Below are positions 1 through 64,000 of a stretch of 64,000 nt of DNA, piece by piece. Location of the stretch: the sequence record NC_048170.1. The stretch is one strand, 5' to 3'. The position numbers and the translations under genes were made by a program. Each line of letters starts with the position of its first letter. Positions within the stretch are counted from its first letter, which is position 1. Under the pieces are notes generated by a model that had not been told where the DNA came from, ran no database searches, and worked only from the letters and a program-made list of their open reading frames with translations. Source of the DNA: Escherichia phage vB_EcoM_Goslar.

Positions 1-1091
1 TCGTCACCGAATTTAACAGCGTCTTTGAAGCCCTGGGATTTCTTACCGATGTTGCCTTTCAGCGCCAGCAGTTTGTCAGCCAGTGCTTCAACACCGCTAA
101 CCGCAGCAGCCAGCTGATTCAGGGACAGGACGGTAGCTTCAACTTCTTTTGCTTCGCCAGAGCGTTCCCAGGTTACTTTACCATCGTTGGCTTTGAAACC
201 CCAACCTGCCGGACCAGCAACGTCAGCGATCGCCGGAGCGTTCAGTTTATCAGCGTACTCGGTGTGAGACTTAGCAACAACGGTACCAACGAATTTATCA
301 GCACGATCGTCAGCAGCCTTCATTGCTTTCTCGAAGGTGTCGGCGATTTTAGTTGCGCCGGTAACCAGATCGTCGCCACCGATGTAGCCTGAAACGCCGC
401 CACCCAGTTTAACTTTGGTATTTTTAGCAGCGCCTTTACGCTTGCCGATCATTTCTTTCAGTTTAGCGGCACGTGCTTTCAGTTTGGTTGCGCCGTCGAA
501 GATACGATCCATGAACTTCACGAAGGTTTCCCAGGAAGTTTTCAGGAAGTTCTTGATGGTTGCCCACAGTTTCTGCCACCATTTTTGTTCTTCCAGGAAG
601 ATCATGTTGGTCGCATCGTAACGGGAAGCGGAACCACCGAAGCTTTCGAAGGACGGCATGGTTTCCGGCAGTTTGAAACCGATAGTACCACACAGACGTT
701 TCAGATTACGCATGTGTTCCTGAGCGGTTTGTGCAGACATACCACCGTCTTTCAGGTAGCTTTCGGTTGCAACAACGGTTTCCGTCAGTTCATCCATGGC
801 TTCATCCATGGCTTCTGCGGTTTCGTCGTCTTTTGCAATTTCGATAACAACAGCATCAACCTGCTCGATATCACCACGAACTTCGATAGCCAGTTCGGTT
901 TCAGCTGCGGTATCTTCAGCGATTTCAGCACGTTCGGTCAGTTCAGCCACAACGGTTTCATCCGCTGGTGCAGCATCAGCTGCCGGTTCTGCTTCAACGG
1001 TTGCCGCTGCATCCGGATCGATCTCAGCAGCCAGTTGAACCAGCTGTGCGTTAGATGGATTTGCGACAAGACGATCAAAAATAGAAGGCAT
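1..1091 (-). CDS. Partial CDS (N-terminal ~363 aa; 3' end beyond window edge): hypothetical abundant protein with acidic Ala/Glu/Asp/Thr-rich N-terminal region
   Basis: Continuous minus-strand frame from ATG near 1091 to position 1, not in ORF track because no stop in window; AAGGAAA Shine-Dalgarno 8 nt upstream; strongly optimised codon usage (CTG, CGT, GGT, AAA, GAA). Confidence 0.8.
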   Translation of the reverse strand, partial: MPSIFDRLVANPSNAQLVQLAAEIDPDAAATVEAEPAADAAPADETVVAELTERAEIAEDTAAETELAIEVRGDIEQVDAVVIEIAKDDETAEAMDEAMDELTETVVATESYLKDGGMSAQTAQEHMRNLKRLCGTIGFKLPETMPSFESFGGSASRYDATNMIFLEEQKWWQKLWATIKNFLKTSWETFVKFMDRIFDGATKLKARAAKLKEMIGKRKGAAKNTKVKLGGGVSGYIGGDDLVTGATKIADTFEKAMKAADDRADKFVGTVVAKSHTEYADKLNAPAIADVAGPAGWGFKANDGKVTWERSGEAKEVEATVLSLNQLAAAVSGVEALADKLLALKGNIGKKSQGFKDAVKFGD

Positions 1092-1155
1092 AATTTGTTT
1101 CCTTTACAATAAATTGCACATTAGCTAATGTGGCTTAAGTGAACCGTCAGCTCAC

Positions 1156-1686
1156 TTAAAAGCCCTTAAAACCCGGTGCCATAGGTTGCCCAAACACCGC
1201 ATTCAAAGTACATATGATGTCCTGGATGCCATTGTCCCAATGGAGCCAAGTACGCACCATCTCTTCGTCTGACAACGTGATATAACTCATAAGTTTACCG
1301 CTGCTTTCCAGACGTTGGTGTGAACTTAACGACTGACGATCTGACCAGTTATCAATCAATTGACCAGCAATCTGAACGTTCGTGTCTCGTCTACCCGTGT
1401 GAATGAACCGTAGTGTATCGCGGATAAACTCCAGACTGGTGAAATTCAGATTTGGGTTATGGCTGTTCATTTCCACCCAATCGGTGATGGGGTACATCAA
1501 ACGATAAAGGGTAGAAAGAACCTGACGTTCATATTTCCAGTCATCGAGAGGAGTACCGTCGACCAGACGCTGATACAAACTAACAACGTCGCGATCGTAG
1601 TTCTCCTGGCGTTTTACGCCGTTAACCGGAAATCCGAAGAACCCGGTACCGTATAACGTTAAAGGGACGTCACGAAGTGCACTCAT
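1156..1686 (-). CDS. Hypothetical protein (176 aa)
   Basis: ORF track; same strand as neighbours; 4-nt overlap with upstream gene suggests translational coupling. Confidence 0.75.
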   Translation of the reverse strand: MSALRDVPLTLYGTGFFGFPVNGVKRQENYDRDVVSLYQRLVDGTPLDDWKYERQVLSTLYRLMYPITDWVEMNSHNPNLNFTSLEFIRDTLRFIHTGRRDTNVQIAGQLIDNWSDRQSLSSHQRLESSGKLMSYITLSDEEMVRTWLHWDNGIQDIICTLNAVFGQPMAPGFKGF

Positions 1687-2585
1687 ACAGCCGCCTCTTC
1701 TTTTCGTTTGATGTCGTAACGAAGTTTCTTCAGTCGCTCTTCGTGATATTCGATCTGTTGCTGGATTTTTGGATCGTTGCCCGCATTCTGTTGCTTTTGC
1801 TTCAGTGACAAAATCCAGTACTCCAACGCTTGGGCTTCTTCTTTGGCTGCTTGTAACGACGCTTCTTCACGTTCGCTGCGCCAGATGCGATAACGGTAAA
1901 TAAGCGTGTTGGTCATTTGAGTGTCGGACCATGAGCCCATACGCATCGGGTCAGTATTACCCGCGTTGTATAAGCCATTACCAACACCGTCTTCATCAGA
2001 AACCACAACATCCGGGATTTTATCCAACCCAGCAAGGATCTGTTGTTTCTGTCCACACAGCACCTCGGTGGCAATGGCGAAACCGTACATGTTGGCGGTT
2101 AGGTAAGCAATCTCGTTTTTGGTGAAGAACTCACCAAGTGCTTTATCACCACCCGGCATGCTTTCGCAGATGACCGTCGCACGAAGCAGCGTACGAGCGT
2201 AGCTAACGTAGAAGCCCAGGGACTCAACAAGACGTACCAGAGCGGCTTCTTTGAAACTCAGACCGTCGGCAGCAACATCGATTTCCAGGTTTTTGTTAAC
2301 ACGTTTAACAATTTCTGGAATCAGATCAACAGCATTACGTAGCGCTAAGTGAACGTTTTCTACCCAGCTTCCAGAGCGAACGCGGGTTAAACGCTGGTGC
2401 AGATCCTTATCAGCAAGTTTCCATAAGGCGCTTTCCCCTTTTTGGAGAAGCGAAGCGGATGTCTCGTAGTAAGGAATCGCGGTGTTGTTGATTTCGTCAC
2501 GGATTGATTCAAGTGCGTCAGCAACACCGGTGCGTTTAAAAAGCGGTTTCAAACCGCGAATGAATTCTTTAAAATCAATTGCCAT
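1683..2585 (-). CDS. Hypothetical protein (300 aa)
   Basis: ORF track; tight spacing in a minus-strand operon. Confidence 0.8.
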   Translation of the reverse strand: MAIDFKEFIRGLKPLFKRTGVADALESIRDEINNTAIPYYETSASLLQKGESALWKLADKDLHQRLTRVRSGSWVENVHLALRNAVDLIPEIVKRVNKNLEIDVAADGLSFKEAALVRLVESLGFYVSYARTLLRATVICESMPGGDKALGEFFTKNEIAYLTANMYGFAIATEVLCGQKQQILAGLDKIPDVVVSDEDGVGNGLYNAGNTDPMRMGSWSDTQMTNTLIYRYRIWRSEREEASLQAAKEEAQALEYWILSLKQKQQNAGNDPKIQQQIEYHEERLKKLRYDIKRKEEAAV

Positions 2586-2624
2586 GAGTGAGCACCTATG
2601 CTATTTCGAAACAGGTTACGTGTA

Positions 2625-3731
2625 TTAACGAATCTGTGGGACGTTTCCGGTACGGAGCGCCTGGAGGATCGTCAGAAGATCGGAACCCGAAGTTGACGAA
2701 CTGTTGGATTTTTCCAGTTGCTTGAAGCTTACGGTGGTCCCTTGATCCAAGCTGTGGAAATAGAAGGTCACCATCTCTTCAGCTTCGTCGATGATGATCA
2801 ACTGCATTGCGAGGGCTTCAGCCATGACTTTCTGACGTGTGGTATAGTCAGATAAACGACGTCCGATCTTACGCTCGATGGCTTCCTGGTTAGCCTTAGA
2901 GATGATATAGGTGGAGGCGATTGCTCCAGAAGAAGGGATCTTTGTGCTCGCTGCAGCTTTTGCGGCATTGATGCGCGCAGCATTAACAGCCTTGCGGATA
3001 CCCTCTTTATCCATGCGTGAGATTCGTTTATGTTCACGAACCAGATCGCTAAGCAGGATCATATCGCTCCAGAAAGACAGCTCACCAGCCATCATGCGAT
3101 GCCAACGTGCTCGCCAGGTGTTCTGTGGGCCACCGATCGCTAAAATCGATGCAAGCACTTCCGCTGGAGAGCTTGCAATACGCATGCTGATGTTCAACGG
3201 CATTTTCATCGTTGCCTGACCATCGGTCAGCGTCACGGTTAAGAACTTGCCGGTGACCGCGTTCGCATCTTTGTTCAGCAATTCGATCGCCGCGTCGCTA
3301 GCTCCAACATCGAGGCTATTTTTTTGTTTCCCCTGCAGGTTGAATCCTTTGTCATCAAGGAAAACAAGGCTTTTGCTATCCGCACTTTCCAGCGCTAATT
3401 TGATAGCCTTATCCGTCAGATTAGCATTACGATTTGGGTTCACACGACCCAGCGTTTTATCTACACTGATGTTACCCACCTGCATGATGGTATTCAACGC
3501 CAGTAAATAGAACCCGGTATACATGTTTTCAGCGGTGCGCATGCAGTTGCCTAACGCATTGCGTGCGTCGCTATAATACAACTCACGTTCAAAGATCAAC
3601 GGCGCGATAACGCGTGAAGGTTGTGAGAGTTCAACCAGCGAACCTGGCTGGATAAGTTTATTAACTTCGTAGACTTTAGCGATACCGGACGCAACAACGT
3701 TAACAGCGTCGGCAATTTCTGATGCTACCAT
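2625..3731 (-). CDS. Hypothetical protein (368 aa)
   Basis: ORF track; coding-like codon usage. Confidence 0.8.
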   Translation of the reverse strand: MVASEIADAVNVVASGIAKVYEVNKLIQPGSLVELSQPSRVIAPLIFERELYYSDARNALGNCMRTAENMYTGFYLLALNTIMQVGNISVDKTLGRVNPNRNANLTDKAIKLALESADSKSLVFLDDKGFNLQGKQKNSLDVGASDAAIELLNKDANAVTGKFLTVTLTDGQATMKMPLNISMRIASSPAEVLASILAIGGPQNTWRARWHRMMAGELSFWSDMILLSDLVREHKRISRMDKEGIRKAVNAARINAAKAAASTKIPSSGAIASTYIISKANQEAIERKIGRRLSDYTTRQKVMAEALAMQLIIIDEAEEMVTFYFHSLDQGTTVSFKQLEKSNSSSTSGSDLLTILQALRTGNVPQIR

Positions 3732-3765
3732 ATTGAAATCCTTATTTACAAATAAAGGAAAGAAA

Positions 3766-4971
3766 ATGTCTAATTACTACGACCAAGCTATTCAAACCAT
3801 TCAGGAGAATAATGCGTCGTTAACACCCGAAGCTGTGGAGGCAGCGGGCAATGCGGTGTTATTCACTGATTCGGATTGGGCAATAGCGCGGAAGAATATT
3901 CGTACCAGTGTCGGTCAAGGGACATACGAGGACAGTATCGCCAGACGGTATCGGAACGTGTCACCTATTCCAGGTAACAGCCCGATCCCGATTAACCGCG
4001 ATCATTCCGGTATTACCTTCTTTACACGACCTAATTTACATCTTACCGACGCGAACTTAAAACGAGATCGACGTTTGTGGTCGTTACGCACGGATAACCC
4101 TAACAGTATTCAGGCTGTTGTCCGCGACTACTTGGACCCTGTGGGTGCCAGAAAGCGGAACCATCGAGGACGTGCCATCGTCGATGAGCGCAATCCATTC
4201 ATAAGTATACTGACGGACAACCTGACGGATATCAGCGGTTTCAATGACATGGAAATGCAGGTCTATCAGGGTAAACCGGGATTACGCCAAGAAACCGTTG
4301 TGATGGCTGACGGTTCAGTGGATATGTTTCAACCCTATAACCTGAACGCGACGTTCAAGAACATCATGGGTAACCCCATCATGTTCCTTCATTATATTTG
4401 GTTGATTTACATCGCTGGTGTGCATAATGGCGAACTGACGCCAAGCCCTCAGGCCATCATTGATAATGAAATGGATTACTGGACAAGATGTTATCGTATC
4501 ATCTTGGATCCGACTGGGATGTATGTTCGTTATATCTTCGCGCCGACCGCGATGTTTCCGGTTGGGCTACCGATTGGTAATATGGCCAACTACAGCATCG
4601 ATAAACCCTTCACGCAAGATAACGAACGTATCACTATTCCATACCAAGCGGTTGGTAACAACGCATTTGATGAGATTCTGAAGGATGAATTCAATCGACT
4701 TGTCCTGATGTTCTATTACGGTGAGAACGATACCCGTACGTTCCTTGAAGATGAGGAGTTGGTACCTATCTCACCCTACGAGCGTCGAATCATGTCGTAT
4801 CGTGTCGATATGTATCCATTTATTCATCCGTTGACCTCAGAGCTTCTTTGGTTCGTACCCGCTGATGATTACAACGAATTCTATCTGGACCTTGAGCCGT
4901 CGGCGTTACCACCGGATACGTTCAGTCGCGATCTTGTCCGTACCACCATTCCGCAAAATTACGAGGGATAA
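3766..4971 (+). CDS. Hypothetical protein (~401 aa); track start 3733 is a TTG, the ATG near 3766 has an AAGGAAAG RBS
   Basis: ORF track 3733..4971; internal Met (MSNYYDQ...) preceded by Shine-Dalgarno. Confidence 0.8.
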   Translation: MSNYYDQAIQTIQENNASLTPEAVEAAGNAVLFTDSDWAIARKNIRTSVGQGTYEDSIARRYRNVSPIPGNSPIPINRDHSGITFFTRPNLHLTDANLKRDRRLWSLRTDNPNSIQAVVRDYLDPVGARKRNHRGRAIVDERNPFISILTDNLTDISGFNDMEMQVYQGKPGLRQETVVMADGSVDMFQPYNLNATFKNIMGNPIMFLHYIWLIYIAGVHNGELTPSPQAIIDNEMDYWTRCYRIILDPTGMYVRYIFAPTAMFPVGLPIGNMANYSIDKPFTQDNERITIPYQAVGNNAFDEILKDEFNRLVLMFYYGENDTRTFLEDEELVPISPYERRIMSYRVDMYPFIHPLTSELLWFVPADDYNEFYLDLEPSALPPDTFSRDLVRTTIPQNYEG

Positions 4972-4974
4972 TAA

Positions 4975-7968
4975 ATGAGCGTAACCAACAAAGATCTTGC
5001 TGAACAGCTCAATCGCTATATGCTTTCACCTATTGAAATGCAGGCTGTTGCAAGCGATATGATCCGTTTGGCTTCTGATGGTGAATTAACCCTGGTTGAC
5101 CCCAGCTGTCCGTTTGTTTATCTGCTGGAGGTTGCAACGGCGACGGCGGCGAACCAGAACGCACGGGATGAATCCCGTGTTCGCGAACTGTATCCGAAGC
5201 TCGCAACGAACTGGAACCAGCTCTATCGTTGGATGTATGATGAGTCGTACGTTGGACGTTTCGCAATGCCGGGTAAAACGGAAATCATCTATTCGTTAGG
5301 GTATCAGGAAATCCTCGATCGCGCTGTAGAGATTCCCAACACCATCGCCTCCGATGATTTAAGCCGTTCTTACAGCCGTAAGTTAGTGATACCACGTACG
5401 ACGGCGTTTACGGTGGCTGGAATGGATTTCGGGTTGCATTATCCCATCGAAATCCAAGTACAAGCGCACGACCAGATCCGCGTCGTTTATAACACCGATA
5501 ACATCAGCCCATTGCAAACCTTGGAGAGTAACCAGGTTGAGTACGGGGTTGTTCGTGTAAAAGCGGGTAAAGTGTTGGTGATGCGTATTCCGCTGTTCCA
5601 GTTTAAAACACTGGTAAAAGATGTGCCGTTTAACAGCGTTCACGGGATGAACAGCAGCATTACCTTCGAAGATCAGTTTTACCATTGTCGTGCGTACATG
5701 TCGTCGGATAACGATACCTGGACGGAGATAGCGACAACACACAGTCAGCAGATCTACGATCCGTTAACACCAACCATCGCGTTACAAGTAGAAGGGAACA
5801 AACTTAACTGGCGTGTTCCTGAAATTTATTTGTCTCAAGGTACGATGGATAAAAGCACCATTCGACTTGAGGTGTTGACGACGAAAGGGAAAATCAGCGT
5901 CGACCCGTCTGATTACGACGTGACCGATTGGAAAGATAACTACATCGATTTGTCACCAAAAGCTGAACAGAAATACAGCGCGCCGCTAAGCGCATTCAAC
6001 ATTAAAGGGATTTATAGCGAAGGGGCATTGTCGGGTGGACGATCTGCATTAACGTTCGAGGAACAACGTGAACGTGTTATGGCGGGTGTGAACAAAACCA
6101 AGGTACCGATCACGGGAACGCAGGTAGAGCTGGTGCTTCAAGATGCGGGTTATGGGATGGTGACCACCATCGACAACGTAACCAATCGTTCGTTCCTGGC
6201 AACCCGAGATTTACCGCAATTGAGCGACAGCGTGCCGCAAGCCGGTTCGTTGATGGGGTCTTTCTATACGTCAGCTGCAGCATTGGTGAAAAGTAAGTTT
6301 GTCGCCGATAACGGCGATCGTATTACAATTAAACCTGACTGCCTGTATCGCGACAGTAACGGAAGTATCACGCTGTTGTCGGACGATGAAATTGACCGTA
6401 TTAATGCAGGCAACTCCGATGCGAAGTTGAACGCGGTAAACAACGCCATGTTGTTCTACAGTCCGTTTCATTACGTATTAGATGCAACAAGCGATTTCGA
6501 CATCCATGCTTATTACCTGGATGCCCCTAAGATCGGCACACAAGCATTCCTCGACGCGAACGAGACGATCCCGTTAACCGCTATGGTGACCGGATACCGT
6601 CTGGATCGTATCGCTGAAGGATATCGTCTAAGCCTCATTGTAGAAGGTAACGACGCATGGAAGGCGCTCGACGATAAAAACGTGCACATCCAGCTGGGAT
6701 TCAATCCGCGGGGTGAGGGTGATTATGCGACGATGCTGGCGTCACCGACAACCGATGAACAAGGTCGTCGTTTGTTCACCTTCGATATCACCACGAATTA
6801 CGATTTTACACGAATCCTGGCCGATGATTCCACGGCGTATGAACCGTATATCGCATTGACTTCGTTCTCGATGTATGAATCAACACCGCGGGATTATTGG
6901 GCATCACTGCAGCAGTATTTGGAAATCTTCCATGTGGTGACGGATTACGCGCCTGAAGATGTCGACGGTATCTTACACAGCGCTTCCGATAATTACCTGG
7001 TTAAGAAACTCACGCTTCAAAATGGGTATTGTTTCTACCGTGAACGTCTCACCGCAACCTTTGGTTATGATCTGGATGGTCTTTGGATGCGTTCTCGTAC
7101 GGTGGCCTCGGAGATCACGTATAAACGTTACACCGAGAACATTCCGTGGGTGTATGATGAAGATATCCCAGCGACGGATGAGACCGGTTCTGTTATCATT
7201 GAGCCGGGTGACGATGGTACGTTGTCGGTTAAATATCTGCATCGTAAAGGAGATCCGAAATTAAACAGTGATGGGAGCCAAGCCTATCGTTATCTGAAAG
7301 GCGACATCATGAAAGATAATTACGGTAATCCGATCCCCGTCGATGAACGTGAGGTTCTGCGTAACCTGGATATGTTCTTTATTGATGCATCGTATCTGTT
7401 AGCGAACGATACAGACGTGATTGAGTATCGTAATGCGATTCCTACGCAGCTTATCGAATGGATCCAGAACGATATCGACACGTTCAGGAATTTCTGTTAT
7501 GAAGAAACAGAGATTTCATTGTATCCTAAGCAATCGCTGGGGTATGTGGATGTTATTGTGGAAAACGGATTGGAAACGACGCTTCCTGCTGCCCTATCGT
7601 TCAACGTGACGCTGTACTTACCAGCTAAGCAATACGCTGACCTGGATTTACGTCAGGTCCTTCAAGCGATGGTATCGAAAGTCATCAATGAATGCTTAAC
7701 ATCCCGTACAGTGGCGAAAGCAGAAATGATCGCGATGATTCGTGAGGAGGGCGGTGACGACATCCTTAACGTTGAAATCGATGATTTTGGACCAGGTAAG
7801 AACCTCAGTGTTTATACCGCGAAGAACGATGGTGTTCGTTGTGCGGTGAAGAAAGAGCTTTATGTTAAAGCGGATGGTATCTTGTCCGTACGTGAAGCGA
7901 TCGATGTAAGTTTTGTGAAACATGCACAAAGCAACAGCACAGCGTTAGCGCAAGGCCTCCGTGTCTAA
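4975..7968 (+). CDS. Large hypothetical protein (997 aa), possibly virion structural
   Basis: ORF track; GAGGG RBS 9 nt upstream; starts 4 nt after previous stop. Confidence 0.85.
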   Translation: MSVTNKDLAEQLNRYMLSPIEMQAVASDMIRLASDGELTLVDPSCPFVYLLEVATATAANQNARDESRVRELYPKLATNWNQLYRWMYDESYVGRFAMPGKTEIIYSLGYQEILDRAVEIPNTIASDDLSRSYSRKLVIPRTTAFTVAGMDFGLHYPIEIQVQAHDQIRVVYNTDNISPLQTLESNQVEYGVVRVKAGKVLVMRIPLFQFKTLVKDVPFNSVHGMNSSITFEDQFYHCRAYMSSDNDTWTEIATTHSQQIYDPLTPTIALQVEGNKLNWRVPEIYLSQGTMDKSTIRLEVLTTKGKISVDPSDYDVTDWKDNYIDLSPKAEQKYSAPLSAFNIKGIYSEGALSGGRSALTFEEQRERVMAGVNKTKVPITGTQVELVLQDAGYGMVTTIDNVTNRSFLATRDLPQLSDSVPQAGSLMGSFYTSAAALVKSKFVADNGDRITIKPDCLYRDSNGSITLLSDDEIDRINAGNSDAKLNAVNNAMLFYSPFHYVLDATSDFDIHAYYLDAPKIGTQAFLDANETIPLTAMVTGYRLDRIAEGYRLSLIVEGNDAWKALDDKNVHIQLGFNPRGEGDYATMLASPTTDEQGRRLFTFDITTNYDFTRILADDSTAYEPYIALTSFSMYESTPRDYWASLQQYLEIFHVVTDYAPEDVDGILHSASDNYLVKKLTLQNGYCFYRERLTATFGYDLDGLWMRSRTVASEITYKRYTENIPWVYDEDIPATDETGSVIIEPGDDGTLSVKYLHRKGDPKLNSDGSQAYRYLKGDIMKDNYGNPIPVDEREVLRNLDMFFIDASYLLANDTDVIEYRNAIPTQLIEWIQNDIDTFRNFCYEETEISLYPKQSLGYVDVIVENGLETTLPAALSFNVTLYLPAKQYADLDLRQVLQAMVSKVINECLTSRTVAKAEMIAMIREEGGDDILNVEIDDFGPGKNLSVYTAKNDGVRCAVKKELYVKADGILSVREAIDVSFVKHAQSNSTALAQGLRV

Positions 7969-7983
7969 AACAAAATAGCGTGA

Positions 7984-8030
7984 GCATAACCCTCCTCCAA
8001 CCCGTAAGGGAAGGAGGAGGGAATATGCTG
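7984..8030. terminator. Bidirectional stem-loop between convergent genes (CCCTCCTCC / GGAGGAGGG arms, extended by CATAAC...ATGCTG flanks)
   Basis: Near-perfect inverted repeat read directly; lies between the + gene ending 7968 and the - gene ending 8031. Confidence 0.6.
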
Positions 8031-10823
8031 TTATCTTACGTTATTGCTATTCTGCTGTTCGCTGAACCAGCCATACACCTTGAGATCGGTACCGTATTTC
8101 AATGCGATATACGCATTCAGCGCAGCGCAGAACAAAGACGCGAATGCCCATATCAGCGAAGGATCGACGTCTTCCGTTACCACTGGGAGAGTATTATCCG
8201 GTTCCCATGATGGTGAACTGTCCATGAACGTCGCGTACCATCCCCGCCGTTGTTCTTCGGTGGTAAAGTCGCTATGGGGTTCCAATGCTTCTTTTGCCAG
8301 ACGTCGATATTCGAACATATGCGTTGCTAAAGCCGATGAGTTACCAGATTCGCCCTCATAGTTCGGATCCACCGCATAACAGAGTTCTGTTGAATCTAAC
8401 AAAGCAACCGCCTGTGTGATGCTGTCGGCAGTGCCTGCACCATAGAGCTCGATAGACCGCGAAAGCTTTTCACAGAACGCATTTAACGCGGAAGGATTGG
8501 ACACCTGAAGGTCAAGGCCTAATGTCCACGGATAGTTACTGAATACACCCGTAAACCGTGGCATAACACCCAACAGATGCTGTCCGATTACGGCACGGTT
8601 ATAAACAGCCCTGTTATAGACTTGAAGCGCGGCCTCCAGGGCTTGGTTATAATGACGACGAAGCTCGTCACGAGAGTTGCGGAACCTGTTTGCCGCAAGA
8701 CTTGTGGCTGCGACGCTACAAACATCGTAATTGGTGGACGAGAGCACAACCTCGTTAAGATCGAACGCTTCCTGTTTCAATGTTCCGCTAACAGCCGCTG
8801 CTTCGCTGTTCGCTTTATCGACAACTGTACTCAAAGCGTTAATATAACGTTTAGCTCGGACCTCCAACCATTGTGCGATACCGAGAATATCCACCGCAGC
8901 TTTAGCAAGATCACGTGCATTCACGATTTCGTTCTTCAATGCCCCTAAACCTTTATTTTCAGGCGATGAGGCTTGTTGACGAATCATGCTGTTCAACATG
9001 GTAAGCAGATTATCCAACTCATGTCCGCTGACCTTGTTACGTGCATCGGTAATCGGCCCTTGCAGGAATTTACGGCAACCGTCGTTGTATCGAATCAGTT
9101 TATCCACATCGATAGATTCGTTCGTGGATTCCTTGAACTGATCCTTCAATTCTTCACGGTAATCATGGATTTCACTTGCGAGATTATCGATAGTGATACC
9201 ATCATGTCCAAGAAGAACTTTATTGAAGTTACCTTTCTCGAATGCAAGAGTAAGACCTTCACGAATCTTAGCGAGTTTGTCCTGATCAAGTTCACGACCG
9301 TTCGATAGCTCTTTCACTTCCGAGCTGATTAATGCCGAAACGTTACCCAGATTGTCGGTAACCCCTTTGAACGCTCCCGACCAGATCGTTCCTGCTTCAG
9401 CATATTTCGCAATGGTCTGAATACCGACGGTATGTAACGATGCTAAGCGTTTCTTCGTGCCTTCGGTAAGCAGTGCGTCTTTAGCTCGCGTAAGCTGACT
9501 GTTATTAGCTTCCGCCTGCTGAATCGCTGCTTTCGCACTTCCATTACGCCAGCTCTTAACCAGCCAATCAACCAAACGTTTTAGGATATTGACGGTGTAT
9601 TCCATTGTCCGCCGTAACGTTTCCCACGCGCTTTCTGCGGTATAGATGCCGTACCCTTCCATCTTCGTTGGGTCAAAGAAACCTTCCTGCACGAGATCGG
9701 TACGTGTGTAGCCATCAGCAGCTTCTACTTCCGCCTGGGTTTTATCCCAGAAGTCGTCGCTCTTTGCAGCAATCGCTGTATCTTTAACGTCCAGGATGAT
9801 CTGACCAACCGTTTGTGCAAACAGCAAGGCTGCACGTACCGATTGTGCGAACATCCGCTGATATTTGATTCGAACGCATTGCATCTGGGTTAGCAGATTC
9901 AGTTGTGCGATCCCATCCAAGGTGCTATCCTGAGCAAGTCCTTCGGCTTTAGCGATAACCTGTTTTACACGTTCAGCGACATCACCGTACTGCTGGCAAA
10001 CATCCCGCAGAATACGTGCCGCGAAGACCCCGGTACCGATATAGTTCAATAGGTCTTTTAACGACCATTCGGTCGGACAATCGGTCGGCGCAATAGGGAG
10101 TAAGCAACCATCACCGTCCATGAATCTCTCTAATGCGCTAATATCCTGATTTTCTACGCTCATGGGGATATCGACATCAGCCGCTTGCAGATCCAGCATC
10201 TGTTGTAGGATGTTGGTATCGGCTTGTACAAGCGTCGCAAGCGCTTGGCTGTGTGCGATTATTGGTAACGCAGGTGACCATACTGCAGCAAGCTTGTCGG
10301 CGTGACGTTGAATGGCATACCCCATATCCTCGATCACATCGGGATGCTCGATAACCCCCTGAAGCGTTTGATGTAGCTCACCGAGTTGCTGAGACAGATC
10401 GACCATCATGGTGTTGAAGGTTTCGTCATCCTCTTTGTGGTTGTCCAGACGCTCGAGTTCATGTCGAAGCAATGTAACGAGCTGTCCGTTGCCTTCTTGC
10501 TTCAGCTTGCTTTCCATTAACGTAATGGCTTTATCGACGATCTGACACGCTTCACGAAAACCGGTTGTGGAAGGAAGCTCTGTCCATAACGCCAGCGGTT
10601 TACCGTCAAGGGCTTCCGGCATCGATAACGAAAGCATAGACAGTTGTTGACGTGATACTTGCTGTTCACGGTGTAATGTTTCTTTTAACGCCAGGAGATC
10701 GTCAAGAAACGCGCCGTTAAGGGTGGTCGTACGTGGTGTTGAATTAATACCGTCAGTTAACGATTCAAGCACCAGGAGACCGTTATCAGCTGAAGAGAGT
10801 CCCGCGGCAAGATATTTGTTCAT
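8031..10823 (-). CDS. Large hypothetical protein (930 aa)
   Basis: ORF track; start MNKYLAAG sits 12 nt downstream of a hairpin. Confidence 0.85.
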   Translation of the reverse strand: MNKYLAAGLSSADNGLLVLESLTDGINSTPRTTTLNGAFLDDLLALKETLHREQQVSRQQLSMLSLSMPEALDGKPLALWTELPSTTGFREACQIVDKAITLMESKLKQEGNGQLVTLLRHELERLDNHKEDDETFNTMMVDLSQQLGELHQTLQGVIEHPDVIEDMGYAIQRHADKLAAVWSPALPIIAHSQALATLVQADTNILQQMLDLQAADVDIPMSVENQDISALERFMDGDGCLLPIAPTDCPTEWSLKDLLNYIGTGVFAARILRDVCQQYGDVAERVKQVIAKAEGLAQDSTLDGIAQLNLLTQMQCVRIKYQRMFAQSVRAALLFAQTVGQIILDVKDTAIAAKSDDFWDKTQAEVEAADGYTRTDLVQEGFFDPTKMEGYGIYTAESAWETLRRTMEYTVNILKRLVDWLVKSWRNGSAKAAIQQAEANNSQLTRAKDALLTEGTKKRLASLHTVGIQTIAKYAEAGTIWSGAFKGVTDNLGNVSALISSEVKELSNGRELDQDKLAKIREGLTLAFEKGNFNKVLLGHDGITIDNLASEIHDYREELKDQFKESTNESIDVDKLIRYNDGCRKFLQGPITDARNKVSGHELDNLLTMLNSMIRQQASSPENKGLGALKNEIVNARDLAKAAVDILGIAQWLEVRAKRYINALSTVVDKANSEAAAVSGTLKQEAFDLNEVVLSSTNYDVCSVAATSLAANRFRNSRDELRRHYNQALEAALQVYNRAVYNRAVIGQHLLGVMPRFTGVFSNYPWTLGLDLQVSNPSALNAFCEKLSRSIELYGAGTADSITQAVALLDSTELCYAVDPNYEGESGNSSALATHMFEYRRLAKEALEPHSDFTTEEQRRGWYATFMDSSPSWEPDNTLPVVTEDVDPSLIWAFASLFCAALNAYIALKYGTDLKVYGWFSEQQNSNNVR

Positions 10824-10838
10824 AAAACACTCCGTTGG

Positions 10839-10869
10839 CCTAGGGGAAGGTTTTCAGCCTTCCCCTAGG
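10839..10869 (-). terminator. Stem-loop (CCTAGGGGAAGG / CCTTCCCCTAGG) between tandem minus-strand genes; terminator or attenuator
   Basis: 12-bp perfect inverted repeat; followed on the minus strand by GTTTTAT and then the next start codon. Confidence 0.5.
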
Positions 10870-10882
10870 GTTATAAACACAA

Positions 10883-13687
10883 TTAAGCTAATTTACCGAA
10901 ACCGGCTTTCTGCAGTTTCTCGTTGATGATTTTCGCTTCAGCGAAGACGTAATCGCGGTAGGCGGTCACTAACGCATCCACACGTGAACGCAAGGCTTCT
11001 TCGAAGCTATACCACGCAGCGATTTCACGAATCTGTGCGTTGATATAATCAACGGTTGAGCGAAGCTCGGTTGCGTTTTCCTGCGGGATGGCTTTCACCT
11101 GGCGAGCAACGTCATTTAAACGACGGAACTGTGTTTCGATTTCTTTAAACTTATTGTCGGCAAGTTTGCTGAATTCGTCACCAGAACGGGTAAATAACAG
11201 ATAGCTGTTGCCATCAAGTGCGGTCGCTAACTGCTGAAGTACGTTGGTGTCCGGATACACAGGAGTACCGCTTTGCAGTACCTTCTCACCGAATTCCGCG
11301 AAGTCCTTCGGTGGTAAGTGCGCAGACGTTGTCAACTCGTTGAAACGGAAAGTCAGCGAACTATCATACAACATCCGGTACGCTTCCATACCCTGCTTCA
11401 TGGTGCCAGCCAGGTTGGCCAGACGCGGAGCAATCTCACCCTCTTTAGCGCGTTTCTGGTCTTCTAACGCCCCTTCGAGTTCTTTACACTGGTCGTTCAG
11501 ATACACGATACGATCGGGACGCAGACGACGCATCTCACGAAGAATGGTATCCAGCTTACCTTCCTGGAAATAACCTAGCGTTAAAGACGTACACGCTTGC
11601 TGAAGACGATCGAACACCGGTAAGGTTACCATCTCCTTACGGATACCATCAACAATCGCAGAAACAGCCGAAAGTTTCTGTTCTGTCGTTAATGGAACAT
11701 CAGAGACCGACTTGCTGGGCGCACCAACAACGTTACGCATTGCGTCGGTATCCTCGGTTTTATCAACCTCTTTACGAACATGCTCATCAGGAACATAAAC
11801 GTTCGCATTACGTTTCGCCTGCTTGATGGCATCGTTGGCCGCTTTTTCGGTGGCTGCTACGCTATCGGCACGTTTCTTCAAGAGTTCAATAATCCAGAGC
11901 ACCAGACGACGAATCGCAGTATAGGCCGTCGTGATGATGACACCGATAACAGCCATCTTCATGATACCGAACGATTCCATGGTCGGCTCTAATGCCTGGT
12001 CTGGCATATAGCGTTCACGCAGCTCCAGATAGATCTGCTCATCCGGTTTGCTGATCTCGCCACGATGCGAAGTCCGATAGATGGCTTCGTCAATCTCAAC
12101 AAGATCTTTGCGTGCCTGACGGTCTGTTTCGGTCAAATAAGCGCAGCCGGATACGTCGTCTTCAAAACTTTCGAACTTAAAGAAATCGACAACCATCTTG
12201 GCAAGCGCCTCTTTCTTAGCAGGATCGAGTGTCTTCGCATCTTCTTTTTGCTTATCCATTTTTTCCTTGAATTTCTCTTTGTAGTCATTCAAGGGTTTTA
12301 CCGCTCTTGCTTTCAACGCGTTATAGATAGCTTTCCACTCATCGTTACGTTCGAGGACAATGAAATGGTTTTTGAGTTCGAAAGCGCGATAGCGTGCAAC
12401 GAGCTGTTCTACCTGAATATGAGCGAGTTGGATATCCATTAACCAACGCGACATCGCCGAGATCAAACGGCTATAAGCGAACAACGTTTGGTAGGTTAAC
12501 TTCATGTATGTTTCATACAGCTCAATATCGCCGCTCTGAATATTGGCTGTTGGATTCATTTCCTTTGTTGCCTTGAAGACCTGTTCTGCTTCTCTCAGCG
12601 TCTTTTCGAACTTAACGTCATTAAACGCAGTGAATGGTTCAGCCAACTCATGCATTTTATCGTGGAGTTCGCGGATCCAAGCTTCCTTGCTGTCGCGGAT
12701 GGTGTTTTCATCATGGAGCACGGTTTGATGTTTTCGTACCCATTCTTCCACGATATCAGCAGCGGAAACAATCGGAACGCGATCTGAAATGAGCGGGACG
12801 ATCGTGTGAAGCGCCCCGACACATTCTGGCGTGTCCCAGTGTTTCTGGAGTTCATCACGGAAACGGTTAATGTTTTCTAAGGTGGTACCTAAATCAAGGA
12901 AAGTGCCGCCATTATGACTCATCTGTGCAACCAGATCGGCAAATACCTTTTGTTTTTCGATGACAAAAGGAACCATCCGCATAAGCCATTCAGCAGTTGC
13001 TTTAGCCTTTTCTTTCAGGTTCTTATCGGCGATTTCTTTAAGGTTAATCGCGCTACCGTATCCTGCAAGTTCGTTGTAGACGTCGTTAACCGTCATCTCT
13101 TTATCCAACATTTCTTTGAAACGTGGATAATCTGCACCTAACGCGTCGATGACTTCTTGGATGATGTCGTCTGTGGTAGCGATAAATTTATTTGTGCCGC
13201 CGTAATGGTTCCAGATTTTCTGTAGCGTCTTCTTAAAGAATTCGAAGACGAATGTCCAGATACGCTTAATGAGTTCCCAGACTTTCTTCGCACCATCGAC
13301 AAACAGTTTAGAGACTTTGGCAACGAATCCTTCCTGCACCAACTCAACGCCGTTACGTGATGGAATTTCGGTGAAGAAAGCATCTGGCAGTTGTTTCGGG
13401 AACGCGTCACCAAGACGCATACGCAATTCGGGTACATCGGCACGAGAAATACCGCGCGTCGTTAACTGCTCGTGAAGACGAACGTTTTCTTCACCAGAGG
13501 CTACGAATTCGTTAACGTCAAATGACACCAGTTCTTGATCTTCGGTGGTGACGACGCTTGAACCATCACTGGTTTGGATGTCTTCGTCAGGGAATGCCAT
13601 GAGCATACCGTGACGCATTTCAACCACTCCGTAATCGGTTGCTAAACCGAATTCGTTGTGATCGGGGGTAATAACTGGGATACTCAT
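10883..13687 (-). CDS. Large hypothetical protein (934 aa), helical/charged, one hydrophobic segment
   Basis: ORF track. Confidence 0.85.
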   Translation of the reverse strand: MSIPVITPDHNEFGLATDYGVVEMRHGMLMAFPDEDIQTSDGSSVVTTEDQELVSFDVNEFVASGEENVRLHEQLTTRGISRADVPELRMRLGDAFPKQLPDAFFTEIPSRNGVELVQEGFVAKVSKLFVDGAKKVWELIKRIWTFVFEFFKKTLQKIWNHYGGTNKFIATTDDIIQEVIDALGADYPRFKEMLDKEMTVNDVYNELAGYGSAINLKEIADKNLKEKAKATAEWLMRMVPFVIEKQKVFADLVAQMSHNGGTFLDLGTTLENINRFRDELQKHWDTPECVGALHTIVPLISDRVPIVSAADIVEEWVRKHQTVLHDENTIRDSKEAWIRELHDKMHELAEPFTAFNDVKFEKTLREAEQVFKATKEMNPTANIQSGDIELYETYMKLTYQTLFAYSRLISAMSRWLMDIQLAHIQVEQLVARYRAFELKNHFIVLERNDEWKAIYNALKARAVKPLNDYKEKFKEKMDKQKEDAKTLDPAKKEALAKMVVDFFKFESFEDDVSGCAYLTETDRQARKDLVEIDEAIYRTSHRGEISKPDEQIYLELRERYMPDQALEPTMESFGIMKMAVIGVIITTAYTAIRRLVLWIIELLKKRADSVAATEKAANDAIKQAKRNANVYVPDEHVRKEVDKTEDTDAMRNVVGAPSKSVSDVPLTTEQKLSAVSAIVDGIRKEMVTLPVFDRLQQACTSLTLGYFQEGKLDTILREMRRLRPDRIVYLNDQCKELEGALEDQKRAKEGEIAPRLANLAGTMKQGMEAYRMLYDSSLTFRFNELTTSAHLPPKDFAEFGEKVLQSGTPVYPDTNVLQQLATALDGNSYLLFTRSGDEFSKLADNKFKEIETQFRRLNDVARQVKAIPQENATELRSTVDYINAQIREIAAWYSFEEALRSRVDALVTAYRDYVFAEAKIINEKLQKAGFGKLA

Positions 13688-14124
13688 GCATTCTCTCCTT
13701 GCAGTGCGTTAGCGAAAGCTGTTGCGAGCTGCGCAACCAGTTTCGGATCAACGCCTTCGATAACGTCAGGCAGCCCTGCGGTTTCTTGGTCACGAACAGC
13801 GGAGGCTAATAACAGCATGGTTTCAGGCGCGGTTGGCTCATGCACCATGCGGTAACGCAGGCACCAGAAGTAGCGGGCAACGTCTAACGCATCAGCCAGC
13901 CCAATAACCAGCACCTTGTTCAGTTTATCCAACCCGTCACGGATTTTAGGGAGATGTTCACGAACGAAGATGCTATCCGCAGTCAGATCTTCTTTTTCAG
14001 CGAATACCGGCATGCTGTAACCGGCGATGTAACCTGCGGCAATACTTAACGCGCGGGTCTGTTGTTCGGCTGGGAAGTCACGTACCAGGTCTTTCAGCTG
14101 AACGGCGAAATCAGAAATATTCAT
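13684..14124 (-). CDS. Hypothetical protein (146 aa)
   Basis: ORF track; 4-nt overlap with downstream gene. Confidence 0.75.
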   Translation of the reverse strand: MNISDFAVQLKDLVRDFPAEQQTRALSIAAGYIAGYSMPVFAEKEDLTADSIFVREHLPKIRDGLDKLNKVLVIGLADALDVARYFWCLRYRMVHEPTAPETMLLLASAVRDQETAGLPDVIEGVDPKLVAQLATAFANALQGENA

Positions 14125-14157
14125 GTTAAATTCCTTTATAGTAAAAAATAGAAGAGA

Positions 14158-15468
14158 TTAGGCGATAATGGAATCAAGAGTCGCTGCTGTTTTGAACAGA
14201 TCGCTGTTCATTGTAGAAGAAAGGACTTGCTGAATTTCTTCCTGTTTAACGGCTTTACGAACTCCAGGACGAAGGATAAGCGTAACCATCTGCATAAATG
14301 TACGGTTGTTGTTCATCGCGCTTAACGTTTCATCAATTGTTTTGATGGTATCTAACGTAGTGGAGCGTATGTCGCTAGGGAGGTCACGATCTTTCAGACG
14401 TATAATCAAATCTTGTTTGATTTTTCTGAATCGTTCCATATCGTTGTCATAGATGCTGTATGTCGGATCTAACCAAACTGCAAGCGCCATAGCAGCAACA
14501 AATATTGCCATACCAAGAATATTAACCGAGGTGAAGCTGATCGCTATCAAAATTGTCACGGCTGCATCTTTAATGAAGGAGAGCCAGAACATCGTTTTGG
14601 ACTTCATGGAGTTGGTGCCATAAAGCCGAAACATTTTAGCAAGCCCGCTAACGAGATACTCCCCACTGCCGTGACGTGTAGCGAACTGATCGGCCATGAA
14701 TTCGGAAGCAACGTCGGTATATCGTCCAGCGTTGTTTACATTTCTTAACTGCATCGCTTTGTTAGACACGTAAACCGTGTACCAGACACTACCATCGTCT
14801 GAATCACTGATTTTATTTACGTCGACGTTAGTATCTAGCGTTTTGTTTAACGCTTTCGCCAGTTCGATACGTTTTACCTTATCGGTTGTTCCCAACAGTT
14901 CGCGCTGCACGGTCATGATTGAGGCTTCGACACGAACCGTTTCCGACAATGTTTCAAGGAAAGTAAACGCATGACCGATTTCATGCAGCATTATGGCTGC
15001 TTTTTCTTCCGGAAGAAAGGGTTCTGTCGCTGTTAGCAATTCATACGTGATGGCAGAACGAATCTTCAACTCCTCAAAAATACCGTAAACGCGACCTTTT
15101 TCTAAATCGACGTAACCGACAGGTGCATCTTTAATCTTCTTAAGAAGTGCGACACCATCGACACCACGCATCCATAATCGATGATAGTCTGCCAATATCG
15201 CGTTGTTTGTTGAAATATCCGGCGGGTACACGTAGGCATTCATCTGGCCCATTTTCACGTCAACCGAAAATTCGATGTTCAACCCCGTATAGCGTTTAAC
15301 CATCTCGGTTAAACGACCGTCCTTGAAAACGTTTAAAACCTCTTTTTTATCCAGTCCCTGTTTGCTTCTGAAGAACTCGGTCATTTCCTTGAACAAGGAA
15401 CCATCCTGAAACTTGATGGCCTCCATCGTTAATTCGTCATGACCATACACGCGTTGTAGTAATGACAT
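14158..15468 (-). CDS. Putative membrane-anchored zinc metallopeptidase (M48/M56-like HExxH ... ExxADxxA)
   Basis: HEIGH motif, downstream EFMADQFA motif, hydrophobic helices about residues 285-330. Confidence 0.55.
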   Translation of the reverse strand: MSLLQRVYGHDELTMEAIKFQDGSLFKEMTEFFRSKQGLDKKEVLNVFKDGRLTEMVKRYTGLNIEFSVDVKMGQMNAYVYPPDISTNNAILADYHRLWMRGVDGVALLKKIKDAPVGYVDLEKGRVYGIFEELKIRSAITYELLTATEPFLPEEKAAIMLHEIGHAFTFLETLSETVRVEASIMTVQRELLGTTDKVKRIELAKALNKTLDTNVDVNKISDSDDGSVWYTVYVSNKAMQLRNVNNAGRYTDVASEFMADQFATRHGSGEYLVSGLAKMFRLYGTNSMKSKTMFWLSFIKDAAVTILIAISFTSVNILGMAIFVAAMALAVWLDPTYSIYDNDMERFRKIKQDLIIRLKDRDLPSDIRSTTLDTIKTIDETLSAMNNNRTFMQMVTLILRPGVRKAVKQEEIQQVLSSTMNSDLFKTAATLDSIIA

Positions 15469-15689
15469 TGTACACTCTCTAAATTTACGTAAATTTAAGG
15501 GCTAATGGATCGGCTGGCCGCACCAATCACAATGTGTCCGCTGCTATGCAACGGCATTCATAGAAATACCTTTTGACGGTAACATCACCCATCACACCCC
15601 AAGCAATAAGAGTGGTCGGTTAAAAACAACAGAACGTGAGGATGATATAGAAATTCACCTTTTAACACCTATTACGAGTTTATCAAGCC

Positions 15690-17189
15690 ATGAGCGAACA
15701 AGAACGAAAACCTAAGAAGAAACTGCTCGGTATTCAATGTCGACACATCAGCTATAACGAAGCGAACGATGGCAGCAAGAACGACCTCATGATCGCAAAA
15801 GAGATCATGTTCTTTGATGATAATACGCAAGCGACGAACCTTCGCTTCTTTGAGAATTACAAACGTCCGTTTTGGGTGACAGTAGAGAGTAAACGTAAGA
15901 ACAAATATAAAAAGGAAAGCGAGAAGCTGTCACATGTGCGACGCTACGATGTCCGTCAAAGTGAACTGGTTGAAAAGATCAGTTCGGTGCTTTATAAAAG
16001 ACGTGCCGATGATAACACCCGTTTACAGCAGCTTGCACGGAGTCCATACCTCTATGGAACGGACGTTAGCGCCAGCTGTTATTTAAAAACCCAATACAAT
16101 ACAAAATGGCCGGAATACGTCGATAAATTACCCGCTTCTATCGCCTGTTTCGATATCGAAACTGACGTTGTCCATGGACACGGTAAGATCGTCTGTATGT
16201 CTATTACAATGGGATACAATGCGATACTTTGCTATACCAAGGACTTCGTTGGTCATATTCCGAATGCGATTGAGAAAACTCATGAGAAGATTCGATATTA
16301 TCTGGCCGAACGTCTGAATACCAAAGAAGATCCTCACGCGTTCGAAAAATATCATTACGATGTGCGAATCGTAGAAAGTCCGGCACAAGCGGTCATCCAA
16401 TGCATGCAAAAGGTTCACGAATGGCAGCCGGATTATCTCCTCGGCTGGAATATCGCGTTCGATATTCCGCGCATGCTCCAGGCACTGAACGAGGAAGGGT
16501 ATCGTCCCGAGGATGTTTTCTCCGATCCTCGTGTACCACCTAAATATCGTATTGCTCGCTGGGTACCACCGAAGACCGACAAGGTATCTGCTTCAGGTCG
16601 TAAAACCAACCTTACCCTCGAGCAGACCTGGCCGATGTTTTATACGATGGCTACGTATCAGGTTATGGATGCGATGTGTGGCTATAAGTTCGTTCGTTTA
16701 GGAAGACCGGATGAAGGACGCTATTCACTCGATGCGGTATTAGAGCGAAATAAATGCCATACGAAATTAAAAGCGATTCCTGGTACAGAAGGGTTCACGG
16801 AGCTTGCGTGGCACGAAGAAATGCAAACGAACCATCAAATCGACTACGGCGTATATAACCTTTGGGATAACCAAGGCATCGAGGCGTTGGACCAGAAAAC
16901 AAAAGACTATTCGATGACCATCCCTATCCGTTTAGCGGCGTCGGATTTGAAAGATTTCAGTTCTAACCCTAAACGTATCTGCGATAAACTTTTCTTCGTT
17001 TATCTTAACCGTGGGGAAGTCATGGGATGCACCGCCGACGACATGACCCAGGAAGAAGATAAGTGGGTTATCTCACGAACCGGACATATCGTCACATTAC
17101 CATGCGATCTCATGGCGGACAACGGCATTCATCTCTTCTGGGATATGCCTAATTTAAGGAGCTATATTCGATTATTTGTTGCGGATTAA
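15690..17189 (+). CDS. Family B DNA polymerase (E. coli Pol II-like) 3'-5' exonuclease domain; ORF ends before the polymerase palm motifs
   Basis: Exo I CFDIETD, Exo II GWNIAFDIPRML, Exo III YNLWD in canonical order and spacing; no motif A/B/C in this ORF. Confidence 0.7.
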   Translation: MSEQERKPKKKLLGIQCRHISYNEANDGSKNDLMIAKEIMFFDDNTQATNLRFFENYKRPFWVTVESKRKNKYKKESEKLSHVRRYDVRQSELVEKISSVLYKRRADDNTRLQQLARSPYLYGTDVSASCYLKTQYNTKWPEYVDKLPASIACFDIETDVVHGHGKIVCMSITMGYNAILCYTKDFVGHIPNAIEKTHEKIRYYLAERLNTKEDPHAFEKYHYDVRIVESPAQAVIQCMQKVHEWQPDYLLGWNIAFDIPRMLQALNEEGYRPEDVFSDPRVPPKYRIARWVPPKTDKVSASGRKTNLTLEQTWPMFYTMATYQVMDAMCGYKFVRLGRPDEGRYSLDAVLERNKCHTKLKAIPGTEGFTELAWHEEMQTNHQIDYGVYNLWDNQGIEALDQKTKDYSMTIPIRLAASDLKDFSSNPKRICDKLFFVYLNRGEVMGCTADDMTQEEDKWVISRTGHIVTLPCDLMADNGIHLFWDMPNLRSYIRLFVAD

Positions 17190-17257
17190 CCTTCGTTCTG
17201 TAAAAGTTTACTTCATGTAAGAATCGTGTGCGGCATAAGAGAGGCCGATACATCTAG

Positions 17258-18469
17258 ATGTTACATGAGGTTTACGAGATGGAAAAATCTATACATACTC
17301 AAACTGGAACTATTGACTATCGCGATTCAGCATATTTGCCGTACACAAATCATCGTTATCGTATATTTGAAGATGGCGAGTTGTACGACTATAAAGAAGA
17401 TAGGGTCGTCCCTTACGAAGTTGTAGACGGTGTCCCTTATGTTGAAATCGATTGGTATAGAGGCATTGGAAAATACGATCTCGGTATGATCATTCTCACC
17501 GTTCTTGAACGGGTTGCTTTACCAGATCACCTTTACGATGAAATTGAATCGTTGTTTGTGGACGGAGATCCGACTAACTTTTCGTATAGCAATCACATCT
17601 ACCGTTTCCGTAATGGGCCGTTAGAAGTTGAGGGATTCGAAGGTTATTGTTATATTCCGTTTGCATCTCGTTACGCGATAAATAAAGAAGGACATTGTAT
17701 TAGTCTTCTTTCGTTGGATCCTATCACGTGGACGAAAACGGTTCAGCAAGGCACACGTCTTGGCGGATACGCTTATCGTAAAGTGGTTCCCGACAGCGGG
17801 TTTACACCGCAGTTATATCGTCACCGAGCTATCATGTTAGCGTTTACGAGATATGATGCTAACGTTGTGAACTTAACTGTAAATCATAAAAACGGAATTA
17901 AAGGTGACGATTGGTTTGACAACCTCGAATGGGCGACATATGCCGAGAACAATCAACATGCTCGTATGGCAGGGTTGTGTATAGGTACGTCAAAACCTGT
18001 TTTGGTTTATGATTACCGTGCACGAATCGAACGTCGTTTTAATAGTATCGCAGAAGCGGAACGTGCTTATCCGTACGTGCCGAAAGGACGTTTCAAATGG
18101 TGGGTAAACAATCCTCCGAAACGTATCCCAGAATGCGATTTATACATCAAGTTTGCCACGGACAATACGCCTTGGCCGGAGTGGAAACTTGGAGAAGATC
18201 GTCGTGTCGAGGACACCGACGGTCGCGGTATTCTCGCTATTAATAAAGAGACGAACGAACGACATGTGTTTCCATCAGTAACTGCTGCCGCAAATGCGTT
18301 AGGAATCTCCTGGATTACCGTAAGACGTCATTGCGATCGTCGTGCAGTACCTACGAAACAGCCTTGGTGTTTTCGTTACGCTGATGATATCGCTGCCATG
18401 CCTGATTTCGATGTTAATAAATTAGTTCCTAAGAAGAAGCGTGTATTTAATGTCCCATTAGAACGATAA
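17258..18469 (+). CDS. HNH homing endonuclease (403 aa)
   Basis: HNH motif LTVNHKNGIKGDDWFDNLEWATYAENNQHA; AGAGAGG RBS; location between polymerase gene segments. Confidence 0.8.
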   Translation: MLHEVYEMEKSIHTQTGTIDYRDSAYLPYTNHRYRIFEDGELYDYKEDRVVPYEVVDGVPYVEIDWYRGIGKYDLGMIILTVLERVALPDHLYDEIESLFVDGDPTNFSYSNHIYRFRNGPLEVEGFEGYCYIPFASRYAINKEGHCISLLSLDPITWTKTVQQGTRLGGYAYRKVVPDSGFTPQLYRHRAIMLAFTRYDANVVNLTVNHKNGIKGDDWFDNLEWATYAENNQHARMAGLCIGTSKPVLVYDYRARIERRFNSIAEAERAYPYVPKGRFKWWVNNPPKRIPECDLYIKFATDNTPWPEWKLGEDRRVEDTDGRGILAINKETNERHVFPSVTAAANALGISWITVRRHCDRRAVPTKQPWCFRYADDIAAMPDFDVNKLVPKKKRVFNVPLER

Positions 18470-18504
18470 CAGGTCCCCCTACTTGTAATGAGTGGGTGAA
18501 CTCT

Positions 18505-18905
18505 CTTTAATTGCTGGAAACCTTTAATGCCCCTCCACACCACAACGCAATCCGAAAGGGTAAACGTGATGGTTGTCGAAAGACAGAAAAAAGTTGGAGG
18601 GGATTACCTATGTTGCAATAAAAGCCACCGCTTTCTTGGATAACGAAAGATGACGGTGGTACTAAGGGTAGAAGATAGAAATAAGGTAACCGTAGCAGCG
18701 AAGACCCTACGGACTGTCGTGACCGACTCGATGAGTTGGCGTGGTTAACACGGACAGGCTACGGGTAACGTTCAACGACCATCCGGTTGCGCGGAGTAGG
18801 AGAATTAGGATGTTCTCTGAAAAGGGAGAAGTCGGTCGAGGTGTTGTAGAAACACCATTCGGTTTGCTAACGCAAACCTAAGGCAGGCTAAGATATGGTC
18901 TATTT
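18505..18905 (+). ncRNA. Candidate group I intron catalytic core (P-, Q-, R-, S-like elements)
   Basis: R-like GTTCAACGACCA (~18770) and S-like AAGATATGGTC (~18890) with a compensatory P7 pair (GACCA/UGGUC versus consensus GACUA/UAGUC); P-like AATTGCTGGAAA (~18509); Q-like AACCGTAGCAGC (~18687); several hairpins; no ORF on either strand. Confidence 0.5.
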
Positions 18906-18948
18906 TTCGTTGTGTTCATGTATAGAAATTACTGAACCATCGTAAGAG

Positions 18949-19203
18949 CTCGATATATCTTCAAGCTATCCAAATGGGCAGATACTGCTCAATCTATCCA
19001 GAGCATGTGTTTTTCGTGAGCTCTCACGCATTGAGGGCGTCTCTGACTATCAATTCAGGAAGCTAGGTATCAACTTTATCACTGGAGGTAAAACGAACGC
19101 TGTAGACTTCTGTAGAATCGTTTATAAAGCGCCATCGATGTTTGAACTTTTAGAACATTTCGATGCGACGCGTCCAAAAGAGGAAGCGCGGACCATCGAA
19201 TGA
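18949..19203 (+). CDS. Candidate downstream exon: start-less open frame with polB motif-A-like sequence (LDISSSYPNGQ), stop at 19201-19203
   Basis: 86-codon open frame with no start codon until its last 21 codons; DISSSYP resembles DxxSLYPS; joining after 17186 to 18949 would be in frame and obey U at the 5' splice site and G at the intron 3' end. Confidence 0.3.
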   Translation, partial: LDISSSYPNGQILLNLSRACVFRELSRIEGVSDYQFRKLGINFITGGKTNAVDFCRIVYKAPSMFELLEHFDATRPKEEARTIE

Positions 19204-19245
19204 ATCAAGTATGTTGATCCTCGTTTAACAAAAAGAAAACGCATG

Positions 19246-19284
19246 CGAAGCCCCTCCCCCTGGCGGAAGCCGGAGGGAGGGGTG
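19246..19284 (-). terminator. Rho-independent terminator of the gene ending at 19289
   Basis: CCCCTCCC...GGGAGGGG stem with inner CTGGC/GCCGG pairing, followed on the minus strand by a T-rich tract (GTTTTCTTTTTGTT). Confidence 0.65.
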
Positions 19285-19288
19285 AGGT

Positions 19289-19774
19289 TTATGCGCGTTC
19301 GTTGCCAACCGTTACTTTGTAGTCAGCGTCGGTTAAGAAAATAGACAGGAATCCATGTTCTTTGCAAATCTTACTAAGGATGTCAGCAATGATTTCGTTG
19401 ATCATCGGCTTGTTTGCAAGGGCATAGATGTACCCGGGTGTAAAAGAAAGTGCGTGATTGATCATAGGCTCATGAGAAGCCAAGATAAGGATCACGTGAT
19501 GCTTCCCATCGTCGGTAACGACCGCTTGCGTAGACACGAAGAAATCAGTGAAGCAGCAGCGATCACAGGCTTTAGGTATATACAAGTCACCCAGAGCTTC
19601 GTCACGTGCTTTTACGTGTGTTTCAGGGGTAATGCTGCTAAGTTGATCTTCAGCGAGATCCAAGACATCCTCAATCGTTTTAAGAATAGCGTTGCGGAAA
19701 TCCTCACGGTAGAATGGGATGATATCACGATCGTTCATGTAATCGCCGGATTCGATAGTAAAGTTGATGTTCAT
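19289..19774 (-). CDS. Hypothetical small protein (161 aa)
   Basis: ORF track; terminator immediately downstream; preferred over the overlapping + strand ORF 19355..19777. Confidence 0.75.
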   Translation of the reverse strand: MNINFTIESGDYMNDRDIIPFYREDFRNAILKTIEDVLDLAEDQLSSITPETHVKARDEALGDLYIPKACDRCCFTDFFVSTQAVVTDDGKHHVILILASHEPMINHALSFTPGYIYALANKPMINEIIADILSKICKEHGFLSIFLTDADYKVTVGNERA

Positions 19775-19884
19775 TGAATGCTCCTAGTGGTTATGTCGAT
19801 TGATTGATGTGTTAATTTATGTTTGATGGGGTATACTTGAAACTACAAATAAGGCTCTTGGCGTTGCTGTTATGGTTCAGTTCT

Positions 19885-20334
19885 TTATCCCTTGTTGGAT
19901 TCGTCAATATACTTGGTGTCGTAAGACAAATGCTGAATTAATTTTCTAGGTCTGATGAAAATACGACATGTGATAAACACATCGGGATCGTATTGTTCCA
20001 CGCAACGTCCGAAGGCTCGTTTTGCGGACTGACGCATCAAGGCTAATTCCTGATCGTTCATCTCATCATCAAATTCGATGAGTATTGTTATTTTATCGGG
20101 AAATAAATAGATAGAGTAATCGCTACCGATATCACCGTCGTCAAAACGATAATCGTTGTGGTAATGGCGGAGCTTACCTTCGTGCTCCGCCTGGTACCAC
20201 CCGACGATACTATCAAGGCCCATACCCAGGCGTCCGAATGCCTGATTAATAATATCATCAACGACGGATGCAGGTGTGGGGCCATTGAATAATCTATCCA
20301 GACATTTTTTCATCGATTTGGTTTTCACGTTCAT
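19885..20334 (-). CDS. Hypothetical small protein (~149 aa; probable start at the second Met, MNVKTK)
   Basis: ORF track 19885..20361; AGGAAAAG RBS before the internal ATG. Confidence 0.7.
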   Translation of the reverse strand: MNVKTKSMKKCLDRLFNGPTPASVVDDIINQAFGRLGMGLDSIVGWYQAEHEGKLRHYHNDYRFDDGDIGSDYSIYLFPDKITILIEFDDEMNDQELALMRQSAKRAFGRCVEQYDPDVFITCRIFIRPRKLIQHLSYDTKYIDESNKG

Positions 20335-20363
20335 TGTTTCTTTTCCTGTTATAGTCAACATAT

Positions 20364-20398
20364 AGCCCTTCCCCGGCCTTGACGGCTAGGGAAGGGGC
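20364..20398 (-). terminator. Stem-loop (AGCCCTTCCCC / GGGAAGGGGCT) between tandem genes
   Basis: Inverted repeat read directly. Confidence 0.5.
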
Positions 20399-20423
20399 TA
20401 GGTACGTTATTTATGCTTCATTA

Positions 20424-20909
20424 TCAACCAGAGATGTTGCACGTTTCTTCTTCGTCGAGTGCGTACTCCATTGTGTAGAATTCATAACCATCGGAAAACT
20501 TGAGTGTTACTGTAATAGGGAAATCGCACGGCATAGCTGATTTCTTAAATGCGTTATTAGCAACATCAGCCAACCGACGTATAGCATCAGTCCCGCTGAC
20601 ACTGAATGGTAGTTGTATGTTGATAAGGATGCGGTGCTTGTAAACATAGAAAACAACGGTGCTGTCAAGATAAACGCTATGGAACGGTATTGTTGGGATG
20701 CGTTCCACGATGGTAAAATACGTCCCATCAATATCACTATTTCCCACTGACCACTTATCGGATTTGCGTAGATTTTCTTTGAGGAATTCGACGCTTCGAG
20801 TGACAGCCTCAGTAGTAGGTGCGACGTATGCGTCTTTATGCGTGTCGAAAAGTTCGTTGACGTTAGATTTGAATGAATACGCTGTTGCCATTTTGATAAC
20901 ACCGGTCAT
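20424..20909 (-). CDS. Hypothetical small protein (161 aa), paralogous to 20952..21449
   Basis: ORF track; shared C-terminal pattern (MP..ITVTLKFSDGYEFY versus MPVTLTISGHDGSGLFEFHY). Confidence 0.75.
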   Translation of the reverse strand: MTGVIKMATAYSFKSNVNELFDTHKDAYVAPTTEAVTRSVEFLKENLRKSDKWSVGNSDIDGTYFTIVERIPTIPFHSVYLDSTVVFYVYKHRILINIQLPFSVSGTDAIRRLADVANNAFKKSAMPCDFPITVTLKFSDGYEFYTMEYALDEEETCNISG

Positions 20910-20951
20910 GTTTAATTGATGAGTATTCCATCTAGTAAGGGAATACGTTAT

Positions 20952-21449
20952 TTAGCTATCGATCTCGCCATCTTCAGGATGGTAGTGGAATTCGAATAGC
21001 CCTGAACCATCGTGCCCGCTGATTGTTAATGTAACAGGCATATCGAATCCTCGTACGCGTTTATGAAAACACTCCGCTAACTTACGTTCAGCGTAATCTA
21101 CTATTTCATCGGTTGCTTCGACGCCACCTGTTACGCTGAGCGTGATATCGATACTAATGATGTTATCATGCAACGCAAACCGCCAACGATCGATACGATT
21201 ATTATCTTCAGCAGGCGTCTCGTTTACAAGATAGATTTTATCGTCAGCTGACAAAGCGGGACTCCAGCAACGTTCGTTTATTAATTTCGCCTGGAGTTTT
21301 AGTATCGTCTGATCAATAATATCCCAACACGTAACCAGCGTGACGTCAGGCACTGAATTGAGAAGGGCGAGCACTTTATCCTTTATTTTAAGTGCTTCCG
21401 CAGGACGCCCGCAAATACCATGCATTTCAACTTTCTTATCCATATTCAC
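20952..21449 (-). CDS. Hypothetical small protein (165 aa), paralogous to 20424..20909
   Basis: ORF track; similarity to neighbour. Confidence 0.75.
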   Translation of the reverse strand: MNMDKKVEMHGICGRPAEALKIKDKVLALLNSVPDVTLVTCWDIIDQTILKLQAKLINERCWSPALSADDKIYLVNETPAEDNNRIDRWRFALHDNIISIDITLSVTGGVEATDEIVDYAERKLAECFHKRVRGFDMPVTLTISGHDGSGLFEFHYHPEDGEIDS

Positions 21450-21495
21450 TTCTTCACTTCTTTCTTAATCTAAATGTTAGTTGGGGATGGGATGC

Positions 21496-22128
21496 TTACA
21501 TGCTTTCTAACATATCGATGATCATGGAACCCATACCGAAACTCGGTCTCTCGCCGATGTACTCAGCAAGCTGACGATGAACGTCTTTTGGATTTCCTTC
21601 TTCACCGTCGGCATCGATGTAGACCGAAAAAGAAAATGAATCGGAATCCACGCTGATAACCAGACGGCGTTCATTGCGTTCCTTGAGTGTATCGACAATA
21701 GCCGCTTTCAGTACCGCGATCGCATTCATCGCGTGCAAGATGTCTCCATCGGGTTTCGGTAGATCGATCTTTTCTTTCAGGTCGATATTGATGTTGGTTA
21801 CAATTGGATTGAGGTCGACCTTGACATAATCGTTAGGGAAAACGCGAATAATTGCACGATCGATATCTGAACCGTAAAAGTCAACACGTGGCTTTAACAC
21901 TTCTTTGTTTGGATCCATGTTTTCATCCATCCCGGCCTGCAAGAAACGTTCTACGTTATCCAGTTCACGATAAACTGACGCTTCGATTTCTTTCAGATAG
22001 TTGGCTGCGGTTTCATGTTCTTTACGCAGCTCGTCTTTAAGGAGCTGTACGGTGACTTCACTAGAACGAATGCTGTTCGCGAATTGGGTAATTGACATAT
22101 CGAATTCCTTAAATTCTCTTGAGTTCAA
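21496..22128 (-). CDS. Hypothetical protein (210 aa)
   Basis: ORF track; AAGGAA RBS. Confidence 0.8.
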   Translation of the reverse strand: MNSREFKEFDMSITQFANSIRSSEVTVQLLKDELRKEHETAANYLKEIEASVYRELDNVERFLQAGMDENMDPNKEVLKPRVDFYGSDIDRAIIRVFPNDYVKVDLNPIVTNINIDLKEKIDLPKPDGDILHAMNAIAVLKAAIVDTLKERNERRLVISVDSDSFSFSVYIDADGEEGNPKDVHRQLAEYIGERPSFGMGSMIIDMLESM

Positions 22129-22146
22129 TTAATGATGAAAAGCTGT

Positions 22147-22172
22147 AAAAAAAAGGTGGGGCGAACCCCACC
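22147..22172 (-). terminator. Rho-independent terminator (GGTGGGGCGAACCCCACC hairpin with an 8-nt T run on the minus strand)
   Basis: Hairpin plus A8 on the + strand, directly downstream of the gene ending at 22197. Confidence 0.65.
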
Positions 22173-22196
22173 AAAACGTCAGACACACGCAGAAAA

Positions 22197-22622
22197 TCAA
22201 TTCAGTGATGCATATAACGCATAACGACTGTAGATCTCAACCGCCGGTCCGTTATGCGTTAACAGACCATCCCGGTTGTAATACTGGAAAAATGAATAAC
22301 GTTTGTCGAAGTGATAAACAAAAGCAATGTCTTTGCCGTCAAAACCTGTGATGCGTGGTCTGTTTTTATCTAACAATGCTTTGACTTTTAACAGTGTTGC
22401 CGCACGTGCTTTAACGTTAGGGATTAATCCATCACAGTCGATATAAACGGTGTAACCTGTTTCAGATGTTGCGACGGTTGTATTACGATTGACGCGGAAG
22501 ATTTTTGTTTCGTATGTACTATCTTCAAGAATTGGGTTTTGTTTTTCGTATTTTCGTTTACGTAGAAATTCTACAACGGTGATATAGTTAGCGGTAATAT
22601 GCCCGGTTATAGCTTGTAACAT
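22197..22622 (-). CDS. Hypothetical protein (141 aa)
   Basis: ORF track; preceded by the conserved upstream element. Confidence 0.75.
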   Translation of the reverse strand: MLQAITGHITANYITVVEFLRKRKYEKQNPILEDSTYETKIFRVNRNTTVATSETGYTVYIDCDGLIPNVKARAATLLKVKALLDKNRPRITGFDGKDIAFVYHFDKRYSFFQYYNRDGLLTHNGPAVEIYSRYALYASLN

Positions 22623-22735
22623 CTCGACATCCTTTTATATTGGATTGATTGCAATTGTCTTAAATAGATGATAAGATATTTTGCTCTTATCACTAAGGTA
22701 ATGTAGTCGTGAAATAAACTGCGTTAACAAGAAAT
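22623..22735 (-). promoter_or_regulatory. Conserved upstream element, copy A (second copy at 49717..49812): conserved flanks around a covarying hairpin, ending in AAGGA RBS and ATG
   Basis: Near-identical 25 nt (CATCCTTTTATATTGGATTGrTTGC on the + strand) and a second conserved block (CACyTAAGgTAATrTAGyCGTGAAA) flank hairpins of different sequence (GATAAGA/TCTTATC here, GGTGAAGC/GCTTCACC in copy B). Confidence 0.45.
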
Positions 22736-22797
22736 AAAAACAGCATAGAACCCTCCTCCCCCATCCTTCAAGAGGACGGTGGGAAGAGGGAGAGAGA

Positions 22798-23199
22798 TTA
22801 AATGTCGTGGACGGCATTGCCGTTTAACCAGCAATACAGTTTAACGCGACAGGAATACCGCTTCGTTGCAGCAACCATTTCATCGCGTAAACGCTGGTAG
22901 ATTTCATCCTGGTGTTCACGTTCAATGGGGTAATCAGCCCAACATTCGATCATGACGTCACCATTAGTCAGAATCGTCGTACGCATCCTGTCCTGGACAC
23001 GACGATCTTTCCCAGCATTAGGGAAATACATCCCTTCAGTACGAATAAGGTCGCCGCAGGGCATGACTAACCATTCGTTCGTTTTGCCGGTATTCTTATA
23101 ATCCATTACAGCTTGCATTGCGGTGTCAACGCTAAAAGAAACATAATTCCAAACGGATGTCCAACGATAGATTGCGGGTTGTTCGAGTGTTTCGTTCAT
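22798..23199 (-). CDS. Hypothetical protein (133 aa)
   Basis: ORF track. Confidence 0.75.
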   Translation of the reverse strand: MNETLEQPAIYRWTSVWNYVSFSVDTAMQAVMDYKNTGKTNEWLVMPCGDLIRTEGMYFPNAGKDRRVQDRMRTTILTNGDVMIECWADYPIEREHQDEIYQRLRDEMVAATKRYSCRVKLYCWLNGNAVHDI

Positions 23200-23254
23200 G
23201 GAGTGCTTTTCCTATTTTTATTTTCTGCACAGGATAAATTCAACGGCATAAAGC

Positions 23255-23285
23255 CCTTCCCTGCCCTTATATGGGGCGGGAAGAG
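23255..23285 (-). terminator. Imperfect stem-loop (CTTCCCTGCCC / GGGCGGGAAG)
   Basis: Inverted repeat in a 210-bp intergenic region. Confidence 0.45.
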
Positions 23286-23412
23286 TTTATGACCGCAATG
23301 AGAATCTCTCACGACAAGCTCACGACGATTATCGCATCACCCCGCGAGTGAGGGAGATCAGGATCACCTCCTACGTCGTAACGACAGCAATCCCGTTACG
23401 TCGCATTAGACG

Positions 23413-24051
23413 TTATGCAAAGCGACGCATGTAACCTGCCAGGTAGTTACGTGTATCGAAGTAGGCAATTTCAGGAATTGCGATATTAAGGTCGATAGCA
23501 CGGATTTCAACTTGGCGACGGCTTTCATCATAGATCGCATCCATCAGACGCAGTACTGTCAGGAAAGCCATGCGGGTATGGTAGTCCAGCGGCATGTTAT
23601 CGATACCGCGATACAGATAACGGTTTGCGTTAAATGCCCCTTCGCTGTTATCTTTCCAGATCTTCAGAATATCAGCAAAGGCGGTGCGGAAAACCTCAGG
23701 ATTATCCACATCCAGTAACGCACGGAAAGCAGACATTAAAGACCGCTGATGACGGATCAACGACTGCGGTGTTTGCGGCATGGTTGGACCCATTTCTTCC
23801 GCATATTTCTGGAACGGGGCAACCAGGGTTGCGGCACGAGAAGCCACGATAGAAACAGCAGGCGATTCTTTCACCGCCGGTTTCGCAGGCTTTTCTTCAA
23901 CAACGGTTTCCTTCTTCTCAACAGCGACCGTTTCCGGCTGTGCTACAACGTTGTTGGTCGGAGCAGCAGCCGCACCATTTTCCACGGCGGTCTCTACTGC
24001 TGTAATCTTTTCGTCCATTTGTGCGGAACGTTGGTCTTTATTCTTGCTCAT
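23413..24051 (-). CDS. Hypothetical protein (212 aa) with Ala/Pro/Glu/Val-rich N-terminal region
   Basis: ORF track. Confidence 0.8.
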   Translation of the reverse strand: MSKNKDQRSAQMDEKITAVETAVENGAAAAPTNNVVAQPETVAVEKKETVVEEKPAKPAVKESPAVSIVASRAATLVAPFQKYAEEMGPTMPQTPQSLIRHQRSLMSAFRALLDVDNPEVFRTAFADILKIWKDNSEGAFNANRYLYRGIDNMPLDYHTRMAFLTVLRLMDAIYDESRRQVEIRAIDLNIAIPEIAYFDTRNYLAGYMRRFA

Positions 24052-24076
24052 GTTTATTTCCTTTCATTTAACAAGG

Positions 24077-25378
24077 TTAACTAATATAAAGTTCAGGATC
24101 GTAAGGCGCTAACGATACACTGGCGTTATGCATTGCTTTCATCATAGTGTTCATGAAAACGTTGTTTACACCGGTGATCTCCGCCCCGATCGCGTCTGGG
24201 GTTGGAGCCATCGCGTTACCGCAACAGGTAGCACAGTATTCCAACGGACCCGCTTTACAGCGCTGAGGATCGCGTAACTTGATGGTTTGTCCTTCCAAGG
24301 AAGCAAGTAATTCAGCATCAATAAGTTTAAGCGCCGCACCGTCGATCATGTAACGGCCGACAAGCAGCTTATCTTTGATATGATCGCGGTTTACCGTGAA
24401 CAGAATATGTTCTTGGGTACCACAGTCGTCCATCGTGATTTTAAGGTTCTGTGTCGCACGTTGTGATTCTTTCGCCGTCTGTCCCGCTAAAGCGGTCAAC
24501 GCACCACGTGAGAACGAACCCGCACGTGCACTGTTGTTGTACTCCGCCCAATGGTCGACACGCATCCCTTCAGCCAGGCTGTGCGTGATAACGTTACGTT
24601 TACCAGGGTCAACGAAGTCGGCTTCAACCCCCATCATGATGTGCGTTTTCTTTCGAGTATTACCGAAACTCTTGCCAGGGTTAATATAGAACCCTTCCGA
24701 TTCGTCGCCCTTAAAGGATTCCTTATCCATTTTGGTTAGCGTGGCTTCGAGTTTAATAAGTTCTTCAGGCGTGAACTTACCTTCCTCTTGCAGACGCGCT
24801 AACTCTTTATCACGATAGGCAATAATATCGTCATCGACCGTTAACGCTTTATCGCTCATCGATGGGACAATTAAACGGTTGATGGCGGTTAATGCGCTGA
24901 TATTGTTGGTGAATTTCTTCACTTCGCTTGCGTACAGCGGGCCAATAGGACGTTCGTTAGGATCGGGTATCCCCTCTTCGGGATCGTCCGCTACGCGCGG
25001 CGCAATCAGTGATTCCAGTGTACCGCTGGTCAACCGTCCTGCCTGATATTCAATCTGAATACCGAAAGCATCATAAAGGACGTACATATTGAACAACGCT
25101 TCACCGAAGGTTGTGGTGGTCGTATTCTTAACCGACGGTAGATCACCAGGTGCGAGCTCCAATGGCTCCCAGAAACTCAACAAGGGTTTTGTTGGCTCGG
25201 TTTCCCATTGATGTTCCTCACCGTCGATGGTAACCGTAACGACGTTACCTTGACGACGTAATTTGGGCTGATACTTCTCAGCACCACCTTCCGTAAAAGC
25301 AAATGCGTCGTTAATCCATTCAAGATAACGGTAGTGCCCTTCACGCATCGCGTAAAGGAAATATTCACGAGGTGTCAT
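24077..25378 (-). CDS. Multisubunit RNA polymerase beta-prime C-terminal fragment (bridge helix / trigger loop region)
   Basis: NSARAGSFSRGALTALAGQTAKESQRATQNLKITMDDCGT matches the E. coli beta-prime segment [42 protein letters not shown] recalled from memory; ORF is only 433 aa, so a split subunit. Confidence 0.65.
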   Translation of the reverse strand: MTPREYFLYAMREGHYRYLEWINDAFAFTEGGAEKYQPKLRRQGNVVTVTIDGEEHQWETEPTKPLLSFWEPLELAPGDLPSVKNTTTTTFGEALFNMYVLYDAFGIQIEYQAGRLTSGTLESLIAPRVADDPEEGIPDPNERPIGPLYASEVKKFTNNISALTAINRLIVPSMSDKALTVDDDIIAYRDKELARLQEEGKFTPEELIKLEATLTKMDKESFKGDESEGFYINPGKSFGNTRKKTHIMMGVEADFVDPGKRNVITHSLAEGMRVDHWAEYNNSARAGSFSRGALTALAGQTAKESQRATQNLKITMDDCGTQEHILFTVNRDHIKDKLLVGRYMIDGAALKLIDAELLASLEGQTIKLRDPQRCKAGPLEYCATCCGNAMAPTPDAIGAEITGVNNVFMNTMMKAMHNASVSLAPYDPELYIS

Positions 25379-25391
25379 GTAACAACTCCTT

Positions 25392-26270
25392 TTAAACCTG
25401 GGTCAGGTCGCCGCGACGTGAAACGAACTCTGATAACGCTCGGGTTGCTTCTTTGGATTCTTCAGCCATCGGGAAGTTTGCGGTAATAAGTTCTCGTAAG
25501 ACGGGAATAATTTCATTATCTTCGAGATCAGAAGCTAAAGCGAATGCAATCAGTTCTTGGGTGTATGCATACGGTTGCTGGCGTAATGTAGCCAACTGAT
25601 TCCGACACTGCGCCATCAGCAAGTCTAGTGGAACCGCTATCGTACCCCCTTCATCAATATACTGGCTGAACACCGGTGGGAACGCATCGCTGATGACACG
25701 AATTCGTCGACGAATATGATCCGGAATCAGGACGTTTTCTTCGTCGGTGATATTTTCGCTGTCTTTCTCCAGCTTCTTGGTCAGTACCTGTTGAATGCGT
25801 GGAAGTAAGCTTGAATGTACGAAATTGATTAACGGTGTTACGTTAACAGCATCAACGCCGTAAATATGATGCGCGCATTCCGCCAGCACTTCAGCTGTGG
25901 TGTAGTCTTCATCTTCAACGATAGCGAGTAGAAAAGCGGTATCGTCGTGTGTTTCCAGGTCTAATAACGTAGACGCCAGTGCATGAAGATATTTCAGGCT
26001 ATCCAGAGTTAGCTGTCCTTCGTTAATTCGGATCCCGAAGGCAAGCAATTGTTGTTTATAAAGTTCGATACATCCGTTTGTTAAAATGATATCTAATTCG
26101 TTTAAATCGTATTGTTCCCCAGCACCTGATAACATCGTACTGCAGAACGTTTCCAGTTGTTCGCATTTAAAATCTTGGTATAAACGATGCATGCAGTGCT
26201 GTAACAGCGTACGCCTTGTTTCAGGGATCTTACCTTCTAACAAAGCCAAGACGGAATCAATCATATCCAC
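25392..26270 (-). CDS. Hypothetical protein (292 aa)
   Basis: ORF track. Confidence 0.8.
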   Translation of the reverse strand: MDMIDSVLALLEGKIPETRRTLLQHCMHRLYQDFKCEQLETFCSTMLSGAGEQYDLNELDIILTNGCIELYKQQLLAFGIRINEGQLTLDSLKYLHALASTLLDLETHDDTAFLLAIVEDEDYTTAEVLAECAHHIYGVDAVNVTPLINFVHSSLLPRIQQVLTKKLEKDSENITDEENVLIPDHIRRRIRVISDAFPPVFSQYIDEGGTIAVPLDLLMAQCRNQLATLRQQPYAYTQELIAFALASDLEDNEIIPVLRELITANFPMAEESKEATRALSEFVSRRGDLTQV

Positions 26271-26360
26271 TCCGATGCGGTAAATGTCTACTAGCTCTCA
26301 TAATCTATTGAAGAAACTACCAGCTTACGCCAACTTAGATTAATCAGGAGTAACCATCCC

Positions 26361-26834
26361 ATGCCAGTTTCATCCAAACCAAGAAAAAAATCCGTAGGAA
26401 ACCCTAAAGCTCAGGAAACAACAGCAATTCGTTGGGACGAGTTACGTGAACCTATCGAAAACTGCGAATTGTTATTGGGCACCCTGGGTGCGGCTATTTA
26501 CCAAGCGACGCAACCCTGTCGTTTACGATTAACCCAAAACAAACGTGATGAGTTCGTTGCGTTATCAACGAGCACGAATAAAGATCTGACCGAACTTCAA
26601 ACCGAGTTGACGACGATCAAGAACTCCATTACGCCGATGTATGGTAAAGAAGTCGATGAACAAAGTATTCTGTTACAGTACAACTACGGGATGTCGTTAA
26701 TGAACATCCTGGAACGCGCATCCGATATTCTGCGTCCTGACGTTGCACGCCTGAGCCAACTGCGTGTTGAAGGGATGGAGAACCAGATCCGATTCGCTAA
26801 CAGTGTTAAATCTCAAGGAGCCACCGAAGCATGA
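26361..26834 (+). CDS. Hypothetical protein (157 aa)
   Basis: ORF track; CAGGAG RBS. Confidence 0.8.
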   Translation: MPVSSKPRKKSVGNPKAQETTAIRWDELREPIENCELLLGTLGAAIYQATQPCRLRLTQNKRDEFVALSTSTNKDLTELQTELTTIKNSITPMYGKEVDEQSILLQYNYGMSLMNILERASDILRPDVARLSQLRVEGMENQIRFANSVKSQGATEA

Positions 26835-28495
26835 GCGAACAAGAAAAAGAAGTCGTGACGAATCAGGAAGCCACCGAACGTTCAGAGTCGTCCGTTGAAA
26901 CTACGATTCCGGCAAGTTCCGAGCCGGTTGGTTCCGCACAGCAGGAAAGTAAAGAAGATGTAGTGGCTCCAGAAGCAACCCGTGAAGAAGAACCATCACA
27001 TCCACCGCTAATCGATTTCTCGAAGGCGACGATACGTTTCCAATGCGAAGACATTCGTCCTAAGAGTCCGAAGAAAACAAAACGTCAGCCGTTGGTGTTA
27101 CCGCTGTATTCTCCGCGTGTACAGACAGCGTATTACCGGGAATACATCAACGAAGCAATGGATACCGTACAAGCCATTGTCGCTCAACGCGGTAAACCGA
27201 CAGACGAACAGTTTGATAAATTCAGTAAAGCGGTGGTGCAATCGGTTGCTGATGGACAATATCATCCGCGTGGTCCAGCTCACGATCGTGCGTTGGAACG
27301 TAAGGGCAGTCAGTGGACTAACGTGCCCGTAGACTCATCGGGTGTTGGTCGCGTTATTCCTGGCATCCCGCAACCGAACCATATTCCTGATGATGTCGAA
27401 GCGCCGCTGACAGGAACCGATGCGATCTATTTTGCCATCCGTAATACGAAATCAGGTGCGCCTGCGGTAATGCCGTTATGGCATAGCGGTATTAAGCTGC
27501 AGTTTAATCCGCCGTCAAATGAACGTGTCGCAATTATGCACGAACGTATTGCCCGCGATAAAATCCTGGGTGGACGTGATAGTACCGGTTTCCTGTTTTC
27601 GGCAACCTCGATTATCACCATGAAGCACGCAATCGAATTAGCATTAGAATGCTGCTACATGGCCAACGTACCTAACCTGGATATCCAGCGTTTGAAAGAC
27701 ATTATTCCGGTTACCGATGTTCCAGCGTTATTGTTGAACGTGCTGGTAACCATGTATCCGTACGGATATCCTTACGTACAGACCTGCTATCAGAATCCAG
27801 AAACCTGCGACTATCGTGTTGAAGATACCGTAAGCTTTGCGAAACTCTATCAAGTTGACAACAGCGCAATAACCAAACGTATGCGACAGATCATGACCGA
27901 AGGTCCGGTCATGACAGATGAACTTTTGCGTGAGTATGCAAACGAACTGGGTGAAACAAACTCCCGTACGTTGGATCTGTCCGACAACGGTTCTGTTATC
28001 ATTGAACTTGAAGTACCGAAGATTTCACGTCAGATCGCCATGGGCGAACGCTGGTTAAGCGATACCCTGGAAGATCTGCGTGATATTCTATCGCGTCCGT
28101 CAATGACCGAAGAAGAGCGTGATCGTGTTATTCGTGAACGTCAGTTCTATAGCTGGATGCGTCAGTATGATGCATGGATCAAATCCATGCACGTGTCAGT
28201 AAACGGCACCATGCGTCGTGTAAGCGATGCGGATACAGCAACGGTATTAGCGCAGCTGTCTCGTGATAGCGATCTTCGTGAACGCTATATCGATGGGTTG
28301 ATGCAATTCATCGGTGATTCGACGATTGCGCTCGCAGCGATGCCTGCCTGGAAATGTCCGAAATGTAATACCGATATTGCCGACAATCTGCGTGACCAGA
28401 AATACTACGATCTGATTGCTTTGGATGTACCCCAGCTTTTTTTTACCCTAAACTCCGTCCAATCTCTTCAGGAGGGGATGGACGCGGTATTCTAA
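26831..28495 (+). CDS. Hypothetical protein (554 aa) with acidic low-complexity N-terminus
   Basis: ORF track; AAGGAG RBS; ATGA overlap with upstream gene. Confidence 0.85.
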   Translation: MSEQEKEVVTNQEATERSESSVETTIPASSEPVGSAQQESKEDVVAPEATREEEPSHPPLIDFSKATIRFQCEDIRPKSPKKTKRQPLVLPLYSPRVQTAYYREYINEAMDTVQAIVAQRGKPTDEQFDKFSKAVVQSVADGQYHPRGPAHDRALERKGSQWTNVPVDSSGVGRVIPGIPQPNHIPDDVEAPLTGTDAIYFAIRNTKSGAPAVMPLWHSGIKLQFNPPSNERVAIMHERIARDKILGGRDSTGFLFSATSIITMKHAIELALECCYMANVPNLDIQRLKDIIPVTDVPALLLNVLVTMYPYGYPYVQTCYQNPETCDYRVEDTVSFAKLYQVDNSAITKRMRQIMTEGPVMTDELLREYANELGETNSRTLDLSDNGSVIIELEVPKISRQIAMGERWLSDTLEDLRDILSRPSMTEEERDRVIRERQFYSWMRQYDAWIKSMHVSVNGTMRRVSDADTATVLAQLSRDSDLRERYIDGLMQFIGDSTIALAAMPAWKCPKCNTDIADNLRDQKYYDLIALDVPQLFFTLNSVQSLQEGMDAVF

Positions 28496-28587
28496 TCGAT
28501 CCGCGATACGGGTTACACGACGGGCAACTTGTTCGTAATGATGAAAAAATCTGGGAATTGCTGTTAGCGCGTAAAGGCGATGGTGGC

Positions 28588-28917
28588 ATGAAGCTGAACA
28601 TCGAAATGGGTATTGCGTACGATACCATGTTTGGCTTGTACGATCGTGTTAACGACTGGACGCCGTTGAAATGGGTGGCTCAGCATCCCGCTGAAGATCC
28701 CTGGGACAGATTAGGGATTAAACCCTTAATCGAGGATTATGTCCGATTCGGTATTAAAGAGTTCATGACGCTGGATGCGTTTTTAAAAGCACCGTATCCT
28801 TACGCGCAAACGGTACTCAAAATCGCACAAGACGAACTGCGGAAACGTAGTGCGGTACTGGACGACGATGAGGACAAGTTACGACGAGAAGAAGAACGTT
28901 TACGAAACGGAAAATAA
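28588..28917 (+). CDS. Hypothetical protein (~110 aa; start uncertain)
   Basis: ORF track 28558..28917; track start is probably over-extended. Confidence 0.6.
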   Translation: MKLNIEMGIAYDTMFGLYDRVNDWTPLKWVAQHPAEDPWDRLGIKPLIEDYVRFGIKEFMTLDAFLKAPYPYAQTVLKIAQDELRKRSAVLDDDEDKLRREEERLRNGK

Positions 28918-28918
28918 A

Positions 28919-29428
28919 ATGGCGAGATTTACCAGTTTGATTGGATTGGACATTTGGGAAACACCGGCTGACGTTCGGGTTATTCCTGTCAACACCGTCG
29001 GTGTGATGGGACGTGGTCTTGCCAAGCAGGCTGCCGAGCGCGTGCCCGGTCTTCTTGAAGCGTACCGCAAGCAATGTCGAGATGGGTTTACGGTGGGTGA
29101 AGTCGTGTCATATCAGCATGGCGAGAACGATCAGCTCACCTACGTGTTGTTTCCATCAAAATCGGATTGGCGTGAAAGAACACGACGCGAGTATATCGTT
29201 AACGGTTTACTGGCGTTAAAAGCATGGTTATTGGAGCTTCAGTTCGAAAGAGACGGCTTCTCATACCACCGTCCGGCTGAACCGTTGATTGTCGCAATTC
29301 CTCCGGTTGGTTCTGGTTGCGGTAATATCGGTTACGGACAATCCGAAACAATCCAGCCTCAGTGGGTACGCGCACAAATCAAACAGTATCTTGCCACCGT
29401 ACCGAACGTTCATTTCTACTTGTTCTAA
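28919..29428 (+). CDS. Putative macro-domain (ADP-ribose binding/hydrolase) protein
   Basis: VIPVNTVGVMGRGLAKQ and AIPPVGSGCGNIGYG resemble the two glycine-rich macro-domain motifs; start at internal ATG (MARFTSL), track start 28850. Confidence 0.5.
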   Translation: MARFTSLIGLDIWETPADVRVIPVNTVGVMGRGLAKQAAERVPGLLEAYRKQCRDGFTVGEVVSYQHGENDQLTYVLFPSKSDWRERTRREYIVNGLLALKAWLLELQFERDGFSYHRPAEPLIVAIPPVGSGCGNIGYGQSETIQPQWVRAQIKQYLATVPNVHFYLF

Positions 29429-29439
29429 TGCAACGGTAA

Positions 29440-29485
29440 CATAACCCTCTCCCAACCCAGCAGGGAAGGGAGAGGGCTTATGCTG
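29440..29485. terminator. Bidirectional stem-loop between convergent genes (CCCTCTCCC / GGGAGAGGG), same family as 7984..8030
   Basis: Inverted repeat; same AACCC...AGGGAA loop and ATGCTGTTAT flank as the 7984 element. Confidence 0.6.
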
Positions 29486-29493
29486 TTATGCTA

Positions 29494-29868
29494 TTAATGT
29501 TCGTTCCAGATGGCATCTTCCGGTGGAACAATAGGATCTTTCCTTGGCATTGACGGCACTTCATGACGATGCTTACGGAACTGCCTATCAATAACCTCAC
29601 GAAGCCGGTACGCGTCAACCCATGTTGATTTATTGAACAGCTCCAATGTCACAGTTAATCGTGTTCTTGACATTGAATAGCTTTTCTTTGCAATCAAATT
29701 GGGATAATTCAGTTGAGCGAACCATGCACGTATTTGTGCTTCGGTAAAAGCGATGCTGTAATAACTAAGTTTACCGTCATTAAAATCGTGCGCGTGGGTG
29801 TAGCGTCCAGCGTAACGCCAGACAAGATGCACATTCAGATCGATCCATGGTGGGGTGGTATCAGCCAT
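29494..29868 (-). CDS. Hypothetical protein (124 aa)
   Basis: ORF track. Confidence 0.7.
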   Translation of the reverse strand: MADTTPPWIDLNVHLVWRYAGRYTHAHDFNDGKLSYYSIAFTEAQIRAWFAQLNYPNLIAKKSYSMSRTRLTVTLELFNKSTWVDAYRLREVIDRQFRKHRHEVPSMPRKDPIVPPEDAIWNEH

Positions 29869-29877
29869 GTGTTACCC

Positions 29878-30447
29878 TCAACGATTCTTCATCACTTTAC
29901 CCAGGCTTTCGATATTATCCCAAAAGCGATTTTTACTTGGTGCATCGCCAACGATGACCGACATCAAATCGCGACGTTCACGACTGATGATGCCTTGTGA
30001 TTTCCAGATCACCATCGTCCAGCAAGCTGCCAGAACGAACAGATGGTTAATGCTCGGTTTGGTTTGTGCGATGAACGCAAGCCATGCCCAGATACCGGTA
30101 TATACTATCGTCACTAAAAAGAGGGAGATTGTTGCAACGACAACAACGAAGTTTTGGACAGCGGGTTGATTCGCGTTATCATGAATAGCGGTAAGATCAG
30201 GAAGGTTACCTTCAACTGAACTCGTTTCATCGATTTCCAATTCTTCGATTTCTTTTCGTGTGTCGGGAGCTAATCCGGCATCATCAAGATGCTTTTTTAA
30301 CCGCTGTATACTTAATCGTTGACCGACAGGAATGTTGATGTTGTCGTAACTATTAAGCGCATCAACCAGGGAGCGTCCATCAACGAGAACCAAGCTCGCA
30401 GTACCCATTGTCTGCGGTTTTATTTTGTAAAGGTCTTTTACTTTCAT
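29878..30447 (-). CDS. Hypothetical membrane protein (189 aa)
   Basis: ORF track; long hydrophobic segments (VVVATISLFLVTIVYTGIWAWLAFIA). Confidence 0.7.
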   Translation of the reverse strand: MKVKDLYKIKPQTMGTASLVLVDGRSLVDALNSYDNINIPVGQRLSIQRLKKHLDDAGLAPDTRKEIEELEIDETSSVEGNLPDLTAIHDNANQPAVQNFVVVVATISLFLVTIVYTGIWAWLAFIAQTKPSINHLFVLAACWTMVIWKSQGIISRERRDLMSVIVGDAPSKNRFWDNIESLGKVMKNR

Positions 30448-30468
30448 GTAGACACCACCTCCAACGTG

Positions 30469-33081
30469 TTAAGCGTCTGGTGTAAAATCAAAAGGAATGT
30501 CCGTACGAATGATATCATAACGTTTTCCTAATAAATAGAACTCTTCGGGAACCTGGCCGGGAATAATGCTATCGCCGATGAACTGCGGATACGCCCAGAT
30601 GTACTGAGTGAGTCCTTCGAACATATCCAGGTTATTTGCGTGGTTACCCATGATACGTTTCCAGAGTTCGCGTTTATACGGTGTTTTAACATCGAATCCA
30701 TAAAGCGGTGCAAGATCTTCACCAGGAACAAATCCCAGGTAATAATGGATCTGACTAACCGGGAAACCAAGCGTATCTCGCGGAATGGTGATCGCTTGCT
30801 CAGCCTTGGTGACATGCGTTTCAATAATCCAGTCGTAGCACTCCGAATAGAACCGATCGAATTTCTCTGGGTTATACCACGCTTTGGGAAGATTCAGTTT
30901 CTCCGTGAACGCGTTCGACATGATCGTCGGCAAGAACGGAAGAACGCCGGTTTTGATCTGCGTGTATTTCGATTTTACCCGGTTAACCAAATTCCAGCAA
31001 CTGTATCCTAATTGGTCGTTACAAAACTCAACGTAGAGATCGTAGTCACCACCGGATAACGGGTTGTTAATATCACCGATGTCTGCGGCGTATTTGTTGG
31101 GATATCGGTTATTGAAAGCCAGTTTGGTTTGGTAATCGTAGATACACGGTTTGTTGTTCGCTGTATTGATCCACCACCAGGGTTCACCTACTTGTACACA
31201 AATGTCCTGGACATGGGGGTAGATGATATCAGCAAACGCGGTTAACACATCCCCTAACCACGCCATCGCCTGTTGGTTACATGGAGACAGCAACCAGGAC
31301 GGTGGTGTATATCCGGTTGCTGCGATGTTTCCTTCCCAATCCTGCTGCGCCCACTCGAATGGACACGCCGTACTCATCAATTCGTAACTTAAACTGATGG
31401 TGACAGAGAAATGGTGTTTTGCAGCATATGCGGCGAAAGCTTCATGCCACGCGATACAGGGTGGATTTAATACATCCGTGGTGTTCACCAGTAACTTACC
31501 CGCACTTGGCGTCCAGACAGTATCGTAGAAATGCGACATTCCAACATAATGCACTAATTCATCCTGATATCCCGCATAAACCAGGTTTTCAAATACACGC
31601 TCTGGCGTGATGTTGTAATGGTCATCGTAAGCGGTTATCGCACGAAGTTCGTGTGGCGTACAATGATGGCGATTAACCGTCATTTCCTGATACACCCCAT
31701 CGATAGGAAGAATCTCGAGGGTTAAACCGAGGTCGATTGGCGTTTCCAGATAGGTCGTTTCAGTCGCATCTTCCTTATAATGTCGAGAACTCATGCTGAA
31801 CATCAACGACGTTACCGATTCAAGTTCGATAGGTTCGTCAGCATAGAACCCCGCCATTGCGTCATTGAAATCGATCGTCACGATTGCGCTTGTACCGTCT
31901 TCAGAGACGTCGGTCGCATATCGGGTTAATGAGATATACTGACGGCTATCGTCTTTGTGTACGATGGTTAGAACCGGCGGGTTTTCGGTATCTGCAAAGT
32001 TACGCTGATCGCCAGTAAACGTGATCTTCGCTTTAAAGATCAAACCGAATAACGACGTCATGGGATCATACGCAATACAACCGTGATCCAGCGTATCCGT
32101 TGTCCGCCATTCTATCCCGACCAACCCGTTAGCGGTATGGCATCGCATATACGCATTAAGGACCATGTCTTCACTGACAACCGCGAAGTTCTCTGTTGAC
32201 TGACCGTTGATAATCCAATACATCGGTTGCCAGAGGTTACGCGTACCTTTTGCGTAGCGGTAGGTTGGTGCGCCTTTAGGGTTGCCATTATTGAGATGGA
32301 ATACGGCAGTACCTTGATAATGGTCGTTCGTATTAATCGGAACACTGTAAGCATCACCGAGATCCGTACGTTCCACCTTCGTGACTGTTGCGTTTTCAAA
32401 CAACCCACGTAGCGCCGGTAAACCGATATCTTCAGGTGCGTTTTCTCGACGAATCGCATCCGCGATGCGGTGGGCTAAGGCGGGGTAAATGGCCTCACCC
32501 TGCTGTAGGTTTGCAAGACCTACAAAGCGATCGGGGTCGATGCCAGCAATCAATAACTCGACATCACCCTTCGTTCTATCGTCGTTAAGATATTTCAGTC
32601 CGGTAAGGTCAAGATGCTGAATAAGCGACAACAGGTTGTATTTACGGTTTTCAACAGTTAGTACAAGATCGCCTGCCCAAACCAAACTTCCCTCATCCGC
32701 TGTTACTTTAACGGATTGTCGGCCTGTGGTAGACGTTGTTGTCGTTTTATTTAATTGTCCTTGTAGGAAGTCGGTTGCGAGGTCAAAGGCAATGCCGTAA
32801 CGGTCAGCGACCGCTTGCATGATTTCACGTAACTGGGTATCTTCTTCAATGATAATCTTGATAGGTATTCCCAAGAACGCTTTAGCGAGGTCTCGTTTAA
32901 CCAACGAGACGAATACGGATTTGTAGTATCGGCTTCCATCTTTCCCTTTAAAAAGAATGGAGGTTGTTTCGGGTGCCGATAGAACACGTGCAAATTCAAC
33001 ATCGTCGAATGTAAGAGAAAGTCCGTTTTTCTCGTTGACCAATCTTAGTATTTCATTTTGCGCGGTTTCATGTAACTTCAT
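30469..33081 (-). CDS. Putative tail fiber / receptor-binding protein (870 aa) with N-terminal domain shared with 38868..39413 and 43211..44041
   Basis: N-terminal similarity (RDLAKAFLGIPIKIIIE versus RDIAKAFLGIPVKIVLE); Trp/Tyr/Gly-rich C-terminal part; position in the fiber locus. Confidence 0.55.
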   Translation of the reverse strand: MKLHETAQNEILRLVNEKNGLSLTFDDVEFARVLSAPETTSILFKGKDGSRYYKSVFVSLVKRDLAKAFLGIPIKIIIEEDTQLREIMQAVADRYGIAFDLATDFLQGQLNKTTTTSTTGRQSVKVTADEGSLVWAGDLVLTVENRKYNLLSLIQHLDLTGLKYLNDDRTKGDVELLIAGIDPDRFVGLANLQQGEAIYPALAHRIADAIRRENAPEDIGLPALRGLFENATVTKVERTDLGDAYSVPINTNDHYQGTAVFHLNNGNPKGAPTYRYAKGTRNLWQPMYWIINGQSTENFAVVSEDMVLNAYMRCHTANGLVGIEWRTTDTLDHGCIAYDPMTSLFGLIFKAKITFTGDQRNFADTENPPVLTIVHKDDSRQYISLTRYATDVSEDGTSAIVTIDFNDAMAGFYADEPIELESVTSLMFSMSSRHYKEDATETTYLETPIDLGLTLEILPIDGVYQEMTVNRHHCTPHELRAITAYDDHYNITPERVFENLVYAGYQDELVHYVGMSHFYDTVWTPSAGKLLVNTTDVLNPPCIAWHEAFAAYAAKHHFSVTISLSYELMSTACPFEWAQQDWEGNIAATGYTPPSWLLSPCNQQAMAWLGDVLTAFADIIYPHVQDICVQVGEPWWWINTANNKPCIYDYQTKLAFNNRYPNKYAADIGDINNPLSGGDYDLYVEFCNDQLGYSCWNLVNRVKSKYTQIKTGVLPFLPTIMSNAFTEKLNLPKAWYNPEKFDRFYSECYDWIIETHVTKAEQAITIPRDTLGFPVSQIHYYLGFVPGEDLAPLYGFDVKTPYKRELWKRIMGNHANNLDMFEGLTQYIWAYPQFIGDSIIPGQVPEEFYLLGKRYDIIRTDIPFDFTPDA

Positions 33082-33103
33082 TAAAAACCTCTGCCCTTTA
33101 GAA

Positions 33104-33745
33104 TTAGATGTACTGCTTACCGCCCACGAAGGAAGTTAACCAGTTACCCGAAACAAGCTGCGAAGCCCAGCCAGGCACTGCCCTACCGTTCTGACTCATG
33201 ATGTTACCACACCAACCAGGGAATCCGGGACGGATGTAATAGAAAGTTAAATTGTAGAGATGGCAATTCCATACCGCAACGTTATGTTTACCAGAAACCG
33301 CTTTAAAGATAAATGCGACAGGTAACGGAGACGATAACAATTCGGTCACAGGGACGGCTGACCAGTTCGCATTCGCGTTCCATGGCTGCCAGGTATGGCT
33401 ACGCGAGTCACCGTTGACGTTACCGTTGCTACCGCGTCCGCCCGCGTTCCACCATAGCGACGGACTCATGTTCTTAAGTGAGGTAAATTGCTGCGGTGGA
33501 ATATTCGGAATGATAACAGGGTTGGTACCTTGTCCGTGTTTCTTTTCTTTTGCGTTCACATAGCCGTTTATCGATTCCAGGTATTTGACACCAGGATAAT
33601 TGTTCTGGACTTGTGTCGCAATATCACGAACGTCGAACGTCCAGCAGATCATGGTGTTGTAGTAAGCGTCGGTGTTATCGTGCCATGAGTTACCATCTTG
33701 TAAACGTGCGCCACTATTCGGTGTTTTATCTGTACTTATAGCCAT
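33104..33745 (-). CDS. Hypothetical protein (213 aa), Trp/Asn/Gly-rich; possible fiber-tip accessory protein
   Basis: ORF track; composition; position between fiber genes. Confidence 0.6.
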   Translation of the reverse strand: MAISTDKTPNSGARLQDGNSWHDNTDAYYNTMICWTFDVRDIATQVQNNYPGVKYLESINGYVNAKEKKHGQGTNPVIIPNIPPQQFTSLKNMSPSLWWNAGGRGSNGNVNGDSRSHTWQPWNANANWSAVPVTELLSSPLPVAFIFKAVSGKHNVAVWNCHLYNLTFYYIRPGFPGWCGNIMSQNGRAVPGWASQLVSGNWLTSFVGGKQYI

Positions 33746-33883
33746 GGTCTTGTCCTATATGTTGGTGGTTGAGGTGGCGGATATCGGATGCGTGCTGGAC
33801 GTGAACCCTATAGTTCGCGCTATCGCCATTTTCTACCTCGTTTCTATTCTCAAAAAGGAAATTTCATACGATGACGCCATAGC

Positions 33884-33913
33884 AGCTCCTCCTTCCCTGA
33901 CGGGTTGGAGGAG
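33884..33913 (-). terminator. Stem-loop (GCTCCTCC / GGAGGAGC) downstream of the lipoprotein gene
   Basis: Inverted repeat followed on the minus strand by a T-rich tract. Confidence 0.5.
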
Positions 33914-33922
33914 CATACTTAA

Positions 33923-34426
33923 TTACTTACTGATAACCTCAACGGAATTGGGATCAGCGATCAACGCACGATCGGTAGAACAATTGAAGAAGACCATGCC
34001 AACACCATCGCCGTTCGAGTTCAGGGTTGAACTTGCGTAAGACAATGTTGGTTTATTCATGCGGTAGAAGCGTTCGCTGGTTGCGGTATTGAACCCCAGA
34101 TCAACGTAGTCTTTCACCGTGGTATACAACTGGGTGGACTCGAAAACGGTTACCGGAGAGTCGACGGTAAACTGACTACCTTCATCCACAACCAGAACTT
34201 TATCGTTCCAGATTTCAGTGGTTGAAAACTTCGGTTTCCAATGTTCGAATTCCTGGGTTGCGCCCCAGCAGGAATACACAGCGAGATTGCTGTTCTTCTC
34301 AACAGGTTTCAACCCCACCAGTTGTGTCAGGTCTTTATCCAGGTTCGGTAAGCCTTCCAGCGTAGCGCACCCACCCAGAGAAAGCACCATCAACATACCA
34401 AGAATAATCGCGCAAAGTTTCTTCAT
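33923..34426 (-). CDS. Putative lipoprotein (167 aa)
   Basis: N-terminal signal peptide with lipobox (MKKLCAIILGMLMVLSLGGC). Confidence 0.7.
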   Translation of the reverse strand: MKKLCAIILGMLMVLSLGGCATLEGLPNLDKDLTQLVGLKPVEKNSNLAVYSCWGATQEFEHWKPKFSTTEIWNDKVLVVDEGSQFTVDSPVTVFESTQLYTTVKDYVDLGFNTATSERFYRMNKPTLSYASSTLNSNGDGVGMVFFNCSTDRALIADPNSVEVISK

Positions 34427-34470
34427 CGTCGGATTTCCTTATGTGTTAACGGAAGTGATTTCCATAGTAA

Positions 34471-34911
34471 TTACTTAGCAGCAGGAAATTCCGGCCAATC
34501 GATATTTGGTGCAGCATCGGTATCGACAGCCGACACCGCGTCAACGTAATCCAAAACGGCGTTAAGTCGGGTCGTTTCTTCCGGAGTCAGTTTTCGCCCA
34601 GCCCGTAATTTTAACTGAATAAGATCGATGGAAGCCAGCGAAGAATCAATCAAAGATTGTTTTATCTGTTCTGCCTCGGCGACAAGTTCTTCGTGTTGCC
34701 GCTCGGGTTCCGGAGGCGCGATAAACTCGCCGTTTGAGTATAACCAACCTATTCCAGGTGACACAGCTGCCGTATCGCTAATGCTAACCAGCTGCTGATT
34801 GTCGAATATATCGAGCTCTGCTTCACCATCGTAAACAATCGTGTTTACTACCACTCCATTTTCAATAACAGCGTATAATGTACTCATTACATAAACTCCT
34901 CGATGATGCAA
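34471..34911 (-). CDS. Tail fiber assembly chaperone (Tfa-like)
   Basis: C-terminal VSAVDTDAAPNIDWPEFP closely matches the lambda Tfa C-terminus (LNRVDTSTAPDIEWPAVP); 25-nt overlap with the tail fiber gene. Confidence 0.8.
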   Translation of the reverse strand: MHHRGVYVMSTLYAVIENGVVVNTIVYDGEAELDIFDNQQLVSISDTAAVSPGIGWLYSNGEFIAPPEPERQHEELVAEAEQIKQSLIDSSLASIDLIQLKLRAGRKLTPEETTRLNAVLDYVDAVSAVDTDAAPNIDWPEFPAAK

Positions 34912-37900
34912 ATCCCATTAGCACCACGCCCACCAGGCTTAGCGGTTCCTGAGTAAGAGTTATCGTAAGCACCACCACCACCCGAACCAGGCGCGAGGCC
35001 GTTATGGGCGGTGCCAACACCAGCGCGACCGCCACCGCCCCAATATGACGCACCCCCACATCCACCGACGGCAATAGTACCGGCTTGTCCATCGCTACCG
35101 TCTCCGCCCGGAATGCGTATATCCCCGGTAGCAGGTGCGCCCCCATAGCCACCGCCAGTGTTTGTGACAGTTGTTTTTCCTGCGCCTTGCCCGCCGGGAG
35201 CAGTTAGCAGGGATGCAAATTTACTATCCCCACCCCCGTTCCCAGACGTCGCCCCAGAGCCACCGGAACCACCAGAACCAATTATAACAGAATAACTAGC
35301 AGCTGTTACCGTTATAACCGAAATTACTGTTCCGCCAGCTCCTCCCCCAGCACCAAAAAACGTTTCGCTGTTGGAATAAGCCTGACAGCCACCGCCGCCA
35401 CCGCCGCCACCGGTTATTGTTACTCTAATCCGTTTTGTTCCTTGTGTTGGAGTGTACGTCCCTGACGATGTGAAAACACGCATGTTCAGTAAACGTCCGA
35501 CATATCCGCTAGAATCGGCTAAACCAAGATCTTTAGCTGCTAACGTGATATTAGCTGTACCATCGAAAGGTTTACCGTTAATCGTGCGCGCAGTTTGCAA
35601 CTTCGTCGCCGTGGCTGCGTTCCCTGATGTATTCTGGTTCCCCGCGACGTTAACACCTGGTAGATTGATGTTCGCACTACCGTCGAAAGACACCCCACCA
35701 ATGGTGCGGGCTGTTTTCAGTTTTGTCGCCGTGGCGGCATTCCCCGTAGTGTCTTGGTTTCCTGCTGCGTTAACACCCGGCAGACTGATATTTGCCGTAC
35801 CATCGAACGCGACACCGCCAATCGTCCTTGCCGTTTGTAGTTTTGTCGCCGTGGCGGCATTACCGGTTGTGCTTTGGTTACCGGTGGTGTTTACCCCAGG
35901 TAGGCTGATATTTGCTGTTCCGTCAAATGAAACGCCGCCAATCGTCCTTGCCGTTTGCAACTTCGTTGCGGATGCCGCGTTCCCCGTGGTGTTTTGGTTA
36001 CCTGTTGCATTCACACCAGGGATACTATCCTTAGATGTATAGATCTGTGCCCATTCCGACCAATTCGAATCGGCTGCATCCCGACGAGAACGAAGATAGG
36101 CTGGCGCATGCGCCCCCGATGTACCAGACCATCCAATAAGGATCTCACCTTCACCTACTGCGGTTGCGCCTTTAAGATGAATAATATTGCCGTACGCTGT
36201 AGGGTATCCGTTATTGTACGCTTCATACATCTGGATACCCGTATTGCTACCCTGGGTCGCATTAGCTAAAGCGGTGACCCGTCCCTTGGAAGCGAGCACG
36301 TTAATGCTAAAGCTAATATCAGTTGTACCGTCAAAGGCGACCCCATTAATCCTCCGTGCCGTTTGGAGTTTCGTGGCAGTAGCCGCATTACCAGAAGTGC
36401 TCTGGTTACCCGCTTTGTTCACACCCGGTAAATCAATGTTGGCAGTCCCATCAAACGACACACCCCCTATGGTTCTCGCCGTCTGGAGTTTTGTTGCTGA
36501 ACCGGCGTTTCCGGAAGTGCTTTGATTGCCCGCGGCGTTGACACCAGGTAGGTTAATGCTAGCAGAACCATCAAAAGAAACTCCACCGATCGTAATGGTC
36601 GTTTGCAACTTCGTGGCTGTCGCAGCGTTACCCGTCGTATTCTGATTACCAGCTGCATTGACGCCAGGTAATGCGATATCAGTTGTACCGTCAAAAGCGA
36701 CACCACCGATTTTACGGGCGGTCTGTAGCTTGGTTGCGCTTCCTGCGTTTCCGCTGGTGTCTTGGTTTCCTGCAGCGTTAACACCCGGTAGACTGATGCT
36801 GACCGAACCATCGAAACTCACACCACCGATCGTAACAGCGGTTTTCAATTTCGTGGCAGTAGCTGCGTTACCGGTTGTATTTTGATTGCCTGTCGCATTA
36901 ACGCCCGGTAATGCAATATCCGCTGTTCCGTCAAAGGCAACGCCACCGATTCTACGTGCAGTTTGTAGCTTGGTCGCTGTAGCGGCATTACCGCTGGTAT
37001 TTTGCGTGCCTGCTTTATTTACACCGGGAAGATCGATGTTAGCAGAACCGTCGAAGCTAACGCCACCTATCGTTCTTGCCGTAGCAAGTTTAGCTGCTGT
37101 AGCAGCGGCGTTACCGACTTTTAACCATTCGCCCCATGGACCATCCTGGCCGTTCCATGATGCCGTTAAACTACGTACGTAAATATTGCCGGTACGTACA
37201 GTGTAACGTTGTGTTCCACCGAATTGCCCGGTTGGGAGCACTTCAATGTAACCTGCGGCGTTTGCTTCAGGGAAATTGTGGGCGACGTCCGCGTTCGTCG
37301 TTATTGGTTTAGACCAAATACCCACAGATGCTTCGACTGGACCGAAGGTATTCAGATTTGCGTCCGTCGCCATAGCACCATTAAATTTCAGGTACGTCTC
37401 TGGCGATAATCCGATCGTTTTAGCAAACGCAACTTTATCTACGATATCACTACCGTTATTCCCTGCCTGCAATGCTGTCTTAGCTGCCTTTATGGTTTCT
37501 GTCAATCCAAGATACAGTAAGACCGCATCAACGCTTCCTTTGCTTAGCAGATTCAGACCTGTTGACGTTACGTTAGTTAGCCCGATTTGGTTCCGTCCAG
37601 TAAAATAAGGGAGTTTATTCGCATCTGTTGTTAGGTTAGACCACGCGGTCAGCAACGCGTTCAACGGTTGTTTACCCGCCAACGCATTGGTTACTGTCGT
37701 TGCGAAATTAGGATCGTTCCCTAAAGCTTGAGCCAGCTCATTAAGCGTATTTAGCGCTTCTGGAGACGAGTCGATCAGCGATGCGATAGCACGCATCACA
37801 AATTCCGTGTTGGCAATCTGTCGACTGCTATCGTTCTCTGCAGCCGTAGGCGCTGCCGGGATACCGGTGAACACAGGGCTATTAAGATCTGCCTTGAGAG

Positions 37901-38861
37901 CGATGAGACGTTTAAGTGCGTCGACATCGACTTTCAGGTTTTCCCATCCGATGAGAGAACCACCACTGGCGTTATGATAACGGTTGTACCAGAAGTCGCC
38001 GTTAACGCCAAAAAAGAATATACCTTTCTCTTCGTATTGTGGGCCAGAACTATTTCGTGATGTTTCGATATATTTGATTTCAATAAGACCGCTAAACACC
38101 ACTCCTGGGATTATATTGTTGTTTCCAGCTGACTGTGATACCTGGTAAATCCCCGGGGTTGCGGCTTTAACCCATGTTAAGAATTCTGTTACTCCAGCGG
38201 CACCGCTAAAATTCTTAACGTCGGTAAGTATCGCCCCATAACCGAACATACCGGGTAGAGCCACTCGTTCGCTGGTACGGTCACGAATATCTGTCGCAAC
38301 AACGGGCAATTGTTTACGAACAGCATTAACCGCTTTAGGCGTGGCCGATTTTGTCTCGTCGTCGCTATCGGTTTCATTACTTAGAATAGTTAAACCGCGT
38401 GTAGCAGTAGTTGCATCAGGAAGAAATGCGTTATCCAACACCTTAAGCTGTATTGCACTCGTATTACTAACAACGACATGCACCTGACAGTTAAGAACGC
38501 TGGTTGCGCCTTCGGCAGGCGTAGGCTTATATCTTTCTGGCGCACTGCAGACGGCAATCAGAACACCTTGGTCATCATACAGACCGATCTCACGTACCCA
38601 GAACCCACCTTGACCAGCGGGAATAATACCCTCAACGATAATCCTGGTTGTGCTATCACCATCCGCATGGATATTAGAAACTTCCCCACGATAAACTTCG
38701 TGAACAAGCGCTGTTTGGCTGGCGGTCGGGGTTGGGATCGAGCCGTTACCATCACCAACGGCAAAGTGTGTGATTTTTAGTTTCTCACCGTCGGGAAGTA
38801 ACGCAGCGGTGATACGTTCTGCTCCTTTATCGGTAACTACCGTTATATATGCTGTACTCAT
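34887..38861 (-). CDS. Tail fiber protein (1324 aa): conserved fiber N-terminal domain, eleven 40-aa repeats, polyglycine-rich C-terminal region
   Basis: N-terminus resembles lambda Stf / P2 gpH-type fibers (RGLTILSNETDSDDETKSATPKAVNAV); repeats of GNAATATKLQTARTIGGVSFDG; Tfa gene immediately downstream. Confidence 0.85.
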   Translation of the reverse strand: MSTAYITVVTDKGAERITAALLPDGEKLKITHFAVGDGNGSIPTPTASQTALVHEVYRGEVSNIHADGDSTTRIIVEGIIPAGQGGFWVREIGLYDDQGVLIAVCSAPERYKPTPAEGATSVLNCQVHVVVSNTSAIQLKVLDNAFLPDATTATRGLTILSNETDSDDETKSATPKAVNAVRKQLPVVATDIRDRTSERVALPGMFGYGAILTDVKNFSGAAGVTEFLTWVKAATPGIYQVSQSAGNNNIIPGVVFSGLIEIKYIETSRNSSGPQYEEKGIFFFGVNGDFWYNRYHNASGGSLIGWENLKVDVDALKRLIALKADLNSPVFTGIPAAPTAAENDSSRQIANTEFVMRAIASLIDSSPEALNTLNELAQALGNDPNFATTVTNALAGKQPLNALLTAWSNLTTDANKLPYFTGRNQIGLTNVTSTGLNLLSKGSVDAVLLYLGLTETIKAAKTALQAGNNGSDIVDKVAFAKTIGLSPETYLKFNGAMATDANLNTFGPVEASVGIWSKPITTNADVAHNFPEANAAGYIEVLPTGQFGGTQRYTVRTGNIYVRSLTASWNGQDGPWGEWLKVGNAAATAAKLATARTIGGVSFDGSANIDLPGVNKAGTQNTSGNAATATKLQTARRIGGVAFDGTADIALPGVNATGNQNTTGNAATATKLKTAVTIGGVSFDGSVSISLPGVNAAGNQDTSGNAGSATKLQTARKIGGVAFDGTTDIALPGVNAAGNQNTTGNAATATKLQTTITIGGVSFDGSASINLPGVNAAGNQSTSGNAGSATKLQTARTIGGVSFDGTANIDLPGVNKAGNQSTSGNAATATKLQTARRINGVAFDGTTDISFSINVLASKGRVTALANATQGSNTGIQMYEAYNNGYPTAYGNIIHLKGATAVGEGEILIGWSGTSGAHAPAYLRSRRDAADSNWSEWAQIYTSKDSIPGVNATGNQNTTGNAASATKLQTARTIGGVSFDGTANISLPGVNTTGNQSTTGNAATATKLQTARTIGGVAFDGTANISLPGVNAAGNQDTTGNAATATKLKTARTIGGVSFDGSANINLPGVNVAGNQNTSGNAATATKLQTARTINGKPFDGTANITLAAKDLGLADSSGYVGRLLNMRVFTSSGTYTPTQGTKRIRVTITGGGGGGGGCQAYSNSETFFGAGGGAGGTVISVITVTAASYSVIIGSGGSGGSGATSGNGGGDSKFASLLTAPGGQGAGKTTVTNTGGGYGGAPATGDIRIPGGDGSDGQAGTIAVGGCGGASYWGGGGRAGVGTAHNGLAPGSGGGGAYDNSYSGTAKPGGRGANGICIIEEFM
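35544..37106 (-). repeat. In-frame tandem coding repeats (120-bp unit, about 6.6 + 4 copies, interrupted at 36024..36314) within the tail fiber gene
   Basis: Periodicity read from the translated protein; explains the spurious antisense ORFs 35452..37182. Confidence 0.85.
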
Positions 38862-38867
38862 GGTGTT

Positions 38868-39413
38868 TTATCCTGGATAAATAGTGATGATATCACCAAT
38901 GACGGTTGTGGCACCGGCGTAAAGATGAGCCGGAGATACATCGTGTTGGTTTGTCACAGTAAGATCCAATCGACCACGCCAAACCACGGAGGTATTCGCG
39001 ATGGGGATAGAAATCTTTTTGGATATATCGTCACGAAAATCAATAACAGTGGCAAGGGTAACCGCATCAAAATCAACGTCGGGGTCAAAGACGAACCCGT
39101 ATTGATCTGAAATCGCCCGAATAATCGCATGTATAGTTGTTGTCTCGACGGACTCTAAAACGATTTTTACCGGTATTCCTAAAAATGCCTTCGCGATATC
39201 GCGTCGAGCGTAAACGATAAAACTTTCACCACACCACTTTGTTCCTTCATTTGCTGTGACGATCACTTTTGCCCTGTTAGCACCAGAACTCCCATCCAAG
39301 GTTAATGTAAGATCGGAGTTGCTGAACACGCTACCGTTACGTTGGTTTATCAACGTAATCAGTTCGTCTTTCCATGGCGGGTAAAGTGAACGCATAAGCG
39401 CACCCTCCTCCAA
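38868..39413 (-). CDS. Short paralog (181 aa) consisting essentially of the N-terminal domain shared with 30469..33081; possible adaptor
   Basis: Alignment by eye across about 150 aa with the N-terminus of the 870-aa protein. Confidence 0.65.
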   Translation of the reverse strand: MEEGALMRSLYPPWKDELITLINQRNGSVFSNSDLTLTLDGSSGANRAKVIVTANEGTKWCGESFIVYARRDIAKAFLGIPVKIVLESVETTTIHAIIRAISDQYGFVFDPDVDFDAVTLATVIDFRDDISKKISIPIANTSVVWRGRLDLTVTNQHDVSPAHLYAGATTVIGDIITIYPG

Positions 39414-39600
39414 TAATCAAATTAAAATGTAAAACGCCTCGAAACCGGAGTGCGATTCGAGGTAAACGTAAACAGTCCAGACGACCGCATAAAATTCCGC
39501 GCATATTGCCCCTCTACCCCGACAAAGCGAGATAGAGGGGAGGATAATACGATTATGCTACTACACTCCAAAGTTCATGGGGCGGTAATCGCCCCATCGG

Positions 39601-42600
39601 TTAAATTGTTGGTTTTACATCGCGTAATAGGGCGATATAATAGCCTAATCCTCGGAGGATCTCCCCGCTCCAGAAACCAAAATACATTCCGTCTCTGCCG
39701 AGATTAGCGCTATCTGGTGCAGGACTCCATCCACCATTCATTACGTCATCAACGGTGTAGCGGTTGATGTAGTTTTCAACGATTTCGTTATAAGCATTAA
39801 CCGCAACAGAATAGCCTTTATCGTTGGGATGTCCGTACAACATTGCTAACGACGCACCCGCCAACCATAATCCTGCCATATGACCAGTAAAGTCGTTCGG
39901 GATAAAAGCAGGAGGTTTATCCATCGGAAAATCCGTAGGTGATTGATAAGCGTTTTCCTGTTGATACGTAAACAAGAAATCAATCCAATGACTGATGTAA
40001 GTGGTTAACTTCTCAGGGACAGCCAAACCACGATCGAGCAGTCCAGCATAAAGCCTCACCGCTGAAAAGAAAGCCCTCGGCTGATAACCAGACCATGCTG
40101 TCTGATCGCCGAAATGGTACATCGTAAAATCATTAACTTTTGATCCGCTTGGCGCATCCCAACGATCCCACACGTACGCACTTGCCCCTGGCCCTAAAAC
40201 CCCGAATTTCTGATAATACCACTGCTGTGAGTCATACCAGAAATTCACAACATTCTGAATCATGAGGTCACGTCGTTCAGCCGATACGTCCATATCCAGG
40301 AAGACCCATGGATGCTGGTAGCCGGGATAAGGCTGACCGCGCCAACTGTCGAACGTCGGTGCGTTAGGGATATAGTTGTTAGAGAACGGAATAATACCCG
40401 GAGTATAAGGCAATGGATCCAGACGTTGGTTGACAATCGTACAATCGCCAACACGCAATGTGCCCTCTGCCTCAAAGATTGCTTTTAACGTAAACAGCAT
40501 GGTATATCCGTCATCCGTGGTGTAAGTTGACGGTGGATTGTTGATGGCGTAAAGCTTAAATACCCCTTCAGCGATATCGCTGCCATCAGGCAAGAACAGA
40601 ATTTCAGTTGAACCGTCGCCCCACACAGGTGCGGAAGGTTTAGGGTCAGTATCAGCATGGCCAGGTTGATACCCTGAGAGCCTCCATCCGTTCGCCGAAA
40701 GCGTCAATGTATTTCTTGCTGTGGTGGCCGGTAGCATATACCACCATCGCCAACCATTTGCATCTTCTACACGAACGTTGTAGTCAATCGACGCGAAATA
40801 ACTGACCTGTCTTACGATCTGTTTTGCGGTTGGATTGAATTCAAATTGCCCGCCTGCCGCAGTAAGCTGCGCTTTTAAGAACAACCCATCCCAGGAATCT
40901 TCCGCTGCTTCGCTGAATTCTGTTGTGATTGCGACATCGTCTTTCCAGCCGACTTTATCAGCCGATATCAACACAGAACCTGTAACAGCATCACCGGTTG
41001 GCGTTGAAACTTCATCAACCGCATCAGCAGGAATCAACGAGCCTATTTTGAAATCCCATCCTTTCGGTTCAGCGCTGGAAGGTAATACCAGCTTGTACGT
41101 TTTGGCTTTCGCTTCGGTTTTGTCCAAAGAAAGCGAAAGTGAAATCTCAACCGGAATTGCAATACCTGCCGTATCCTTACCTCCGCAGGTTACACGAAGA
41201 ATTGAATCACGATTGACGCGGAACGGAATGGCCTGCTGTTCAAGATAAATTTGTGCTGAAGATGCTTGAATCACGATCCAGCCATCGGCATCACGTGTGA
41301 TTGTGAACGGTGCTTTCGATGGATAGGTATACGTGTAAGCGATACCATCGGTGTCGTAACGATCGGTTCCTTTTACCTGACGGAAGAACTTATCGTTGGC
41401 GTCGATACGGGTATATTCTTCAATCGTAAACAAAGATGCCTTGTACGCTTTCTGATAACGCTCCTGCTGCGTTAAACGGTATAAGGTGTAGGCTGCTTCA
41501 CAAAACCACTGTTCAGCGTCTGACGCGTTTCCCATGTAGTCTCTGGTGACCGGCACCTGGATCGGTCGGTTATGCTGACACTCGTTCGTTTTGATGAGGT
41601 ATCCGCCATATTCGACAGGAACGCGGGGTGCCCACGCAACCAAATAAGAACCGCTGACGGATTTATCTTTGAGTACGATGGTACCTACCTCATCGTCAGT
41701 ACACGCTTCAAGATCGTCCCCGTCAGCACTTACGTAACGTTTTGTGCGTAACGCAACTTTCTCGATAGGGAACACCGTACCCTTTGTATCCCAGTCAATC
41801 GTCCCATCATCATTGGTTTTGAACACATCGGCGTTCAAATTCTGCCAGCCGAGTTTACCCTCATAGACCTGAACAACAAGATCCATGTATTCCCCGAACG
41901 TTGGTGCCCCATGTGTTATTTTCCCGATACCGTTGGTGAATGTAACCGCTGTGTCATGGAAACCCCCGTGTGTTGGGTAATCGTCTTTTGCAAGAGGATA
42001 ATGAGCCAACACCGGTTGCTTACCATTAACGATCCAGTTAGCGATCCAGCGTGTCGGTGTATCCGGTGGTTCAAGGCCTGCGTAGAACGCTTTTATATAC
42101 GCATCGAACGATGACTCTGCTAATGCGAGATAATGCGCTTTAAGCTTGGTATCATCCGTTGTATGACTGAATATACCCGCACCCAGAATTAACAACGACT
42201 GTCCTTCTGTTGTTGCGTCACCATCCGGTTGTGCTTCTTGTCGTGTTGCTGCAATGAAATGGCGGTTGTTTACCATCACCCCGCTTTCATTTAACACGTA
42301 ATGATCGGTTTCTGGATCGGTAAACGTTCCTGTGTTTCGGGTTAAGAATCTTGCATGACCATAACCAACGAAATTAACCGGCGACGCTGTAATCATCCAT
42401 TTACCGATAAGTTGAGCAACATCATTATAACGCTCGGATGCGGTGATTTGTTTCACGTACCAGTCTTTATGGTTAAATGTCCAAAGCAGGAAGTAATAAG
42501 TTGTATCGATTTCCATCACCGGGAACGTTGGTGTTAACGGCTCCAATGTTAAGTAGTTGCTCCAGTCAATCTGTCCGCCAACAACCGATGGGGTAATCTC

Positions 42601-43197
42601 TAATAACTGACACCATTCATAACGGTCCGGTACACTACTGGACGTTGTTGGTAAAGGTAACTTGTATACACCAGTACGATTCAGATTGAGTGCTTTTCTA
42701 GCCGATCCTAAATCAACATAAATGCTCGATGATACGCTTGCACTATATGCCCCCAAAGCACCTAGCGTTGACCGATACATTGAGATGAACAACGTATCTT
42801 TCCAGTAAGGGTTATCCTTGGTTGGTTCTAAAGCGATTTGTGCGGAGATGCTGTTCCATGTCCCTAACTGGTATGTTGCATTTAAAGATTCTTCCGTGAA
42901 ATAACTTTCTGCAATTGCCAGATGGAACCGCTCGTTCAATAATGCGAGTGCGGCGCGTCCTGAGATATCTTCATTACCCGTTTCCTTCTTCATGATTGCG
43001 CCGAATGGAAACAGTGTCGCGAATGACCGTTTTGGTTTATTAACCGTAACCGTCCCCGTGTAGTTTCCAACACCGTCAAGTTTTTGACTATCGCCAACAG
43101 CAGTGACTGCGATACCATCAACCGGGATATCTGTTTTGTTTAGTGTATTGAGTTGGTCAACCAGATCCTGCTTATCGTCAGGTAAGAATGTCGCCAT
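39601..43197 (-). CDS. Large putative receptor-binding or tailspike-like protein (1198 aa)
   Basis: ORF track; Trp/Tyr/Gly-rich carbohydrate-binding-like composition; locus context; no catalytic motif recognised. Confidence 0.5.
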   Translation of the reverse strand: MATFLPDDKQDLVDQLNTLNKTDIPVDGIAVTAVGDSQKLDGVGNYTGTVTVNKPKRSFATLFPFGAIMKKETGNEDISGRAALALLNERFHLAIAESYFTEESLNATYQLGTWNSISAQIALEPTKDNPYWKDTLFISMYRSTLGALGAYSASVSSSIYVDLGSARKALNLNRTGVYKLPLPTTSSSVPDRYEWCQLLEITPSVVGGQIDWSNYLTLEPLTPTFPVMEIDTTYYFLLWTFNHKDWYVKQITASERYNDVAQLIGKWMITASPVNFVGYGHARFLTRNTGTFTDPETDHYVLNESGVMVNNRHFIAATRQEAQPDGDATTEGQSLLILGAGIFSHTTDDTKLKAHYLALAESSFDAYIKAFYAGLEPPDTPTRWIANWIVNGKQPVLAHYPLAKDDYPTHGGFHDTAVTFTNGIGKITHGAPTFGEYMDLVVQVYEGKLGWQNLNADVFKTNDDGTIDWDTKGTVFPIEKVALRTKRYVSADGDDLEACTDDEVGTIVLKDKSVSGSYLVAWAPRVPVEYGGYLIKTNECQHNRPIQVPVTRDYMGNASDAEQWFCEAAYTLYRLTQQERYQKAYKASLFTIEEYTRIDANDKFFRQVKGTDRYDTDGIAYTYTYPSKAPFTITRDADGWIVIQASSAQIYLEQQAIPFRVNRDSILRVTCGGKDTAGIAIPVEISLSLSLDKTEAKAKTYKLVLPSSAEPKGWDFKIGSLIPADAVDEVSTPTGDAVTGSVLISADKVGWKDDVAITTEFSEAAEDSWDGLFLKAQLTAAGGQFEFNPTAKQIVRQVSYFASIDYNVRVEDANGWRWWYMLPATTARNTLTLSANGWRLSGYQPGHADTDPKPSAPVWGDGSTEILFLPDGSDIAEGVFKLYAINNPPSTYTTDDGYTMLFTLKAIFEAEGTLRVGDCTIVNQRLDPLPYTPGIIPFSNNYIPNAPTFDSWRGQPYPGYQHPWVFLDMDVSAERRDLMIQNVVNFWYDSQQWYYQKFGVLGPGASAYVWDRWDAPSGSKVNDFTMYHFGDQTAWSGYQPRAFFSAVRLYAGLLDRGLAVPEKLTTYISHWIDFLFTYQQENAYQSPTDFPMDKPPAFIPNDFTGHMAGLWLAGASLAMLYGHPNDKGYSVAVNAYNEIVENYINRYTVDDVMNGGWSPAPDSANLGRDGMYFGFWSGEILRGLGYYIALLRDVKPTI

Positions 43198-43210
43198 TAT
43201 TTACTCCACC

Positions 43211-44041
43211 TTAATCGTAACTAAAATAAAGTTTGCTGCTGACGCCGCTATCGGAACGAGGTTTTAATACCAGAACAGAGCTTCCGAACGACGGAAGTAT
43301 TGGAACATCTAAATCGTTCGCATCGGCAACTTTTCCATTATAAACGACATTGGCTGTTGTGATGAGTTCCCAAGCTAAGGTATAACTCATTGAAATCAGC
43401 GACGAGGCTAAACGGAATGCGTTGTATCCTTCTGGAGTATCTCCAACCGACATCGAACGTATCGCATCTTGCGGCGGTAAATTTAGCTTGATGCCGTAGG
43501 TGCTGAATGTGTGGAAATCCCCTTGTTTACTATCTTCTGGATAATACGAGGTTAGCGGTTCTCGCACCGTAATCAGTTCGCTAATATCGGTACTTACATC
43601 TTTTCGTGCGAGGAATTGAAACGTACCGTGCCATGATGCCGACGCGTCAGAACGAACGGGAACAGATATGGTTTTCTCGCCGCTTTCAAATTTAACCTGT
43701 GACGCTAACGCTGAAGAATCAAAGATCGTTAAATCGATCTTCAACCCATACTTCTTAAACAGCTGCGTTAAGCAGTCTGCTATCGTCGTCTTATCAGCAA
43801 CGACAATAAAAGGTTGGTGTTTGATAAAGAGCTTATTAATGTCTCGACGTTGAAGATAAACCTGTACGGGGTCTTCGACGTAGTAAACCGATTGTGGTGC
43901 AGGGGCTATAGAAAGGCGTAACCGACCCGATGCACCATACCAGGCTGGCGTTAACGTAATGTCTGACAGGGACAACGGATGCTGGAGATAGGCGTTTATT
44001 TTAGATAACACTTCCTCCTGCCATGATGCTTCAGGATACAT
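43211..44041 (-). CDS. Hypothetical protein (276 aa) with weaker similarity to the shared N-terminal domain
   Basis: ORF track; pattern similarity (RRDINKLF...YG...D...TISVPV). Confidence 0.65.
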   Translation of the reverse strand: MYPEASWQEEVLSKINAYLQHPLSLSDITLTPAWYGASGRLRLSIAPAPQSVYYVEDPVQVYLQRRDINKLFIKHQPFIVVADKTTIADCLTQLFKKYGLKIDLTIFDSSALASQVKFESGEKTISVPVRSDASASWHGTFQFLARKDVSTDISELITVREPLTSYYPEDSKQGDFHTFSTYGIKLNLPPQDAIRSMSVGDTPEGYNAFRLASSLISMSYTLAWELITTANVVYNGKVADANDLDVPILPSFGSSVLVLKPRSDSGVSSKLYFSYD

Positions 44042-44099
44042 GCTGACCTCATAGATGATCGTTGATAGGAAAGAAACCTAATTCATACCATGGGAACCT

Positions 44100-44161
44100 C
44101 AAAAAAAAAAACGAAAAAAAAAATAGGAAAACGGTGTTCATCCCTAAAAAGGATGAACACC
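44100..44161 (-). terminator. Strong rho-independent terminator (11-bp perfect hairpin GGTGTTCATCC / GGATGAACACC with long T tracts on the minus strand)
   Basis: Perfect inverted repeat and poly(A) on the + strand, directly downstream of the gene ending at 44183. Confidence 0.75.
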
Positions 44162-44182
44162 GCGTACCGTTATATCGAACGA

Positions 44183-44761
44183 TTAGTAAGGAATCAGATC
44201 GTTAAGCTTTTCTTCTTCAATGACAAAGAAGTTGTTCTGGTCGTCTAAATCTGTTAACATGACTTGTCCGACAGTAAAGCACGTGCCGCCCTTCTTAGGC
44301 ATCCATACCGGCTCATTCGTTACCTTATCGGGATACCATTTGAAACGATTGGTATCCAAGAAGAACGCTGCTTTGTTCGCTTTATCGGTTGAACGATAGC
44401 TAACCAATGCAGGCCACTCAATCCAGGTATTCGTACACGGTACATGTAAAGGATACCAGGCACGCCAGCGTTTGCCTGGGTTGCTAGGATCAACCCAATA
44501 CTCGGCAGTCAATACAGCATCTTTATAGTGTTTCTGCATTAACATTTCGAGCACAAGCTCATTGCCTTTTGATGCATCTAAAGTCACTTCCGCCATATAA
44601 AGAGATTTAGGTAATCCAGACTGTTTTGCGGCTGGCGTTACAACACCGGTAACCAACGGTCTGCTCGGTTTACGTTTCTGTTCTTTCCGACGGGTGTAAA
44701 AGAATAGTCCGACAGATACGGCAACAAGTATAATAAACAACACTACCTTAATCCAATTCAT
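44183..44761 (-). CDS. Hypothetical protein with N-terminal transmembrane anchor (192 aa)
   Basis: ORF track; N-terminal hydrophobic helix followed by a basic stretch. Confidence 0.8.
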   Translation of the reverse strand: MNWIKVVLFIILVAVSVGLFFYTRRKEQKRKPSRPLVTGVVTPAAKQSGLPKSLYMAEVTLDASKGNELVLEMLMQKHYKDAVLTAEYWVDPSNPGKRWRAWYPLHVPCTNTWIEWPALVSYRSTDKANKAAFFLDTNRFKWYPDKVTNEPVWMPKKGGTCFTVGQVMLTDLDDQNNFFVIEEEKLNDLIPY

Positions 44762-45525
44762 TCGTCAATATCTCCTTCTACAAACAGAGTCAATTTGATT
44801 TCAGGGTCATAGAACATAGTAATCACATCATCCTGCTCTACTGAACGTTGCGCTGTCCATATTAACTGTTCATCCCGAATATCAAATTTATGTCGTTCGT
44901 CACTCACCACAGCTTCCGCATCAACGTAATGGTAAACTTCACCGAGAGGATTCTCAATCCAGCCGCGTACCATCAAACGTTCTTTTTGTTTACGTGTAAA
45001 GAAGCGATAAGGATCTTCGCACGTGCGCCATACATCCCCGTTCTCGTTAACCAGTTCATCATAAACTTTAGAGAGTTCGTCAGGTACCGGAATCAAAATG
45101 TTATCTTGATAGTTCGACCAGAAACGACGTACGTCTTGGATCAACTCATCGTCTGGGAGTTTAGTCGCTATGTTACTATAATCGATTTCAACAGTATCGA
45201 TATCAAGACGGGTAAACGGAAGAGCGTCTAGGTTTCCCACCATGACCTCGATATTATCATGATGAACACGAATCCATCCATCGAACCATCTGTACCCATC
45301 AGCTTGATATAACGTTGTATGATAAGTGACGACATTGATGTCTTCGAACGATTCTAATAAGGCTTTAGCTGCTAAAAGCGGTGAAAAGTTCTTCGATTGT
45401 CCTGGTTTACGTATTTCTTCTTTGATAAACAATTTACCAAGTATCGGGTGTTCGATAACAAAACCACAGGAAAGCATGATGCTTCCTTGATAACGTGCTT
45501 CTTGCATTTTCCATTCCTCAAACAA
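44758..45525 (-). CDS. Hypothetical protein (255 aa)
   Basis: ORF track. Confidence 0.8.
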   Translation of the reverse strand: MFEEWKMQEARYQGSIMLSCGFVIEHPILGKLFIKEEIRKPGQSKNFSPLLAAKALLESFEDINVVTYHTTLYQADGYRWFDGWIRVHHDNIEVMVGNLDALPFTRLDIDTVEIDYSNIATKLPDDELIQDVRRFWSNYQDNILIPVPDELSKVYDELVNENGDVWRTCEDPYRFFTRKQKERLMVRGWIENPLGEVYHYVDAEAVVSDERHKFDIRDEQLIWTAQRSVEQDDVITMFYDPEIKLTLFVEGDIDE

Positions 45526-45584
45526 AAGATTGTCTTTTACGCGACATGCTTACAAGTACACAGGTTACTGAATTTCTGTAAAAG

Positions 45585-46115
45585 TTAATTCTTGTTCTTT
45601 ACGATCTCTATCGCTTCCAGAATAGCGGTGTTTAATCGTTGACCACGTTCCTCCATTGTCCCGCCATCGCGATGTCTGAAGTTAACCGAGTGGATATCCC
45701 AAGCCCAATAGAGTGTCTCCGACGTGTCGTCTTCTCTGGTGGGATCGCTCAATCTGTTAACCCCAATTTGCCAAATATAATCAGCGGATTGTCGCTGCAA
45801 GCATTCTCCGATAGCGCTTATATAAGACAACCCTTCGGTCGTCACAGCGACGACAACATGTGGGTGTTTTTTGACTTCTTTGGTTGTTTGTTTGCCGTCC
45901 AATGTCACGCTGATCTTTTGAATTTCGTGCCCTTCACATGACCACATCGGTGCAATACCGGGCGCATCCAACAATGCCTGGCATGCGGGTAAAATTCCAG
46001 GTTCTATGATTTCTTCCTCTATAGCGGCACGCGCACGTGCTTTAAAACGGACTAATTGTTCTTCGGTGACAACAAAAGAAAACATGATTACTCCTTTCTG
46101 GTTCTTCCCCTCCAC
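45585..46115 (-). CDS. Hypothetical protein (176 aa)
   Basis: ORF track. Confidence 0.75.
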   Translation of the reverse strand: MEGKNQKGVIMFSFVVTEEQLVRFKARARAAIEEEIIEPGILPACQALLDAPGIAPMWSCEGHEIQKISVTLDGKQTTKEVKKHPHVVVAVTTEGLSYISAIGECLQRQSADYIWQIGVNRLSDPTREDDTSETLYWAWDIHSVNFRHRDGGTMEERGQRLNTAILEAIEIVKNKN

Positions 46116-46156
46116 AGCCTCAGGAAGAGAAGAACCGTTTGCTAAGTTGTTATGTA

Positions 46157-46414
46157 TTAAAATGCATTGATTGGACTGTTCAACGCTTTATCACGGATTT
46201 GAATCGCCGCCAGCATTGCTTTCTGGTACGAATCGTAGGCATCGACAGAAACAGTCGTATCAACCAATTCCTTTAATGCGGATTCAGCCGCTTTTACGCG
46301 GACGCGGAACTTGGTGATTGCGTTATCTTTGTTACGATAAACCGTGATGTGGTGCAGCGGTTGAACGTTAGTTTTATTGGTTTTAACAGATTTAGTTGCT
46401 TTGATCGTTTTCAT
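46157..46414 (-). CDS. Hypothetical small basic protein (85 aa)
   Basis: ORF track. Confidence 0.6.
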   Translation of the reverse strand: MKTIKATKSVKTNKTNVQPLHHITVYRNKDNAITKFRVRVKAAESALKELVDTTVSVDAYDSYQKAMLAAIQIRDKALNSPINAF

Positions 46415-46461
46415 GATGATTTCCTTCTTTATTAGGATGATTACATTTAGTCAGTTTAACA

Positions 46462-46495
46462 GCATAAACCCTTCCTGCGTAAGGCAGGAAGGGCG
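46462..46495 (-). terminator. Stem-loop (ACCCTTCCTGC / GCAGGAAGGGC), CATAAACCC family
   Basis: Perfect 11-bp inverted repeat downstream of the gene ending at 46508. Confidence 0.6.
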
Positions 46496-46507
46496 TACGG
46501 ATTTGTT

Positions 46508-47005
46508 TTACGTGTGTCGTCGTTTACCAAAGAAAATGTGGCTATCTACCACGGTGATATTGGTAGCATGTTTTCTGAAATGTTTAGGGCGAAGATGTTT
46601 CGCGTTAAAGAATACGGCTCCTCGTGTTGGGTCGGCTTTATGGTAAGCCGCAATGTCAGTATAACGTAATGTTGCGACCTCTCGTGCTATTGCTCTTGCT
46701 CGCTCAAAAGCAGCACGATCGCGTATGACAATACGCCTTTGTTTTGTCCAGGGGAATTGACCTCTTTGCAGTACGACGTCTTTGACGTTCGTAGGGAATC
46801 GGTAGTCCATAGATCGATTATGTATTAAAAACGCCACGGAGTATTGCCCTTTTACAGATTCGCCTCTGGCTTCCATATACACAGCACATGCGACGATCTC
46901 TTTCCGGCAATCGATTCTAGGTCCTGCGTTCACTGATGCTTGACTGAACGGTGTAATAAGCAACATAACAAGCCCTAAAATCAACGTGTGTAAAATACCT
47001 TGCAT
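46508..47005 (-). CDS. Putative secreted cell-wall hydrolase, SleB/CwlJ-like (Hydrolase_2-type domain)
   Basis: Signal-peptide-like N-terminus; CAVYMEARGESVKGQYSVAFLIHNR...QFPW matches the conserved SleB-family core. Confidence 0.55.
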   Translation of the reverse strand: MQGILHTLILGLVMLLITPFSQASVNAGPRIDCRKEIVACAVYMEARGESVKGQYSVAFLIHNRSMDYRFPTNVKDVVLQRGQFPWTKQRRIVIRDRAAFERARAIAREVATLRYTDIAAYHKADPTRGAVFFNAKHLRPKHFRKHATNITVVDSHIFFGKRRHT

Positions 47006-47097
47006 CTTAATAACCTCACGATAAGGTGCTGTCCACTGGCGTCTTGATAACGCATCCCGTCATCGGGTTGTTCTATTCAGCGGGCAGCAGGTTAGCG

Positions 47098-47310
47098 TCA
47101 GATGTTTGCCCGACATCCACGACAGAAATAAACGGTACTGAAAATACGGTCTCCTCTGGTTTGGCAATAAACATAACGTTGGATAACAGAACCCATTTCC
47201 CGCATCCAACGCGGTAAAGGTGTACATCGTTTGAAGTCATATAGTTTCTCAAAGATGTTAACCTCTACCGTCGAGCCATAGGTTGTATTTATCCCGAAGG
47301 TATGGCTCAC
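47098..47310 (-). CDS. Possible small protein (70 aa); weak
   Basis: ORF track only; would fill an otherwise noncoding 250-bp gap. Confidence 0.3.
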   Translation of the reverse strand: MSHTFGINTTYGSTVEVNIFEKLYDFKRCTPLPRWMREMGSVIQRYVYCQTRGDRIFSTVYFCRGCRANI

Positions 47311-47578
47311 GATAAATACGTCGATAGACTTGATGCGGTATAAACTTACAATTTACGAGTTCGTCGCTTAATTTATGCCGTCGCTCCATACCGTTGTGAA
47401 TACGACGTATCTCCCGGATATTAAAGGTTGTTTTATTCAAGAGAATAGACATAATGGCGGATCGATGATCCAGATTAAAGATCGCCATCACGCTTCGTAT
47501 CTCGCGTAAAACAACTTCTCTATCGACAAGGATGCGACTGTTGAGCTTAAGATTCTCCGTGATACCCATAACCTTCAT
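47258..47578 (-). CDS. Hypothetical protein (start probably at internal Met MKVMGITENL)
   Basis: ORF track 47258..47662; long overlap with the upstream gene suggests a later start. Confidence 0.5.
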   Translation of the reverse strand: MKVMGITENLKLNSRILVDREVVLREIRSVMAIFNLDHRSAIMSILLNKTTFNIREIRRIHNGMERRHKLSDELVNCKFIPHQVYRRIYREPYLRDKYNLWLDGRG

Positions 47579-47918
47579 CCTCGACACGACGACACATCGG
47601 TAAAAATAAACACCAGCTTGTTGCACTGAGGATCGCCGTTGCGATGATATTTGCGATATCACTCAGTCGAGCATCGACCTGCCACATAACAAGCATAAAA
47701 AGAACGTACGCGAACCCATACACGACAAACCGTTTTATGTTACGTGTCGACCATGTACAAATATACAAAAGGGGAAGCTGCCCTACAACACAAACGATGG
47801 TTCGGATAACGTAATAAACGCGTTCCGTCGATGTTTCAAAATCGATACCCACAGCAAAAATCCCAATCAGTATAAAAGTGATAAAGCAATAGATTTTTGC
47901 GTATTCTTTTAAACTCAT
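47547..47918 (-). CDS. Hypothetical integral membrane protein (123 aa, about 3-4 transmembrane segments)
   Basis: ORF track; hydrophobic segments. Confidence 0.65.
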   Translation of the reverse strand: MSLKEYAKIYCFITFILIGIFAVGIDFETSTERVYYVIRTIVCVVGQLPLLYICTWSTRNIKRFVVYGFAYVLFMLVMWQVDARLSDIANIIATAILSATSWCLFLPMCRRVEDEGYGYHGES

Positions 47919-47934
47919 AACTTTTCCTGTTCGT

Positions 47935-48168
47935 TTATTTGCGTTTTCCTACATTCCTCAACAAGGAAACGATAACGAATACCGCTATCATCAAAAAGAC
48001 GAACCATAACCCTACGTTAATTCGGGCAGCCGGTTCATCTACCATGAAGAACATCATTCCACAAAACCCAATCGCCATCCATGCTAAGACCATTCCTGTT
48101 AATCCCCGTAGTAGCATATGTCCCATCATGAACTCCTTCTTACTTTTTCTGATAAAGCGACGATTCAA
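47935..48168 (-). CDS. Small membrane protein (about 65-77 aa, two hydrophobic segments)
   Basis: ORF track; hydrophobicity. Confidence 0.55.
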   Translation of the reverse strand: MNRRFIRKSKKEFMMGHMLLRGLTGMVLAWMAIGFCGMMFFMVDEPAARINVGLWFVFLMIAVFVIVSLLRNVGKRK

Positions 48169-48302
48169 ATTTTAGAAACACCGCTAACGCGAGTGCGATT
48201 AATAACGCACGTACCCACATACCTCCTTGACAACTGTTATACAACATAAAGACCAGAGCGATGCCGCCCATATGCAGGCGGCACTTATCGAACAGTGTTG
48301 GT

Positions 48303-48530
48303 TTATACATAAGAGATTAAACGTTGAATGATTTTTACTTTACCTTTACCTGGGCCTTTCTTGCAGCGATTCAACAGACGGATACGGGTTCGAGTTACCA
48401 CGTCGCCATCATAATCAGCCTGGAACTGTGATAAAAAAGCAGGCTGTATCGGATCGACACCAGGATTGCTATAGAAAGGATTGAGACTTAAAAGAGAGTT
48501 AGCTGGAATCATCGTATTGTCCTTACTCAA
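48303..48530 (-). CDS. Hypothetical small protein (75 aa)
   Basis: ORF track. Confidence 0.5.
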   Translation of the reverse strand: MSKDNTMIPANSLLSLNPFYSNPGVDPIQPAFLSQFQADYDGDVVTRTRIRLLNRCKKGPGKGKVKIIQRLISYV

Positions 48531-48881
48531 TTATTTACCCAGATAGAGGTATTCACCACCCTGAACAACACCGGTTGCCGGATCGACAAGTATACGAACC
48601 CGTGCGTAGGTCTTGAAAGAGGGGTTGAAAACTTCGAAGTCTGCCACTTTCAATTTCACGCTGGGGTTGGTCGGGTTCTTAACTCCAGGGAGTTCTTTCG
48701 GGGTACCGAAATCAACACCGCATTCTTCAAGGTCTGCTGGTGTCATGCTCTCCATGGCCATGTAGATTGCTTTTGCTTTATCGTAAACTTCTGGGCTATC
48801 CAGCAATCCAGCCTGCGCTGAACCGACAACACTACCGAACAGAATAGCAACAGCAACAAACAATTTAGTTAACGTTTTCAT
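48531..48881 (-). CDS. Secreted/periplasmic small protein (116 aa) with cleavable signal peptide
   Basis: Signal peptide MKTLTKLFVAVAILFGSVVGSAQA. Confidence 0.7.
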   Translation of the reverse strand: MKTLTKLFVAVAILFGSVVGSAQAGLLDSPEVYDKAKAIYMAMESMTPADLEECGVDFGTPKELPGVKNPTNPSVKLKVADFEVFNPSFKTYARVRILVDPATGVVQGGEYLYLGK

Positions 48882-48917
48882 GATATTTTCCTCGAAAGTA
48901 AAATGTTACAATACCTA

Positions 48918-49340
48918 TTAACGTACGGCCACTACACTGTTAGCGCATGCCTGAATATCATCGGTATTTACGATGATGGTTTCGTTAAACGCACGAATAC
49001 GCGCACGACGTGCTTCTTTAAGGCTGGCGATTGCATTAGCAGCTTGATCTGTATTCGCAAGGCTAATAACCGGGATCAAACGCATGTCAGGACTACAGAT
49101 ATTCAATGCTTGGTATACACGTCCATTGATTCCTACGGTATCAGACATCGGATAGTGCGCACGGCATTGAAATTGACCCATGACAACAAGCGAACGATCG
49201 GAGATACCAATCTGATAACGACCGTCTTCGCTGTAGGCGTAGCAGTTATTCCCACGAGCCATCCAGTTAGCCTGTGCTTGCGTGCTAACAAAAGCCAGGG
49301 TGGTGACGATAGCGAATACGATATTTTTGAACAGTTTCAT
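48918..49340 (-). CDS. Secreted/periplasmic protein (~140 aa; start at MKLFKN)
   Basis: Signal peptide MKLFKNIVFAIVTTLAFVSTQAQA; track start 49409 would run through the terminator hairpin of the upstream gene. Confidence 0.7.
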   Translation of the reverse strand: MKLFKNIVFAIVTTLAFVSTQAQANWMARGNNCYAYSEDGRYQIGISDRSLVVMGQFQCRAHYPMSDTVGINGRVYQALNICSPDMRLIPVISLANTDQAANAIASLKEARRARIRAFNETIIVNTDDIQACANSVVAVR

Positions 49341-49373
49341 GATAAAGATCCTTATTGAAATAAAATCGGTATA

Positions 49374-49396
49374 AAGGCCCCCATTTAGGGGGACCT
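49374..49396 (-). terminator. Stem-loop (GGCCCCC / GGGGGACC)
   Basis: Inverted repeat downstream of the gene ending at 49399. Confidence 0.5.
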
Positions 49397-49398
49397 GA

Positions 49399-49716
49399 TT
49401 AGTTTGCACGTAAGAAATGACCCAGAACCGTTACGATTGGAAACAGCCCCGTAACAGTATTATCACCCGAAAACATCATCATTGTTCCGTTAACGGTGAT
49501 GAAACGGATGTCGGTTGCGGACCCATCGATAGCGACAAAACGCATCGAGTTCGGTGGAAGGTCCTCAACCACTTCCACGAGGTACTCGCGATTATCAAAG
49601 GCTTCTTTAACACGACGCATGAAACGAATCAAGGTTCCTTCCGCGTCAGCTTCCAAATGACCTAAGATATCGCGATTATTACGAATAGCAAATACAGCCA
49701 TTTTAAACATACTCAT
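49399..49716 (-). CDS. Hypothetical protein (105 aa)
   Basis: ORF track; preceded by the conserved upstream element. Confidence 0.7.
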   Translation of the reverse strand: MSMFKMAVFAIRNNRDILGHLEADAEGTLIRFMRRVKEAFDNREYLVEVVEDLPPNSMRFVAIDGSATDIRFITVNGTMMMFSGDNTVTGLFPIVTVLGHFLRAN

Positions 49717-49812
49717 CTTGACATCCTTTTATATTGGATTGGTTGCTAATAATTCAAGGTGAAGCTGATTACTGCATTGCTTCACCTAAGTAATATAGCC
49801 GTGAAAATTAAT
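49717..49812 (-). promoter_or_regulatory. Conserved upstream element, copy B (see 22623..22735)
   Basis: Same conserved flanks as copy A with a different, self-complementary hairpin (GGTGAAGC / GCTTCACC). Confidence 0.45.
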
Positions 49813-49824
49813 GTATTAACCCAT

Positions 49825-50778
49825 TCACGCTTTTGCTAAGTAGGGTTGGATCTCATTAATCCGTTTAACCACAACCTCAGGGAAAAGTTTGAGTATTTCA
49901 TCAGGTGGTATCGTACCTTCTGTCCAACGATAGCGTTCGACCATCTCGATGCGTGGACTCCCTCCGACATCAGCGATACGAAAGATACAGGCGATGCCTA
50001 AATCGAAGCATACGCTGTAAATATCTTCCGTACCTCCTTTATCAGCAAGTATTTTCGCAAAATGCTCGTTGTCAGGAAGAATGGCTAAATTACGGATACA
50101 CCAAACATTACTACCCATTTCTTCAAGTTTTGGGTAAGTTAAAGTGTGTCCGTATTGTGTTAACCATCGATGACTTTCGAGGTAGAAGTCCTTATCCCCT
50201 GGTCGATAACCCAATATCACTCCCGTGTAGAAGAGATTGGGCATATCGAGCAGTTCTCGAATCGTTGGGCCGGTATGCTCCCAGAGACAGATTTGTTTAC
50301 GGTCTATATCGTAATCTGTGACGTTACTCACCTCCCAACTTATCGTAAGTTCATCGGCAACACGCCAACCTAAAGCATGTTCGCCACCAAGCAGATTAAC
50401 AATGGCCGATATTTCATACTTGTCAAATACGCCTAAATTACGCGGTGGTTGCATCGTACGTAATGGCTCCCACAGCACACTGTAATCATAGAGCAAATGG
50501 CGACATAAACTTTTTGTTAGGGGTGTCTGTTCAGTGAAAAGTGGAAGAATCACCGTATCCAATAACGGGCGTAACGGATGATCGTTCGGTGGTAACGGGG
50601 CAGCCAGCCGACCTCCTTCTTTGGGGTAATCGAGACCAAACCCGTAACGCTCCGAAATAAGCGCAACCAGCACTTTTGCTACGCGGTTACGTAGCATGCG
50701 ATGGATATCATCACTGTAACTGAATTTCGGTTTATTTCCGCAAACGAAGGTGAAGTATCTAGGCGATAGCTTAACCAT
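49825..50778 (-). CDS. Hypothetical protein (~317 aa)
   Basis: ORF track 49825..50835; start trimmed to an internal Met to limit overlap. Confidence 0.75.
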   Translation of the reverse strand: MVKLSPRYFTFVCGNKPKFSYSDDIHRMLRNRVAKVLVALISERYGFGLDYPKEGGRLAAPLPPNDHPLRPLLDTVILPLFTEQTPLTKSLCRHLLYDYSVLWEPLRTMQPPRNLGVFDKYEISAIVNLLGGEHALGWRVADELTISWEVSNVTDYDIDRKQICLWEHTGPTIRELLDMPNLFYTGVILGYRPGDKDFYLESHRWLTQYGHTLTYPKLEEMGSNVWCIRNLAILPDNEHFAKILADKGGTEDIYSVCFDLGIACIFRIADVGGSPRIEMVERYRWTEGTIPPDEILKLFPEVVVKRINEIQPYLAKA

Positions 50779-50788
50779 AGTCTTTTCC

Positions 50789-51235
50789 TTAATCCAGATA
50801 GTACGTGATGGATAGGTCTTTTCCATCGAATACAATATCCGTGCAGTCGTGGATGGTCGGTAATACCATTTTTGCTGCTATTGGGACGTATGCTTGCAAC
50901 TCCATGAAGTTATTCATACGGAACGCACGACGTACCATCAACGGCGTTAGTGTAAACGTTACGCTAACGTTACCGCTTGGGAGCAGGTGCATTATCGCAT
51001 GCCCGTGATCGCACCAGCAATGGTTTTCGATCCATCCGGTGTAAATCAGAATATCTTTATCTTCGTCGTAATAAGCAATACCGGTCTGCTTTAAGTGGCT
51101 GGTAAATCGAGAGGCTTGCTCGTAGCCTGCACGCAACATTCGAGCAACCAGTCGAGTATTGTTAGCGATTCGATTCTGTTCGTTGGTTTTTGTGGTTTTG
51201 AAAATTTCGATACGTTCTGCTTTTGTAATTTGCAT
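50789..51235 (-). CDS. Hypothetical protein (148 aa)
   Basis: ORF track. Confidence 0.75.
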   Translation of the reverse strand: MQITKAERIEIFKTTKTNEQNRIANNTRLVARMLRAGYEQASRFTSHLKQTGIAYYDEDKDILIYTGWIENHCWCDHGHAIMHLLPSGNVSVTFTLTPLMVRRAFRMNNFMELQAYVPIAAKMVLPTIHDCTDIVFDGKDLSITYYLD

Positions 51236-51237
51236 GG

Positions 51238-51654
51238 TTACTGTCCTATTGAATTGTGTTTAAATAATTGGATAAATGGGGTACCAAATAAAGGGCTATA
51301 TGAATGTATTCGGTTCTCCTCCGATTCGTAATACTCGATAGGCCACGATATTGGTTTAGGTAGACGATCTAATGCTTGCAACACAGCGTGTTTAACATCA
51401 TTACTTTCGATCGGATACGGAAGTACCGTCGACGAACAGAACACGCGTGTTCGATGTAAATAAATGAGATGCTGCTGTAGCTTAGACAAACGCCTACGCT
51501 TGATTAAGAAACCGATTACGCGGCAATCGGGGTGATCGTAGTGATAACGTGCGCTATCGAAATAAGCCCGTTCCCCTTTAGCAATGAGATACTTTATCGC
51601 TTGCATGAAAGAGTAACGGCGTAATTCTCCATCAGCCAACATAACACGAATCAT
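51238..51654 (-). CDS. Hypothetical protein (138 aa)
   Basis: ORF track. Confidence 0.75.
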   Translation of the reverse strand: MIRVMLADGELRRYSFMQAIKYLIAKGERAYFDSARYHYDHPDCRVIGFLIKRRRLSKLQQHLIYLHRTRVFCSSTVLPYPIESNDVKHAVLQALDRLPKPISWPIEYYESEENRIHSYSPLFGTPFIQLFKHNSIGQ

Positions 51655-52253
51655 TACTTAGGTTCCAGTGTTGGTCCGAACAACCAGAATGTCAGACGCT
51701 GGTAAACCTGTTCGATGACTGCGGCTTCTGTTTGCTCTTCTAGTGCTTTCCCTTTCTTATGTTGTATTTCTGGCGGGATGTCGCCGTTGTAAACATACTC
51801 TGTTGAGAAGTCCCACGCCAGCCGTTTACCGAAAGTGGGTAAGAACACCTCTTCGAATCGGAACGCTTTCGAATTCCAATGAAGCAGCTGATCGGATTCA
51901 ACATGTAAAGCTTTATTACGTTTGCTTGGCATGTTTCCGAAGTACTGAACGATAGCTGATTTCATAACCTGATCTGCGAAGTCTTTGGCTTCGGCCTCAT
52001 CGAGGGGAGGCAGACGATGCGACAGATTCAGCTTGCGTTGCTCAACATCGATCTTACGCATTGCTTTAATCAAATCACCAGGAACGATTTTACCCTTATG
52101 GCCTTCCTGTCGATGTACGAAACACCCCTGGAATAGCACGCAAAGTTCTTGAGGTGCGGTACTTTCCATTCGTCCGTAAGCAACGATCACCGATCGACGA
52201 CGATCGATAACTTCACGGATAAACCGCGGCTCAGTAATACTCACCACTGTCAT
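51654..52253 (-). CDS. Hypothetical protein (199 aa)
   Basis: ORF track. Confidence 0.8.
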   Translation of the reverse strand: MTVVSITEPRFIREVIDRRRSVIVAYGRMESTAPQELCVLFQGCFVHRQEGHKGKIVPGDLIKAMRKIDVEQRKLNLSHRLPPLDEAEAKDFADQVMKSAIVQYFGNMPSKRNKALHVESDQLLHWNSKAFRFEEVFLPTFGKRLAWDFSTEYVYNGDIPPEIQHKKGKALEEQTEAAVIEQVYQRLTFWLFGPTLEPK

Positions 52254-52297
52254 TTAAAGCCCTCTTTATCTTTTTCCATTTCTCTTTACATAACCAC

Positions 52298-52990
52298 TTA
52301 AGACGTTGCCATCTTACCTTCCAGAGACTTCTTCGGTAAACCATGGATAACTCCTTCCGGGGTTAAGAACACACAGTCTGGATTCTGCGTTCGTGAACGG
52401 TCTTCTGGACTGTTCAACGAGAACAACAACGCAGAAATACCTTTTGTCCGATTTAACGTTGCGACGATCACATCAAGCTGCCGTAGCGCATCCGATACGG
52501 TTCGATGTGGAACGATTCGCGACTGTTTGAAGCTGGCTAACCGCCAAGTCTCGAACAAACAACGCAGTTTAAACACGTCGGACGGAATAGCTGTAGATCC
52601 CTGTTCGATAACCTCAACCCGATCAGCTTCAGGATAACCTACAGCAACCGCACTAAAGTGTCTTACCCCATTATGAAAATCATCGATAGACGCTTCAGCG
52701 TATTTACATACCGTACCAGAAACGACCATCACTTTTGCTAAACCGCGATAATTGATCGTTAACGGAATACGAAATACACGTAAAGCATGTTCCGGATTTA
52801 ATGAGACGTCATTCACTTTCGCAGATACCAGCGCACCTCGTTCATATCGAGCTTTGAACGGCAGCCCATTATAAACGGGATTGATCACAACGCCCCCTGG
52901 GGAGGCGTTAGCGTTAAGATGAGTGTTAAGCCAATCGGATACTTCCTGTCTGCTGGTTACGATCAACATAAAACGGTCCTCCATTTCTTT
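52298..52990 (-). CDS. Hypothetical protein (~230 aa; start trimmed)
   Basis: ORF track 52298..53104; its 5' extension overlaps the methyltransferase gene. Confidence 0.7.
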   Translation of the reverse strand, partial: KEMEDRFMLIVTSRQEVSDWLNTHLNANASPGGVVINPVYNGLPFKARYERGALVSAKVNDVSLNPEHALRVFRIPLTINYRGLAKVMVVSGTVCKYAEASIDDFHNGVRHFSAVAVGYPEADRVEVIEQGSTAIPSDVFKLRCLFETWRLASFKQSRIVPHRTVSDALRQLDVIVATLNRTKGISALLFSLNSPEDRSRTQNPDCVFLTPEGVIHGLPKKSLEGKMATS

Positions 52991-52994
52991 TCCT

Positions 52995-53645
52995 TCATTC
53001 ATGACGCATATCTTCCAAATCATCCTTTTGTTTTGTAAATTCTGATTGCTTGCGATAAACCGTCCATAAGTCGTATATACCGTGAAAGTTAAGATGGCGC
53101 GCATTTAAGTTAACGGTGAATTCTTCCACAGAGGCAAAATCCGAACGAAGCATCGAATGGAAGGTGTCATCTCCAGTGCAGCCTCCGTATCCTTCACCCT
53201 GATAGACCAAAAGCTGGTGAGGTTGGATACGTGCGGCAACCAATGCAGCTTGTGGTTCGTCGTAAGGCGGCCACGACAGTAGAATAACGTCGTACTGTGA
53301 AAGATCGATGTTTGTGTAGTCGGCTTGCTGGATATCATCAATAAACGGATGGGGATGTATTGCGGTGTCGTACGCGGTAACGTCCTCAACACCAAGTTTA
53401 CGTAACACGTAAGTCAGATAACCTGTCCCACAACCCAAGTCAGCGATGCGTCGTCCGTAACAGATGTTCGCTAACTGGAGCGCGGTATCCATGGTTAACA
53501 ACGACCATCCGATGTGCTGAGTGTATTCTTCACGCATATCCCATTGTTGTCGATACGGCATCGGTTCTAAGATAGCAGCAAGCTGCTGGTACGGCAACGG
53601 CATTTTGGTTTCGCCTTGCGTGAGTAATGCGATAACATCGTTCAT
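52995..53645 (-). CDS. SAM-dependent methyltransferase (Rossmann-fold class I)
   Basis: Motif I DLGCGTGYLT; start trimmed to MNDVIALL because a hairpin lies in the track's 5' extension. Confidence 0.65.
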   Translation of the reverse strand: MNDVIALLTQGETKMPLPYQQLAAILEPMPYRQQWDMREEYTQHIGWSLLTMDTALQLANICYGRRIADLGCGTGYLTYVLRKLGVEDVTAYDTAIHPHPFIDDIQQADYTNIDLSQYDVILLSWPPYDEPQAALVAARIQPHQLLVYQGEGYGGCTGDDTFHSMLRSDFASVEEFTVNLNARHLNFHGIYDLWTVYRKQSEFTKQKDDLEDMRHE

Positions 53646-53693
53646 TTTGTTTCCTTTTATCGGCATAAGCCCTCCCATGCCGGGAGGGTACAA

Positions 53694-54122
53694 TTATTCA
53701 TTTTCAATAACTTTAAGATTCGGTGTACCGAGCGTTTTCTTCACCAACGCTTCGGCAACACGTTTCTCGATGAAATCGGTTGCATTGCTTCCGTCTATCG
53801 TACGCATATCGCCACGGAAATTGCTGAAGACCATAAACAAGTCACAACCATCGATAGGTATCGCAAGATCATAACTGACTTGTGATGCTGTGAAATGGAC
53901 ACCCACGACAACGGCGGGAACGAATTTAACCGCTATGTTATCTCCTTCTTCTCCGGTTCCGAACGGAAGCTCAACACGATCACCGATAGAGAACTGTGAG
54001 ACATCATTAATCGCGTGAGTTAGTGCGATTCGTTGCATGTCGGCGATCTTTTCCTTATTCGCGTCGCAAGGTAGGTCCAAGACTTCTTCCAACGTGAAGA
54101 ATTTACGATCGAACCAGCTCAT
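53694..54122 (-). CDS. Hypothetical protein (142 aa)
   Basis: ORF track. Confidence 0.75.
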   Translation of the reverse strand: MSWFDRKFFTLEEVLDLPCDANKEKIADMQRIALTHAINDVSQFSIGDRVELPFGTGEEGDNIAVKFVPAVVVGVHFTASQVSYDLAIPIDGCDLFMVFSNFRGDMRTIDGSNATDFIEKRVAEALVKKTLGTPNLKVIENE

Positions 54123-54123
54123 G

Positions 54124-54657
54124 TTAAGCTCCTTTGTGTTTTACGGACGATGTTAACCAGGACGATCTTACCGTGAAACCCTCAGACTCGTAGAACGCCT
54201 GGGCTTCGTCGTTATCAGCACGAACATCCAGACCGATAGAATGACCACCGCATCGGTAAGCGATGTTACGTGCTTCATTCATCAAGGCGTGGCCGATCCC
54301 GCGTCCACGGTATTCCGGTTTTACAATAATCGATGTAACATCGTGAATACCCATATGGCTCTCTGTATTCACTTCCAAGAGACCCACTGGTACTGAAGCG
54401 ATAGCATCGATCATAACGACCAACTTTGCGGTGTCTGGTAAACGCTTTTCTAATTCTAAAGCATCGTACTCGCGTTTTAAATCGGGGATATTCTCAAACA
54501 TAAACGTGGTAGCCCATGCCTCTGATTCTACATCGTCGAGAATACGGTACAGCTCACGAATCTGTCGTTTATGTGGGTAAAGGTGTGGATCGGCAGCCGT
54601 TGAGGCGATAACGCAATAGAACGGTCGTTCATTAATAACTACTGTTTTGATGCTCAT
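54124..54657 (-). CDS. GNAT-family N-acetyltransferase
   Basis: Acetyl-CoA-binding motif IIVKPEYRGRGIGHALMNEA. Confidence 0.7.
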   Translation of the reverse strand: MSIKTVVINERPFYCVIASTAADPHLYPHKRQIRELYRILDDVESEAWATTFMFENIPDLKREYDALELEKRLPDTAKLVVMIDAIASVPVGLLEVNTESHMGIHDVTSIIVKPEYRGRGIGHALMNEARNIAYRCGGHSIGLDVRADNDEAQAFYESEGFTVRSSWLTSSVKHKGA

Positions 54658-55160
54658 GCTAAAATTCCCTCATTACCTAACAGTCGATTACGATGACGTC
54701 GGTACATTTGACAAAGTGTTGTGATTTGATAATGTTTGTTGTAACGTACCTCGATACGTTTTTGCACCTCTTTCCATGGAAGTTTATCGTATTGCCGATA
54801 ACGATGGATTTCATTTAACATACGAAGACGAGTAGGATCGGTGTTCTTTATCGTCGTGAGCTTCACACGTTGATATCCACGCTGTAGTCCCGATTCGGAA
54901 TACGTGACGTCAAACTCATCTTGAATGATGGTAATGATCTCCCGCCACCGACGGTTCTCGCCGTCACGTAAATGGACAACCCGTGATAAGATATCGTTCC
55001 GATTACGATGACTCAGTTTAATGTTAAGCATTGAAGCAATCGCGCTAATTGCTCTCTGACTCCGTCCTAACGCTTCACCTATTTCTTTCGATGTCATGAC
55101 GCCCGCGTTTCGGCGTATGAATGCGATTTCGGTTGTTGTGTATTCTTTACCTGCTGCCAT
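54654..55160 (-). CDS. Myb/SANT-like HTH DNA-binding protein, paralog 6 of a tandem array
   Basis: Repeated W/Y...EI...R...I modules; C-terminal WREIITIIQDEF...LQRGY and WKEVQKRIEVRY...LCQMY. Confidence 0.6.
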   Translation of the reverse strand: MAAGKEYTTTEIAFIRRNAGVMTSKEIGEALGRSQRAISAIASMLNIKLSHRNRNDILSRVVHLRDGENRRWREIITIIQDEFDVTYSESGLQRGYQRVKLTTIKNTDPTRLRMLNEIHRYRQYDKLPWKEVQKRIEVRYNKHYQITTLCQMYRRHRNRLLGNEGILA

Positions 55161-55675
55161 TTCTTACCACGTGTGTTATAATAGTAACGCTGACAAAGAT
55201 GTGTGTGATGGTACTCCCGTTTGAACTCGACGCTGATAATGCGAGCAACTTCTCTCCAGTTAACTCCTTCATGCCGGAGTGCTGTAATACGGTCTGAAAT
55301 TTTGCACCATTCATCTGGATCGTATCGTCGTAGCTTGAGTCGTCGTATTACGGAGGCGACACTCGCTCTCGATCGGCCAAGATGATTTGACAGTTGTTTA
55401 ACCGAGTATCTGTGGATATTGTCACGAATATAGGAAATCTCGTTGTTCGTATATGCCTCATTGGTTCTCGACGAAGGGAACAGCATATACAACTTATTCT
55501 TAATCGCGCTTTCTGTGCGTTGAAATACAGAAGCCAGCTCACTAACCGGTGGTCTGGGTATCTGGTCCGCGTAATTCTCGAGGCGTGAGAGTTCCTCATC
55601 TGTCCAGCGACGGTATTTGCGCACGGGCAACTCCTTTGTTTTTCGTGTAGTAACACCAACGTTGATACAACGCAT
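55094..55675 (-). CDS. Myb/SANT-like HTH DNA-binding protein, paralog 5 (start uncertain)
   Basis: WTDEELSRL...; ...SVKQLSNHLGRSRASVASVIRRL; ...VNWREVARIISVEF...LCQRYY; track start 55726 overlaps paralog 4. Confidence 0.55.
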   Translation of the reverse strand: MRCINVGVTTRKTKELPVRKYRRWTDEELSRLENYADQIPRPPVSELASVFQRTESAIKNKLYMLFPSSRTNEAYTNNEISYIRDNIHRYSVKQLSNHLGRSRASVASVIRRLKLRRYDPDEWCKISDRITALRHEGVNWREVARIISVEFKREYHHTHLCQRYYYNTRGKKWQQVKNTQQPKSHSYAETRAS

Positions 55676-56099
55676 GTTTATTCGTCGTAATCCCAAATTT
55701 AACAACAACGTCGTATGTGATAACATTCCAATTTTGGGTAACGTTAAGTCGTTCCGCGATAAACGCGATAATCGCTTCCCGTTCTTGCTTTGTTAACGCA
55801 CGACGAATTCCATTAAGCCGTATAAACTGACGAACCGAGTCATACGAACGGTTTAAATCGTACGCAATCTCCCTCAACGATTTTTGTTTGATTACGGACT
55901 TGATGTACGCGCGTTCTTCTTCCGTATACGGTCGATGCTTTTGGCGTTGACGTATTCCCAAACGTCCCAGACGCGCGTCGATGCTGGCGCGTGTTCGTCC
56001 TGTCCGTTGTGCGATTTCATCAATCGTCAGCGACGTGTTCAAGTACAGGTGTATAACATCTTTTAACTCATCGTTACGCCACGGCCGAGGTCGTCCCAT
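55596..56099 (-). CDS. Myb/SANT-like HTH DNA-binding protein, paralog 4
   Basis: WRNDELKDVIHLY...IDEIAQRTGRTRASIDARL; YTEEERAYI...LREIAYDLNRSYDSVRQF; QNWNVITYDVVVKF...LYQRW. Confidence 0.6.
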   Translation of the reverse strand: MGRPRPWRNDELKDVIHLYLNTSLTIDEIAQRTGRTRASIDARLGRLGIRQRQKHRPYTEEERAYIKSVIKQKSLREIAYDLNRSYDSVRQFIRLNGIRRALTKQEREAIIAFIAERLNVTQNWNVITYDVVVKFGITTNKHALYQRWCYYTKNKGVARAQIPSLDR

Positions 56100-56577
56100 C
56101 TTGTATCCCTCTTTTCTTTCTATGATGCCACCAACGCTGATAAACAGCCTGCTTCGTACGTGTTATACCGAAATGCGCATTAACCCGTTCAGCAATGTGG
56201 TGCCAATCCTGTGTTTCTTCTAACAATGTATCAACGAAGGCTATGAAGATCTTAGTATCATCCTCGCTTAACCGCTTGAAACCATGACGGTGTGCTATCG
56301 TTCTAATACTGTTTGGATCCCTGTTTAAATCGCGTGCGAGTTGTTTGTAACTTTTGTGTTTGCAGTGCACTCTGATATATTCCAACTCATCGACACTGAA
56401 ACGTTTATGCGGTTTACGACGTTCAACATTTAAGTATATCAACCTCGATTTAATTGCACCGTACGTTGTTTCCATGATTTCTGCGATTTCACGGATTTTT
56501 AATTTCGGGTGACGATAGTACAATTCCAGCAACTGTTCATCATCCTTACGATTCCATCGTCGTACTGGAGGTTTCAC
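56074..56577 (-). CDS. Myb/SANT-like HTH DNA-binding protein, paralog 3
   Basis: RWNRKDDEQLLELY...IREIAEIMETTYGAIKSRL; ...QDWHHIAERVNAHF...VYQRWW. Confidence 0.6.
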   Translation of the reverse strand: MKPPVRRWNRKDDEQLLELYYRHPKLKIREIAEIMETTYGAIKSRLIYLNVERRKPHKRFSVDELEYIRVHCKHKSYKQLARDLNRDPNSIRTIAHRHGFKRLSEDDTKIFIAFVDTLLEETQDWHHIAERVNAHFGITRTKQAVYQRWWHHRKKRGIQDGTTSAVA

Positions 56578-56590
56578 AACGAGATTTCTC

Positions 56591-57058
56591 CTATTCTACG
56601 CGTTTTAATGCTTGAGTGTAGTAGAGGGCATGAACACCGCTTAACGTGTAATGGGTGTTAAATTCGTTATTGATGATATTCTGTATTCTCTTCCAGGTGT
56701 TATTCTCTTTTCTAAGGGTGTGTATTCGATGATAGATCATCTCTCGACGTTGCGCTTTGCATGCAACAATACCGTAACGGTAGCAGAGTTTAGCGATTGC
56801 GTCCACGCTACGGTTGAACATCGCTGCAGCTTCTTTCACGCTATGTGTCTTAAGATAATCGGCTAACATCACACGTTCTTCGAAACAACAATAGCGGTGA
56901 CGCGACATGAGTTTCCAGCGCTTGCGATTGCGGTTAATTCGACCTTGAACAGAGCCTTCGGTTCGGTCAAGCCGTGCCGCAATCTCTTGCATCGGGATAC
57001 CGTTTCGGTACAGGGTAATCAATATCGCGTCTTCTTCGGGTGTCCAGTCCTTGACCAT
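56591..57058 (-). CDS. Myb/SANT-like HTH DNA-binding protein, paralog 2
   Basis: DWTPEEDAILITLY...MQEIAARLDRTEGSVQGRINRNRKRW; ...NTWKRIQNIINNEF...LYYTQ. Confidence 0.6.
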   Translation of the reverse strand: MVKDWTPEEDAILITLYRNGIPMQEIAARLDRTEGSVQGRINRNRKRWKLMSRHRYCCFEERVMLADYLKTHSVKEAAAMFNRSVDAIAKLCYRYGIVACKAQRREMIYHRIHTLRKENNTWKRIQNIINNEFNTHYTLSGVHALYYTQALKRVE

Positions 57059-57070
57059 AGCGCCACCCCA

Positions 57071-57391
57071 TCAACGTCTTACTTTAAGCGTTATCTTGTT
57101 TCGAAAACAATAACACCGGATGGCGTGTACGCTACGATTCATTATTTCAGCAATCTCTTTTAGCGTATGTTTCTTTGCAAGCGTGGCAACCCTAACCCTT
57201 TCTTCTGGCGTGTATACTCCCCCGCGAGGTGGTAGATCACCCCATCGTTTCCTCAACTTGAGGTAACGTGCGCGAATAGAGCACGGTGTTCGATTCATGC
57301 TTCGCGCTACTTCTTTATAGCTCGCTTTTGGTGATGTACTAAGAATAAGCAGCAACGTTTCATCTTCTTTATCTGTCCAACGTTTACCCAT
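57071..57391 (-). CDS. Myb/SANT-like HTH DNA-binding protein, paralog 1 (two repeats, 106 aa)
   Basis: RWTDKEDETLLLIL...YKEVARSMNRTPCSIRARY; YTPEERVRVATL...LKEIAEIMNRSVHAIRCY. Confidence 0.6.
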   Translation of the reverse strand: MGKRWTDKEDETLLLILSTSPKASYKEVARSMNRTPCSIRARYLKLRKRWGDLPPRGGVYTPEERVRVATLAKKHTLKEIAEIMNRSVHAIRCYCFRNKITLKVRR

Positions 57392-57395
57392 TTTC

Positions 57396-60473
<3,078 letters not shown>

Positions 60474-60553
60474 AAAATTGTCAAAATGTACATCAGCATA
60501 ACGCCCGTGCCCGCCCGCGATGGGAGGGACACAGGCAATACGCTTTTATTTCG

Positions 60554-61162
60554 TCAAGACTTCACAACACATTCGACTTCGTCGTTCATATAAGCTTCGT
60601 ATAACGACAGCACTTCCTTCATTTTAATTTCAGGTAGCGCAACGGAACGAATCGCTTTCAGGATATTCCGTGTTTGATGGTGTTTAACCTTCGCTTCACG
60701 TAGTTTACAGAATTGACGGATGCAGGTATTAACCTTACCCCCTTCCGCACGTTCGAGGGCGACATGCAGTTTCAGGTCCAGTAATACTTCCGTGAGTTCC
60801 TGGGTGGCAGGATCGTTACGAATAAGCCGCACTGTACGTTCATCCGGATTCAGCATCTCGAGATACTGAAGCTTGATATGTTCAGGTACGGGTTTCGTGT
60901 TCATCATGATGGCATCAAGCTGTTCCTTAACACCCAACTCATTGAACACGTAACGTTCGATGTTTACGACGTGTGCTTTTCCTGACTCGCCATAAACCGC
61001 CATCGCACGATAGTCATCAAACAACACAGCATACAACAAATCCTGTTCCGGTCCGATGGTACCATCGATGAGCTTCGGCGCATGCTTCTTCAGGAAGCCA
61101 TAGCGAATCGCCTCATCCGGCATGAGCGTCCACGCATTAACGGGTTGCTTTACGAGTTCCAT
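60554..61162 (-). CDS. Hypothetical protein (~200 aa)
   Basis: ORF track 60554..61186. Confidence 0.75.
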   Translation of the reverse strand: MELVKQPVNAWTLMPDEAIRYGFLKKHAPKLIDGTIGPEQDLLYAVLFDDYRAMAVYGESGKAHVVNIERYVFNELGVKEQLDAIMMNTKPVPEHIKLQYLEMLNPDERTVRLIRNDPATQELTEVLLDLKLHVALERAEGGKVNTCIRQFCKLREAKVKHHQTRNILKAIRSVALPEIKMKEVLSLYEAYMNDEVECVVKS

Positions 61163-61457
61163 GTAACACCTCATCAAGATTATCACTTACACCTGGCGGT
61201 ACCACGATACCGGTACGAATCACAGCAGCAACTTCCTGCATGCCTTTACCTTTCAACGCGTAGGTTTCATATACCGTATTACGTCGCGTCGTTAATCCAA
61301 CAAATTTACATACAACCATGTTGTTTTCTGAAAGGTAGGCGGTGTCGAGTTCGCCGTGCAACAATTCTTTTTCTTTGGTATCAATGCCTAATAACGCAAT
61401 TTGATAAGCAGAAAGTTTCCAATAGCGCATGTTATCACCCAAACTGTTAAGAAGCAT
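61137..61457 (-). CDS. Hypothetical protein (106 aa)
   Basis: ORF track. Confidence 0.6.
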   Translation of the reverse strand: MLLNSLGDNMRYWKLSAYQIALLGIDTKEKELLHGELDTAYLSENNMVVCKFVGLTTRRNTVYETYALKGKGMQEVAAVIRTGIVVPPGVSDNLDEVLHGTRKATR

Positions 61458-61863
61458 CCTGTTTAATGTCGATGACTATTTCCGTTCGAACCGGATTAGT
61501 CAGCACAGCACGCATGCGTTCAAGCATCATTGGGTTATCCGTAACCACCACATCGGCGTAACACAATGGATGACTTTCGAACGCTTCAGTGTCGCTTACT
61601 AACAGAACACCCATCACATTTACGTATTGCGGTATGCGTCCACGGATGCGTTGCCACATGTCTTGAGTAAGGTCTTCGTTTTCTAATGCGACCACGACAA
61701 CAGGACTGATGTTTACCGGGAAACGCGGGTGCACCGTACGACGAAATGTTACCCAGTTTTCGACGTGGGATAATGCAAGTTCAAGAGAACAGCATTTTGG
61801 AGAAATCTGTATGTTTATTTGCTGAATCAATGAAAGGGGGTTTTGTACAGTCGCTTCAGCCAT
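61447..61863 (-). CDS. Hypothetical protein (138 aa)
   Basis: ORF track. Confidence 0.75.
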   Translation of the reverse strand: MAEATVQNPLSLIQQINIQISPKCCSLELALSHVENWVTFRRTVHPRFPVNISPVVVVALENEDLTQDMWQRIRGRIPQYVNVMGVLLVSDTEAFESHPLCYADVVVTDNPMMLERMRAVLTNPVRTEIVIDIKQDAS

Positions 61864-62841
61864 TTACTTTTTCCTGAAAATCAATGTCGGTAAGCCGTTT
61901 CTTACAGCATAATACAACACTAAGAGGTTAATCTTGCCTGCGGATACCGTAAGCATTTTACGACGACGTGGTAAACTAACCGGTACGGTAGATGCCATCG
62001 TTGCGCTGTTCTTGAACGTTTGGGAATAACGTCGCAGCGACGCTTCACCTAACAATGGAAGGAACAGATCCTCGGTAAGAATATCATCGCAGATATACGT
62101 AATCGCAAGTAACGGCGGATTCCACTCGTTCAGGAACTCGAAAATCTCGTTTGCGATACCCAACGCATTATTAGGAAGCGGAACCTCACGAACGTATTTC
62201 TGATTGCCTTTATCCAGCAGGATTCTTGACATACAGTAATCGTGGATTATACCCGCGACGTCATCCGCTGTTTCTGCGTTCTGCATCAACGCCTGTGCTT
62301 CTTCCCAGGTCAGCTGACGTTTTGTTTCGTAGTAGGTTGGTTTCAAAACCGCGTAAAAATCATGGATCAAACGACCAACATCCCCACGAGTTTTTGTTGC
62401 TAACGCGACTGCGTACGCTTTCTTCTCCGCATCCGTTAAGATCTGATTACGCCACAGTTCGTATTCGTCTAACAGCTCGGTGTATTTGGCTGTCCATTCA
62501 GAGGAAAGATAATAACCAATACTGTCAATCAATGCGTGCGTTAAAACACCCAGACGCTCGCGTCGGGGATCGACCGACGGCTCATAGACAAAAGGTAGCT
62601 TCGGTTTTTCAAAGCCATTGGCTACGACGGTATCTGAAAAAGCGTTAGCGAAAACACCCATCGGTTTCCATGACGTAAGGAGATCCTGATATAGCATTGG
62701 ATGAACGTTATTAATCGCTGTGAGTTTATCATCGAAAAGACTTACGCTTGGATGTTCGGCATTCGCAAGCTCAAAATAAATTCTTTCGAGCAACGCCTTT
62801 ACCGCATCGCGTGTCTTATCGATTGGGCCAACAGAAGCCAT
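61864..62841 (-). CDS. Hypothetical protein (325 aa)
   Basis: ORF track; abuts the downstream gene with no gap. Confidence 0.8.
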   Translation of the reverse strand: MASVGPIDKTRDAVKALLERIYFELANAEHPSVSLFDDKLTAINNVHPMLYQDLLTSWKPMGVFANAFSDTVVANGFEKPKLPFVYEPSVDPRRERLGVLTHALIDSIGYYLSSEWTAKYTELLDEYELWRNQILTDAEKKAYAVALATKTRGDVGRLIHDFYAVLKPTYYETKRQLTWEEAQALMQNAETADDVAGIIHDYCMSRILLDKGNQKYVREVPLPNNALGIANEIFEFLNEWNPPLLAITYICDDILTEDLFLPLLGEASLRRYSQTFKNSATMASTVPVSLPRRRKMLTVSAGKINLLVLYYAVRNGLPTLIFRKK

Positions 62842-62855
62842 GTAAATTATCCTCG

Positions 62856-63122
62856 TTAAAAAGTACCCATGATCGATAGGGCAATATGGTCTTTGTTCAC
62901 ACGCGCATTTAACGACATATCGAGACCGCTTTTCTTAATATGCCAGCGTGCCACCAGTTCCGGTTGGTCAACGGAATACAGCCCTTCTCGATGTTGATTC
63001 AACCATTTAGCAATCGGATGCAATTTATCGGGATTGACCACACCCAATTCCAAGCCACCCGGGGTTAATGGTTTAGAATAAAAGTCAAGTGCGTTCCGTA
63101 AAAAGTCATCCTCGATACTCAT
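62856..63122 (-). CDS. Hypothetical protein (88 aa)
   Basis: ORF track. Confidence 0.65.
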   Translation of the reverse strand: MSIEDDFLRNALDFYSKPLTPGGLELGVVNPDKLHPIAKWLNQHREGLYSVDQPELVARWHIKKSGLDMSLNARVNKDHIALSIMGTF

Positions 63123-63311
63123 CGCAGCATACCCACCATGCCGATTACGGCAAACAGTATACCGACCGCACTATACGCAAGCAGCGCTTTAGCAACCCAA
63201 GATTTTATTTCCGTATACTCTTCATTATTCACCATGTCTCACCTCGTTCGGTTATTGTCTGATCTCATACCTTTACTTAAGCATATCCCCGTCATTAAGA
63301 CGGGGTGTTTA

Positions 63312-63686
63312 TCACCAGAGACGATTACCTTCCTCGTCCCACCAAGCAATCGCTCGTGTCGACTCGAATGTGTTAGGGCGTAACGTCATGCCCTTGCGGT
63401 CAACGATTAACCGCAACTCAGTACCGAACCACTCAATCGAGATAAACAAACCCTTCCGAATGATTGCTTGATAACCTGATAGCCGCTCAAAGAGTCGTTG
63501 AAAGATCTCATCATGCCCACACGACACTAATGCTTCTGAATAGCGTCGCATCGATTTTGCATCGCTAGGTAAACGTGTTTTACAATCCCACCATAACACA
63601 GCGTACATCAGTGCGGCATTACGCAATCGTAACGATTGAACTGGTGTTAGCTGCCGTCCTTCAACATCATCGATAATAACATACAT
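63312..63686 (-). CDS. Hypothetical protein (124 aa)
   Basis: ORF track. Confidence 0.7.
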   Translation of the reverse strand: MYVIIDDVEGRQLTPVQSLRLRNAALMYAVLWWDCKTRLPSDAKSMRRYSEALVSCGHDEIFQRLFERLSGYQAIIRKGLFISIEWFGTELRLIVDRKGMTLRPNTFESTRAIAWWDEEGNRLW

Positions 63687-63692
63687 CGCATC

Positions 63693-63947
63693 TTATTCCG
63701 CGCTTGTTTCCTTAACATGGACACATTCCGCATCGATAGTCACACCGGTAGAACGATGGGTCTCGTTGGTAGAATCAAATCCGCTGTTGAACAACACTGC
63801 GAATGTGTTATTATCCATACGAGCAAAGGTCTCCGCAATACGATCGGGATGAAAATCAGTGCGGCTGATGGTCGATTTCACAAAAACTCCTATAAACAAT
63901 TTAATTATTGGTATTAAGATTAAAGCAGGATCTGCGGACAGCAGCAT
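63693..63947 (-). CDS. Possible small protein (84 aa); competes with the + strand ORF 63717..63917
   Basis: ORF track only. Confidence 0.4.
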   Translation of the reverse strand: MLLSADPALILIPIIKLFIGVFVKSTISRTDFHPDRIAETFARMDNNTFAVLFNSGFDSTNETHRSTGVTIDAECVHVKETSAE

Positions 63948-64000
63948 GATTCGTAACCACCTTCATGCGGTAACGTATTGCTGGTGTCAGGCCAAACGAG

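What the first reader, a model, noticed from the sequence alone, without database searches (positions are those of the whole stretch)
17187..19203. Candidate HNH-carrying group I intron splitting a family-B DNA polymerase gene
The Pol II-like exonuclease ORF stops at 17187-17189 and an HNH homing endonuclease ORF begins about 70 nt later. After the HNH ORF there are ~480 nt with no ORF on either strand, containing group I core-like elements in the canonical 5'-to-3' order: P-like AATTGCTGGAAA, Q-like AACCGTAGCAGC, R-like GTTCAACGACCA and S-like AAGATATGGTC. The R and S elements carry a compensatory change that keeps the P7 pairing (GACCA/UGGUC). Directly downstream (18946..19203) an 86-codon open frame has no start codon until its last 21 codons and contains LDISSSYPNGQ, resembling polB motif A (DxxSLYPS). 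Splicing after T17186 to nucleotide 18949, which follows a G, would give an in-frame ...FVAD|LDISSSYPN... junction.
Basis: partly seen in the sequence, partly recalled or inferred. Interest (0 to 1): 0.85.

Follow-up and report, generated by a model that had tools for sequence, protein, structure and literature searches.

The report
Mobile self-splicing intron in phage polymerase

Summary
Window 17187..18948 is a group I intron of subgroup IA. It splits a PhiKZ-type family-B DNA polymerase gene between D499 and L500, two codons upstream of the motif A aspartate.

Evidence:
- Rfam RF00028 hits at 44.7 bits, E 1.5e-9, which is below the cut-off of 50.
- The exon ends in U and the intron ends in G.
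- The joined 583-aa product differs by one residue from contiguous intron-less alleles in related phages.
- Covariation among seven allelic introns supports the fold.

The window is Escherichia phage Goslar. Its database entry calls only the 499-aa exon 1 "DNA polymerase".

New details:
- The HNH gene appears to sit inside the P1 loop.
- Goslar-like phages carry at least four diverged endonuclease lineages at this one site, plus intron-less alleles.
- Synonymous changes cluster at the junction.
- PhiPA3 has an unannotated ORF-less relative 6 nt downstream.

This is a new member of a known kind. Interest is moderate. Splicing itself is inferred, not shown.

The parts
15690..17186 (+). Exon 1 of the polymerase gene (499 codons): N-terminal and 3'-5' exonuclease domains. 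It ends ...GTT GCG GAT (V A D).
   Evidence: PHROG 3011 'DNA polymerase', E 2e-150. The homologue profile hits RB69 gp43 collinearly through Exo I/II/III. Identical to the protein named DNA polymerase of Escherichia phage vB_EcoM_Goslar.
17187..18948 (+). Group I intron, 1762 nt, subgroup IA. It starts UAA, an in-frame stop for exon 1, and ends in G18948 (omega-G).
   Evidence: RF00028 44.7 bits, E 1.5e-9. Intron-less alleles lack exactly this stretch. An allelic intron at the same site scores 70.4 bits.
17183..17187 (+). Exon half of P1: GGAU plus the first intron base U. U17186 is the 5' splice-site U.
   Evidence: Pairs with GGUCC 18472-18476. All 9 intron-bearing alleles have GGAT and all 3 intron-less alleles have AGAC. 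L034 differs from the intron-less sequence only at -4 and -1.
17193..17200 (+). 5' strand of the P1 extension (UCGUUCUG). It closes the loop that holds the endonuclease gene.
   Evidence: Pairs in register with UAGAACGA 18459-18466 across a 5x5 internal loop. The type B intron has a different 12-bp helix at the same place.
17258..18469 (+). HNH homing endonuclease ORF: 403 codons from ATG 17258, or 396 from the likelier start ATG 17279. Catalytic motif NHKNG...N...N around residue 209; NUMOD1 at residues 329-358.
   Evidence: Pfam NUMOD1 29.6 bits, HNH_3 23.3 bits. PHROG 59, E 3.5e-18. Weak I-HmuI 1U3E match at the motif. 24 synonymous against 5 non-synonymous differences to L008, and intact in four lineages.
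18459..18466 (+). 3' strand of the P1 extension (UAGAACGA). It overlaps the last codons of the endonuclease ORF.
18472..18476 (+). Internal guide sequence GGUCC. G18473 pairs with U17186; G18472 and A18471 can pair with the first two bases of exon 2 (a 2-bp P10).
   Evidence: AGGUCC is conserved in the type A, A' and B introns, while the adjacent P2 hairpin differs completely. The same GUCC guide is used by the PhiPA3 polymerase intron with a 9-nt P1 loop.
18478..18496 (+). P2 hairpin (CCUACUU / GAGUGGG).
   Evidence: MFE fold. Invariant in A6. Replaced by other hairpins in relatives.
18501..18508 (+). P3 5' strand (CUCUCUUU), pairing with 18821-18828.
   Evidence: 8 continuous pairs. P3 covaries across the family.
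18509..18697 (+). J3/4, P4 (18512-17 with 18690-97), P5 (18520-24 with 18683-87) and a ~160-nt branched P5 extension with GAAA tetraloops.
   Evidence: cmscan alignment. MFE. Four compensatory pairs in the helix at 18624-30 / 18654-60.
18698..18771 (+). P6 with extensions P6a, P6b and two terminal hairpins.
   Evidence: Compensatory changes in P6a and both hairpins.
18777..18781 (+). P7 5' strand (GACCA), pairing with UGGUC 18896-18900. This is the pseudoknot that holds the guanosine-binding site.
   Evidence: 100% paired in 7 alleles, with A-U changed to G-U in three.
18782..18817 (+). P7.1 (18782-95) and P7.2 (18800-17), the hairpins that define subgroup IA.
   Evidence: helices 17 and 18.
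18821..18828 (+). P3 3' strand (AAAGGGAG).
18833..18886 (+). P8 with two internal hairpins (18840-56 and 18861-78).
   Evidence: helices 19-21.
18896..18948 (+). P7 3' strand, the P9 region (exact pairing ambiguous) and the 3' tail ending in omega-G18948.
18949..19203 (+). Exon 2 (84 codons plus TGA). It begins CTC GAT ATA = L D I. D501 is the motif A aspartate. It has no start codon of its own, and the gene calls listed for related contigs show no gene here.
   Evidence: tblastn to 282 phage genomes inside their polymerase genes. Gap-free alignment. RB69 D411 alignment. No gene called there in L033-L038.

Best explanation
Window 17187..18948 is a mobile group I intron of subgroup IA in the PhiKZ-type family-B DNA polymerase gene of Escherichia phage Goslar.

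Splicing (inferred). The gene is transcribed as one pre-mRNA.
1. The ribozyme core (P3-P9, 18501..18947) folds downstream of the endonuclease ORF.
2. The guide GGUCC (18472-76) pairs with the exon end GGAU (17183-86), forming the G-U wobble at U17186.
3. A second helix (17193-200 with 18459-66) closes the 1.3-kb P1 loop that holds the ORF.
4. Exogenous guanosine bound in P7 attacks after U17186.
5. The freed exon 1 attacks after omega-G18948.
6. The exons are joined into an mRNA for a 583-aa protein reading ...FVAD-LDISSSYPNGQ.... This restores motif A, whose catalytic aspartate (D501) lies in exon 2.
7. The UAA that opens the intron stops ribosomes coming from exon 1.

Mobility (inferred). 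The intron ORF encodes an I-HmuI-like HNH/NUMOD1 endonuclease. It presumably nicks intron-less or heterologous alleles near the insertion site when related phages co-infect a cell. Recombinational repair then copies in the intron together with a short stretch of flanking exon.

What is shown here: the anatomy, the conservation of the fold, the exact junction, the presence/absence polymorphism, the clustered synonymous changes at the junction, and purifying selection on the endonuclease.

What is inferred: catalysis, endonuclease activity and homing.
For: 1. Ribozyme.
- RF00028 E 1.5e-9, full model 1-253; the only hit in the window.
- Allelic introns at the same site score 47.0 (L008) and 70.4 bits (L007).
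- A hand-built structure on 7 allelic introns gives 96.3% of cells paired, against 40-46% when the partners are slid. Ten pairs have double changes, against 0-1 when slid. 0 of 500 shuffles reach the covariation score.
- RNAalifold on 8 more distant relatives recovers P3, P4, P5, P6, P7.1 and P9, with 21 of 32 pairs compensated.

2. Junction.
- The joined product aligns without a gap to PA7 and RSF1 polymerases. A498, D499, L500 and D501 are invariant, and D499 and D501 stay invariant in 32 and 50 homologues.
- P0121 (583 aa, on 71 contigs) differs from the predicted product by one residue.
- The intron-less DNA alleles L020-L022 read ...GTTGCAGAC|CTCGA....

3. P1.
- AGGUCC is conserved in three intron types whose P2 hairpins differ.
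- Intron-bearing alleles always have GGAU and intron-less alleles AGAC. L034 differs from the intron-less sequence at only those two positions.
- The MFE duplex reproduces P1 plus its extension in the window (with L008, which has the same helix sequences) and in L007.
- PhiPA3 uses the same GGAU/GUCC pairing with a 9-nt loop.

4. Endonuclease.
- HNH_3 and NUMOD1 matches; PHROG 59.
- The motif is kept in four lineages that are 41-79% identical, with no internal stops.
- 24 synonymous against 5 non-synonymous changes between the window and L008.

5. Mobility.
- Both 583-aa and 499-aa forms occur in one 90%-identity cluster.
- Three intron types sit in genes whose exon 1 protein is 99-100% identical.
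- There are 10 mismatches in the last 45 nt of exon 1, against about 3 per 60 nt elsewhere.

6. Function in vivo. Goslar is a propagated laboratory phage, although its motif A aspartate lies beyond the intron.
Against: - The Rfam score is below the curated cut-off (44.7 against 50; one search reports nothing).
- No RNA data were examined, so splicing is not demonstrated.
- P10 is only 2 bp, and the P9 pairing is ambiguous between two alternatives.
- The shuffle significance of the window's own P1 duplex is modest (fraction 0.058).
- One helix of the MFE-derived P5 extension is not supported (68.6% paired).
- Pfam HNH_3 is just under its cut-off (23.3 against 24.8).
- The spliced product has no motif B or C. 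Its essentiality therefore rests on analogy with other family-B enzymes and on its conservation.
- The clustered synonymous changes could reflect selection for P1 pairing or for endonuclease immunity rather than co-conversion.
Confidence: 0.93

Rival explanations
1. Fragmented gene with a free-standing endonuclease. The HNH gene inserted into the polymerase gene and split it into two separately translated pieces, as in split gene 43 of Aeromonas phage Aeh1. No RNA splicing takes place.
For: - HNH genes do occur free-standing in phages.
- The gene calls listed for related contigs show exon 1 and the HNH ORF as separate genes and nothing for exon 2.
- PhiKZ-type polymerases lack motifs B and C in this polypeptide, so split architectures are plausible in this clade.
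Against: - Exon 2 has no ATG, GTG or TTG start until 21 codons from its end, and no gene is called there.
- A complete group I core lies exactly between the ORF and exon 2, and its helices are kept by compensatory changes.
- The boundaries obey the U(-1)/omega-G rule and restore the intron-less protein to the residue.
Confidence: 0.03
2. Decayed intron. The element was once a self-splicing intron, but in the window's variant the ribozyme no longer works on its own. Splicing would then be inefficient or depend on a protein helper, or the gene would be a pseudogene.
For: - The RF00028 score is sub-threshold for type A (44.7 and 47.0 bits), whereas type B scores 70.4.
- P10 is weak.
- A 1.3-kb insertion in the P1 loop must be brought together for 5' splice-site recognition.
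- Some type A' alleles carry two mismatches in P3 (helix 2).
Against: - All core helices are intact in the window: P3 has 8 bp, P7 5 bp, and P4, P6, P7.1 and P7.2 are present.
- The low score is explained by large peripheral insertions, which the model treats as inserts (alignment).
- The exon 2 amino-acid sequence is identical over the 15 codons compared across alleles, despite many synonymous changes. The full 84 aa are identical in P0001 and P0121.
- The phage is viable.
- A dedicated long-range helix closes the loop.
Confidence: 0.04

Closest known systems
Bacillus phage SPO1 / SP82 DNA polymerase introns encoding I-HmuI / I-HmuII, and phage Bastille I-BasI (Goodrich-Blair and Shub; Landthaler and Shub; cited in PMC12908238 and PMC11620839)
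   Same: - A group I intron in a phage DNA polymerase gene, encoding an HNH endonuclease with an I-HmuI-like motif.
- Related phages carry similar introns with highly divergent ORFs at one site. That is the setting in which competition between intron endonucleases and marker exclusion was described.
   Different: - Those polymerases are family A and the hosts are Gram-positive Herelleviridae. Here the gene is a PhiKZ-type family-B polymerase of a nucleus-forming E. coli phage.
- Here the ORF appears to lie in the P1 loop.
- Endonuclease activity is untested here.
PhiPA3 gp210 intron in the RNA polymerase beta-subunit gene (Birkholz et al. 2024, PMC11620839)
   Same: - Chimallivirus host.
- A putative group I intron with an HNH endonuclease, inserted next to conserved catalytic aspartates of an essential polymerase.
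- Relatives of the window's ribozyme sit in RNA polymerase genes. L013 is at the NAD|FDGD motif. Vibrio phage vB_pir03 scores RF00028 54.7 bits.
   Different: - A different gene: RNA polymerase rather than DNA polymerase.
- gp210's biological effect was shown experimentally. Nothing of that kind is known for the Goslar element.
- Sequence relatedness of the two endonucleases was not tested here.
ORF-less group I intron in the PhiPA3 DNA polymerase gene (found here; L039 about 3657-3999)
   Same: - The same gene and the same motif A.
- The same exon end GGAU, the same guide GUCC and the same core family.
- RF00028 71.7 bits.
   Different: - Inserted 6 nt further downstream (ADLD| instead of AD|LD).
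- About 340 nt long, with no ORF and an ordinary 9-nt P1 loop.
T4 td, nrdB and sunY introns (subgroup IA2, from my own knowledge) and the Pseudomonas phage LUZ24 polymerase intron (PMC10914365)
   Same: - Phage group I introns in DNA-metabolism genes, with splicing restoring the reading frame.
- The T4 introns share the P7.1/P7.2 architecture and have an in-frame stop soon after the 5' splice site (from my own knowledge; neither feature was checked for LUZ24).
   Different: - The T4 endonucleases are of GIY-YIG or other types and sit in P6a or P9.1 (from my own knowledge).
- The LUZ24 intron is 669 bp long.

Membership tests
Group I intron (Rfam RF00028) | Conserved catalytic core: P3-P4-P5-P6-P7-P8 in canonical order, with the P3/P7 pseudoknot and the conserved P, Q, R and S segments. 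| tested here: met
   cmscan aligns model positions 1-253 to 18405..18923, E 1.5e-9. All helices form canonical pairs at explicit coordinates.
Group I intron (Rfam RF00028) | Operational threshold, not a biological feature: bit score at or above Rfam's gathering cut-off (50). | tested here: not met
   44.7 bits in the window and 47.0 in L008. The model treats the ~160-nt P5 extension and the P6, P7.2 and P8 insertions as inserts. Related introns pass: 70.4 bits for the type B allele at the same site and 71.7 for the PhiPA3 polymerase intron.
Group I intron (Rfam RF00028) | 5' splice site after a U that forms a G-U wobble with an internal guide sequence (P1). | tested here: met
   U17186 pairs with G18473 within GGAU/GUCC. 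The guide is conserved across intron types. Intron-less alleles have C at -1 and A at -4.
Group I intron (Rfam RF00028) | Intron ends in a guanosine (omega-G), and the exons join precisely. | tested here: met
   G18948. All nine intron alleles end in G. The junction equals the intron-less alleles.
Group I intron (Rfam RF00028) | Secondary structure maintained by compensatory substitutions. | tested here: met
   10 pairs with double changes against 0-1 in the slid controls, and 0 of 500 shuffles. 21 of 32 pairs compensated in distant relatives.
Group I intron (Rfam RF00028) | Guanosine-dependent self-splicing. | not testable with these tools
   Needs an in vitro transcript plus GTP, or RNA from infected cells.
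Subgroup IA group I introns | Extra hairpins P7.1 and P7.2 between P7 and the 3' strand of P3. | tested here: met
   18782-95 and 18800-17. Helices 17 and 18 are 100% and 91% paired, with one compensatory pair. P7.1 was recovered by RNAalifold. No finer subgroup was assigned.
HNH homing endonucleases of the I-HmuI type | HNH (beta-beta-alpha-metal) catalytic motif. | tested here: met
   PHROG 59 'HNH endonuclease', E 3.5e-18. NHKNGIK...N...W.T..ENN.H is conserved in four lineages. Pfam HNH_3 scores 23.3 bits, just under its 24.8 cut-off. The I-HmuI 1U3E match is only E 0.57.
HNH homing endonucleases of the I-HmuI type | Modular DNA-binding domain (NUMOD). | tested here: met
   NUMOD1 29.6 bits, above the 22.8 cut-off, at residues 329-358.
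HNH homing endonucleases of the I-HmuI type | Site-specific nicking or cleavage of the cognate allele, and homing. | not testable with these tools
   Indirect evidence only: presence/absence polymorphism, clustered exon changes and purifying selection.
Family B DNA polymerase (T4/RB69 gp43-like, PhiKZ clade) | Exo I, II and III motifs and motif A (DxxSLYPS), collinear. | tested here: met
   A profile of 32 homologues hits RB69 gp43 (1CLQ), E 1.2e-6. The segments align DIET, WNxxFD and YNxxD, and aDLDvsssYP aligns to SFDLTSLYP. Pfam DNA_pol_B_exo1 is weak (E 0.008). The literature places PhiKZ polymerases as sister to T4-like PolB (PMC4889955, PMC7824862).
Family B DNA polymerase (T4/RB69 gp43-like, PhiKZ clade) | Motif B (KxxxNSxYG) and motif C (DTDS) in the same polypeptide. 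| tested here: not met
   The product ends 83 residues after motif A's aspartate. A regex scan of all six frames of the window finds no such motif. The product is therefore the N-terminal part of a polymerase. Where the remainder is encoded was not determined.

The most novel reading that the evidence does not exclude
The polymerase motif A of Goslar-like nucleus-forming phages may be a battleground. At least four diverged HNH endonuclease lineages, carried by three intron types, plus intron-less alleles recoded at the junction, circulate in phages whose polymerase proteins are 99-100% identical.

Under this reading the endonucleases act as interference-competition weapons between co-infecting phages, as shown for PhiPA3 gp210. 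The synonymous recoding around the site would act as immunity. Success would depend on import of the endonuclease into the rival's phage nucleus.

A secondary novelty is that a 1.2-kb gene is housed inside the P1 loop. 5' splice-site recognition would then depend on a long-range helix that overlaps the ORF's last codons, which could couple translation of the endonuclease to splicing.
Probability: 0.3. Interest if true: 0.6.

Novelty: new member of a known kind. Interest (0 to 1): 0.4.

Why it matters
- Goslar is a standard E. coli model for nucleus-forming jumbo phages. Its database entry lists a truncated 499-aa 'DNA polymerase' that lacks the motif A aspartate. The correct product is a spliced 583-aa protein. 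This matters for annotation, structural work and proteomics.
- I found no mention of this intron in the searchable literature.
- The natural set of intron-less alleles and several diverged intron/endonuclease variants at a single site gives a ready-made, genetically tractable system. It could be used to study homing, co-conversion and endonuclease competition when genomes replicate inside a protein-walled nucleus.
- The same approach exposed an unannotated intron in the PhiPA3 polymerase gene. It also suggests that many metagenomic PhiKZ-type polymerase genes are interrupted at motif A.
- The mechanism itself is textbook, so the surprise for a specialist is modest.

Tried and rejected
1. Local guide sequence. 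GUUC 17195-98 could pair with GGAU to give an 8-nt P1 loop, with the ORF then in P2. I rejected this for three reasons: it is not conserved in type B introns; it uses the bases that form the long-range helix; and AGGUCC after the ORF is conserved next to unrelated P2 hairpins.
2. Rfam at the gathering threshold found nothing. The hit appears only with the E-value threshold.
3. blastn and megablast of the region against the phages, plasmids and E. coli complete-genome collections gave only short matches to the intron core, or nothing. Goslar itself seems absent from the phage collection.
4. A junction pattern with the window's own exon 1 codons found no intron-less allele in IMG/VR. A codon-degenerate pattern in the metagenome collection found three.
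The truncated '...ADLD' homologues could therefore not be inspected as DNA. The search for related loci with P0076 returned loci that run through the junction uninterrupted, apart from two distant ones (L031, L032) whose frames stop earlier and were not examined.
The profile-versus-PDB search replaced it. A single-sequence PDB search gave nothing.
7. MAFFT misaligned the window's 3' half when 12 family members of unequal size were aligned together. I did not use that alignment. I did not build a covariance model because the model length would exceed the calibration limit.
8. The sigma-70 promoter and terminator scan of 15400..19500 was at background level.
9. The regex search for motifs B and C found nothing in the window.
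10. The L013 P1 duplex used a boundary one base off. I do not rely on it.

Full report
**What is in the sequence.** The + strand ORF 15690..17189 (499 codons) ends ...TTT GTT GCG GAT TAA. An ORF with Pfam NUMOD1 (29.6 bits) and HNH_3 (23.3 bits) matches begins 69 nt later, at 17258..18469. PHROG 59 'HNH endonuclease' matches it at E 3.5e-18, and there is a weak match to I-HmuI (1U3E) at the catalytic motif. From 18946 a frame is open to 19203, with no start codon until 21 codons from its end. All coordinates in the finding are correct.

**Is it a group I intron?**
- Rfam at its curated threshold reports nothing in the window.
- With an E-value threshold, RF00028 matches 18405..18923 over the full model, at 44.7 bits and E 1.5e-9. 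For the whole window on both strands the E-value is 3.9e-8, and this is the only hit below 0.01.
The score shortfall comes from long inserts in P5, P6, between P7 and P3', and in P8.
- I assigned the helices by hand and checked that every pair is canonical:

| Helix | Coordinates |
|---|---|
| P2 | 18478-84 / 18490-96 |
| P3 | 18501-08 / 18821-28 |
| P4 | 18512-17 / 18690-97 |
| P5 | 18520-24 / 18683-87, with a branched extension |
| P6 and extensions | 18698-18771 |
| P7 | 18777-81 / 18896-900 |
| P7.1 | 18782-95 |
| P7.2 | 18800-17 |
| P8 | 18833-86 |

- P7.1 and P7.2 place the intron in subgroup IA, the subgroup usual in phages.
- The RNA folds better than shuffles (z = -2.4), and the MFE recovers P2, P4/P5, P7.1 and the P8 hairpins.

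**The host gene and the junction.**
- Exon 1 matches PHROG 3011 'DNA polymerase' at E 2e-150.
- By tblastn, exon 1 and the downstream frame each hit about 285 PhiKZ-like jumbo phage genomes inside one contiguous gene. In PA7 the two hits abut at the same codon.
- Joining T17186 to C18949 gives a 583-aa protein that aligns to PA7 gp298 and RSF1 gp189 without a gap at the junction. A498, D499, L500 and D501 are invariant. D499, D501, Y506 and P507 remain invariant in 32 and 50 homologues.
- A profile of the homologues hits RB69 gp43 (1CLQ) at E 1.2e-6, collinearly through Exo I, II and III. It aligns aDLDvsssYP to RB69 SFD411LTSLYP.
- The intron therefore sits two codons upstream of the motif A aspartate of a divergent T4-like family-B polymerase. 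This agrees with the published placement of PhiKZ polymerases (PMC4889955, PMC7824862).
- The product stops 83 residues after that aspartate, and no motif B or C occurs in any frame of the window. It is only the N-terminal part of a polymerase, and the remainder was not located.

**Identity of the window.** IMG/VR holds a 237,307-bp contig that is identical over the 9.5-kb stretch fetched, which covers the whole locus (L006). That length equals the published genome size of Escherichia phage vB_EcoM_Goslar (PMC6563267). The 499-aa exon 1 protein is identical to the sequence that public databases name 'DNA polymerase [Escherichia phage vB_EcoM_Goslar]'. The window is therefore Goslar, positions 64001-128000 of that copy. 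The Goslar genome paper contains none of the words intron, homing or HNH. Searches combining Goslar or Chimalliviridae with intron, homing endonuclease, HNH or self-splicing found no description of this element.

**Intron-less alleles.**
- Searching with the predicted spliced product returned P0001, a 583-aa protein 99% identical and contiguous through ...FVADLDISSSYPNGQ....
- Its 90% cluster holds both 583-aa and 499-aa members, mostly from Salmonella and E. coli isolate assemblies. One 583-aa sequence is on 71 contigs and the Goslar-identical 499-aa sequence on 51. P0121 differs from the predicted product at one residue.
- A codon-degenerate junction pattern retrieved three intron-less DNA alleles (L020-L022). 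They read ...TTC GTT GCA GAC|CTC GAT....
- This fixes the junction independently of any splicing rule.

**P1 and the position of the ORF.**
- Immediately after the ORF's stop, and immediately before P2, lies AGGUCC (18471-76). The diverged intron of L007 at the same site (see next section) has the same AGGUCC next to a completely different P2 hairpin: GGUGGGG/CCCCACC instead of CCUACUU/GAGUGGG.
- GUCC pairs with the exon end GGAU, with U17186 opposite G18473 as the wobble pair. G18472 pairs with the first intron base.
- Natural variation supports this pairing. All nine intron-bearing alleles end GGAT, and all three intron-less alleles end AGAC. L034 is identical to the intron-less sequence over the last 24 nt of exon 1 except at positions -4 and -1.
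- Because the guide follows the ORF, the endonuclease gene lies inside the P1 loop.
- A second helix closes that loop. UCGUUCUG 17193-200 pairs with UAGAACGA 18459-66, in register with P1 across a 5x5 internal loop. In type B introns a different, perfect 12-bp helix (AAAUCGGUUAAG / CUUAACCGAUUU) occupies the same place. In type A' the 3' strand differs but still pairs.
- Duplex folding recovers P1 plus the extension in each case. The fraction of shuffles doing as well is 0.058 for the window and 0.011 for L007.
- A local alternative guide (GUUC 17195-98) is not conserved, and I rejected it.
- P10 is only two pairs (C18949-G18472 and U18950-A18471). The P9 pairing is ambiguous.

**Several intron variants at one site.** Contigs whose exon 1 protein is 99-100% identical to the window's carry three intron types, all inserted after GCGGAT, all starting TAA and all ending in G:

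| Type | Loci | Length |
|---|---|---|
| A | window, L008 | 1762 nt |
| A' | L033, L034, L035, L037, L038 | 1705-1707 nt |
| B | L007, L036 | 1536-1537 nt |

- Type A' is about 73% identical to A overall, but its ribozyme is about 92% identical to A's. Type B is barely alignable to A, and its L007 member scores RF00028 70.4 bits.
- The endonucleases fall into four lineages of 403, 378, 377 and 368 aa. They are 41-79% identical to one another, all are intact, and all keep the NHKNG...N...N motif.
- The window and L008 differ at 24 synonymous and 5 non-synonymous codons. The endonuclease is therefore under purifying selection while evolving much faster than its host gene or its ribozyme.

**Covariation.**
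- I counted a hand-built structure, including the P7 pseudoknot, on the seven type A and A' ribozymes. 96.3% of cells are paired, against 40-46% when the partners are slid by 1-3 columns. Ten pairs carry changes on both sides, against 0-1 in the slid controls. No shuffle in 500 reaches the observed covariation score.
- The structure was derived from the window sequence, so the paired percentage is partly circular. The double changes are not.
- The double changes lie in the P5 extension (four pairs in one helix), P6a, both P6 hairpins, P7.2 and P8b.
- One MFE-derived helix of the P5 extension is not supported.
- Separately, RNAalifold on eight more distant relatives that do not include the window recovers P3, P4, P5, P6, P7.1 and P9, with 21 of 32 pairs compensated.

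**Footprint around the site.** Against the intron-less alleles, the last 45 nt of exon 1 carry 10 mismatches, all synonymous. The rest of the exon averages about 3 per 60 nt. The first seven codons of exon 2 occur in at least five synonymous versions among the alleles. Three explanations fit and were not separated here: co-conversion tracts from homing, selection for P1 pairing, and recoding that alters endonuclease recognition.

**Relatives elsewhere.** A 29-nt P7/P7.1 pattern finds related introns in eight further viral contigs.
- The L013 intron splits an RNA polymerase beta' gene inside NAD|FDGD. It also has GGUCC after a decayed ORF.
- Vibrio phage vB_pir03 has a relative in its RNA polymerase beta' gene, at RF00028 54.7 bits.
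- Of 289 isolate phage genomes with this polymerase gene, 283 are contiguous across the junction.
- PhiPA3 is one exception. Its annotated polymerase CDS stops after ...HVADLD, and the continuation IVSTYPNVSQ... lies unannotated about 340 nt downstream. RF00028 scores 71.7 bits between them.
- The PhiPA3 intron has no ORF and an ordinary 9-nt P1 loop. It uses the same GGAU/GUCC pairing, 6 nt downstream of the Goslar site.
- Many metagenomic homologues end at exactly ...ADLD, which suggests the PhiPA3-type insertion is common. I could not fetch their DNA.

**Mechanism, and what is shown versus inferred.**
- Shown: the anatomy, the conserved fold, the exact junction, the polymorphism, and selection on the endonuclease.
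- Inferred from the established chemistry of group I introns: guanosine attack after U17186, exon ligation after G18948, and a spliced mRNA for the 583-aa protein.
- Inferred from the I-HmuI family: the ORF product nicks rival alleles, and repair copies the intron in.
- Goslar is propagated in laboratories although its motif A aspartate lies beyond the intron. This argues that splicing works in vivo, but no RNA data were examined.

**Verdict.** The finding is real and correctly interpreted. It is a new, apparently unannotated, member of a well-known kind: an HNH-bearing group I intron in a phage polymerase gene. Useful extras are the ORF in the P1 loop, the multi-allelic site in a model nucleus-forming phage, and a second unannotated intron in PhiPA3. 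Interest is moderate, at 0.4.

Noticed in passing
L039 (Pseudomonas phage PhiPA3, NC_028999.1) about 3657-3999, with exon 2 to about 4236: The annotated PhiPA3 DNA polymerase CDS stops right after ...HVADLD. An ORF-less group I intron follows (RF00028 71.7 bits, E 5.6e-18), and then an unannotated frame IVSTYPNVSQILNIARETT.... The insertion is 6 nt downstream of the Goslar site and uses the same GGAU/GUCC P1.
   Followed up: partly
L013 11113-11776 (IMGVR_UViG_3300006805_000048); L003 3431-3810 (Vibrio phage vB_pir03); L004 (Listeria phage LPJP1, after rpoB); L005 (Staphylococcus phage Quidividi, after the tail tube gene): Relatives of this ribozyme interrupt other core genes. In L013 the intron splits RNA polymerase beta' inside NAD|FDGD and holds a decayed NUMOD-like ORF before the guide sequence. 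In vB_pir03 the beta' gene is annotated as two CDS with RF00028 at 54.7 bits between them. The Listeria and Staphylococcus matches were not confirmed as introns.
   Followed up: partly
Proteins P0042, P0076, P0057, P0080, P0086 and others: About twenty of the 120 listed homologues are 457-508 aa long. The three read (P0042, P0076, P0064) stop at ...ADLD or a few codons later. This suggests widespread interruptions at motif A in metagenomic PhiKZ-like phages. Their DNA could not be fetched.
   Followed up: partly
Window 19246-19285: A G+C-rich inverted repeat (CCCCTCCCCCTGGC ... GCCGGAGGGAGGGG, loop GGAA) lies between the end of exon 2 and the convergent gene 19289..19774. It is a possible bidirectional terminator, but the simple terminator scan did not call it.
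   Followed up: no
Cluster of P0001: Goslar-like phage contigs of 236-248 kb turn up in many Salmonella enterica and E. coli isolate assemblies. One 583-aa sequence is on 71 contigs and one 499-aa sequence on 51. These phages therefore travel with cultured isolates, whether by carrier state or contamination.
   Followed up: no
L033 and L034 against L035, L037 and L038, alignment A6 columns 235-297 and 352-359: Type A' ribozymes are mosaics. L033 combines an A'-type 5' strand of P6a with an A-type 3' strand, which weakens the helix. L035, L037 and L038 carry two mismatches in P3. This looks like recombination between intron variants.
   Followed up: no
Window 1..64000, all frames: No motif B (KxxxNSxYG) or motif C (DTDS) of a family-B polymerase occurs anywhere in the window. 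The fingers, palm and thumb part of this polymerase must be encoded elsewhere in the genome or be unrecognisably diverged.
   Followed up: partly

What the first reader, a model, noticed from the sequence alone, without database searches (positions are those of the whole stretch)
15690..19203. The DNA polymerase is fragmented: catalytic motifs B and C are absent from this locus
The exonuclease ORF carries Exo I-III but no palm motifs. Even if the start-less frame at 18949..19203 is exon 2, it stops about 75 aa after the motif-A-like sequence, roughly where motif B (Kx3NSxYG) would be expected. Downstream genes are on the opposite strand and sit behind a terminator. Either the polymerase is encoded in separate pieces, as the RNA polymerase beta-prime appears to be, or a second intervening element or a disrupted gene is present.
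Basis: inference. Interest (0 to 1): 0.7.

Follow-up and report, generated by a model that had tools for sequence, protein, structure and literature searches.

The report
Two-gene phage DNA polymerase with intron
This is the N-terminal subunit gene of the two-subunit DNA polymerase that all phiKZ-like (nucleus-forming) jumbo phages have, here also interrupted by a mobile self-splicing intron; the missing catalytic motifs sit in a separate gene about 91 kb away in the same genome, so the arrangement is real but ordinary for this family.

Summary
ORF 15690..17189 carries Exo I-III, frame 18949..19203 carries motif A, and no motif B or C occurs anywhere in the 64-kb window.

The locus is one gene for a 583-aa protein, the N subunit (DNAP-N) of the split family-B polymerase of chimalliviruses. 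A 1762-nt group I intron (17187..18948) with an HNH/NUMOD1 endonuclease ORF interrupts it two codons before the motif-A aspartate. An intron-less allele in another strain encodes exactly the predicted spliced protein.

The protein's end, about 80 aa after motif A, is the natural C-terminus in relatives: complete homologs among the 120 best-scoring clusters are 555-640 aa and none is fused to the other subunit.

Motifs B (KLDNNSLSG), C (SDTDS) and KxY lie in a separate 717-aa gene (Pfam PF20286). I found it in the same phage genome by contig walking, beside chimallin, on the opposite strand, about 91 kb away.

The split is already published for phiKZ-like phages. The modestly new parts are the intron at motif A, its several allelic forms within one phage species, and the same-site interruption in about 15% of related lineages.

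Splicing, complex formation and endonuclease activity are inferred, not shown.

The parts
15690..17186 (+). Exon 1 of the DNAP-N gene (codons 1-499): N-terminal domain, 3'-5' exonuclease (Exo I-III) and the strand leading into motif A; it ends ...RLFVAD.
   Evidence: 37-45% identical to phiKZ-type SL2 gp270. A family profile hits RB69 gp43 collinearly (E 1.6e-5). The AlphaFold model of residues 1-450 is confident, and Foldseek's top hits are RB69/T4 gp43, Pol epsilon and Pol II (E 4e-13).
17187..18948 (+). Group I intron, 1762 nt. It starts with TAA, so unspliced RNA terminates translation at codon 500. The last exon base is U and the last intron base is G.
   Evidence: The boundaries are fixed by the intron-less allele L105:3001-4752 and by the alignment to SL2 gp270. 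Rfam RF00028 gives 44.7 bits, E 3e-9, below the gathering score of 50. Allelic introns at the same site score 70.3-70.4 bits.
17258..18469 (+). Intron-encoded homing endonuclease ORF. The longest frame is 403 aa, with an alternative ATG at 17279. It has HNH plus NUMOD1, an I-HmuI-like architecture.
   Evidence: Pfam NUMOD1 29.6 bits (above cutoff); HNH_3 23.3 bits, E 5e-5 (just below the 24.8 cutoff). Homologous ORFs of 368-378 aa occupy the allelic introns.
18470..18948 (+). Ribozyme core (P3-P9 region) downstream of the ORF.
   Evidence: Rfam alignment. RNAalifold on 7 strain variants predicts 144 pairs, 12 of them with compensatory double changes.
17178..17234 (+). Candidate P1: exon bases 17178-17186 pair with intron bases 17226-17234, placing the U17186-G17226 wobble at the splice site.
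   Evidence: Duplex search, -9.0 kcal/mol, the best of the scanned positions. This is inferred and has no covariation support.
18949..19203 (+). Exon 2 (codons 500-583 plus stop): LDISSSYPN motif A (catalytic-position D501) and the conserved C-terminal tail.
   Evidence: 42% identical to SL2 gp270 residues 561-630, E 8e-18. D499, D501, Y506 and P507 are invariant in the 37-sequence alignment A3; D499 and D501 are also invariant in 98 homologs. The median distance from motif A to the C-terminus is 79 aa in 69 homologs.
19250..19283 (.). G+C-rich hairpin between the convergent genes, terminator-like.
   Evidence: MFE -34.9 kcal/mol on the plus strand and -33.1 on the minus strand; z = -3.2 and -3.4. 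Not called by the consensus terminator scan.

Best explanation
The window comes from an uncultivated phiKZ-like (chimallin-encoding) jumbo phage of about 237 kb. Its replicative family-B DNA polymerase is made of two separately encoded polypeptides, as in the whole family.

The locus 15690..19203 encodes the N subunit (DNAP-N, 583 aa). This comprises the N-terminal domain, a DEDDy proofreading exonuclease, and the first palm strand with motif A. The gene is interrupted between codons 499 and 500, two codons before the motif-A aspartate D501, by a 1762-nt group I intron. The intron carries an HNH/NUMOD1 homing-endonuclease gene. Self-splicing at U17186 / G18948 joins ...FVAD to LDISSSYPN... and restores the reading frame.

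The C subunit (DNAP-C, 717 aa, Pfam PF20286) is a separate, uninterrupted gene. It lies next to the SH3DP and chimallin genes, on the opposite strand, about 91 kb away on the circular map. It supplies the fingers with motif B (K152-x3-N156-S-x-S159-G160), motif C (S404-D-T-D-S408), the KxY motif and the thumb.

The two proteins assemble into one enzyme. Its active site is composite: the motif-A Asp comes from DNAP-N and the motif-C Asp from DNAP-C.

Shown here: gene structure, exact intron boundaries, homology, motif content, and the presence of both genes in one genome. Inferred: splicing in vivo, endonuclease activity and homing, 1:1 assembly (shown only for PhiKZ by others), and the composite active site (from conservation only).
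For: Exon junction:
- The junction matches SL2 gp270 (...HIAD|LDIVSTYPN).
- An intron-less allele (P0121, 583 aa, 215 member sequences) lies on ena:ERZ27286049:k141_31814. It equals the predicted spliced product except for 3 substitutions far from the junction.
- The two alleles differ at 78 of 1752 nt but at only 3 aa, which indicates purifying selection.
- About 30 of those nucleotide differences, all silent, lie within -37..+41 of the junction. This is a co-conversion or cleavage-immunity signature.

Intron:
- Rfam group I, E 3e-9.
- Allelic introns at the same site score above the gathering score.
- Covariation in the core.
- HNH/NUMOD1 ORF.

Natural C-terminus:
- Complete homologs are 555-640 aa, and 68-131 aa (median 79) follow motif A.
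- None of the 120 best clusters is fused to a C subunit.

PolB identity:
- Profile against PDB hits RB69 gp43 at Exo II, Exo III and motif A in order.
- Fold search hits family-B polymerases.

Partner gene:
- SL2 has gp309 (PF20286, E = 0), 36.6 kb from gp270.
- Walking along IMGVR_UViG_3300011560_000001 (237,533 bp) reached the C-terminal 436 aa of DNAP-C next to chimallin. This contig carries the same intron type and is 96.6% identical to the window over the gene.
- The full-length protein P0390 lies at 9,990-12,143 of JGI contig Ga0495776_031993 (182,865 bp). The IMG/VR record with the same sample number and length carries DNAP-N at 158,461 onward.

Motifs:
- K152, N156, S159, G160, D405, T406, D407, S408, K484 and Y486 are invariant in 153 DNAP-C sequences.
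- D405 and D407 are the only invariant Asp residues in DNAP-C.
- D499 and D501 are invariant in 98 DNAP-N sequences.
- The DNAP-C profile aligns its motif-B region to Pol zeta and Pol delta fingers, and its KxY region to RB69 705-755.

Literature:
- Exonuclease and polymerase on two chains in phiKZ-like phages (PMC3201878).
- 'Split subunit DNA polymerase' (PMC5105663).
- Cryo-EM of a stable 1:1 DNAP-N:DNAP-C complex of PhiKZ (PMC13648687).
Against: - The window's own intron copy scores below Rfam's gathering threshold (44.7 vs 50 bits), and HNH_3 is just below its Pfam cutoff.
- P1 is only a thermodynamic candidate, and P10 is weak.
- The C-terminal 120 aa of DNAP-N, including motif A, are poorly modelled by AlphaFold alone (pLDDT about 40-60). 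The RB69 match at motif A is only 1.9 bits on its own.
[quoted passage not shown] This disagrees with my composite-site reading.
- DNAP-C was found on contigs of the same phage species (96-99% identical), not on the window's own record, which I could not read beyond about 10 kb on each side.
- About 100 kb of the genome was not inspected, so a second polymerase gene cannot be formally excluded.
Confidence: 0.93

Rival explanations
1. The gene is disrupted or decaying: a pseudogene fragment of a once contiguous polB, with the phage relying on another polymerase.
For: The reading frame stops at 17189, and exon 2 has no start codon. Motifs B and C are absent from the window.
Against: The exon-1 protein is identical in 91 collection blocks. 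The alleles differ at 78 nt but only 3 aa. An intron-less 583-aa allele exists. All catalytic exonuclease and motif-A residues are invariant. The same length and end occur across the family.
Confidence: 0.02
2. A second intervening element (another intron, an intein, or trans-splicing) links this gene to the motif B/C part, so that a single polypeptide is made.
For: Split polB genes joined by inteins exist in other jumbo phages, for example MIJ3 (PMC6892783). This phage clearly hosts mobile elements.
Against: The protein ends at a conserved stop followed by a hairpin and a convergent gene. DNAP-C is about 91 kb away on the other strand, with its own start and conserved N-terminus. No intein family was detected in the pieces, and only PF20286 is on record for P0390. 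PhiKZ purifies as a two-chain 1:1 complex.
Confidence: 0.03
3. The ORF is a stand-alone DEDDy exonuclease unrelated to replication, and a full-length polB lies elsewhere.
For: Pfam sees only a weak exonuclease-domain match (16.1 bits). Part of the genome was not inspected.
Against: An invariant motif A sits at the C-terminus. The only polymerase-domain gene found lacks an exonuclease domain and any invariant motif-A Asp. The fold and profile match whole PolB N-terminal halves. Published data for the family agree.
Confidence: 0.02

Closest known systems
PhiKZ DNAP-N / DNAP-C split family-B DNA polymerase (chimalliviruses; Kazlauskas and Venclovas 2011; Basu et al. 2026 preprint)
   Same: Same two-gene architecture, same break point about 80 aa after motif A, same Pfam family for the C subunit (PF20286), and the same neighbourhood (SH3DP - DNAP-C - x - chimallin). 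DNAP-N is 37-45% identical to phiKZ-type SL2 gp270. The C-terminal part of this phage's DNAP-C is about 36% identical to SL2 gp309 in translated comparison, and P0390 is 32% identical to the gp309-identical P0001.
   Different: This lineage is deeply diverged from every phage in GenBank: the best DNAP-N identity is 38.7%. The two genes are about 91 kb apart instead of 36.6 kb. The N-subunit gene carries a group I intron that phiKZ-type genes lack.
Group I introns with I-HmuI-type HNH nicking endonucleases in DNA polymerase genes of Bacillus phages SPO1, SP82 and Bastille (own knowledge; cited in PMC11620839 refs 37-38)
   Same: A self-splicing intron with an HNH plus NUMOD-type ORF, inserted in a conserved catalytic region of a phage DNA polymerase gene. 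Similar intron cores carry divergent ORFs.
   Different: The host gene here is family B and already split into two subunits, whereas those are family A polymerases. No sequence relationship was tested.
PhiPA3 gp210 intron-encoded HNH endonuclease in the virion RNA polymerase beta gene (Birkholz et al. 2024, PMC11620839)
   Same: A chimallivirus group I intron with an HNH endonuclease, inserted next to catalytic aspartates of an essential polymerase. Intron-plus and intron-minus relatives coexist.
   Different: The target gene is different (DNAP-N rather than vRNAP beta). Interference competition is not shown here.
Archaeal and phage polB genes split by inteins or into two genes (Nanoarchaeum and Methanothermobacter from own knowledge; phage MIJ3, PMC6892783)
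   Same: A family-B polymerase delivered as two gene products.
   Different: No intein signatures were found here. The subunits stay separate and associate non-covalently, as shown for PhiKZ only.

Membership tests
Chimallivirus split PolB, N subunit (DNAP-N) | Sequence homology over the full length to phiKZ-type DNAP-N | tested here: met
   tblastn found 289 phage records, 287 of them covering at least 80% of the query. BLASTP to SL2 gp270 gave E 2e-72, 2e-32 and 8e-18 for three collinear pieces.
Chimallivirus split PolB, N subunit (DNAP-N) | DEDDy exonuclease residues (Exo I D-x-E, Exo II N-x3-D, Exo III Y-x3-D) plus motif A D-x2-S-x-Y-P near the C-terminus | tested here: met
   D155, E157, D393, D499 and D501 are invariant, and D258 is 99% conserved, in 98 homologs. 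N254, Y389, Y506 and P507 are invariant in the 37-sequence alignment A3. The order matches RB69 gp43.
Chimallivirus split PolB, N subunit (DNAP-N) | The protein ends shortly after motif A and is never fused to the fingers/thumb part | tested here: met
   68-131 aa (median 79) follow motif A in 69 homologs. No fused form occurs among the 120 best clusters.
Chimallivirus split PolB, N subunit (DNAP-N) | A partner DNAP-C gene (PF20286, motifs B and C) in the same genome | tested here: met
   L230:1-1308 on IMGVR_UViG_3300011560_000001. P0390 lies on the JGI 182,865-bp contig; the IMG/VR record of the same sample and length carries DNAP-N. These are contigs of the same species, not the window's own record.
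Chimallivirus split PolB, N subunit (DNAP-N) | Stable 1:1 complex with polymerase and proofreading activity | not testable with these tools
   Known only for PhiKZ (PMC13648687).
Group I intron (Rfam RF00028) | Covariance-model score at or above the gathering score | tested here: inconclusive
   The window copy scores 44.7 bits against 50, E 3e-9, and gave no hit at gathering level. Allelic introns at the identical site in L011 and L017 score 70.3 and 70.4 bits.
Group I intron (Rfam RF00028) | U as the last exon base, G as the last intron base, and precise removal that restores the ORF | tested here: met
   GCGGAT|TAAC...AAGAG|CTCGAT. The intron-less allele is collinear to the base.
Group I intron (Rfam RF00028) | Conserved, covarying core helices | tested here: met
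   12 pairs with compensatory changes among 7 variants. The sample is small and closely related.
Group I intron (Rfam RF00028) | GTP-dependent self-splicing | not testable with these tools
   Needs in vitro transcription and splicing, or RNA-seq.
HNH homing endonuclease, I-HmuI-like | An HNH catalytic motif plus a NUMOD-type DNA-binding module, encoded inside an intron | tested here: inconclusive
   NUMOD1 scores 29.6 bits, above its cutoff. HNH_3 scores 23.3 against 24.8, E 5e-5. The motif HKNGIKGDDWFDNLEWATYAENNQH is present. Activity was not tested.
Intein-split polB | Intein splicing blocks at the break point | tested here: not met
   No intein or Hint family was found in the exon products. 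Only PF20286 is on record for P0390.

The most novel reading that the evidence does not exclude
The motif-A codons of DNAP-N are a family-wide hot spot for mobile group I introns. Within this single abundant phage species at least three intron/endonuclease variants and an intron-less allele co-circulate. The endonucleases would act as weapons in competition between co-infecting strains by cutting the intron-less polymerase gene, as PhiPA3 gp210 does for the RNA polymerase. The silent recoding around the insertion site would be the immunity and co-conversion footprint. A further untested corollary is that the polymerase active site is assembled from two polypeptides: motif A from DNAP-N and motif C from DNAP-C.
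Probability: 0.4. Interest if true: 0.45.

Novelty: new member of a known kind. Interest (0 to 1): 0.27.

Why it matters
For annotation, the 499-aa ORF and the start-less 84-codon frame should be joined into one 583-aa DNAP-N. The absent motifs should not be read as gene decay, because gene callers in public assemblies currently report a truncated protein.

For biology, the locus adds a widespread, uncultivated chimallivirus lineage to the split-polymerase family. It also offers a natural population with intron-less and several intron-bearing alleles at a catalytic site, which is usable material for studying intron homing and strain competition in nucleus-forming phages.

The conservation pattern also predicts a composite active site. 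That prediction can be checked directly against the new PhiKZ structure.

Tried and rejected
- Near-identity DNA searches of 15000..20000 against phages, plasmids and E. coli genomes found nothing.
- Looking for this phage's DNAP-C among the top 120 homologs of SL2 gp309 failed, and two candidates (P0088, P0076) belonged to other phages.
- An IMG/VR scan with a phiKZ-biased alignment missed it, because this phage has DTDSTVF and MKNEYMF instead of the scanned peptides.
- An exact 32-mer from the window had no IMG/VR match.
- A search of 50%-identity representatives showed the family is too large (647 clusters below 1e-30) to pick the right one.
- The 10-kb flanks of the window, and of a 67%-identical relative, contained no DNAP-C.
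- Contig walking finally succeeded.
- P10 pairing and a clean IGS were looked for, and only a weak candidate was found.
- The PhiKZ polymerase structure is not in the PDB copy.
Full report
**What is in the sequence.**
The plus-strand ORF 15690..17189 (499 aa) is followed by a 403-aa ORF (17258..18469). After that comes an open, start-less frame at 18949..19203, and then a convergent minus-strand gene at 19289..19774.

Pfam gives the first ORF only a weak family-B exonuclease match (16.1 bits). It gives the second ORF NUMOD1 (29.6 bits) and HNH_3 (23.3 bits, E 5e-5).

A six-frame regex scan of the whole window finds motif A only at 18952..18975 (DISSSYPN). It finds no motif B, and no motif C apart from a chance VEDTDG inside the HNH ORF.

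**The locus is one interrupted gene.**
tblastn against 50,697 phage genomes finds 289 phiKZ-like phages, with a best identity of 38.7%. There is no DNA-level relative.

The annotated homolog in Pseudomonas phage SL2, gp270 ('DNA polymerase', 638 aa), aligns to the 499-aa ORF up to ...HIAD. It continues without a gap into the start-less frame: LDIVSTYPN in SL2 against LDISSSYPN here, E 8e-18.

This places the break between T17186 and T17187 and between G18948 and C18949. The intervening sequence is 1762 nt, its first codon is TAA, and the joined product is 583 aa.

Rfam finds a group I intron core at 18405..18923 (44.7 bits, E 3e-9, below the gathering score of 50).

**Confirmation from natural alleles.**
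A search of about 5.8 billion proteins with the predicted spliced protein returned P0121. It is exactly 583 aa, 99% identical, and has 215 member sequences. Its gene on ena:ERZ27286049:k141_31814 is uninterrupted.

At the DNA level the two alleles differ at 78 of 1752 positions but at only 3 amino acids, none of them near the junction. About 30 of the nucleotide differences, all silent, are packed into -37..+41 around the insertion site. This is the pattern expected from co-conversion of exon flanks during homing, or from recoding of an endonuclease target.

Other strains of the same phage carry different elements at the identical site:
- a 1705-nt intron whose 3' core is 86-93% identical to the window's but whose ORF region has no DNA similarity;
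- a 1536-1537-nt intron that scores 70.3-70.4 bits in Rfam, above the gathering score.

All end the 5' exon in GCGGAT and the intron in G.

Seven variants of the window-type core support a common fold with 12 compensatory pairs.

A candidate P1 pairs 17178-17186 with 17226-17234 and places a U-G wobble at the splice site. It is only a thermodynamic suggestion.

**The end of the protein is natural.**
Among the 120 best homolog clusters, complete proteins are 555-640 aa. In the 69 with a strictly matching motif A, 68-131 residues (median 79) follow the catalytic-position Asp. None is fused to a polymerase C-terminal half.

Eighteen of the 120 clusters stop at ...VAD or ...VADLD. They are therefore interrupted at the same place in other lineages.

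A stable G+C-rich hairpin lies between the stop codon and the convergent gene.

**It is the N-terminal half of a family-B polymerase.**
A profile of 28 homologs hits RB69 gp43 (E 1.6e-5) in three collinear pieces covering Exo II, Exo III and motif A. RB69 D411 aligns with D501 here.

An AlphaFold model of P0121 is confident for residues 1-450 and poor for 461-583, as expected for a segment that probably packs against a partner. Foldseek returns RB69 and T4 gp43, Pol epsilon and E. coli Pol II (E down to 4e-13).

**Where motifs B and C are.**
In SL2 a second gene, gp309 (731 aa), matches Pfam PF20286 'Divergent Family B DNA polymerase' over its full length. It lies 36.6 kb from gp270 and contains KINNNSYSGG and ISDTDS.

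The window and 10 kb on either side contain no such gene.

The phage itself is common: contigs of 236-241 kb occur in many ENA and Logan assemblies, in two NCBI isolate assemblies and in IMG/VR.

I walked along IMGVR_UViG_3300011560_000001 (237,533 bp). This contig has the same intron type and is 96.6% identical to the window over the gene. The walk passed the early-gene block, an SNF2-type helicase and the nvRNAP/SbcD block, the latter collinear with SL2 215-231 kb. It then reached the C-terminal 436 aa of a DNAP-C homolog carrying DTDS, followed by a chimallin-like gene and an RNAP-beta-like gene.

The full-length protein, P0390 (717 aa, PF20286, 328 member sequences), lies at 9,990-12,143 of JGI contig Ga0495776_031993 (182,865 bp). 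The IMG/VR record of the same sample number and length carries DNAP-N at 158,461 onward.

On the 237.5-kb contig the two genes are on opposite strands. They are 91 kb apart if the map is circular, and 140 kb apart in the other direction.

**Motif content and a composite active site.**
In 153 diverse DNAP-C sequences the following are invariant:
- K152, N156, S159 and G160 (motif B, K-x3-N-S-x-S-G);
- D405, T406, D407 and S408 (motif C);
- K484 and Y486 (KxY).

D405 and D407 are the only invariant aspartates in DNAP-C. In 98 DNAP-N sequences D499 and D501 are invariant, together with the exonuclease acids.

The DNAP-C profile aligns its motif-B region with the fingers of Pol zeta and Pol delta, and its KxY region with RB69 705-755.

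I therefore infer that motif A comes from DNAP-N and motif C from DNAP-C. This differs from the 2011 assignment of both aspartates to the polymerase chain of phage EL. It should be checked against the PhiKZ structure.

**What is known.**
Kazlauskas and Venclovas (2011) reported that exonuclease and polymerase reside on two chains in phiKZ-like phages (PMC3201878). Thomas et al. (2016) refer to the 'split subunit DNA polymerase' (PMC5105663). A 2026 preprint reports a 2.1 A structure of a stable 1:1 DNAP-N:DNAP-C complex of PhiKZ (PMC13648687).

Intron-encoded HNH endonucleases are known in chimalliviruses for the virion RNA polymerase gene (PMC11620839). I found no paper describing an intron in DNAP-N, though the library is limited.

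**Verdict.**
The fragmentation is real, and it is the normal, published architecture of this phage family. The local interruption is a mobile group I intron.

Novelty is limited to three points: a new, abundant lineage; the intron site at motif A; and its allelic diversity.

Not shown here: splicing, endonuclease activity, subunit assembly, and the absence of any other polymerase in the roughly 100 kb of the genome that I did not read.

Noticed in passing
window 17187..18948; L008, L011, L017, L018, L105: At one and the same site in DNAP-N, strains of this phage carry at least three different intron/HNH variants (1762, 1705 and about 1536 nt) or no intron. The first 140 nt of the core downstream of the ORF are 100% identical between the 1762-nt and 1705-nt variants, although their ORF regions share no DNA similarity, so these introns are mosaic.
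   Followed up: partly
proteins P0214, P0226, P0233 (homologs of window 15690..17186): Three DNAP-N homolog clusters end about 40 aa upstream of motif A, at ...(H)xxW(I/M)..., just before the conserved VTLP. This could be a second insertion site, or simply contig ends.
   Followed up: no
window 19289..23199, minus strand: A run of small ORFs (about 130-210 aa) lies directly downstream of the polymerase gene. Their number and sizes differ between strains of the same phage, so the block looks hypervariable.
   Followed up: no
window 54124..57058, minus strand: Several adjacent ORFs of about 155-177 aa have only faint Sigma70_r4 / HTH / Myb-like Pfam hits. They may be a paralogous family of small DNA-binding proteins.
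   Followed up: no
window 58090..60165, minus strand: A complete NAD-dependent (bacterial-type) DNA ligase of 691 aa, with adenylation, OB, zinc-finger, HhH and BRCT domains. phiKZ-type SL2 gave no match to this ORF at E 1e-5.
   Followed up: partly
window 1..28500 versus 28800..64000: The first 28.5 kb are collinear with SL2 194-213.7 kb, except that DNAP-N is inverted. The rest of the window has almost no SL2 counterpart. In another lineage (L207, L209, L214, L220) DNAP-C follows directly after the homolog of ORF 26831..28495. A large block therefore seems to have been inserted or rearranged here.
   Followed up: partly
NCBI GCA_015324645.1 (AAXDUE010000007.1, 237,099 bp) and GCA_008106945.1 (AAJPWQ010000001.1, 241,213 bp): The whole phage appears as a single contig inside two bacterial isolate assemblies, and its proteins occur in up to 499 collection blocks. 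This could identify the host of this uncultivated phage.
   Followed up: no
window 30469..33081 and L227:3-830: Two paralogous DUF7941 proteins occur in one genome. The first one also carries the NCTSP_N and TIM-barrel domains of the 'non-contractile tail sheath protein' families.
   Followed up: no

What the first reader, a model, noticed from the sequence alone, without database searches (positions are those of the whole stretch)
19289..23199. Seven small minus-strand genes with at least one paralogous pair, most bracketed by terminator hairpins
Seven ORFs of 133-210 aa lie in tandem between the polymerase/intron locus and the RNA polymerase fragment; stem-loops follow five of them and gaps of 45-110 bp precede the rest. 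The proteins at 20424..20909 and 20952..21449 are paralogous at their C-termini. Insulated, individually terminated small genes resemble accessory or moron-like cassettes, which often encode host-takeover or anti-defence functions.
Basis: partly seen in the sequence, partly recalled or inferred. Interest (0 to 1): 0.5.

Follow-up and report, generated by a model that had tools for sequence, protein, structure and literature searches.

The report
Variable early-gene island in phage Goslar
Six of the seven small genes form a self-contained, early-switched-on and fast-changing block of orphan genes inside the late structural region of the nucleus-forming E. coli jumbo phage Goslar, so they are good but untested candidates for host-takeover or counter-defence factors; the seventh is an ordinary late gene.

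Summary
The window is phage Goslar, and the seven ORFs are gp070-gp076, matched by exact protein mass. Stem-loops follow five genes. The paralogy is wider than reported: gp071, gp072 and gp073 form one family.

Published Goslar RNA-seq shows gp070-gp075 are transcribed when phage-nucleus formation is blocked, so they are early genes. gp076, gp077 (capsid decorator), gp078 (virion RNAP subunit) and gp067-069 drop 16-60-fold, so they are late. The unit is therefore a six-gene early island inside about 46 late genes, plus one late gene.

The island has a single phiKZ-type early-promoter motif (TACATTAC) at its head and strong hairpins at both ends. Read density is even across it, so it behaves as one operon, not seven insulated cassettes.

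In Goslar-like phages the flanks are 98-99.8% identical, but the island holds 6 to about 12 genes. These show duplication, fusion, paralog recombination and raised dN/dS. No island protein has homologues outside this clade or a recognisable domain.

gp070 is found at about 166 copies per virion preparation; the others are at trace levels.

Function is untested. An early host-interface role is the best inference. This is a new member of a known kind, the hyperplastic early accessory region.

The parts
22798..23199 (-). g7 = Goslar gp076 (133 aa). Late gene; it is not part of the early island and belongs with gp077-gp079.
   Evidence: ORF. Mass 15744.7 versus 15744.9 in Table S4. RNA-seq log2FC on ChmA knock-down is -4.5/-6.1/-5.0. 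About 2.6 copies in the virion MS. Present in all relatives at 83-96% identity, dN/dS about 0.1.
23251..23288 (-). Strong pyrimidine-to-purine (Y->R) hairpin in the gp077-gp076 spacer. The TATG that follows is base-paired with an upstream CAUA.
   Evidence: -29.8 kcal/mol, z -5.3.
22755..22793 (-). Y->R hairpin directly after the gp076 stop codon. It marks the upstream (late to early) boundary of the island.
   Evidence: -31.4 kcal/mol, z -4.1. A hairpin of this class sits at the same boundary in every related locus.
22691..22714 (-). phiKZ-type early (virion-RNAP) promoter motif TTTCACGACTACATTACCTTAGTG.
   Evidence: 2 matches in the window versus 0.02 expected. Exactly one per related locus, always at the island head. 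It matches the phiKZ TATATTAC and the 201phi2-1 ...TATATTACDWHDGTG predicted early promoters (PMC7058600 Table 2). Reads per nt in the knock-down rise about 130-fold across it.
22665..22695 (-). 5'-UTR stem-loop immediately downstream of the promoter motif. It is replaced by a different stem-loop in some relatives.
   Evidence: -10.1 kcal/mol, z -3.5; alignment A3.
22620..22647 (-). Conserved leader with Shine-Dalgarno sequence and ATG (CAATCCAATATAAAAGGATGTCGAGATG). It is also present before the early gene ending at 49716.
22197..22622 (-). g6 = gp075 (141 aa, pI 9.4). First gene of the early island.
   Evidence: RNA-seq log2FC +1.05/+1.07/+1.17. Present in all relatives at 78-99% identity.
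22147..22172 (-). Canonical intrinsic-terminator-like hairpin plus T8 after gp075. It is apparently read through in early transcription.
   Evidence: Read density is even downstream of it.
21496..22098 (-). g5 = gp074 (200 aa, pI 4.65). Early gene.
   Evidence: log2FC about +1.06. Homologues only in the Goslar clade at >=70% identity. About 8 copies in the virion MS, 5 peptides.
20952..21443 (-). g4 = gp073 (163 aa, pI 4.9). Early gene; member of the gp071-073 family.
   Evidence: BFVD hit A0A482GHL3 (Goslar) at 100% identity. log2FC +1.0 to +1.3. dN/dS 0.11-0.52.
20923..20946 (-). Weak hairpin after gp073.
   Evidence: -7.6 kcal/mol, z -2.8.
20424..20909 (-). g3 = gp072 (161 aa). Early gene; paralogue of gp073.
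   Evidence: log2FC +1.0 to +1.2. dN/dS 0.31-0.62.
20366..20396 (-). Internal Y->R hairpin after gp072. In relatives, extra genes (the x9 pair) sit between the gp072-type stop codon and this hairpin.
   Evidence: -30 kcal/mol, z -4.8.
19885..20334 (-). g2 = gp071 (149 aa). Early gene; distant member of the gp072/073 family.
   Evidence: Mass match. hhalign and iterative HMM. log2FC +1.1.
19289..19774 (-). g1 = gp070 (161 aa, pI 4.7). Last gene of the island; early-expressed, yet found at about 166 copies per virion preparation.
   Evidence: mass 18203.5 versus 18203.7; 4 peptides, 37 spectra. log2FC +1.0 to +1.2. Only 7 homologue clusters, all in the clade, all 161 aa.
19251..19282 (-). Terminal Y->R hairpin with a U-rich tail. 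It lies between convergent gp070 (early) and the DNA-polymerase exon-2-like frame (late), and marks the downstream boundary of the island.
   Evidence: -27.7 kcal/mol, z -3.4. Nearly identical in all relatives.

Best explanation
**What it is.** The region is phage Goslar gp070-gp076. It consists of two different things.

1. gp076 is an ordinary late gene. It continues the late block gp079, gp078 (virion RNAP subunit) and gp077 (capsid decorator).
2. gp075 to gp070 is a self-contained early transcription unit embedded in a long run of late genes.

**How the island is built.**
- A strong hairpin ends the late unit.
- A single phiKZ-type early promoter follows (TACATTAC in Goslar, TATATTAC in relatives), with a 5'-UTR stem-loop and a conserved leader.
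- From this promoter the injected virion RNA polymerase is inferred to transcribe all six ORFs as one message, from the early infection vesicle.
- A strong hairpin after gp070 closes the unit against the convergent late polymerase gene.

**What it carries.** The cargo is clade-restricted orphan proteins, five of the six acidic. It includes a tandemly duplicating family (gp071-073). Among near-identical Goslar-like phages the cargo is gained, lost, fused and recombined at gene junctions.

**Most likely role.** The proteins most likely act in the host cytoplasm in the first minutes of infection, as host-takeover or counter-defence and host-range factors. gp070 is additionally carried in, or with, virions.

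**Shown versus inferred.**
- Shown: gene identity, early versus late expression, protein-level expression, variability, paralogy and purifying selection.
- Inferred: promoter use, polycistronic transcript and biological role.

My confidence is about 0.85 for the architecture and about 0.4 for the host-interface function.
For: **Identity.** Computed masses match Goslar gp070-gp077 within 0.3 Da. BFVD returns a 100% identity hit to Goslar. g8 matches PDB 'Capsid Decorator gp77'.

**Expression.** In the ChmA knock-down RNA-seq, gp070-075 change by about +1 log2. gp067-069 and gp076-079 change by -3.6 to -6.1. Read density across the island is 0.9-1.3 reads/nt, against 0.006 for gp076 in the knock-down.

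**Promoter motif.** There are 2 hits in the window versus 0.02 expected. One is conserved at the island head in every relative. It matches published phiKZ and 201phi2-1 early-promoter consensus sequences.

**Boundary hairpins.**

**Variability.** Island content ranges from 6 to about 12 genes between flanks that are 98-99.8% identical. Breakpoints fall at gene junctions. A chimeric paralogue and a fused paralogue exist. Identity patterns are mosaic and dN/dS is 0.3-0.6 for gp072/073, against 0.01-0.19 for the flanks.

**Orphan status.** There are no Pfam or PHROG matches. The family has 8 hits among 1.84 billion representatives. Homologues are found only within the clade.

**Real proteins.** Peptides are detected for all seven, and dN/dS is below 1.
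Against: - No transcription start site or transcript-length data were seen, so the single-promoter operon is inferred. It rests on one motif and on even read counts at 30 min post infection.
- 'Early' is defined here by insensitivity to the ChmA knock-down, not by per-gene 5-min data.
- Internal hairpins, including a canonical terminator after gp075, could still modulate expression or mark further promoters.
- No experiment or homology links any island protein to host takeover or anti-defence.
- gp075, gp074 and gp070 are present in every relative examined, so part of the island is conserved rather than accessory.
- The abundance of gp070 in virion preparations suggests a different, possibly structural or injected, role.
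- The fold model of gp073 is only moderate (pLDDT 68) and that of gp070 is poor (pLDDT 55). Neither gives a functional clue.
Confidence: 0.6

Rival explanations
1. Seven independently insulated moron-like cassettes, each with its own promoter and terminator.
For: Five genes are followed by stem-loops, three of them very stable. Gaps of 42-175 nt separate the genes. Genes are gained and lost one or two at a time at junctions.
Against: Only one early-promoter motif occurs in the block. There is no hairpin after gp074 or gp071. RNA-seq read density is even across all six early genes, so the internal hairpins do not stop transcription. gp076 is in a different temporal class.
Confidence: 0.12
2. 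Virion-associated (internal head or ejected) proteins. On this view the block is an extension of the neighbouring structural genes, and its products are packaged and injected with the DNA.
For: gp070 is estimated at about 166 copies per virion, similar to the validated virion-associated gp60 (about 141). All seven proteins yield peptides from CsCl-purified virions. The neighbours gp077 and gp078 are virion components.
Against: gp071-gp075 are at 0.4-8 copies, in the range of the non-virion RNAP contaminants (about 0.5). The authors state that their preparation also carries chimallin (126 copies) and PhuZ (171 copies) assemblies. gp070-075 are early genes, whereas known virion genes here are late. 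There is no PF12699 or other virion domain. Gene content varies among relatives.
Confidence: 0.15
3. The hairpin+TATG modules are terminator plus late-promoter units (the non-virion RNAP recognises TATG). This would give gp075-070, or gp071-070, a second late wave of expression, which would explain gp070 in virions.
For: TATG with the start site at G is the phiKZ late-promoter core (PMC4666361). TATG follows Y->R hairpins 8 times against 0.075 expected, including before gp076 (late), gp075 and gp071.
Against: The same modules occur in purely early regions. They also occur at convergent gene ends with TATG on both strands. The TATG is often base-paired with an upstream CATA as the base of the stem. 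gp070-075 reads are not higher in the control than in the nucleus-less knock-down.
Confidence: 0.2
4. Decaying or functionless filler ORFs in a recombination-prone spacer.
For: The proteins are orphans with no domains or outside homologues. Turnover is high.
Against: dN/dS is 0.06-0.62, always below 1. Lengths are conserved; gp070 is always 161 aa. Peptides are detected for all seven, and for four of them with >=3 peptides. The promoter and leader are conserved.
Confidence: 0.03

Closest known systems
Hyperplastic regions with PeSL (promoter-early stem-loop) cassettes in T4-type phages (Arbiol et al. 2010, PMC2839356; Comeau et al. 2014, PMC4122927)
   Same: - A cluster of small, non-conserved, early-expressed orphan genes lies between conserved core blocks.
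- A composite promoter plus stem-loop regulatory cassette recurs at different loci. Here the promoter, stem-loop and leader unit sits before gp075, before the gene ending at 49716, and before x8 in two relatives.
- Closely related phages differ by insertion, deletion and replacement at gene junctions next to such motifs.
   Different: - The promoter motif is of the phiKZ virion-RNAP type, not sigma-70.
- Only one promoter cassette heads the whole island, rather than one per gene.
- The abundant hairpins are a separate pyrimidine-to-purine class without an attached promoter.
- Mini-circles and recombination at the motifs have not been shown.
Morons of lambdoid phages (Hendrix/Juhala concept; from my own knowledge)
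   Same: An autonomously regulated transcription unit (own promoter, flanking terminators) is inserted between late genes and expressed on a different schedule from its neighbours.
   Different: - This is a multi-gene operon, not a single gene.
- The phage is virulent and nucleus-forming, so there is no prophage expression.
- Transcription is by a phage-encoded RNAP.
- The island as a whole is present in every relative; only its cargo varies.
- There is no distinct base composition.
phiKZ-family early (virion-RNAP) transcription units (Ceyssens et al. 2014, cited; Armbruster et al., PMC10541120)
   Same: There is a TATATTAC-type motif upstream. Transcription is independent of nucleus formation, and the products are translated in the host cytoplasm at the start of infection.
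   Different: Most Goslar early genes lie in long early regions, for example gp094 onward. This one is an isolated six-gene island inside about 46 late genes, and its cargo is hypervariable.
PF12699 'inner body' and other high-copy virion-associated proteins of Goslar and phiKZ (bioRxiv 10.64898/2026.04.21.720040)
   Same: gp070 is detected at about 166 copies per virion preparation. The proteins are small, of unknown function and clade-specific, and form paralogous families.
   Different: There is no PF12699 domain. The genes are early rather than late, and five of the six island proteins are at trace levels.

Membership tests
phiKZ-type early (vRNAP-dependent) transcription unit | AT-rich TATATTAC-type promoter motif upstream of the first gene | tested here: met
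   TTTCACGACTACATTACCTTAGTG lies at 22691-22714, and relatives carry TATATTAC at the same place. The consensus sequences come from PMC7058600 Table 2.
phiKZ-type early (vRNAP-dependent) transcription unit | Transcription independent of phage-nucleus formation and of the non-virion RNAP | tested here: met
   In published RNA-seq, gp070-075 change by about +1 log2 in the ChmA knock-down, against -3.6 to -6.1 for flanking genes.
phiKZ-type early (vRNAP-dependent) transcription unit | Transcription start site mapped at the motif; transcript made within minutes of infection | not testable with these tools
   No per-gene 5-min or 5'-end data were accessible. Only the 30-min knock-down versus control table was held.
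T4-type hyperplastic region with PeSL cassettes | Cluster of small non-conserved early genes between conserved core blocks | tested here: met
T4-type hyperplastic region with PeSL cassettes | Repeated composite promoter plus stem-loop motif flanking individual ORFs | tested here: not met
   The promoter, stem-loop and leader cassette occurs once in the island and twice in the 64 kb window. The internal hairpins carry no promoter motif.
T4-type hyperplastic region with PeSL cassettes | Indel and replacement breakpoints coincide with the regulatory motifs | tested here: inconclusive
   The x8 and x9 indels abut Y->R hairpins, and the leader is duplicated around x8 in L009 and L010. Other indels lie at plain gene junctions.
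T4-type hyperplastic region with PeSL cassettes | Sigma-70-like early promoters read by host RNAP | tested here: not met
   Sigma-70-like sites are below chance in the region (6 versus 11.5 expected). The motif present is of the phiKZ type.
Moron | Own promoter and terminator; expressed independently of flanking late genes | tested here: met
   (at the level of the six-gene unit).
Moron | Unit present in some genomes and absent at the same site in close relatives | tested here: not met
   The island is present in all seven loci compared; only its internal cargo varies. It is absent after the homologous block in the distant phage Eowyn.
Moron | Expression from a prophage or temperate context | tested here: not met
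   Goslar is a virulent chimallivirus.
PF12699 / inner-body virion proteins | PF12699 domain | tested here: not met
   None of the seven proteins has a Pfam hit.
PF12699 / inner-body virion proteins | High copy number in purified virions and late expression | tested here: not met
   Only gp070 is abundant (about 166 copies); the others are at 0.4-8 copies. The island genes are early.
Known anti-defence protein families (Acr, anti-RM, anti-CBASS and others) | Sequence or fold similarity to a characterised inhibitor | tested here: inconclusive

The most novel reading that the evidence does not exclude
The gp075-gp070 island could be a diversity-generating 'front-line' locus of Goslar-like chimalliviruses. 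On this reading:
- A vRNAP-driven operon makes fast-evolving small acidic proteins, with the gp071-073 family expanding to 3-5 copies.
- Each protein neutralises a different cytoplasmic host defence or sensor. These would be the defences that act before or around the early infection vesicle, when the phage's DNA shield is irrelevant.
- gp070 is pre-packaged and co-injected, so it acts before any transcription.
- The promoter, stem-loop and leader cassette and the Y->R hairpins serve as PeSL-like recombination joints that shuffle cargo between co-infecting phages. This would be the first such system described for a phage-RNAP-transcribed genome.
Probability: 0.2. Interest if true: 0.7.

Novelty: new member of a known kind. 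Interest (0 to 1): 0.45.

Why it matters
Nucleus-forming jumbo phages hide their DNA from restriction and CRISPR systems. Host immunity must therefore act on what is exposed early: mRNAs, early proteins and the infection vesicle. Avs5 sensing of the early protein JADA (PMC12931631) is one example.

A small, separately switched, rapidly diversifying early operon in the best-developed E. coli chimallivirus model is a natural place to look for counter-defence or host-range determinants. Sixty natural Goslar-like variants already exist, 59 of them in isolate assemblies from four Enterobacteriaceae genera. They provide a ready-made comparative panel.

CRISPRi-ART knock-down and tagged-virion methods are already established for Goslar. 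The six genes are therefore directly testable.

The analysis also gives a concrete candidate early-promoter consensus and a terminator-hairpin class for Goslar.

Tried and rejected
1. **Nucleotide searches.** Megablast of the locus against the phage, plasmid and E. coli genome collections found nothing. Goslar appears to be absent from the 'phages' copy. Identity came instead from BFVD, protein masses and the PDB.
2. **Domain searches.** Pfam and PHROGs gave nothing for the seven proteins or for eight extra island proteins from relatives.
3. **Deep homology.** An exhaustive profile search with the gp073/072 alignment gave 8 hits, all within the clade. The gp074 and gp070 searches also stayed within the clade.
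5. **One superfamily for all seven.** I rejected this at the sequence level. Iterative HMM search converges on gp071-073 plus x11 only. The similar secondary-structure order of the gp070 and gp073 models is only suggestive.
6. **Hairpin+TATG as a late promoter.** I considered this because of the phiKZ TATG consensus. I demoted it because the modules also occur in early regions and at convergent gene ends, the TATG is often part of the stem, and the RNA-seq shows no late boost.
7. **Rfam.** No family reached threshold anywhere in the window.
8. **Literature.** No paper in the library's main texts mentions gp070-gp076 of Goslar.

Full report
**1. Observation**

The ORF listing shows seven tandem minus-strand ORFs at exactly the reported coordinates. 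Three upstream-most start codons are probably wrong. Protein masses computed from the window equal the masses listed for Goslar gp070-gp077 within 0.3 Da. This holds only if g2 starts at 20334 (149 aa), g4 at 21443 (163 aa) and g5 at 22098 (200 aa) (compared with Table S4 of bioRxiv 10.64898/2026.04.21.720040).

Folding the 3' junctions of each gene gives the following:

| Junction | Result |
|---|---|
| after g7 | -31.4 kcal/mol, z -4.1 |
| after g6 | canonical GC hairpin plus U8 |
| after g5 | no structure |
| after g4 | weak hairpin, -7.6 kcal/mol |
| after g3 | -30 kcal/mol, z -4.8 |
| after g2 | no structure |
| after g1 | -27.7 kcal/mol, z -3.4 |

The strong hairpins belong to a window-wide class with a pyrimidine-rich 5' arm and a purine-rich 3' arm (CCCTCYYCC...GGRRGAGGG). 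This class is about 9-fold over-represented. When followed by TATG it is about 100-fold over-represented relative to Markov simulations.

The region holds 7 of the window's roughly 33 intergenic gaps of >=25 nt within 4 kb.

g3 and g4 are paralogous over their full length (24% identity over 155-165 residues). Profile-profile comparison and an iterative HMM search add g2 to the same family. They do not add g1, g5, g6 or g7.

**2. Identity of the genome**

Nucleotide searches of the three annotated collections found nothing. The neighbouring RNAP beta fragment is <=34% identical to any phage in that collection.

The AlphaFold model of g4 matched the BFVD entry A0A482GHL3 of Escherichia phage vB_EcoM_Goslar at 100% identity. 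g8 matches PDB chain 11fg_A, 'Capsid Decorator gp77' (E 1e-136). The eight exact mass matches fix the numbering:
- g1-g7 = gp070-gp076
- g8 = gp077
- the 433-aa RNAP fragment = gp078, a virion RNAP subunit

Goslar is a nucleus-forming chimallivirus. Its clade comprises 60 genomes, and 59 of them come from Enterobacteriaceae isolate assemblies (bioRxiv 10.1101/2024.12.31.630880). This explains why homologues turned up in roughly 240-kb contigs labelled Salmonella, E. coli and Shigella.

**3. Expression**

Supplementary Table 2 of Armbruster et al. (bioRxiv 10.1101/2023.09.20.558163) gives per-gene RNA-seq at 30 min. It compares a control strain with a ChmA knock-down. In the knock-down, infection arrests at the early infection vesicle and only the early, virion-RNAP programme runs.

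- gp070-gp075 change by +1.0 to +1.3 log2.
- gp067-069 change by -3.7 to -5.2.
- gp076-079 change by -3.6 to -6.1.
- All of gp048-069 and gp076-093 are late; gp094 onward is early.

g1-g6 are therefore an isolated six-gene early island inside about 46 late genes, and g7 is a late gene.

Raw read density is 0.9-1.3 reads/nt across the six genes in both conditions. For gp076 in the knock-down it is 0.006 reads/nt. That is a roughly 130-fold step within the 175-nt gp076-gp075 spacer.

**4. Signals**

That spacer contains TTTCACGACTACATTACCTTAGTG (22691-22714).

- The published predicted early promoters are TATATTAC for phiKZ and ...WTTTRARR_BTATATTACDWHDGTG for 201phi2-1 (PMC7058600 Table 2).
- The extended motif occurs twice in the window (22698-22714 and 49790-49806, both before early genes), against 0.02 expected.
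- It occurs exactly once in each related locus, always at the head of the island, and there as TATATTAC.
- It is followed by a 5'-UTR stem-loop and a conserved leader, CAATCCAATATAAAAGGATG...ATG. This whole promoter, stem-loop and leader unit recurs before the gene ending at 49716 and, in two relatives, before gene x8. The stem-loop itself is exchanged between variants.

I considered that the TATG after the Y->R hairpins marks late promoters, since TATG is the phiKZ non-virion RNAP core (PMC4666361). Four points argue against this:
- The modules occur in both early and late regions.
- They occur at convergent gene ends with TATG on both strands.
- The TATG often pairs with an upstream CATA as the base of the stem.
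- The island shows no nucleus-dependent boost.

I therefore read these hairpins mainly as terminators or insulators. Two of them bound the island. The internal hairpins evidently let early transcription through.

**5. Comparative picture**

In six related loci the flanks are conserved: gp079, gp078 and gp077 on one side, and gp070, the intron-borne HNH gene and the DNA polymerase on the other. The island holds 6 genes in Goslar and up to about 12 in relatives.

Always present:
- gp076
- gp075
- gp074
- a gp073 orthologue
- gp070, in every locus that extends far enough

Variable:
- x8, absent in Goslar
- x9, a tandem pair
- x10
- x11
- x16
- gp071
- two to five members of the gp072/073 family

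Specific rearrangements:
- A 305-aa fusion of two paralogues exists.
- A gp073 orthologue carries a gp072-type C-terminal half.
- Breakpoints lie at gene junctions. Several fall between a stop codon and the next Y->R hairpin.
- x8 lies upstream of the promoter in four relatives and downstream of it in two.

Identity is mosaic. In L009, for example, gp070 is 98% identical to Goslar but gp074 only 72%.

dN/dS values:

| Gene(s) | dN/dS |
|---|---|
| gp078 | 0.01-0.03 |
| gp074-079 (other than gp078) | 0.07-0.19 |
| gp072 | 0.31-0.62 |
| gp073 | 0.11-0.52 |
| gp071 | 0.13-0.37 |
| gp070 | 0.06-0.36 |

All genes are under purifying selection. The duplicating family is markedly relaxed or diversifying.

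The distant phage Eowyn has the homologous gp079-078-077 block but no such array after it.

**6. The proteins**

- None of the seven, nor eight extra island proteins from relatives, matches Pfam or a PHROG of known function.
- An exhaustive profile search of 1.84 billion representatives found 8 hits, all in the clade. The gp074 and gp070 searches also stayed within the clade.
- Five of the six island proteins are acidic (pI 4.6-5.5); gp075 is basic (pI 9.4).
- The gp070 model is unreliable (pLDDT 55).

In LC-MS/MS of purified virions, copy estimates per virion are as follows:

| Protein | Estimated copies |
|---|---|
| gp070 | ~166 |
| gp074 | ~8 |
| gp071 | ~3.7 |
| gp076 | ~2.6 |
| gp072, gp073, gp075 | 0.4-0.5 |

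The authors note that the same preparation carries chimallin (~126 copies), PhuZ (~171 copies) and traces of the non-virion RNAP. The low values therefore prove expression, not packaging. The enrichment of gp070 over its co-transcribed neighbours is specific, but its meaning (packaged versus co-purifying assembly) is open.

**7. Explanation and rivals**

Best supported: a single early operon, gp075 to gp070. It is insulated as a whole from the surrounding late genes and carries a hyperplastic cargo of clade-specific small proteins that act at the host interface early in infection. gp076 is a separate late gene.

My confidence is about 0.85 for the architecture and about 0.4 for the functional class.

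Rivals, with my probabilities:
- Seven individually insulated cassettes: 0.12. Contradicted by the single promoter motif and the even read density.
- Virion or ejection proteins: 0.15. Supported only for gp070.
- Dual early and late expression from TATG promoters: 0.2 as an add-on to the main explanation.
- Junk ORFs: 0.03.

**8. Comparison with known systems and novelty**

The island works most like the hyperplastic regions of T4-type phages, with their promoter-early stem-loop cassettes (PMC2839356), and like a multi-gene moron. It fails defining features of both: there is no per-gene sigma-70 PeSL and no prophage context. It meets the tested features of a phiKZ-type early transcription unit.

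The genes are annotated only as hypothetical proteins. I found no paper that discusses them. The expression and proteomic facts sit unremarked in supplementary tables.

I rate this a new member of a known kind, with moderate interest. It is a concrete, testable shortlist of early accessory genes in a tractable chimallivirus model, not a new principle.

Noticed in passing
window 54654-57391 (minus strand): A second tandem paralogue array of five small genes (54654-55160, 55094-55726, 56074-56577, 56591-57058, 57071-57391). Mutual blastp E-values run from 1e-5 to 6e-14. By blastp it is unrelated to gp070-076. It lies in the early region (gp094 onward).
   Followed up: partly
window 49714-49806 (minus strand): A second copy of the early-promoter, stem-loop and leader cassette (TTTCACGGCTATATTACTTAGGTG...CAATCCAATATAAAAGGATGTCAAGATG) precedes a 105-aa early gene. 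In relative L011 this exact variant, including its stem-loop, sits before gp075 instead. This implies exchange of regulatory cassettes between loci.
   Followed up: partly
window 18470-19288: An 819-nt stretch without an annotated gene lies between the HNH endonuclease ORF and gp070. It contains a stop-free plus-strand frame (18946-19203) with a family-B polymerase motif-A-like DISSSYPNG, which looks like a short DNA-polymerase exon 2 after an intron carrying the HNH gene. Rfam found no group I intron at gathering threshold. The intron part differs between relatives (368-403 aa HNH variants).
   Followed up: partly
window 7990-8021, 29443-29478, 33885-33914, 39509-39540, 46463-46499, 53661-53682, 60495-60544; L007 1153-1184; L011 1070-1101: A genome-wide family of Y->R hairpins (CCCTCCTCC-loop-GGAGGAGGG), often with CATAA...TTATG flanks. 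At orthologous sites in different phages the 14-nt loop appears in either orientation (TTCCCTTACGGGTT versus AACCCGTAAGGGAA), as if flipped by recombination between the arms. At convergent gene ends TATG occurs on both strands.
   Followed up: partly
L007 10001-10492 (P0060); L010 9127-10044: A gp073 orthologue has a C-terminal half of gp072 type, which indicates recombination between paralogues. A 305-aa ORF is an in-frame fusion of two adjacent family members.
   Followed up: partly
L002, L007, L011, L012 versus L009, L010 (gene x8, about 146-163 aa; absent from Goslar): Gene x8 lies upstream of the boundary hairpin and early promoter (the late side, right after gp076) in four relatives. In two others it lies downstream of the promoter (the early side). 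The same gene may therefore have switched temporal class.
   Followed up: no
window 23200-23412: The 213-nt gp077-gp076 spacer is densely structured, with several hairpins (for example 23372-23405, 23319-23348 and 23251-23288). Rfam has no match, and the purpose is unknown.
   Followed up: no
window 44042-44182: At the early/late boundary gp094|gp093 there is a very strong canonical terminator (16-bp stem at 44129-44165) followed by two long T runs. This differs from the Y->R hairpin class used at the gp070-075 island boundaries.
   Followed up: no
window 30469-33081, 38868-39413, 43211-44041: Three proteins share an N-terminal module of about 150 aa (blastp E 4e-19 and 5e-10). By gene counting they correspond to the published DUF7941 fibre proteins gp086, gp091 and gp093.
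   Followed up: yes
tool collections: Goslar (NC_048170) gave no megablast hit in the 'phages' collection, although it is a RefSeq phage. Absence of hits there should not be read as novelty of the genome.
   Followed up: yes
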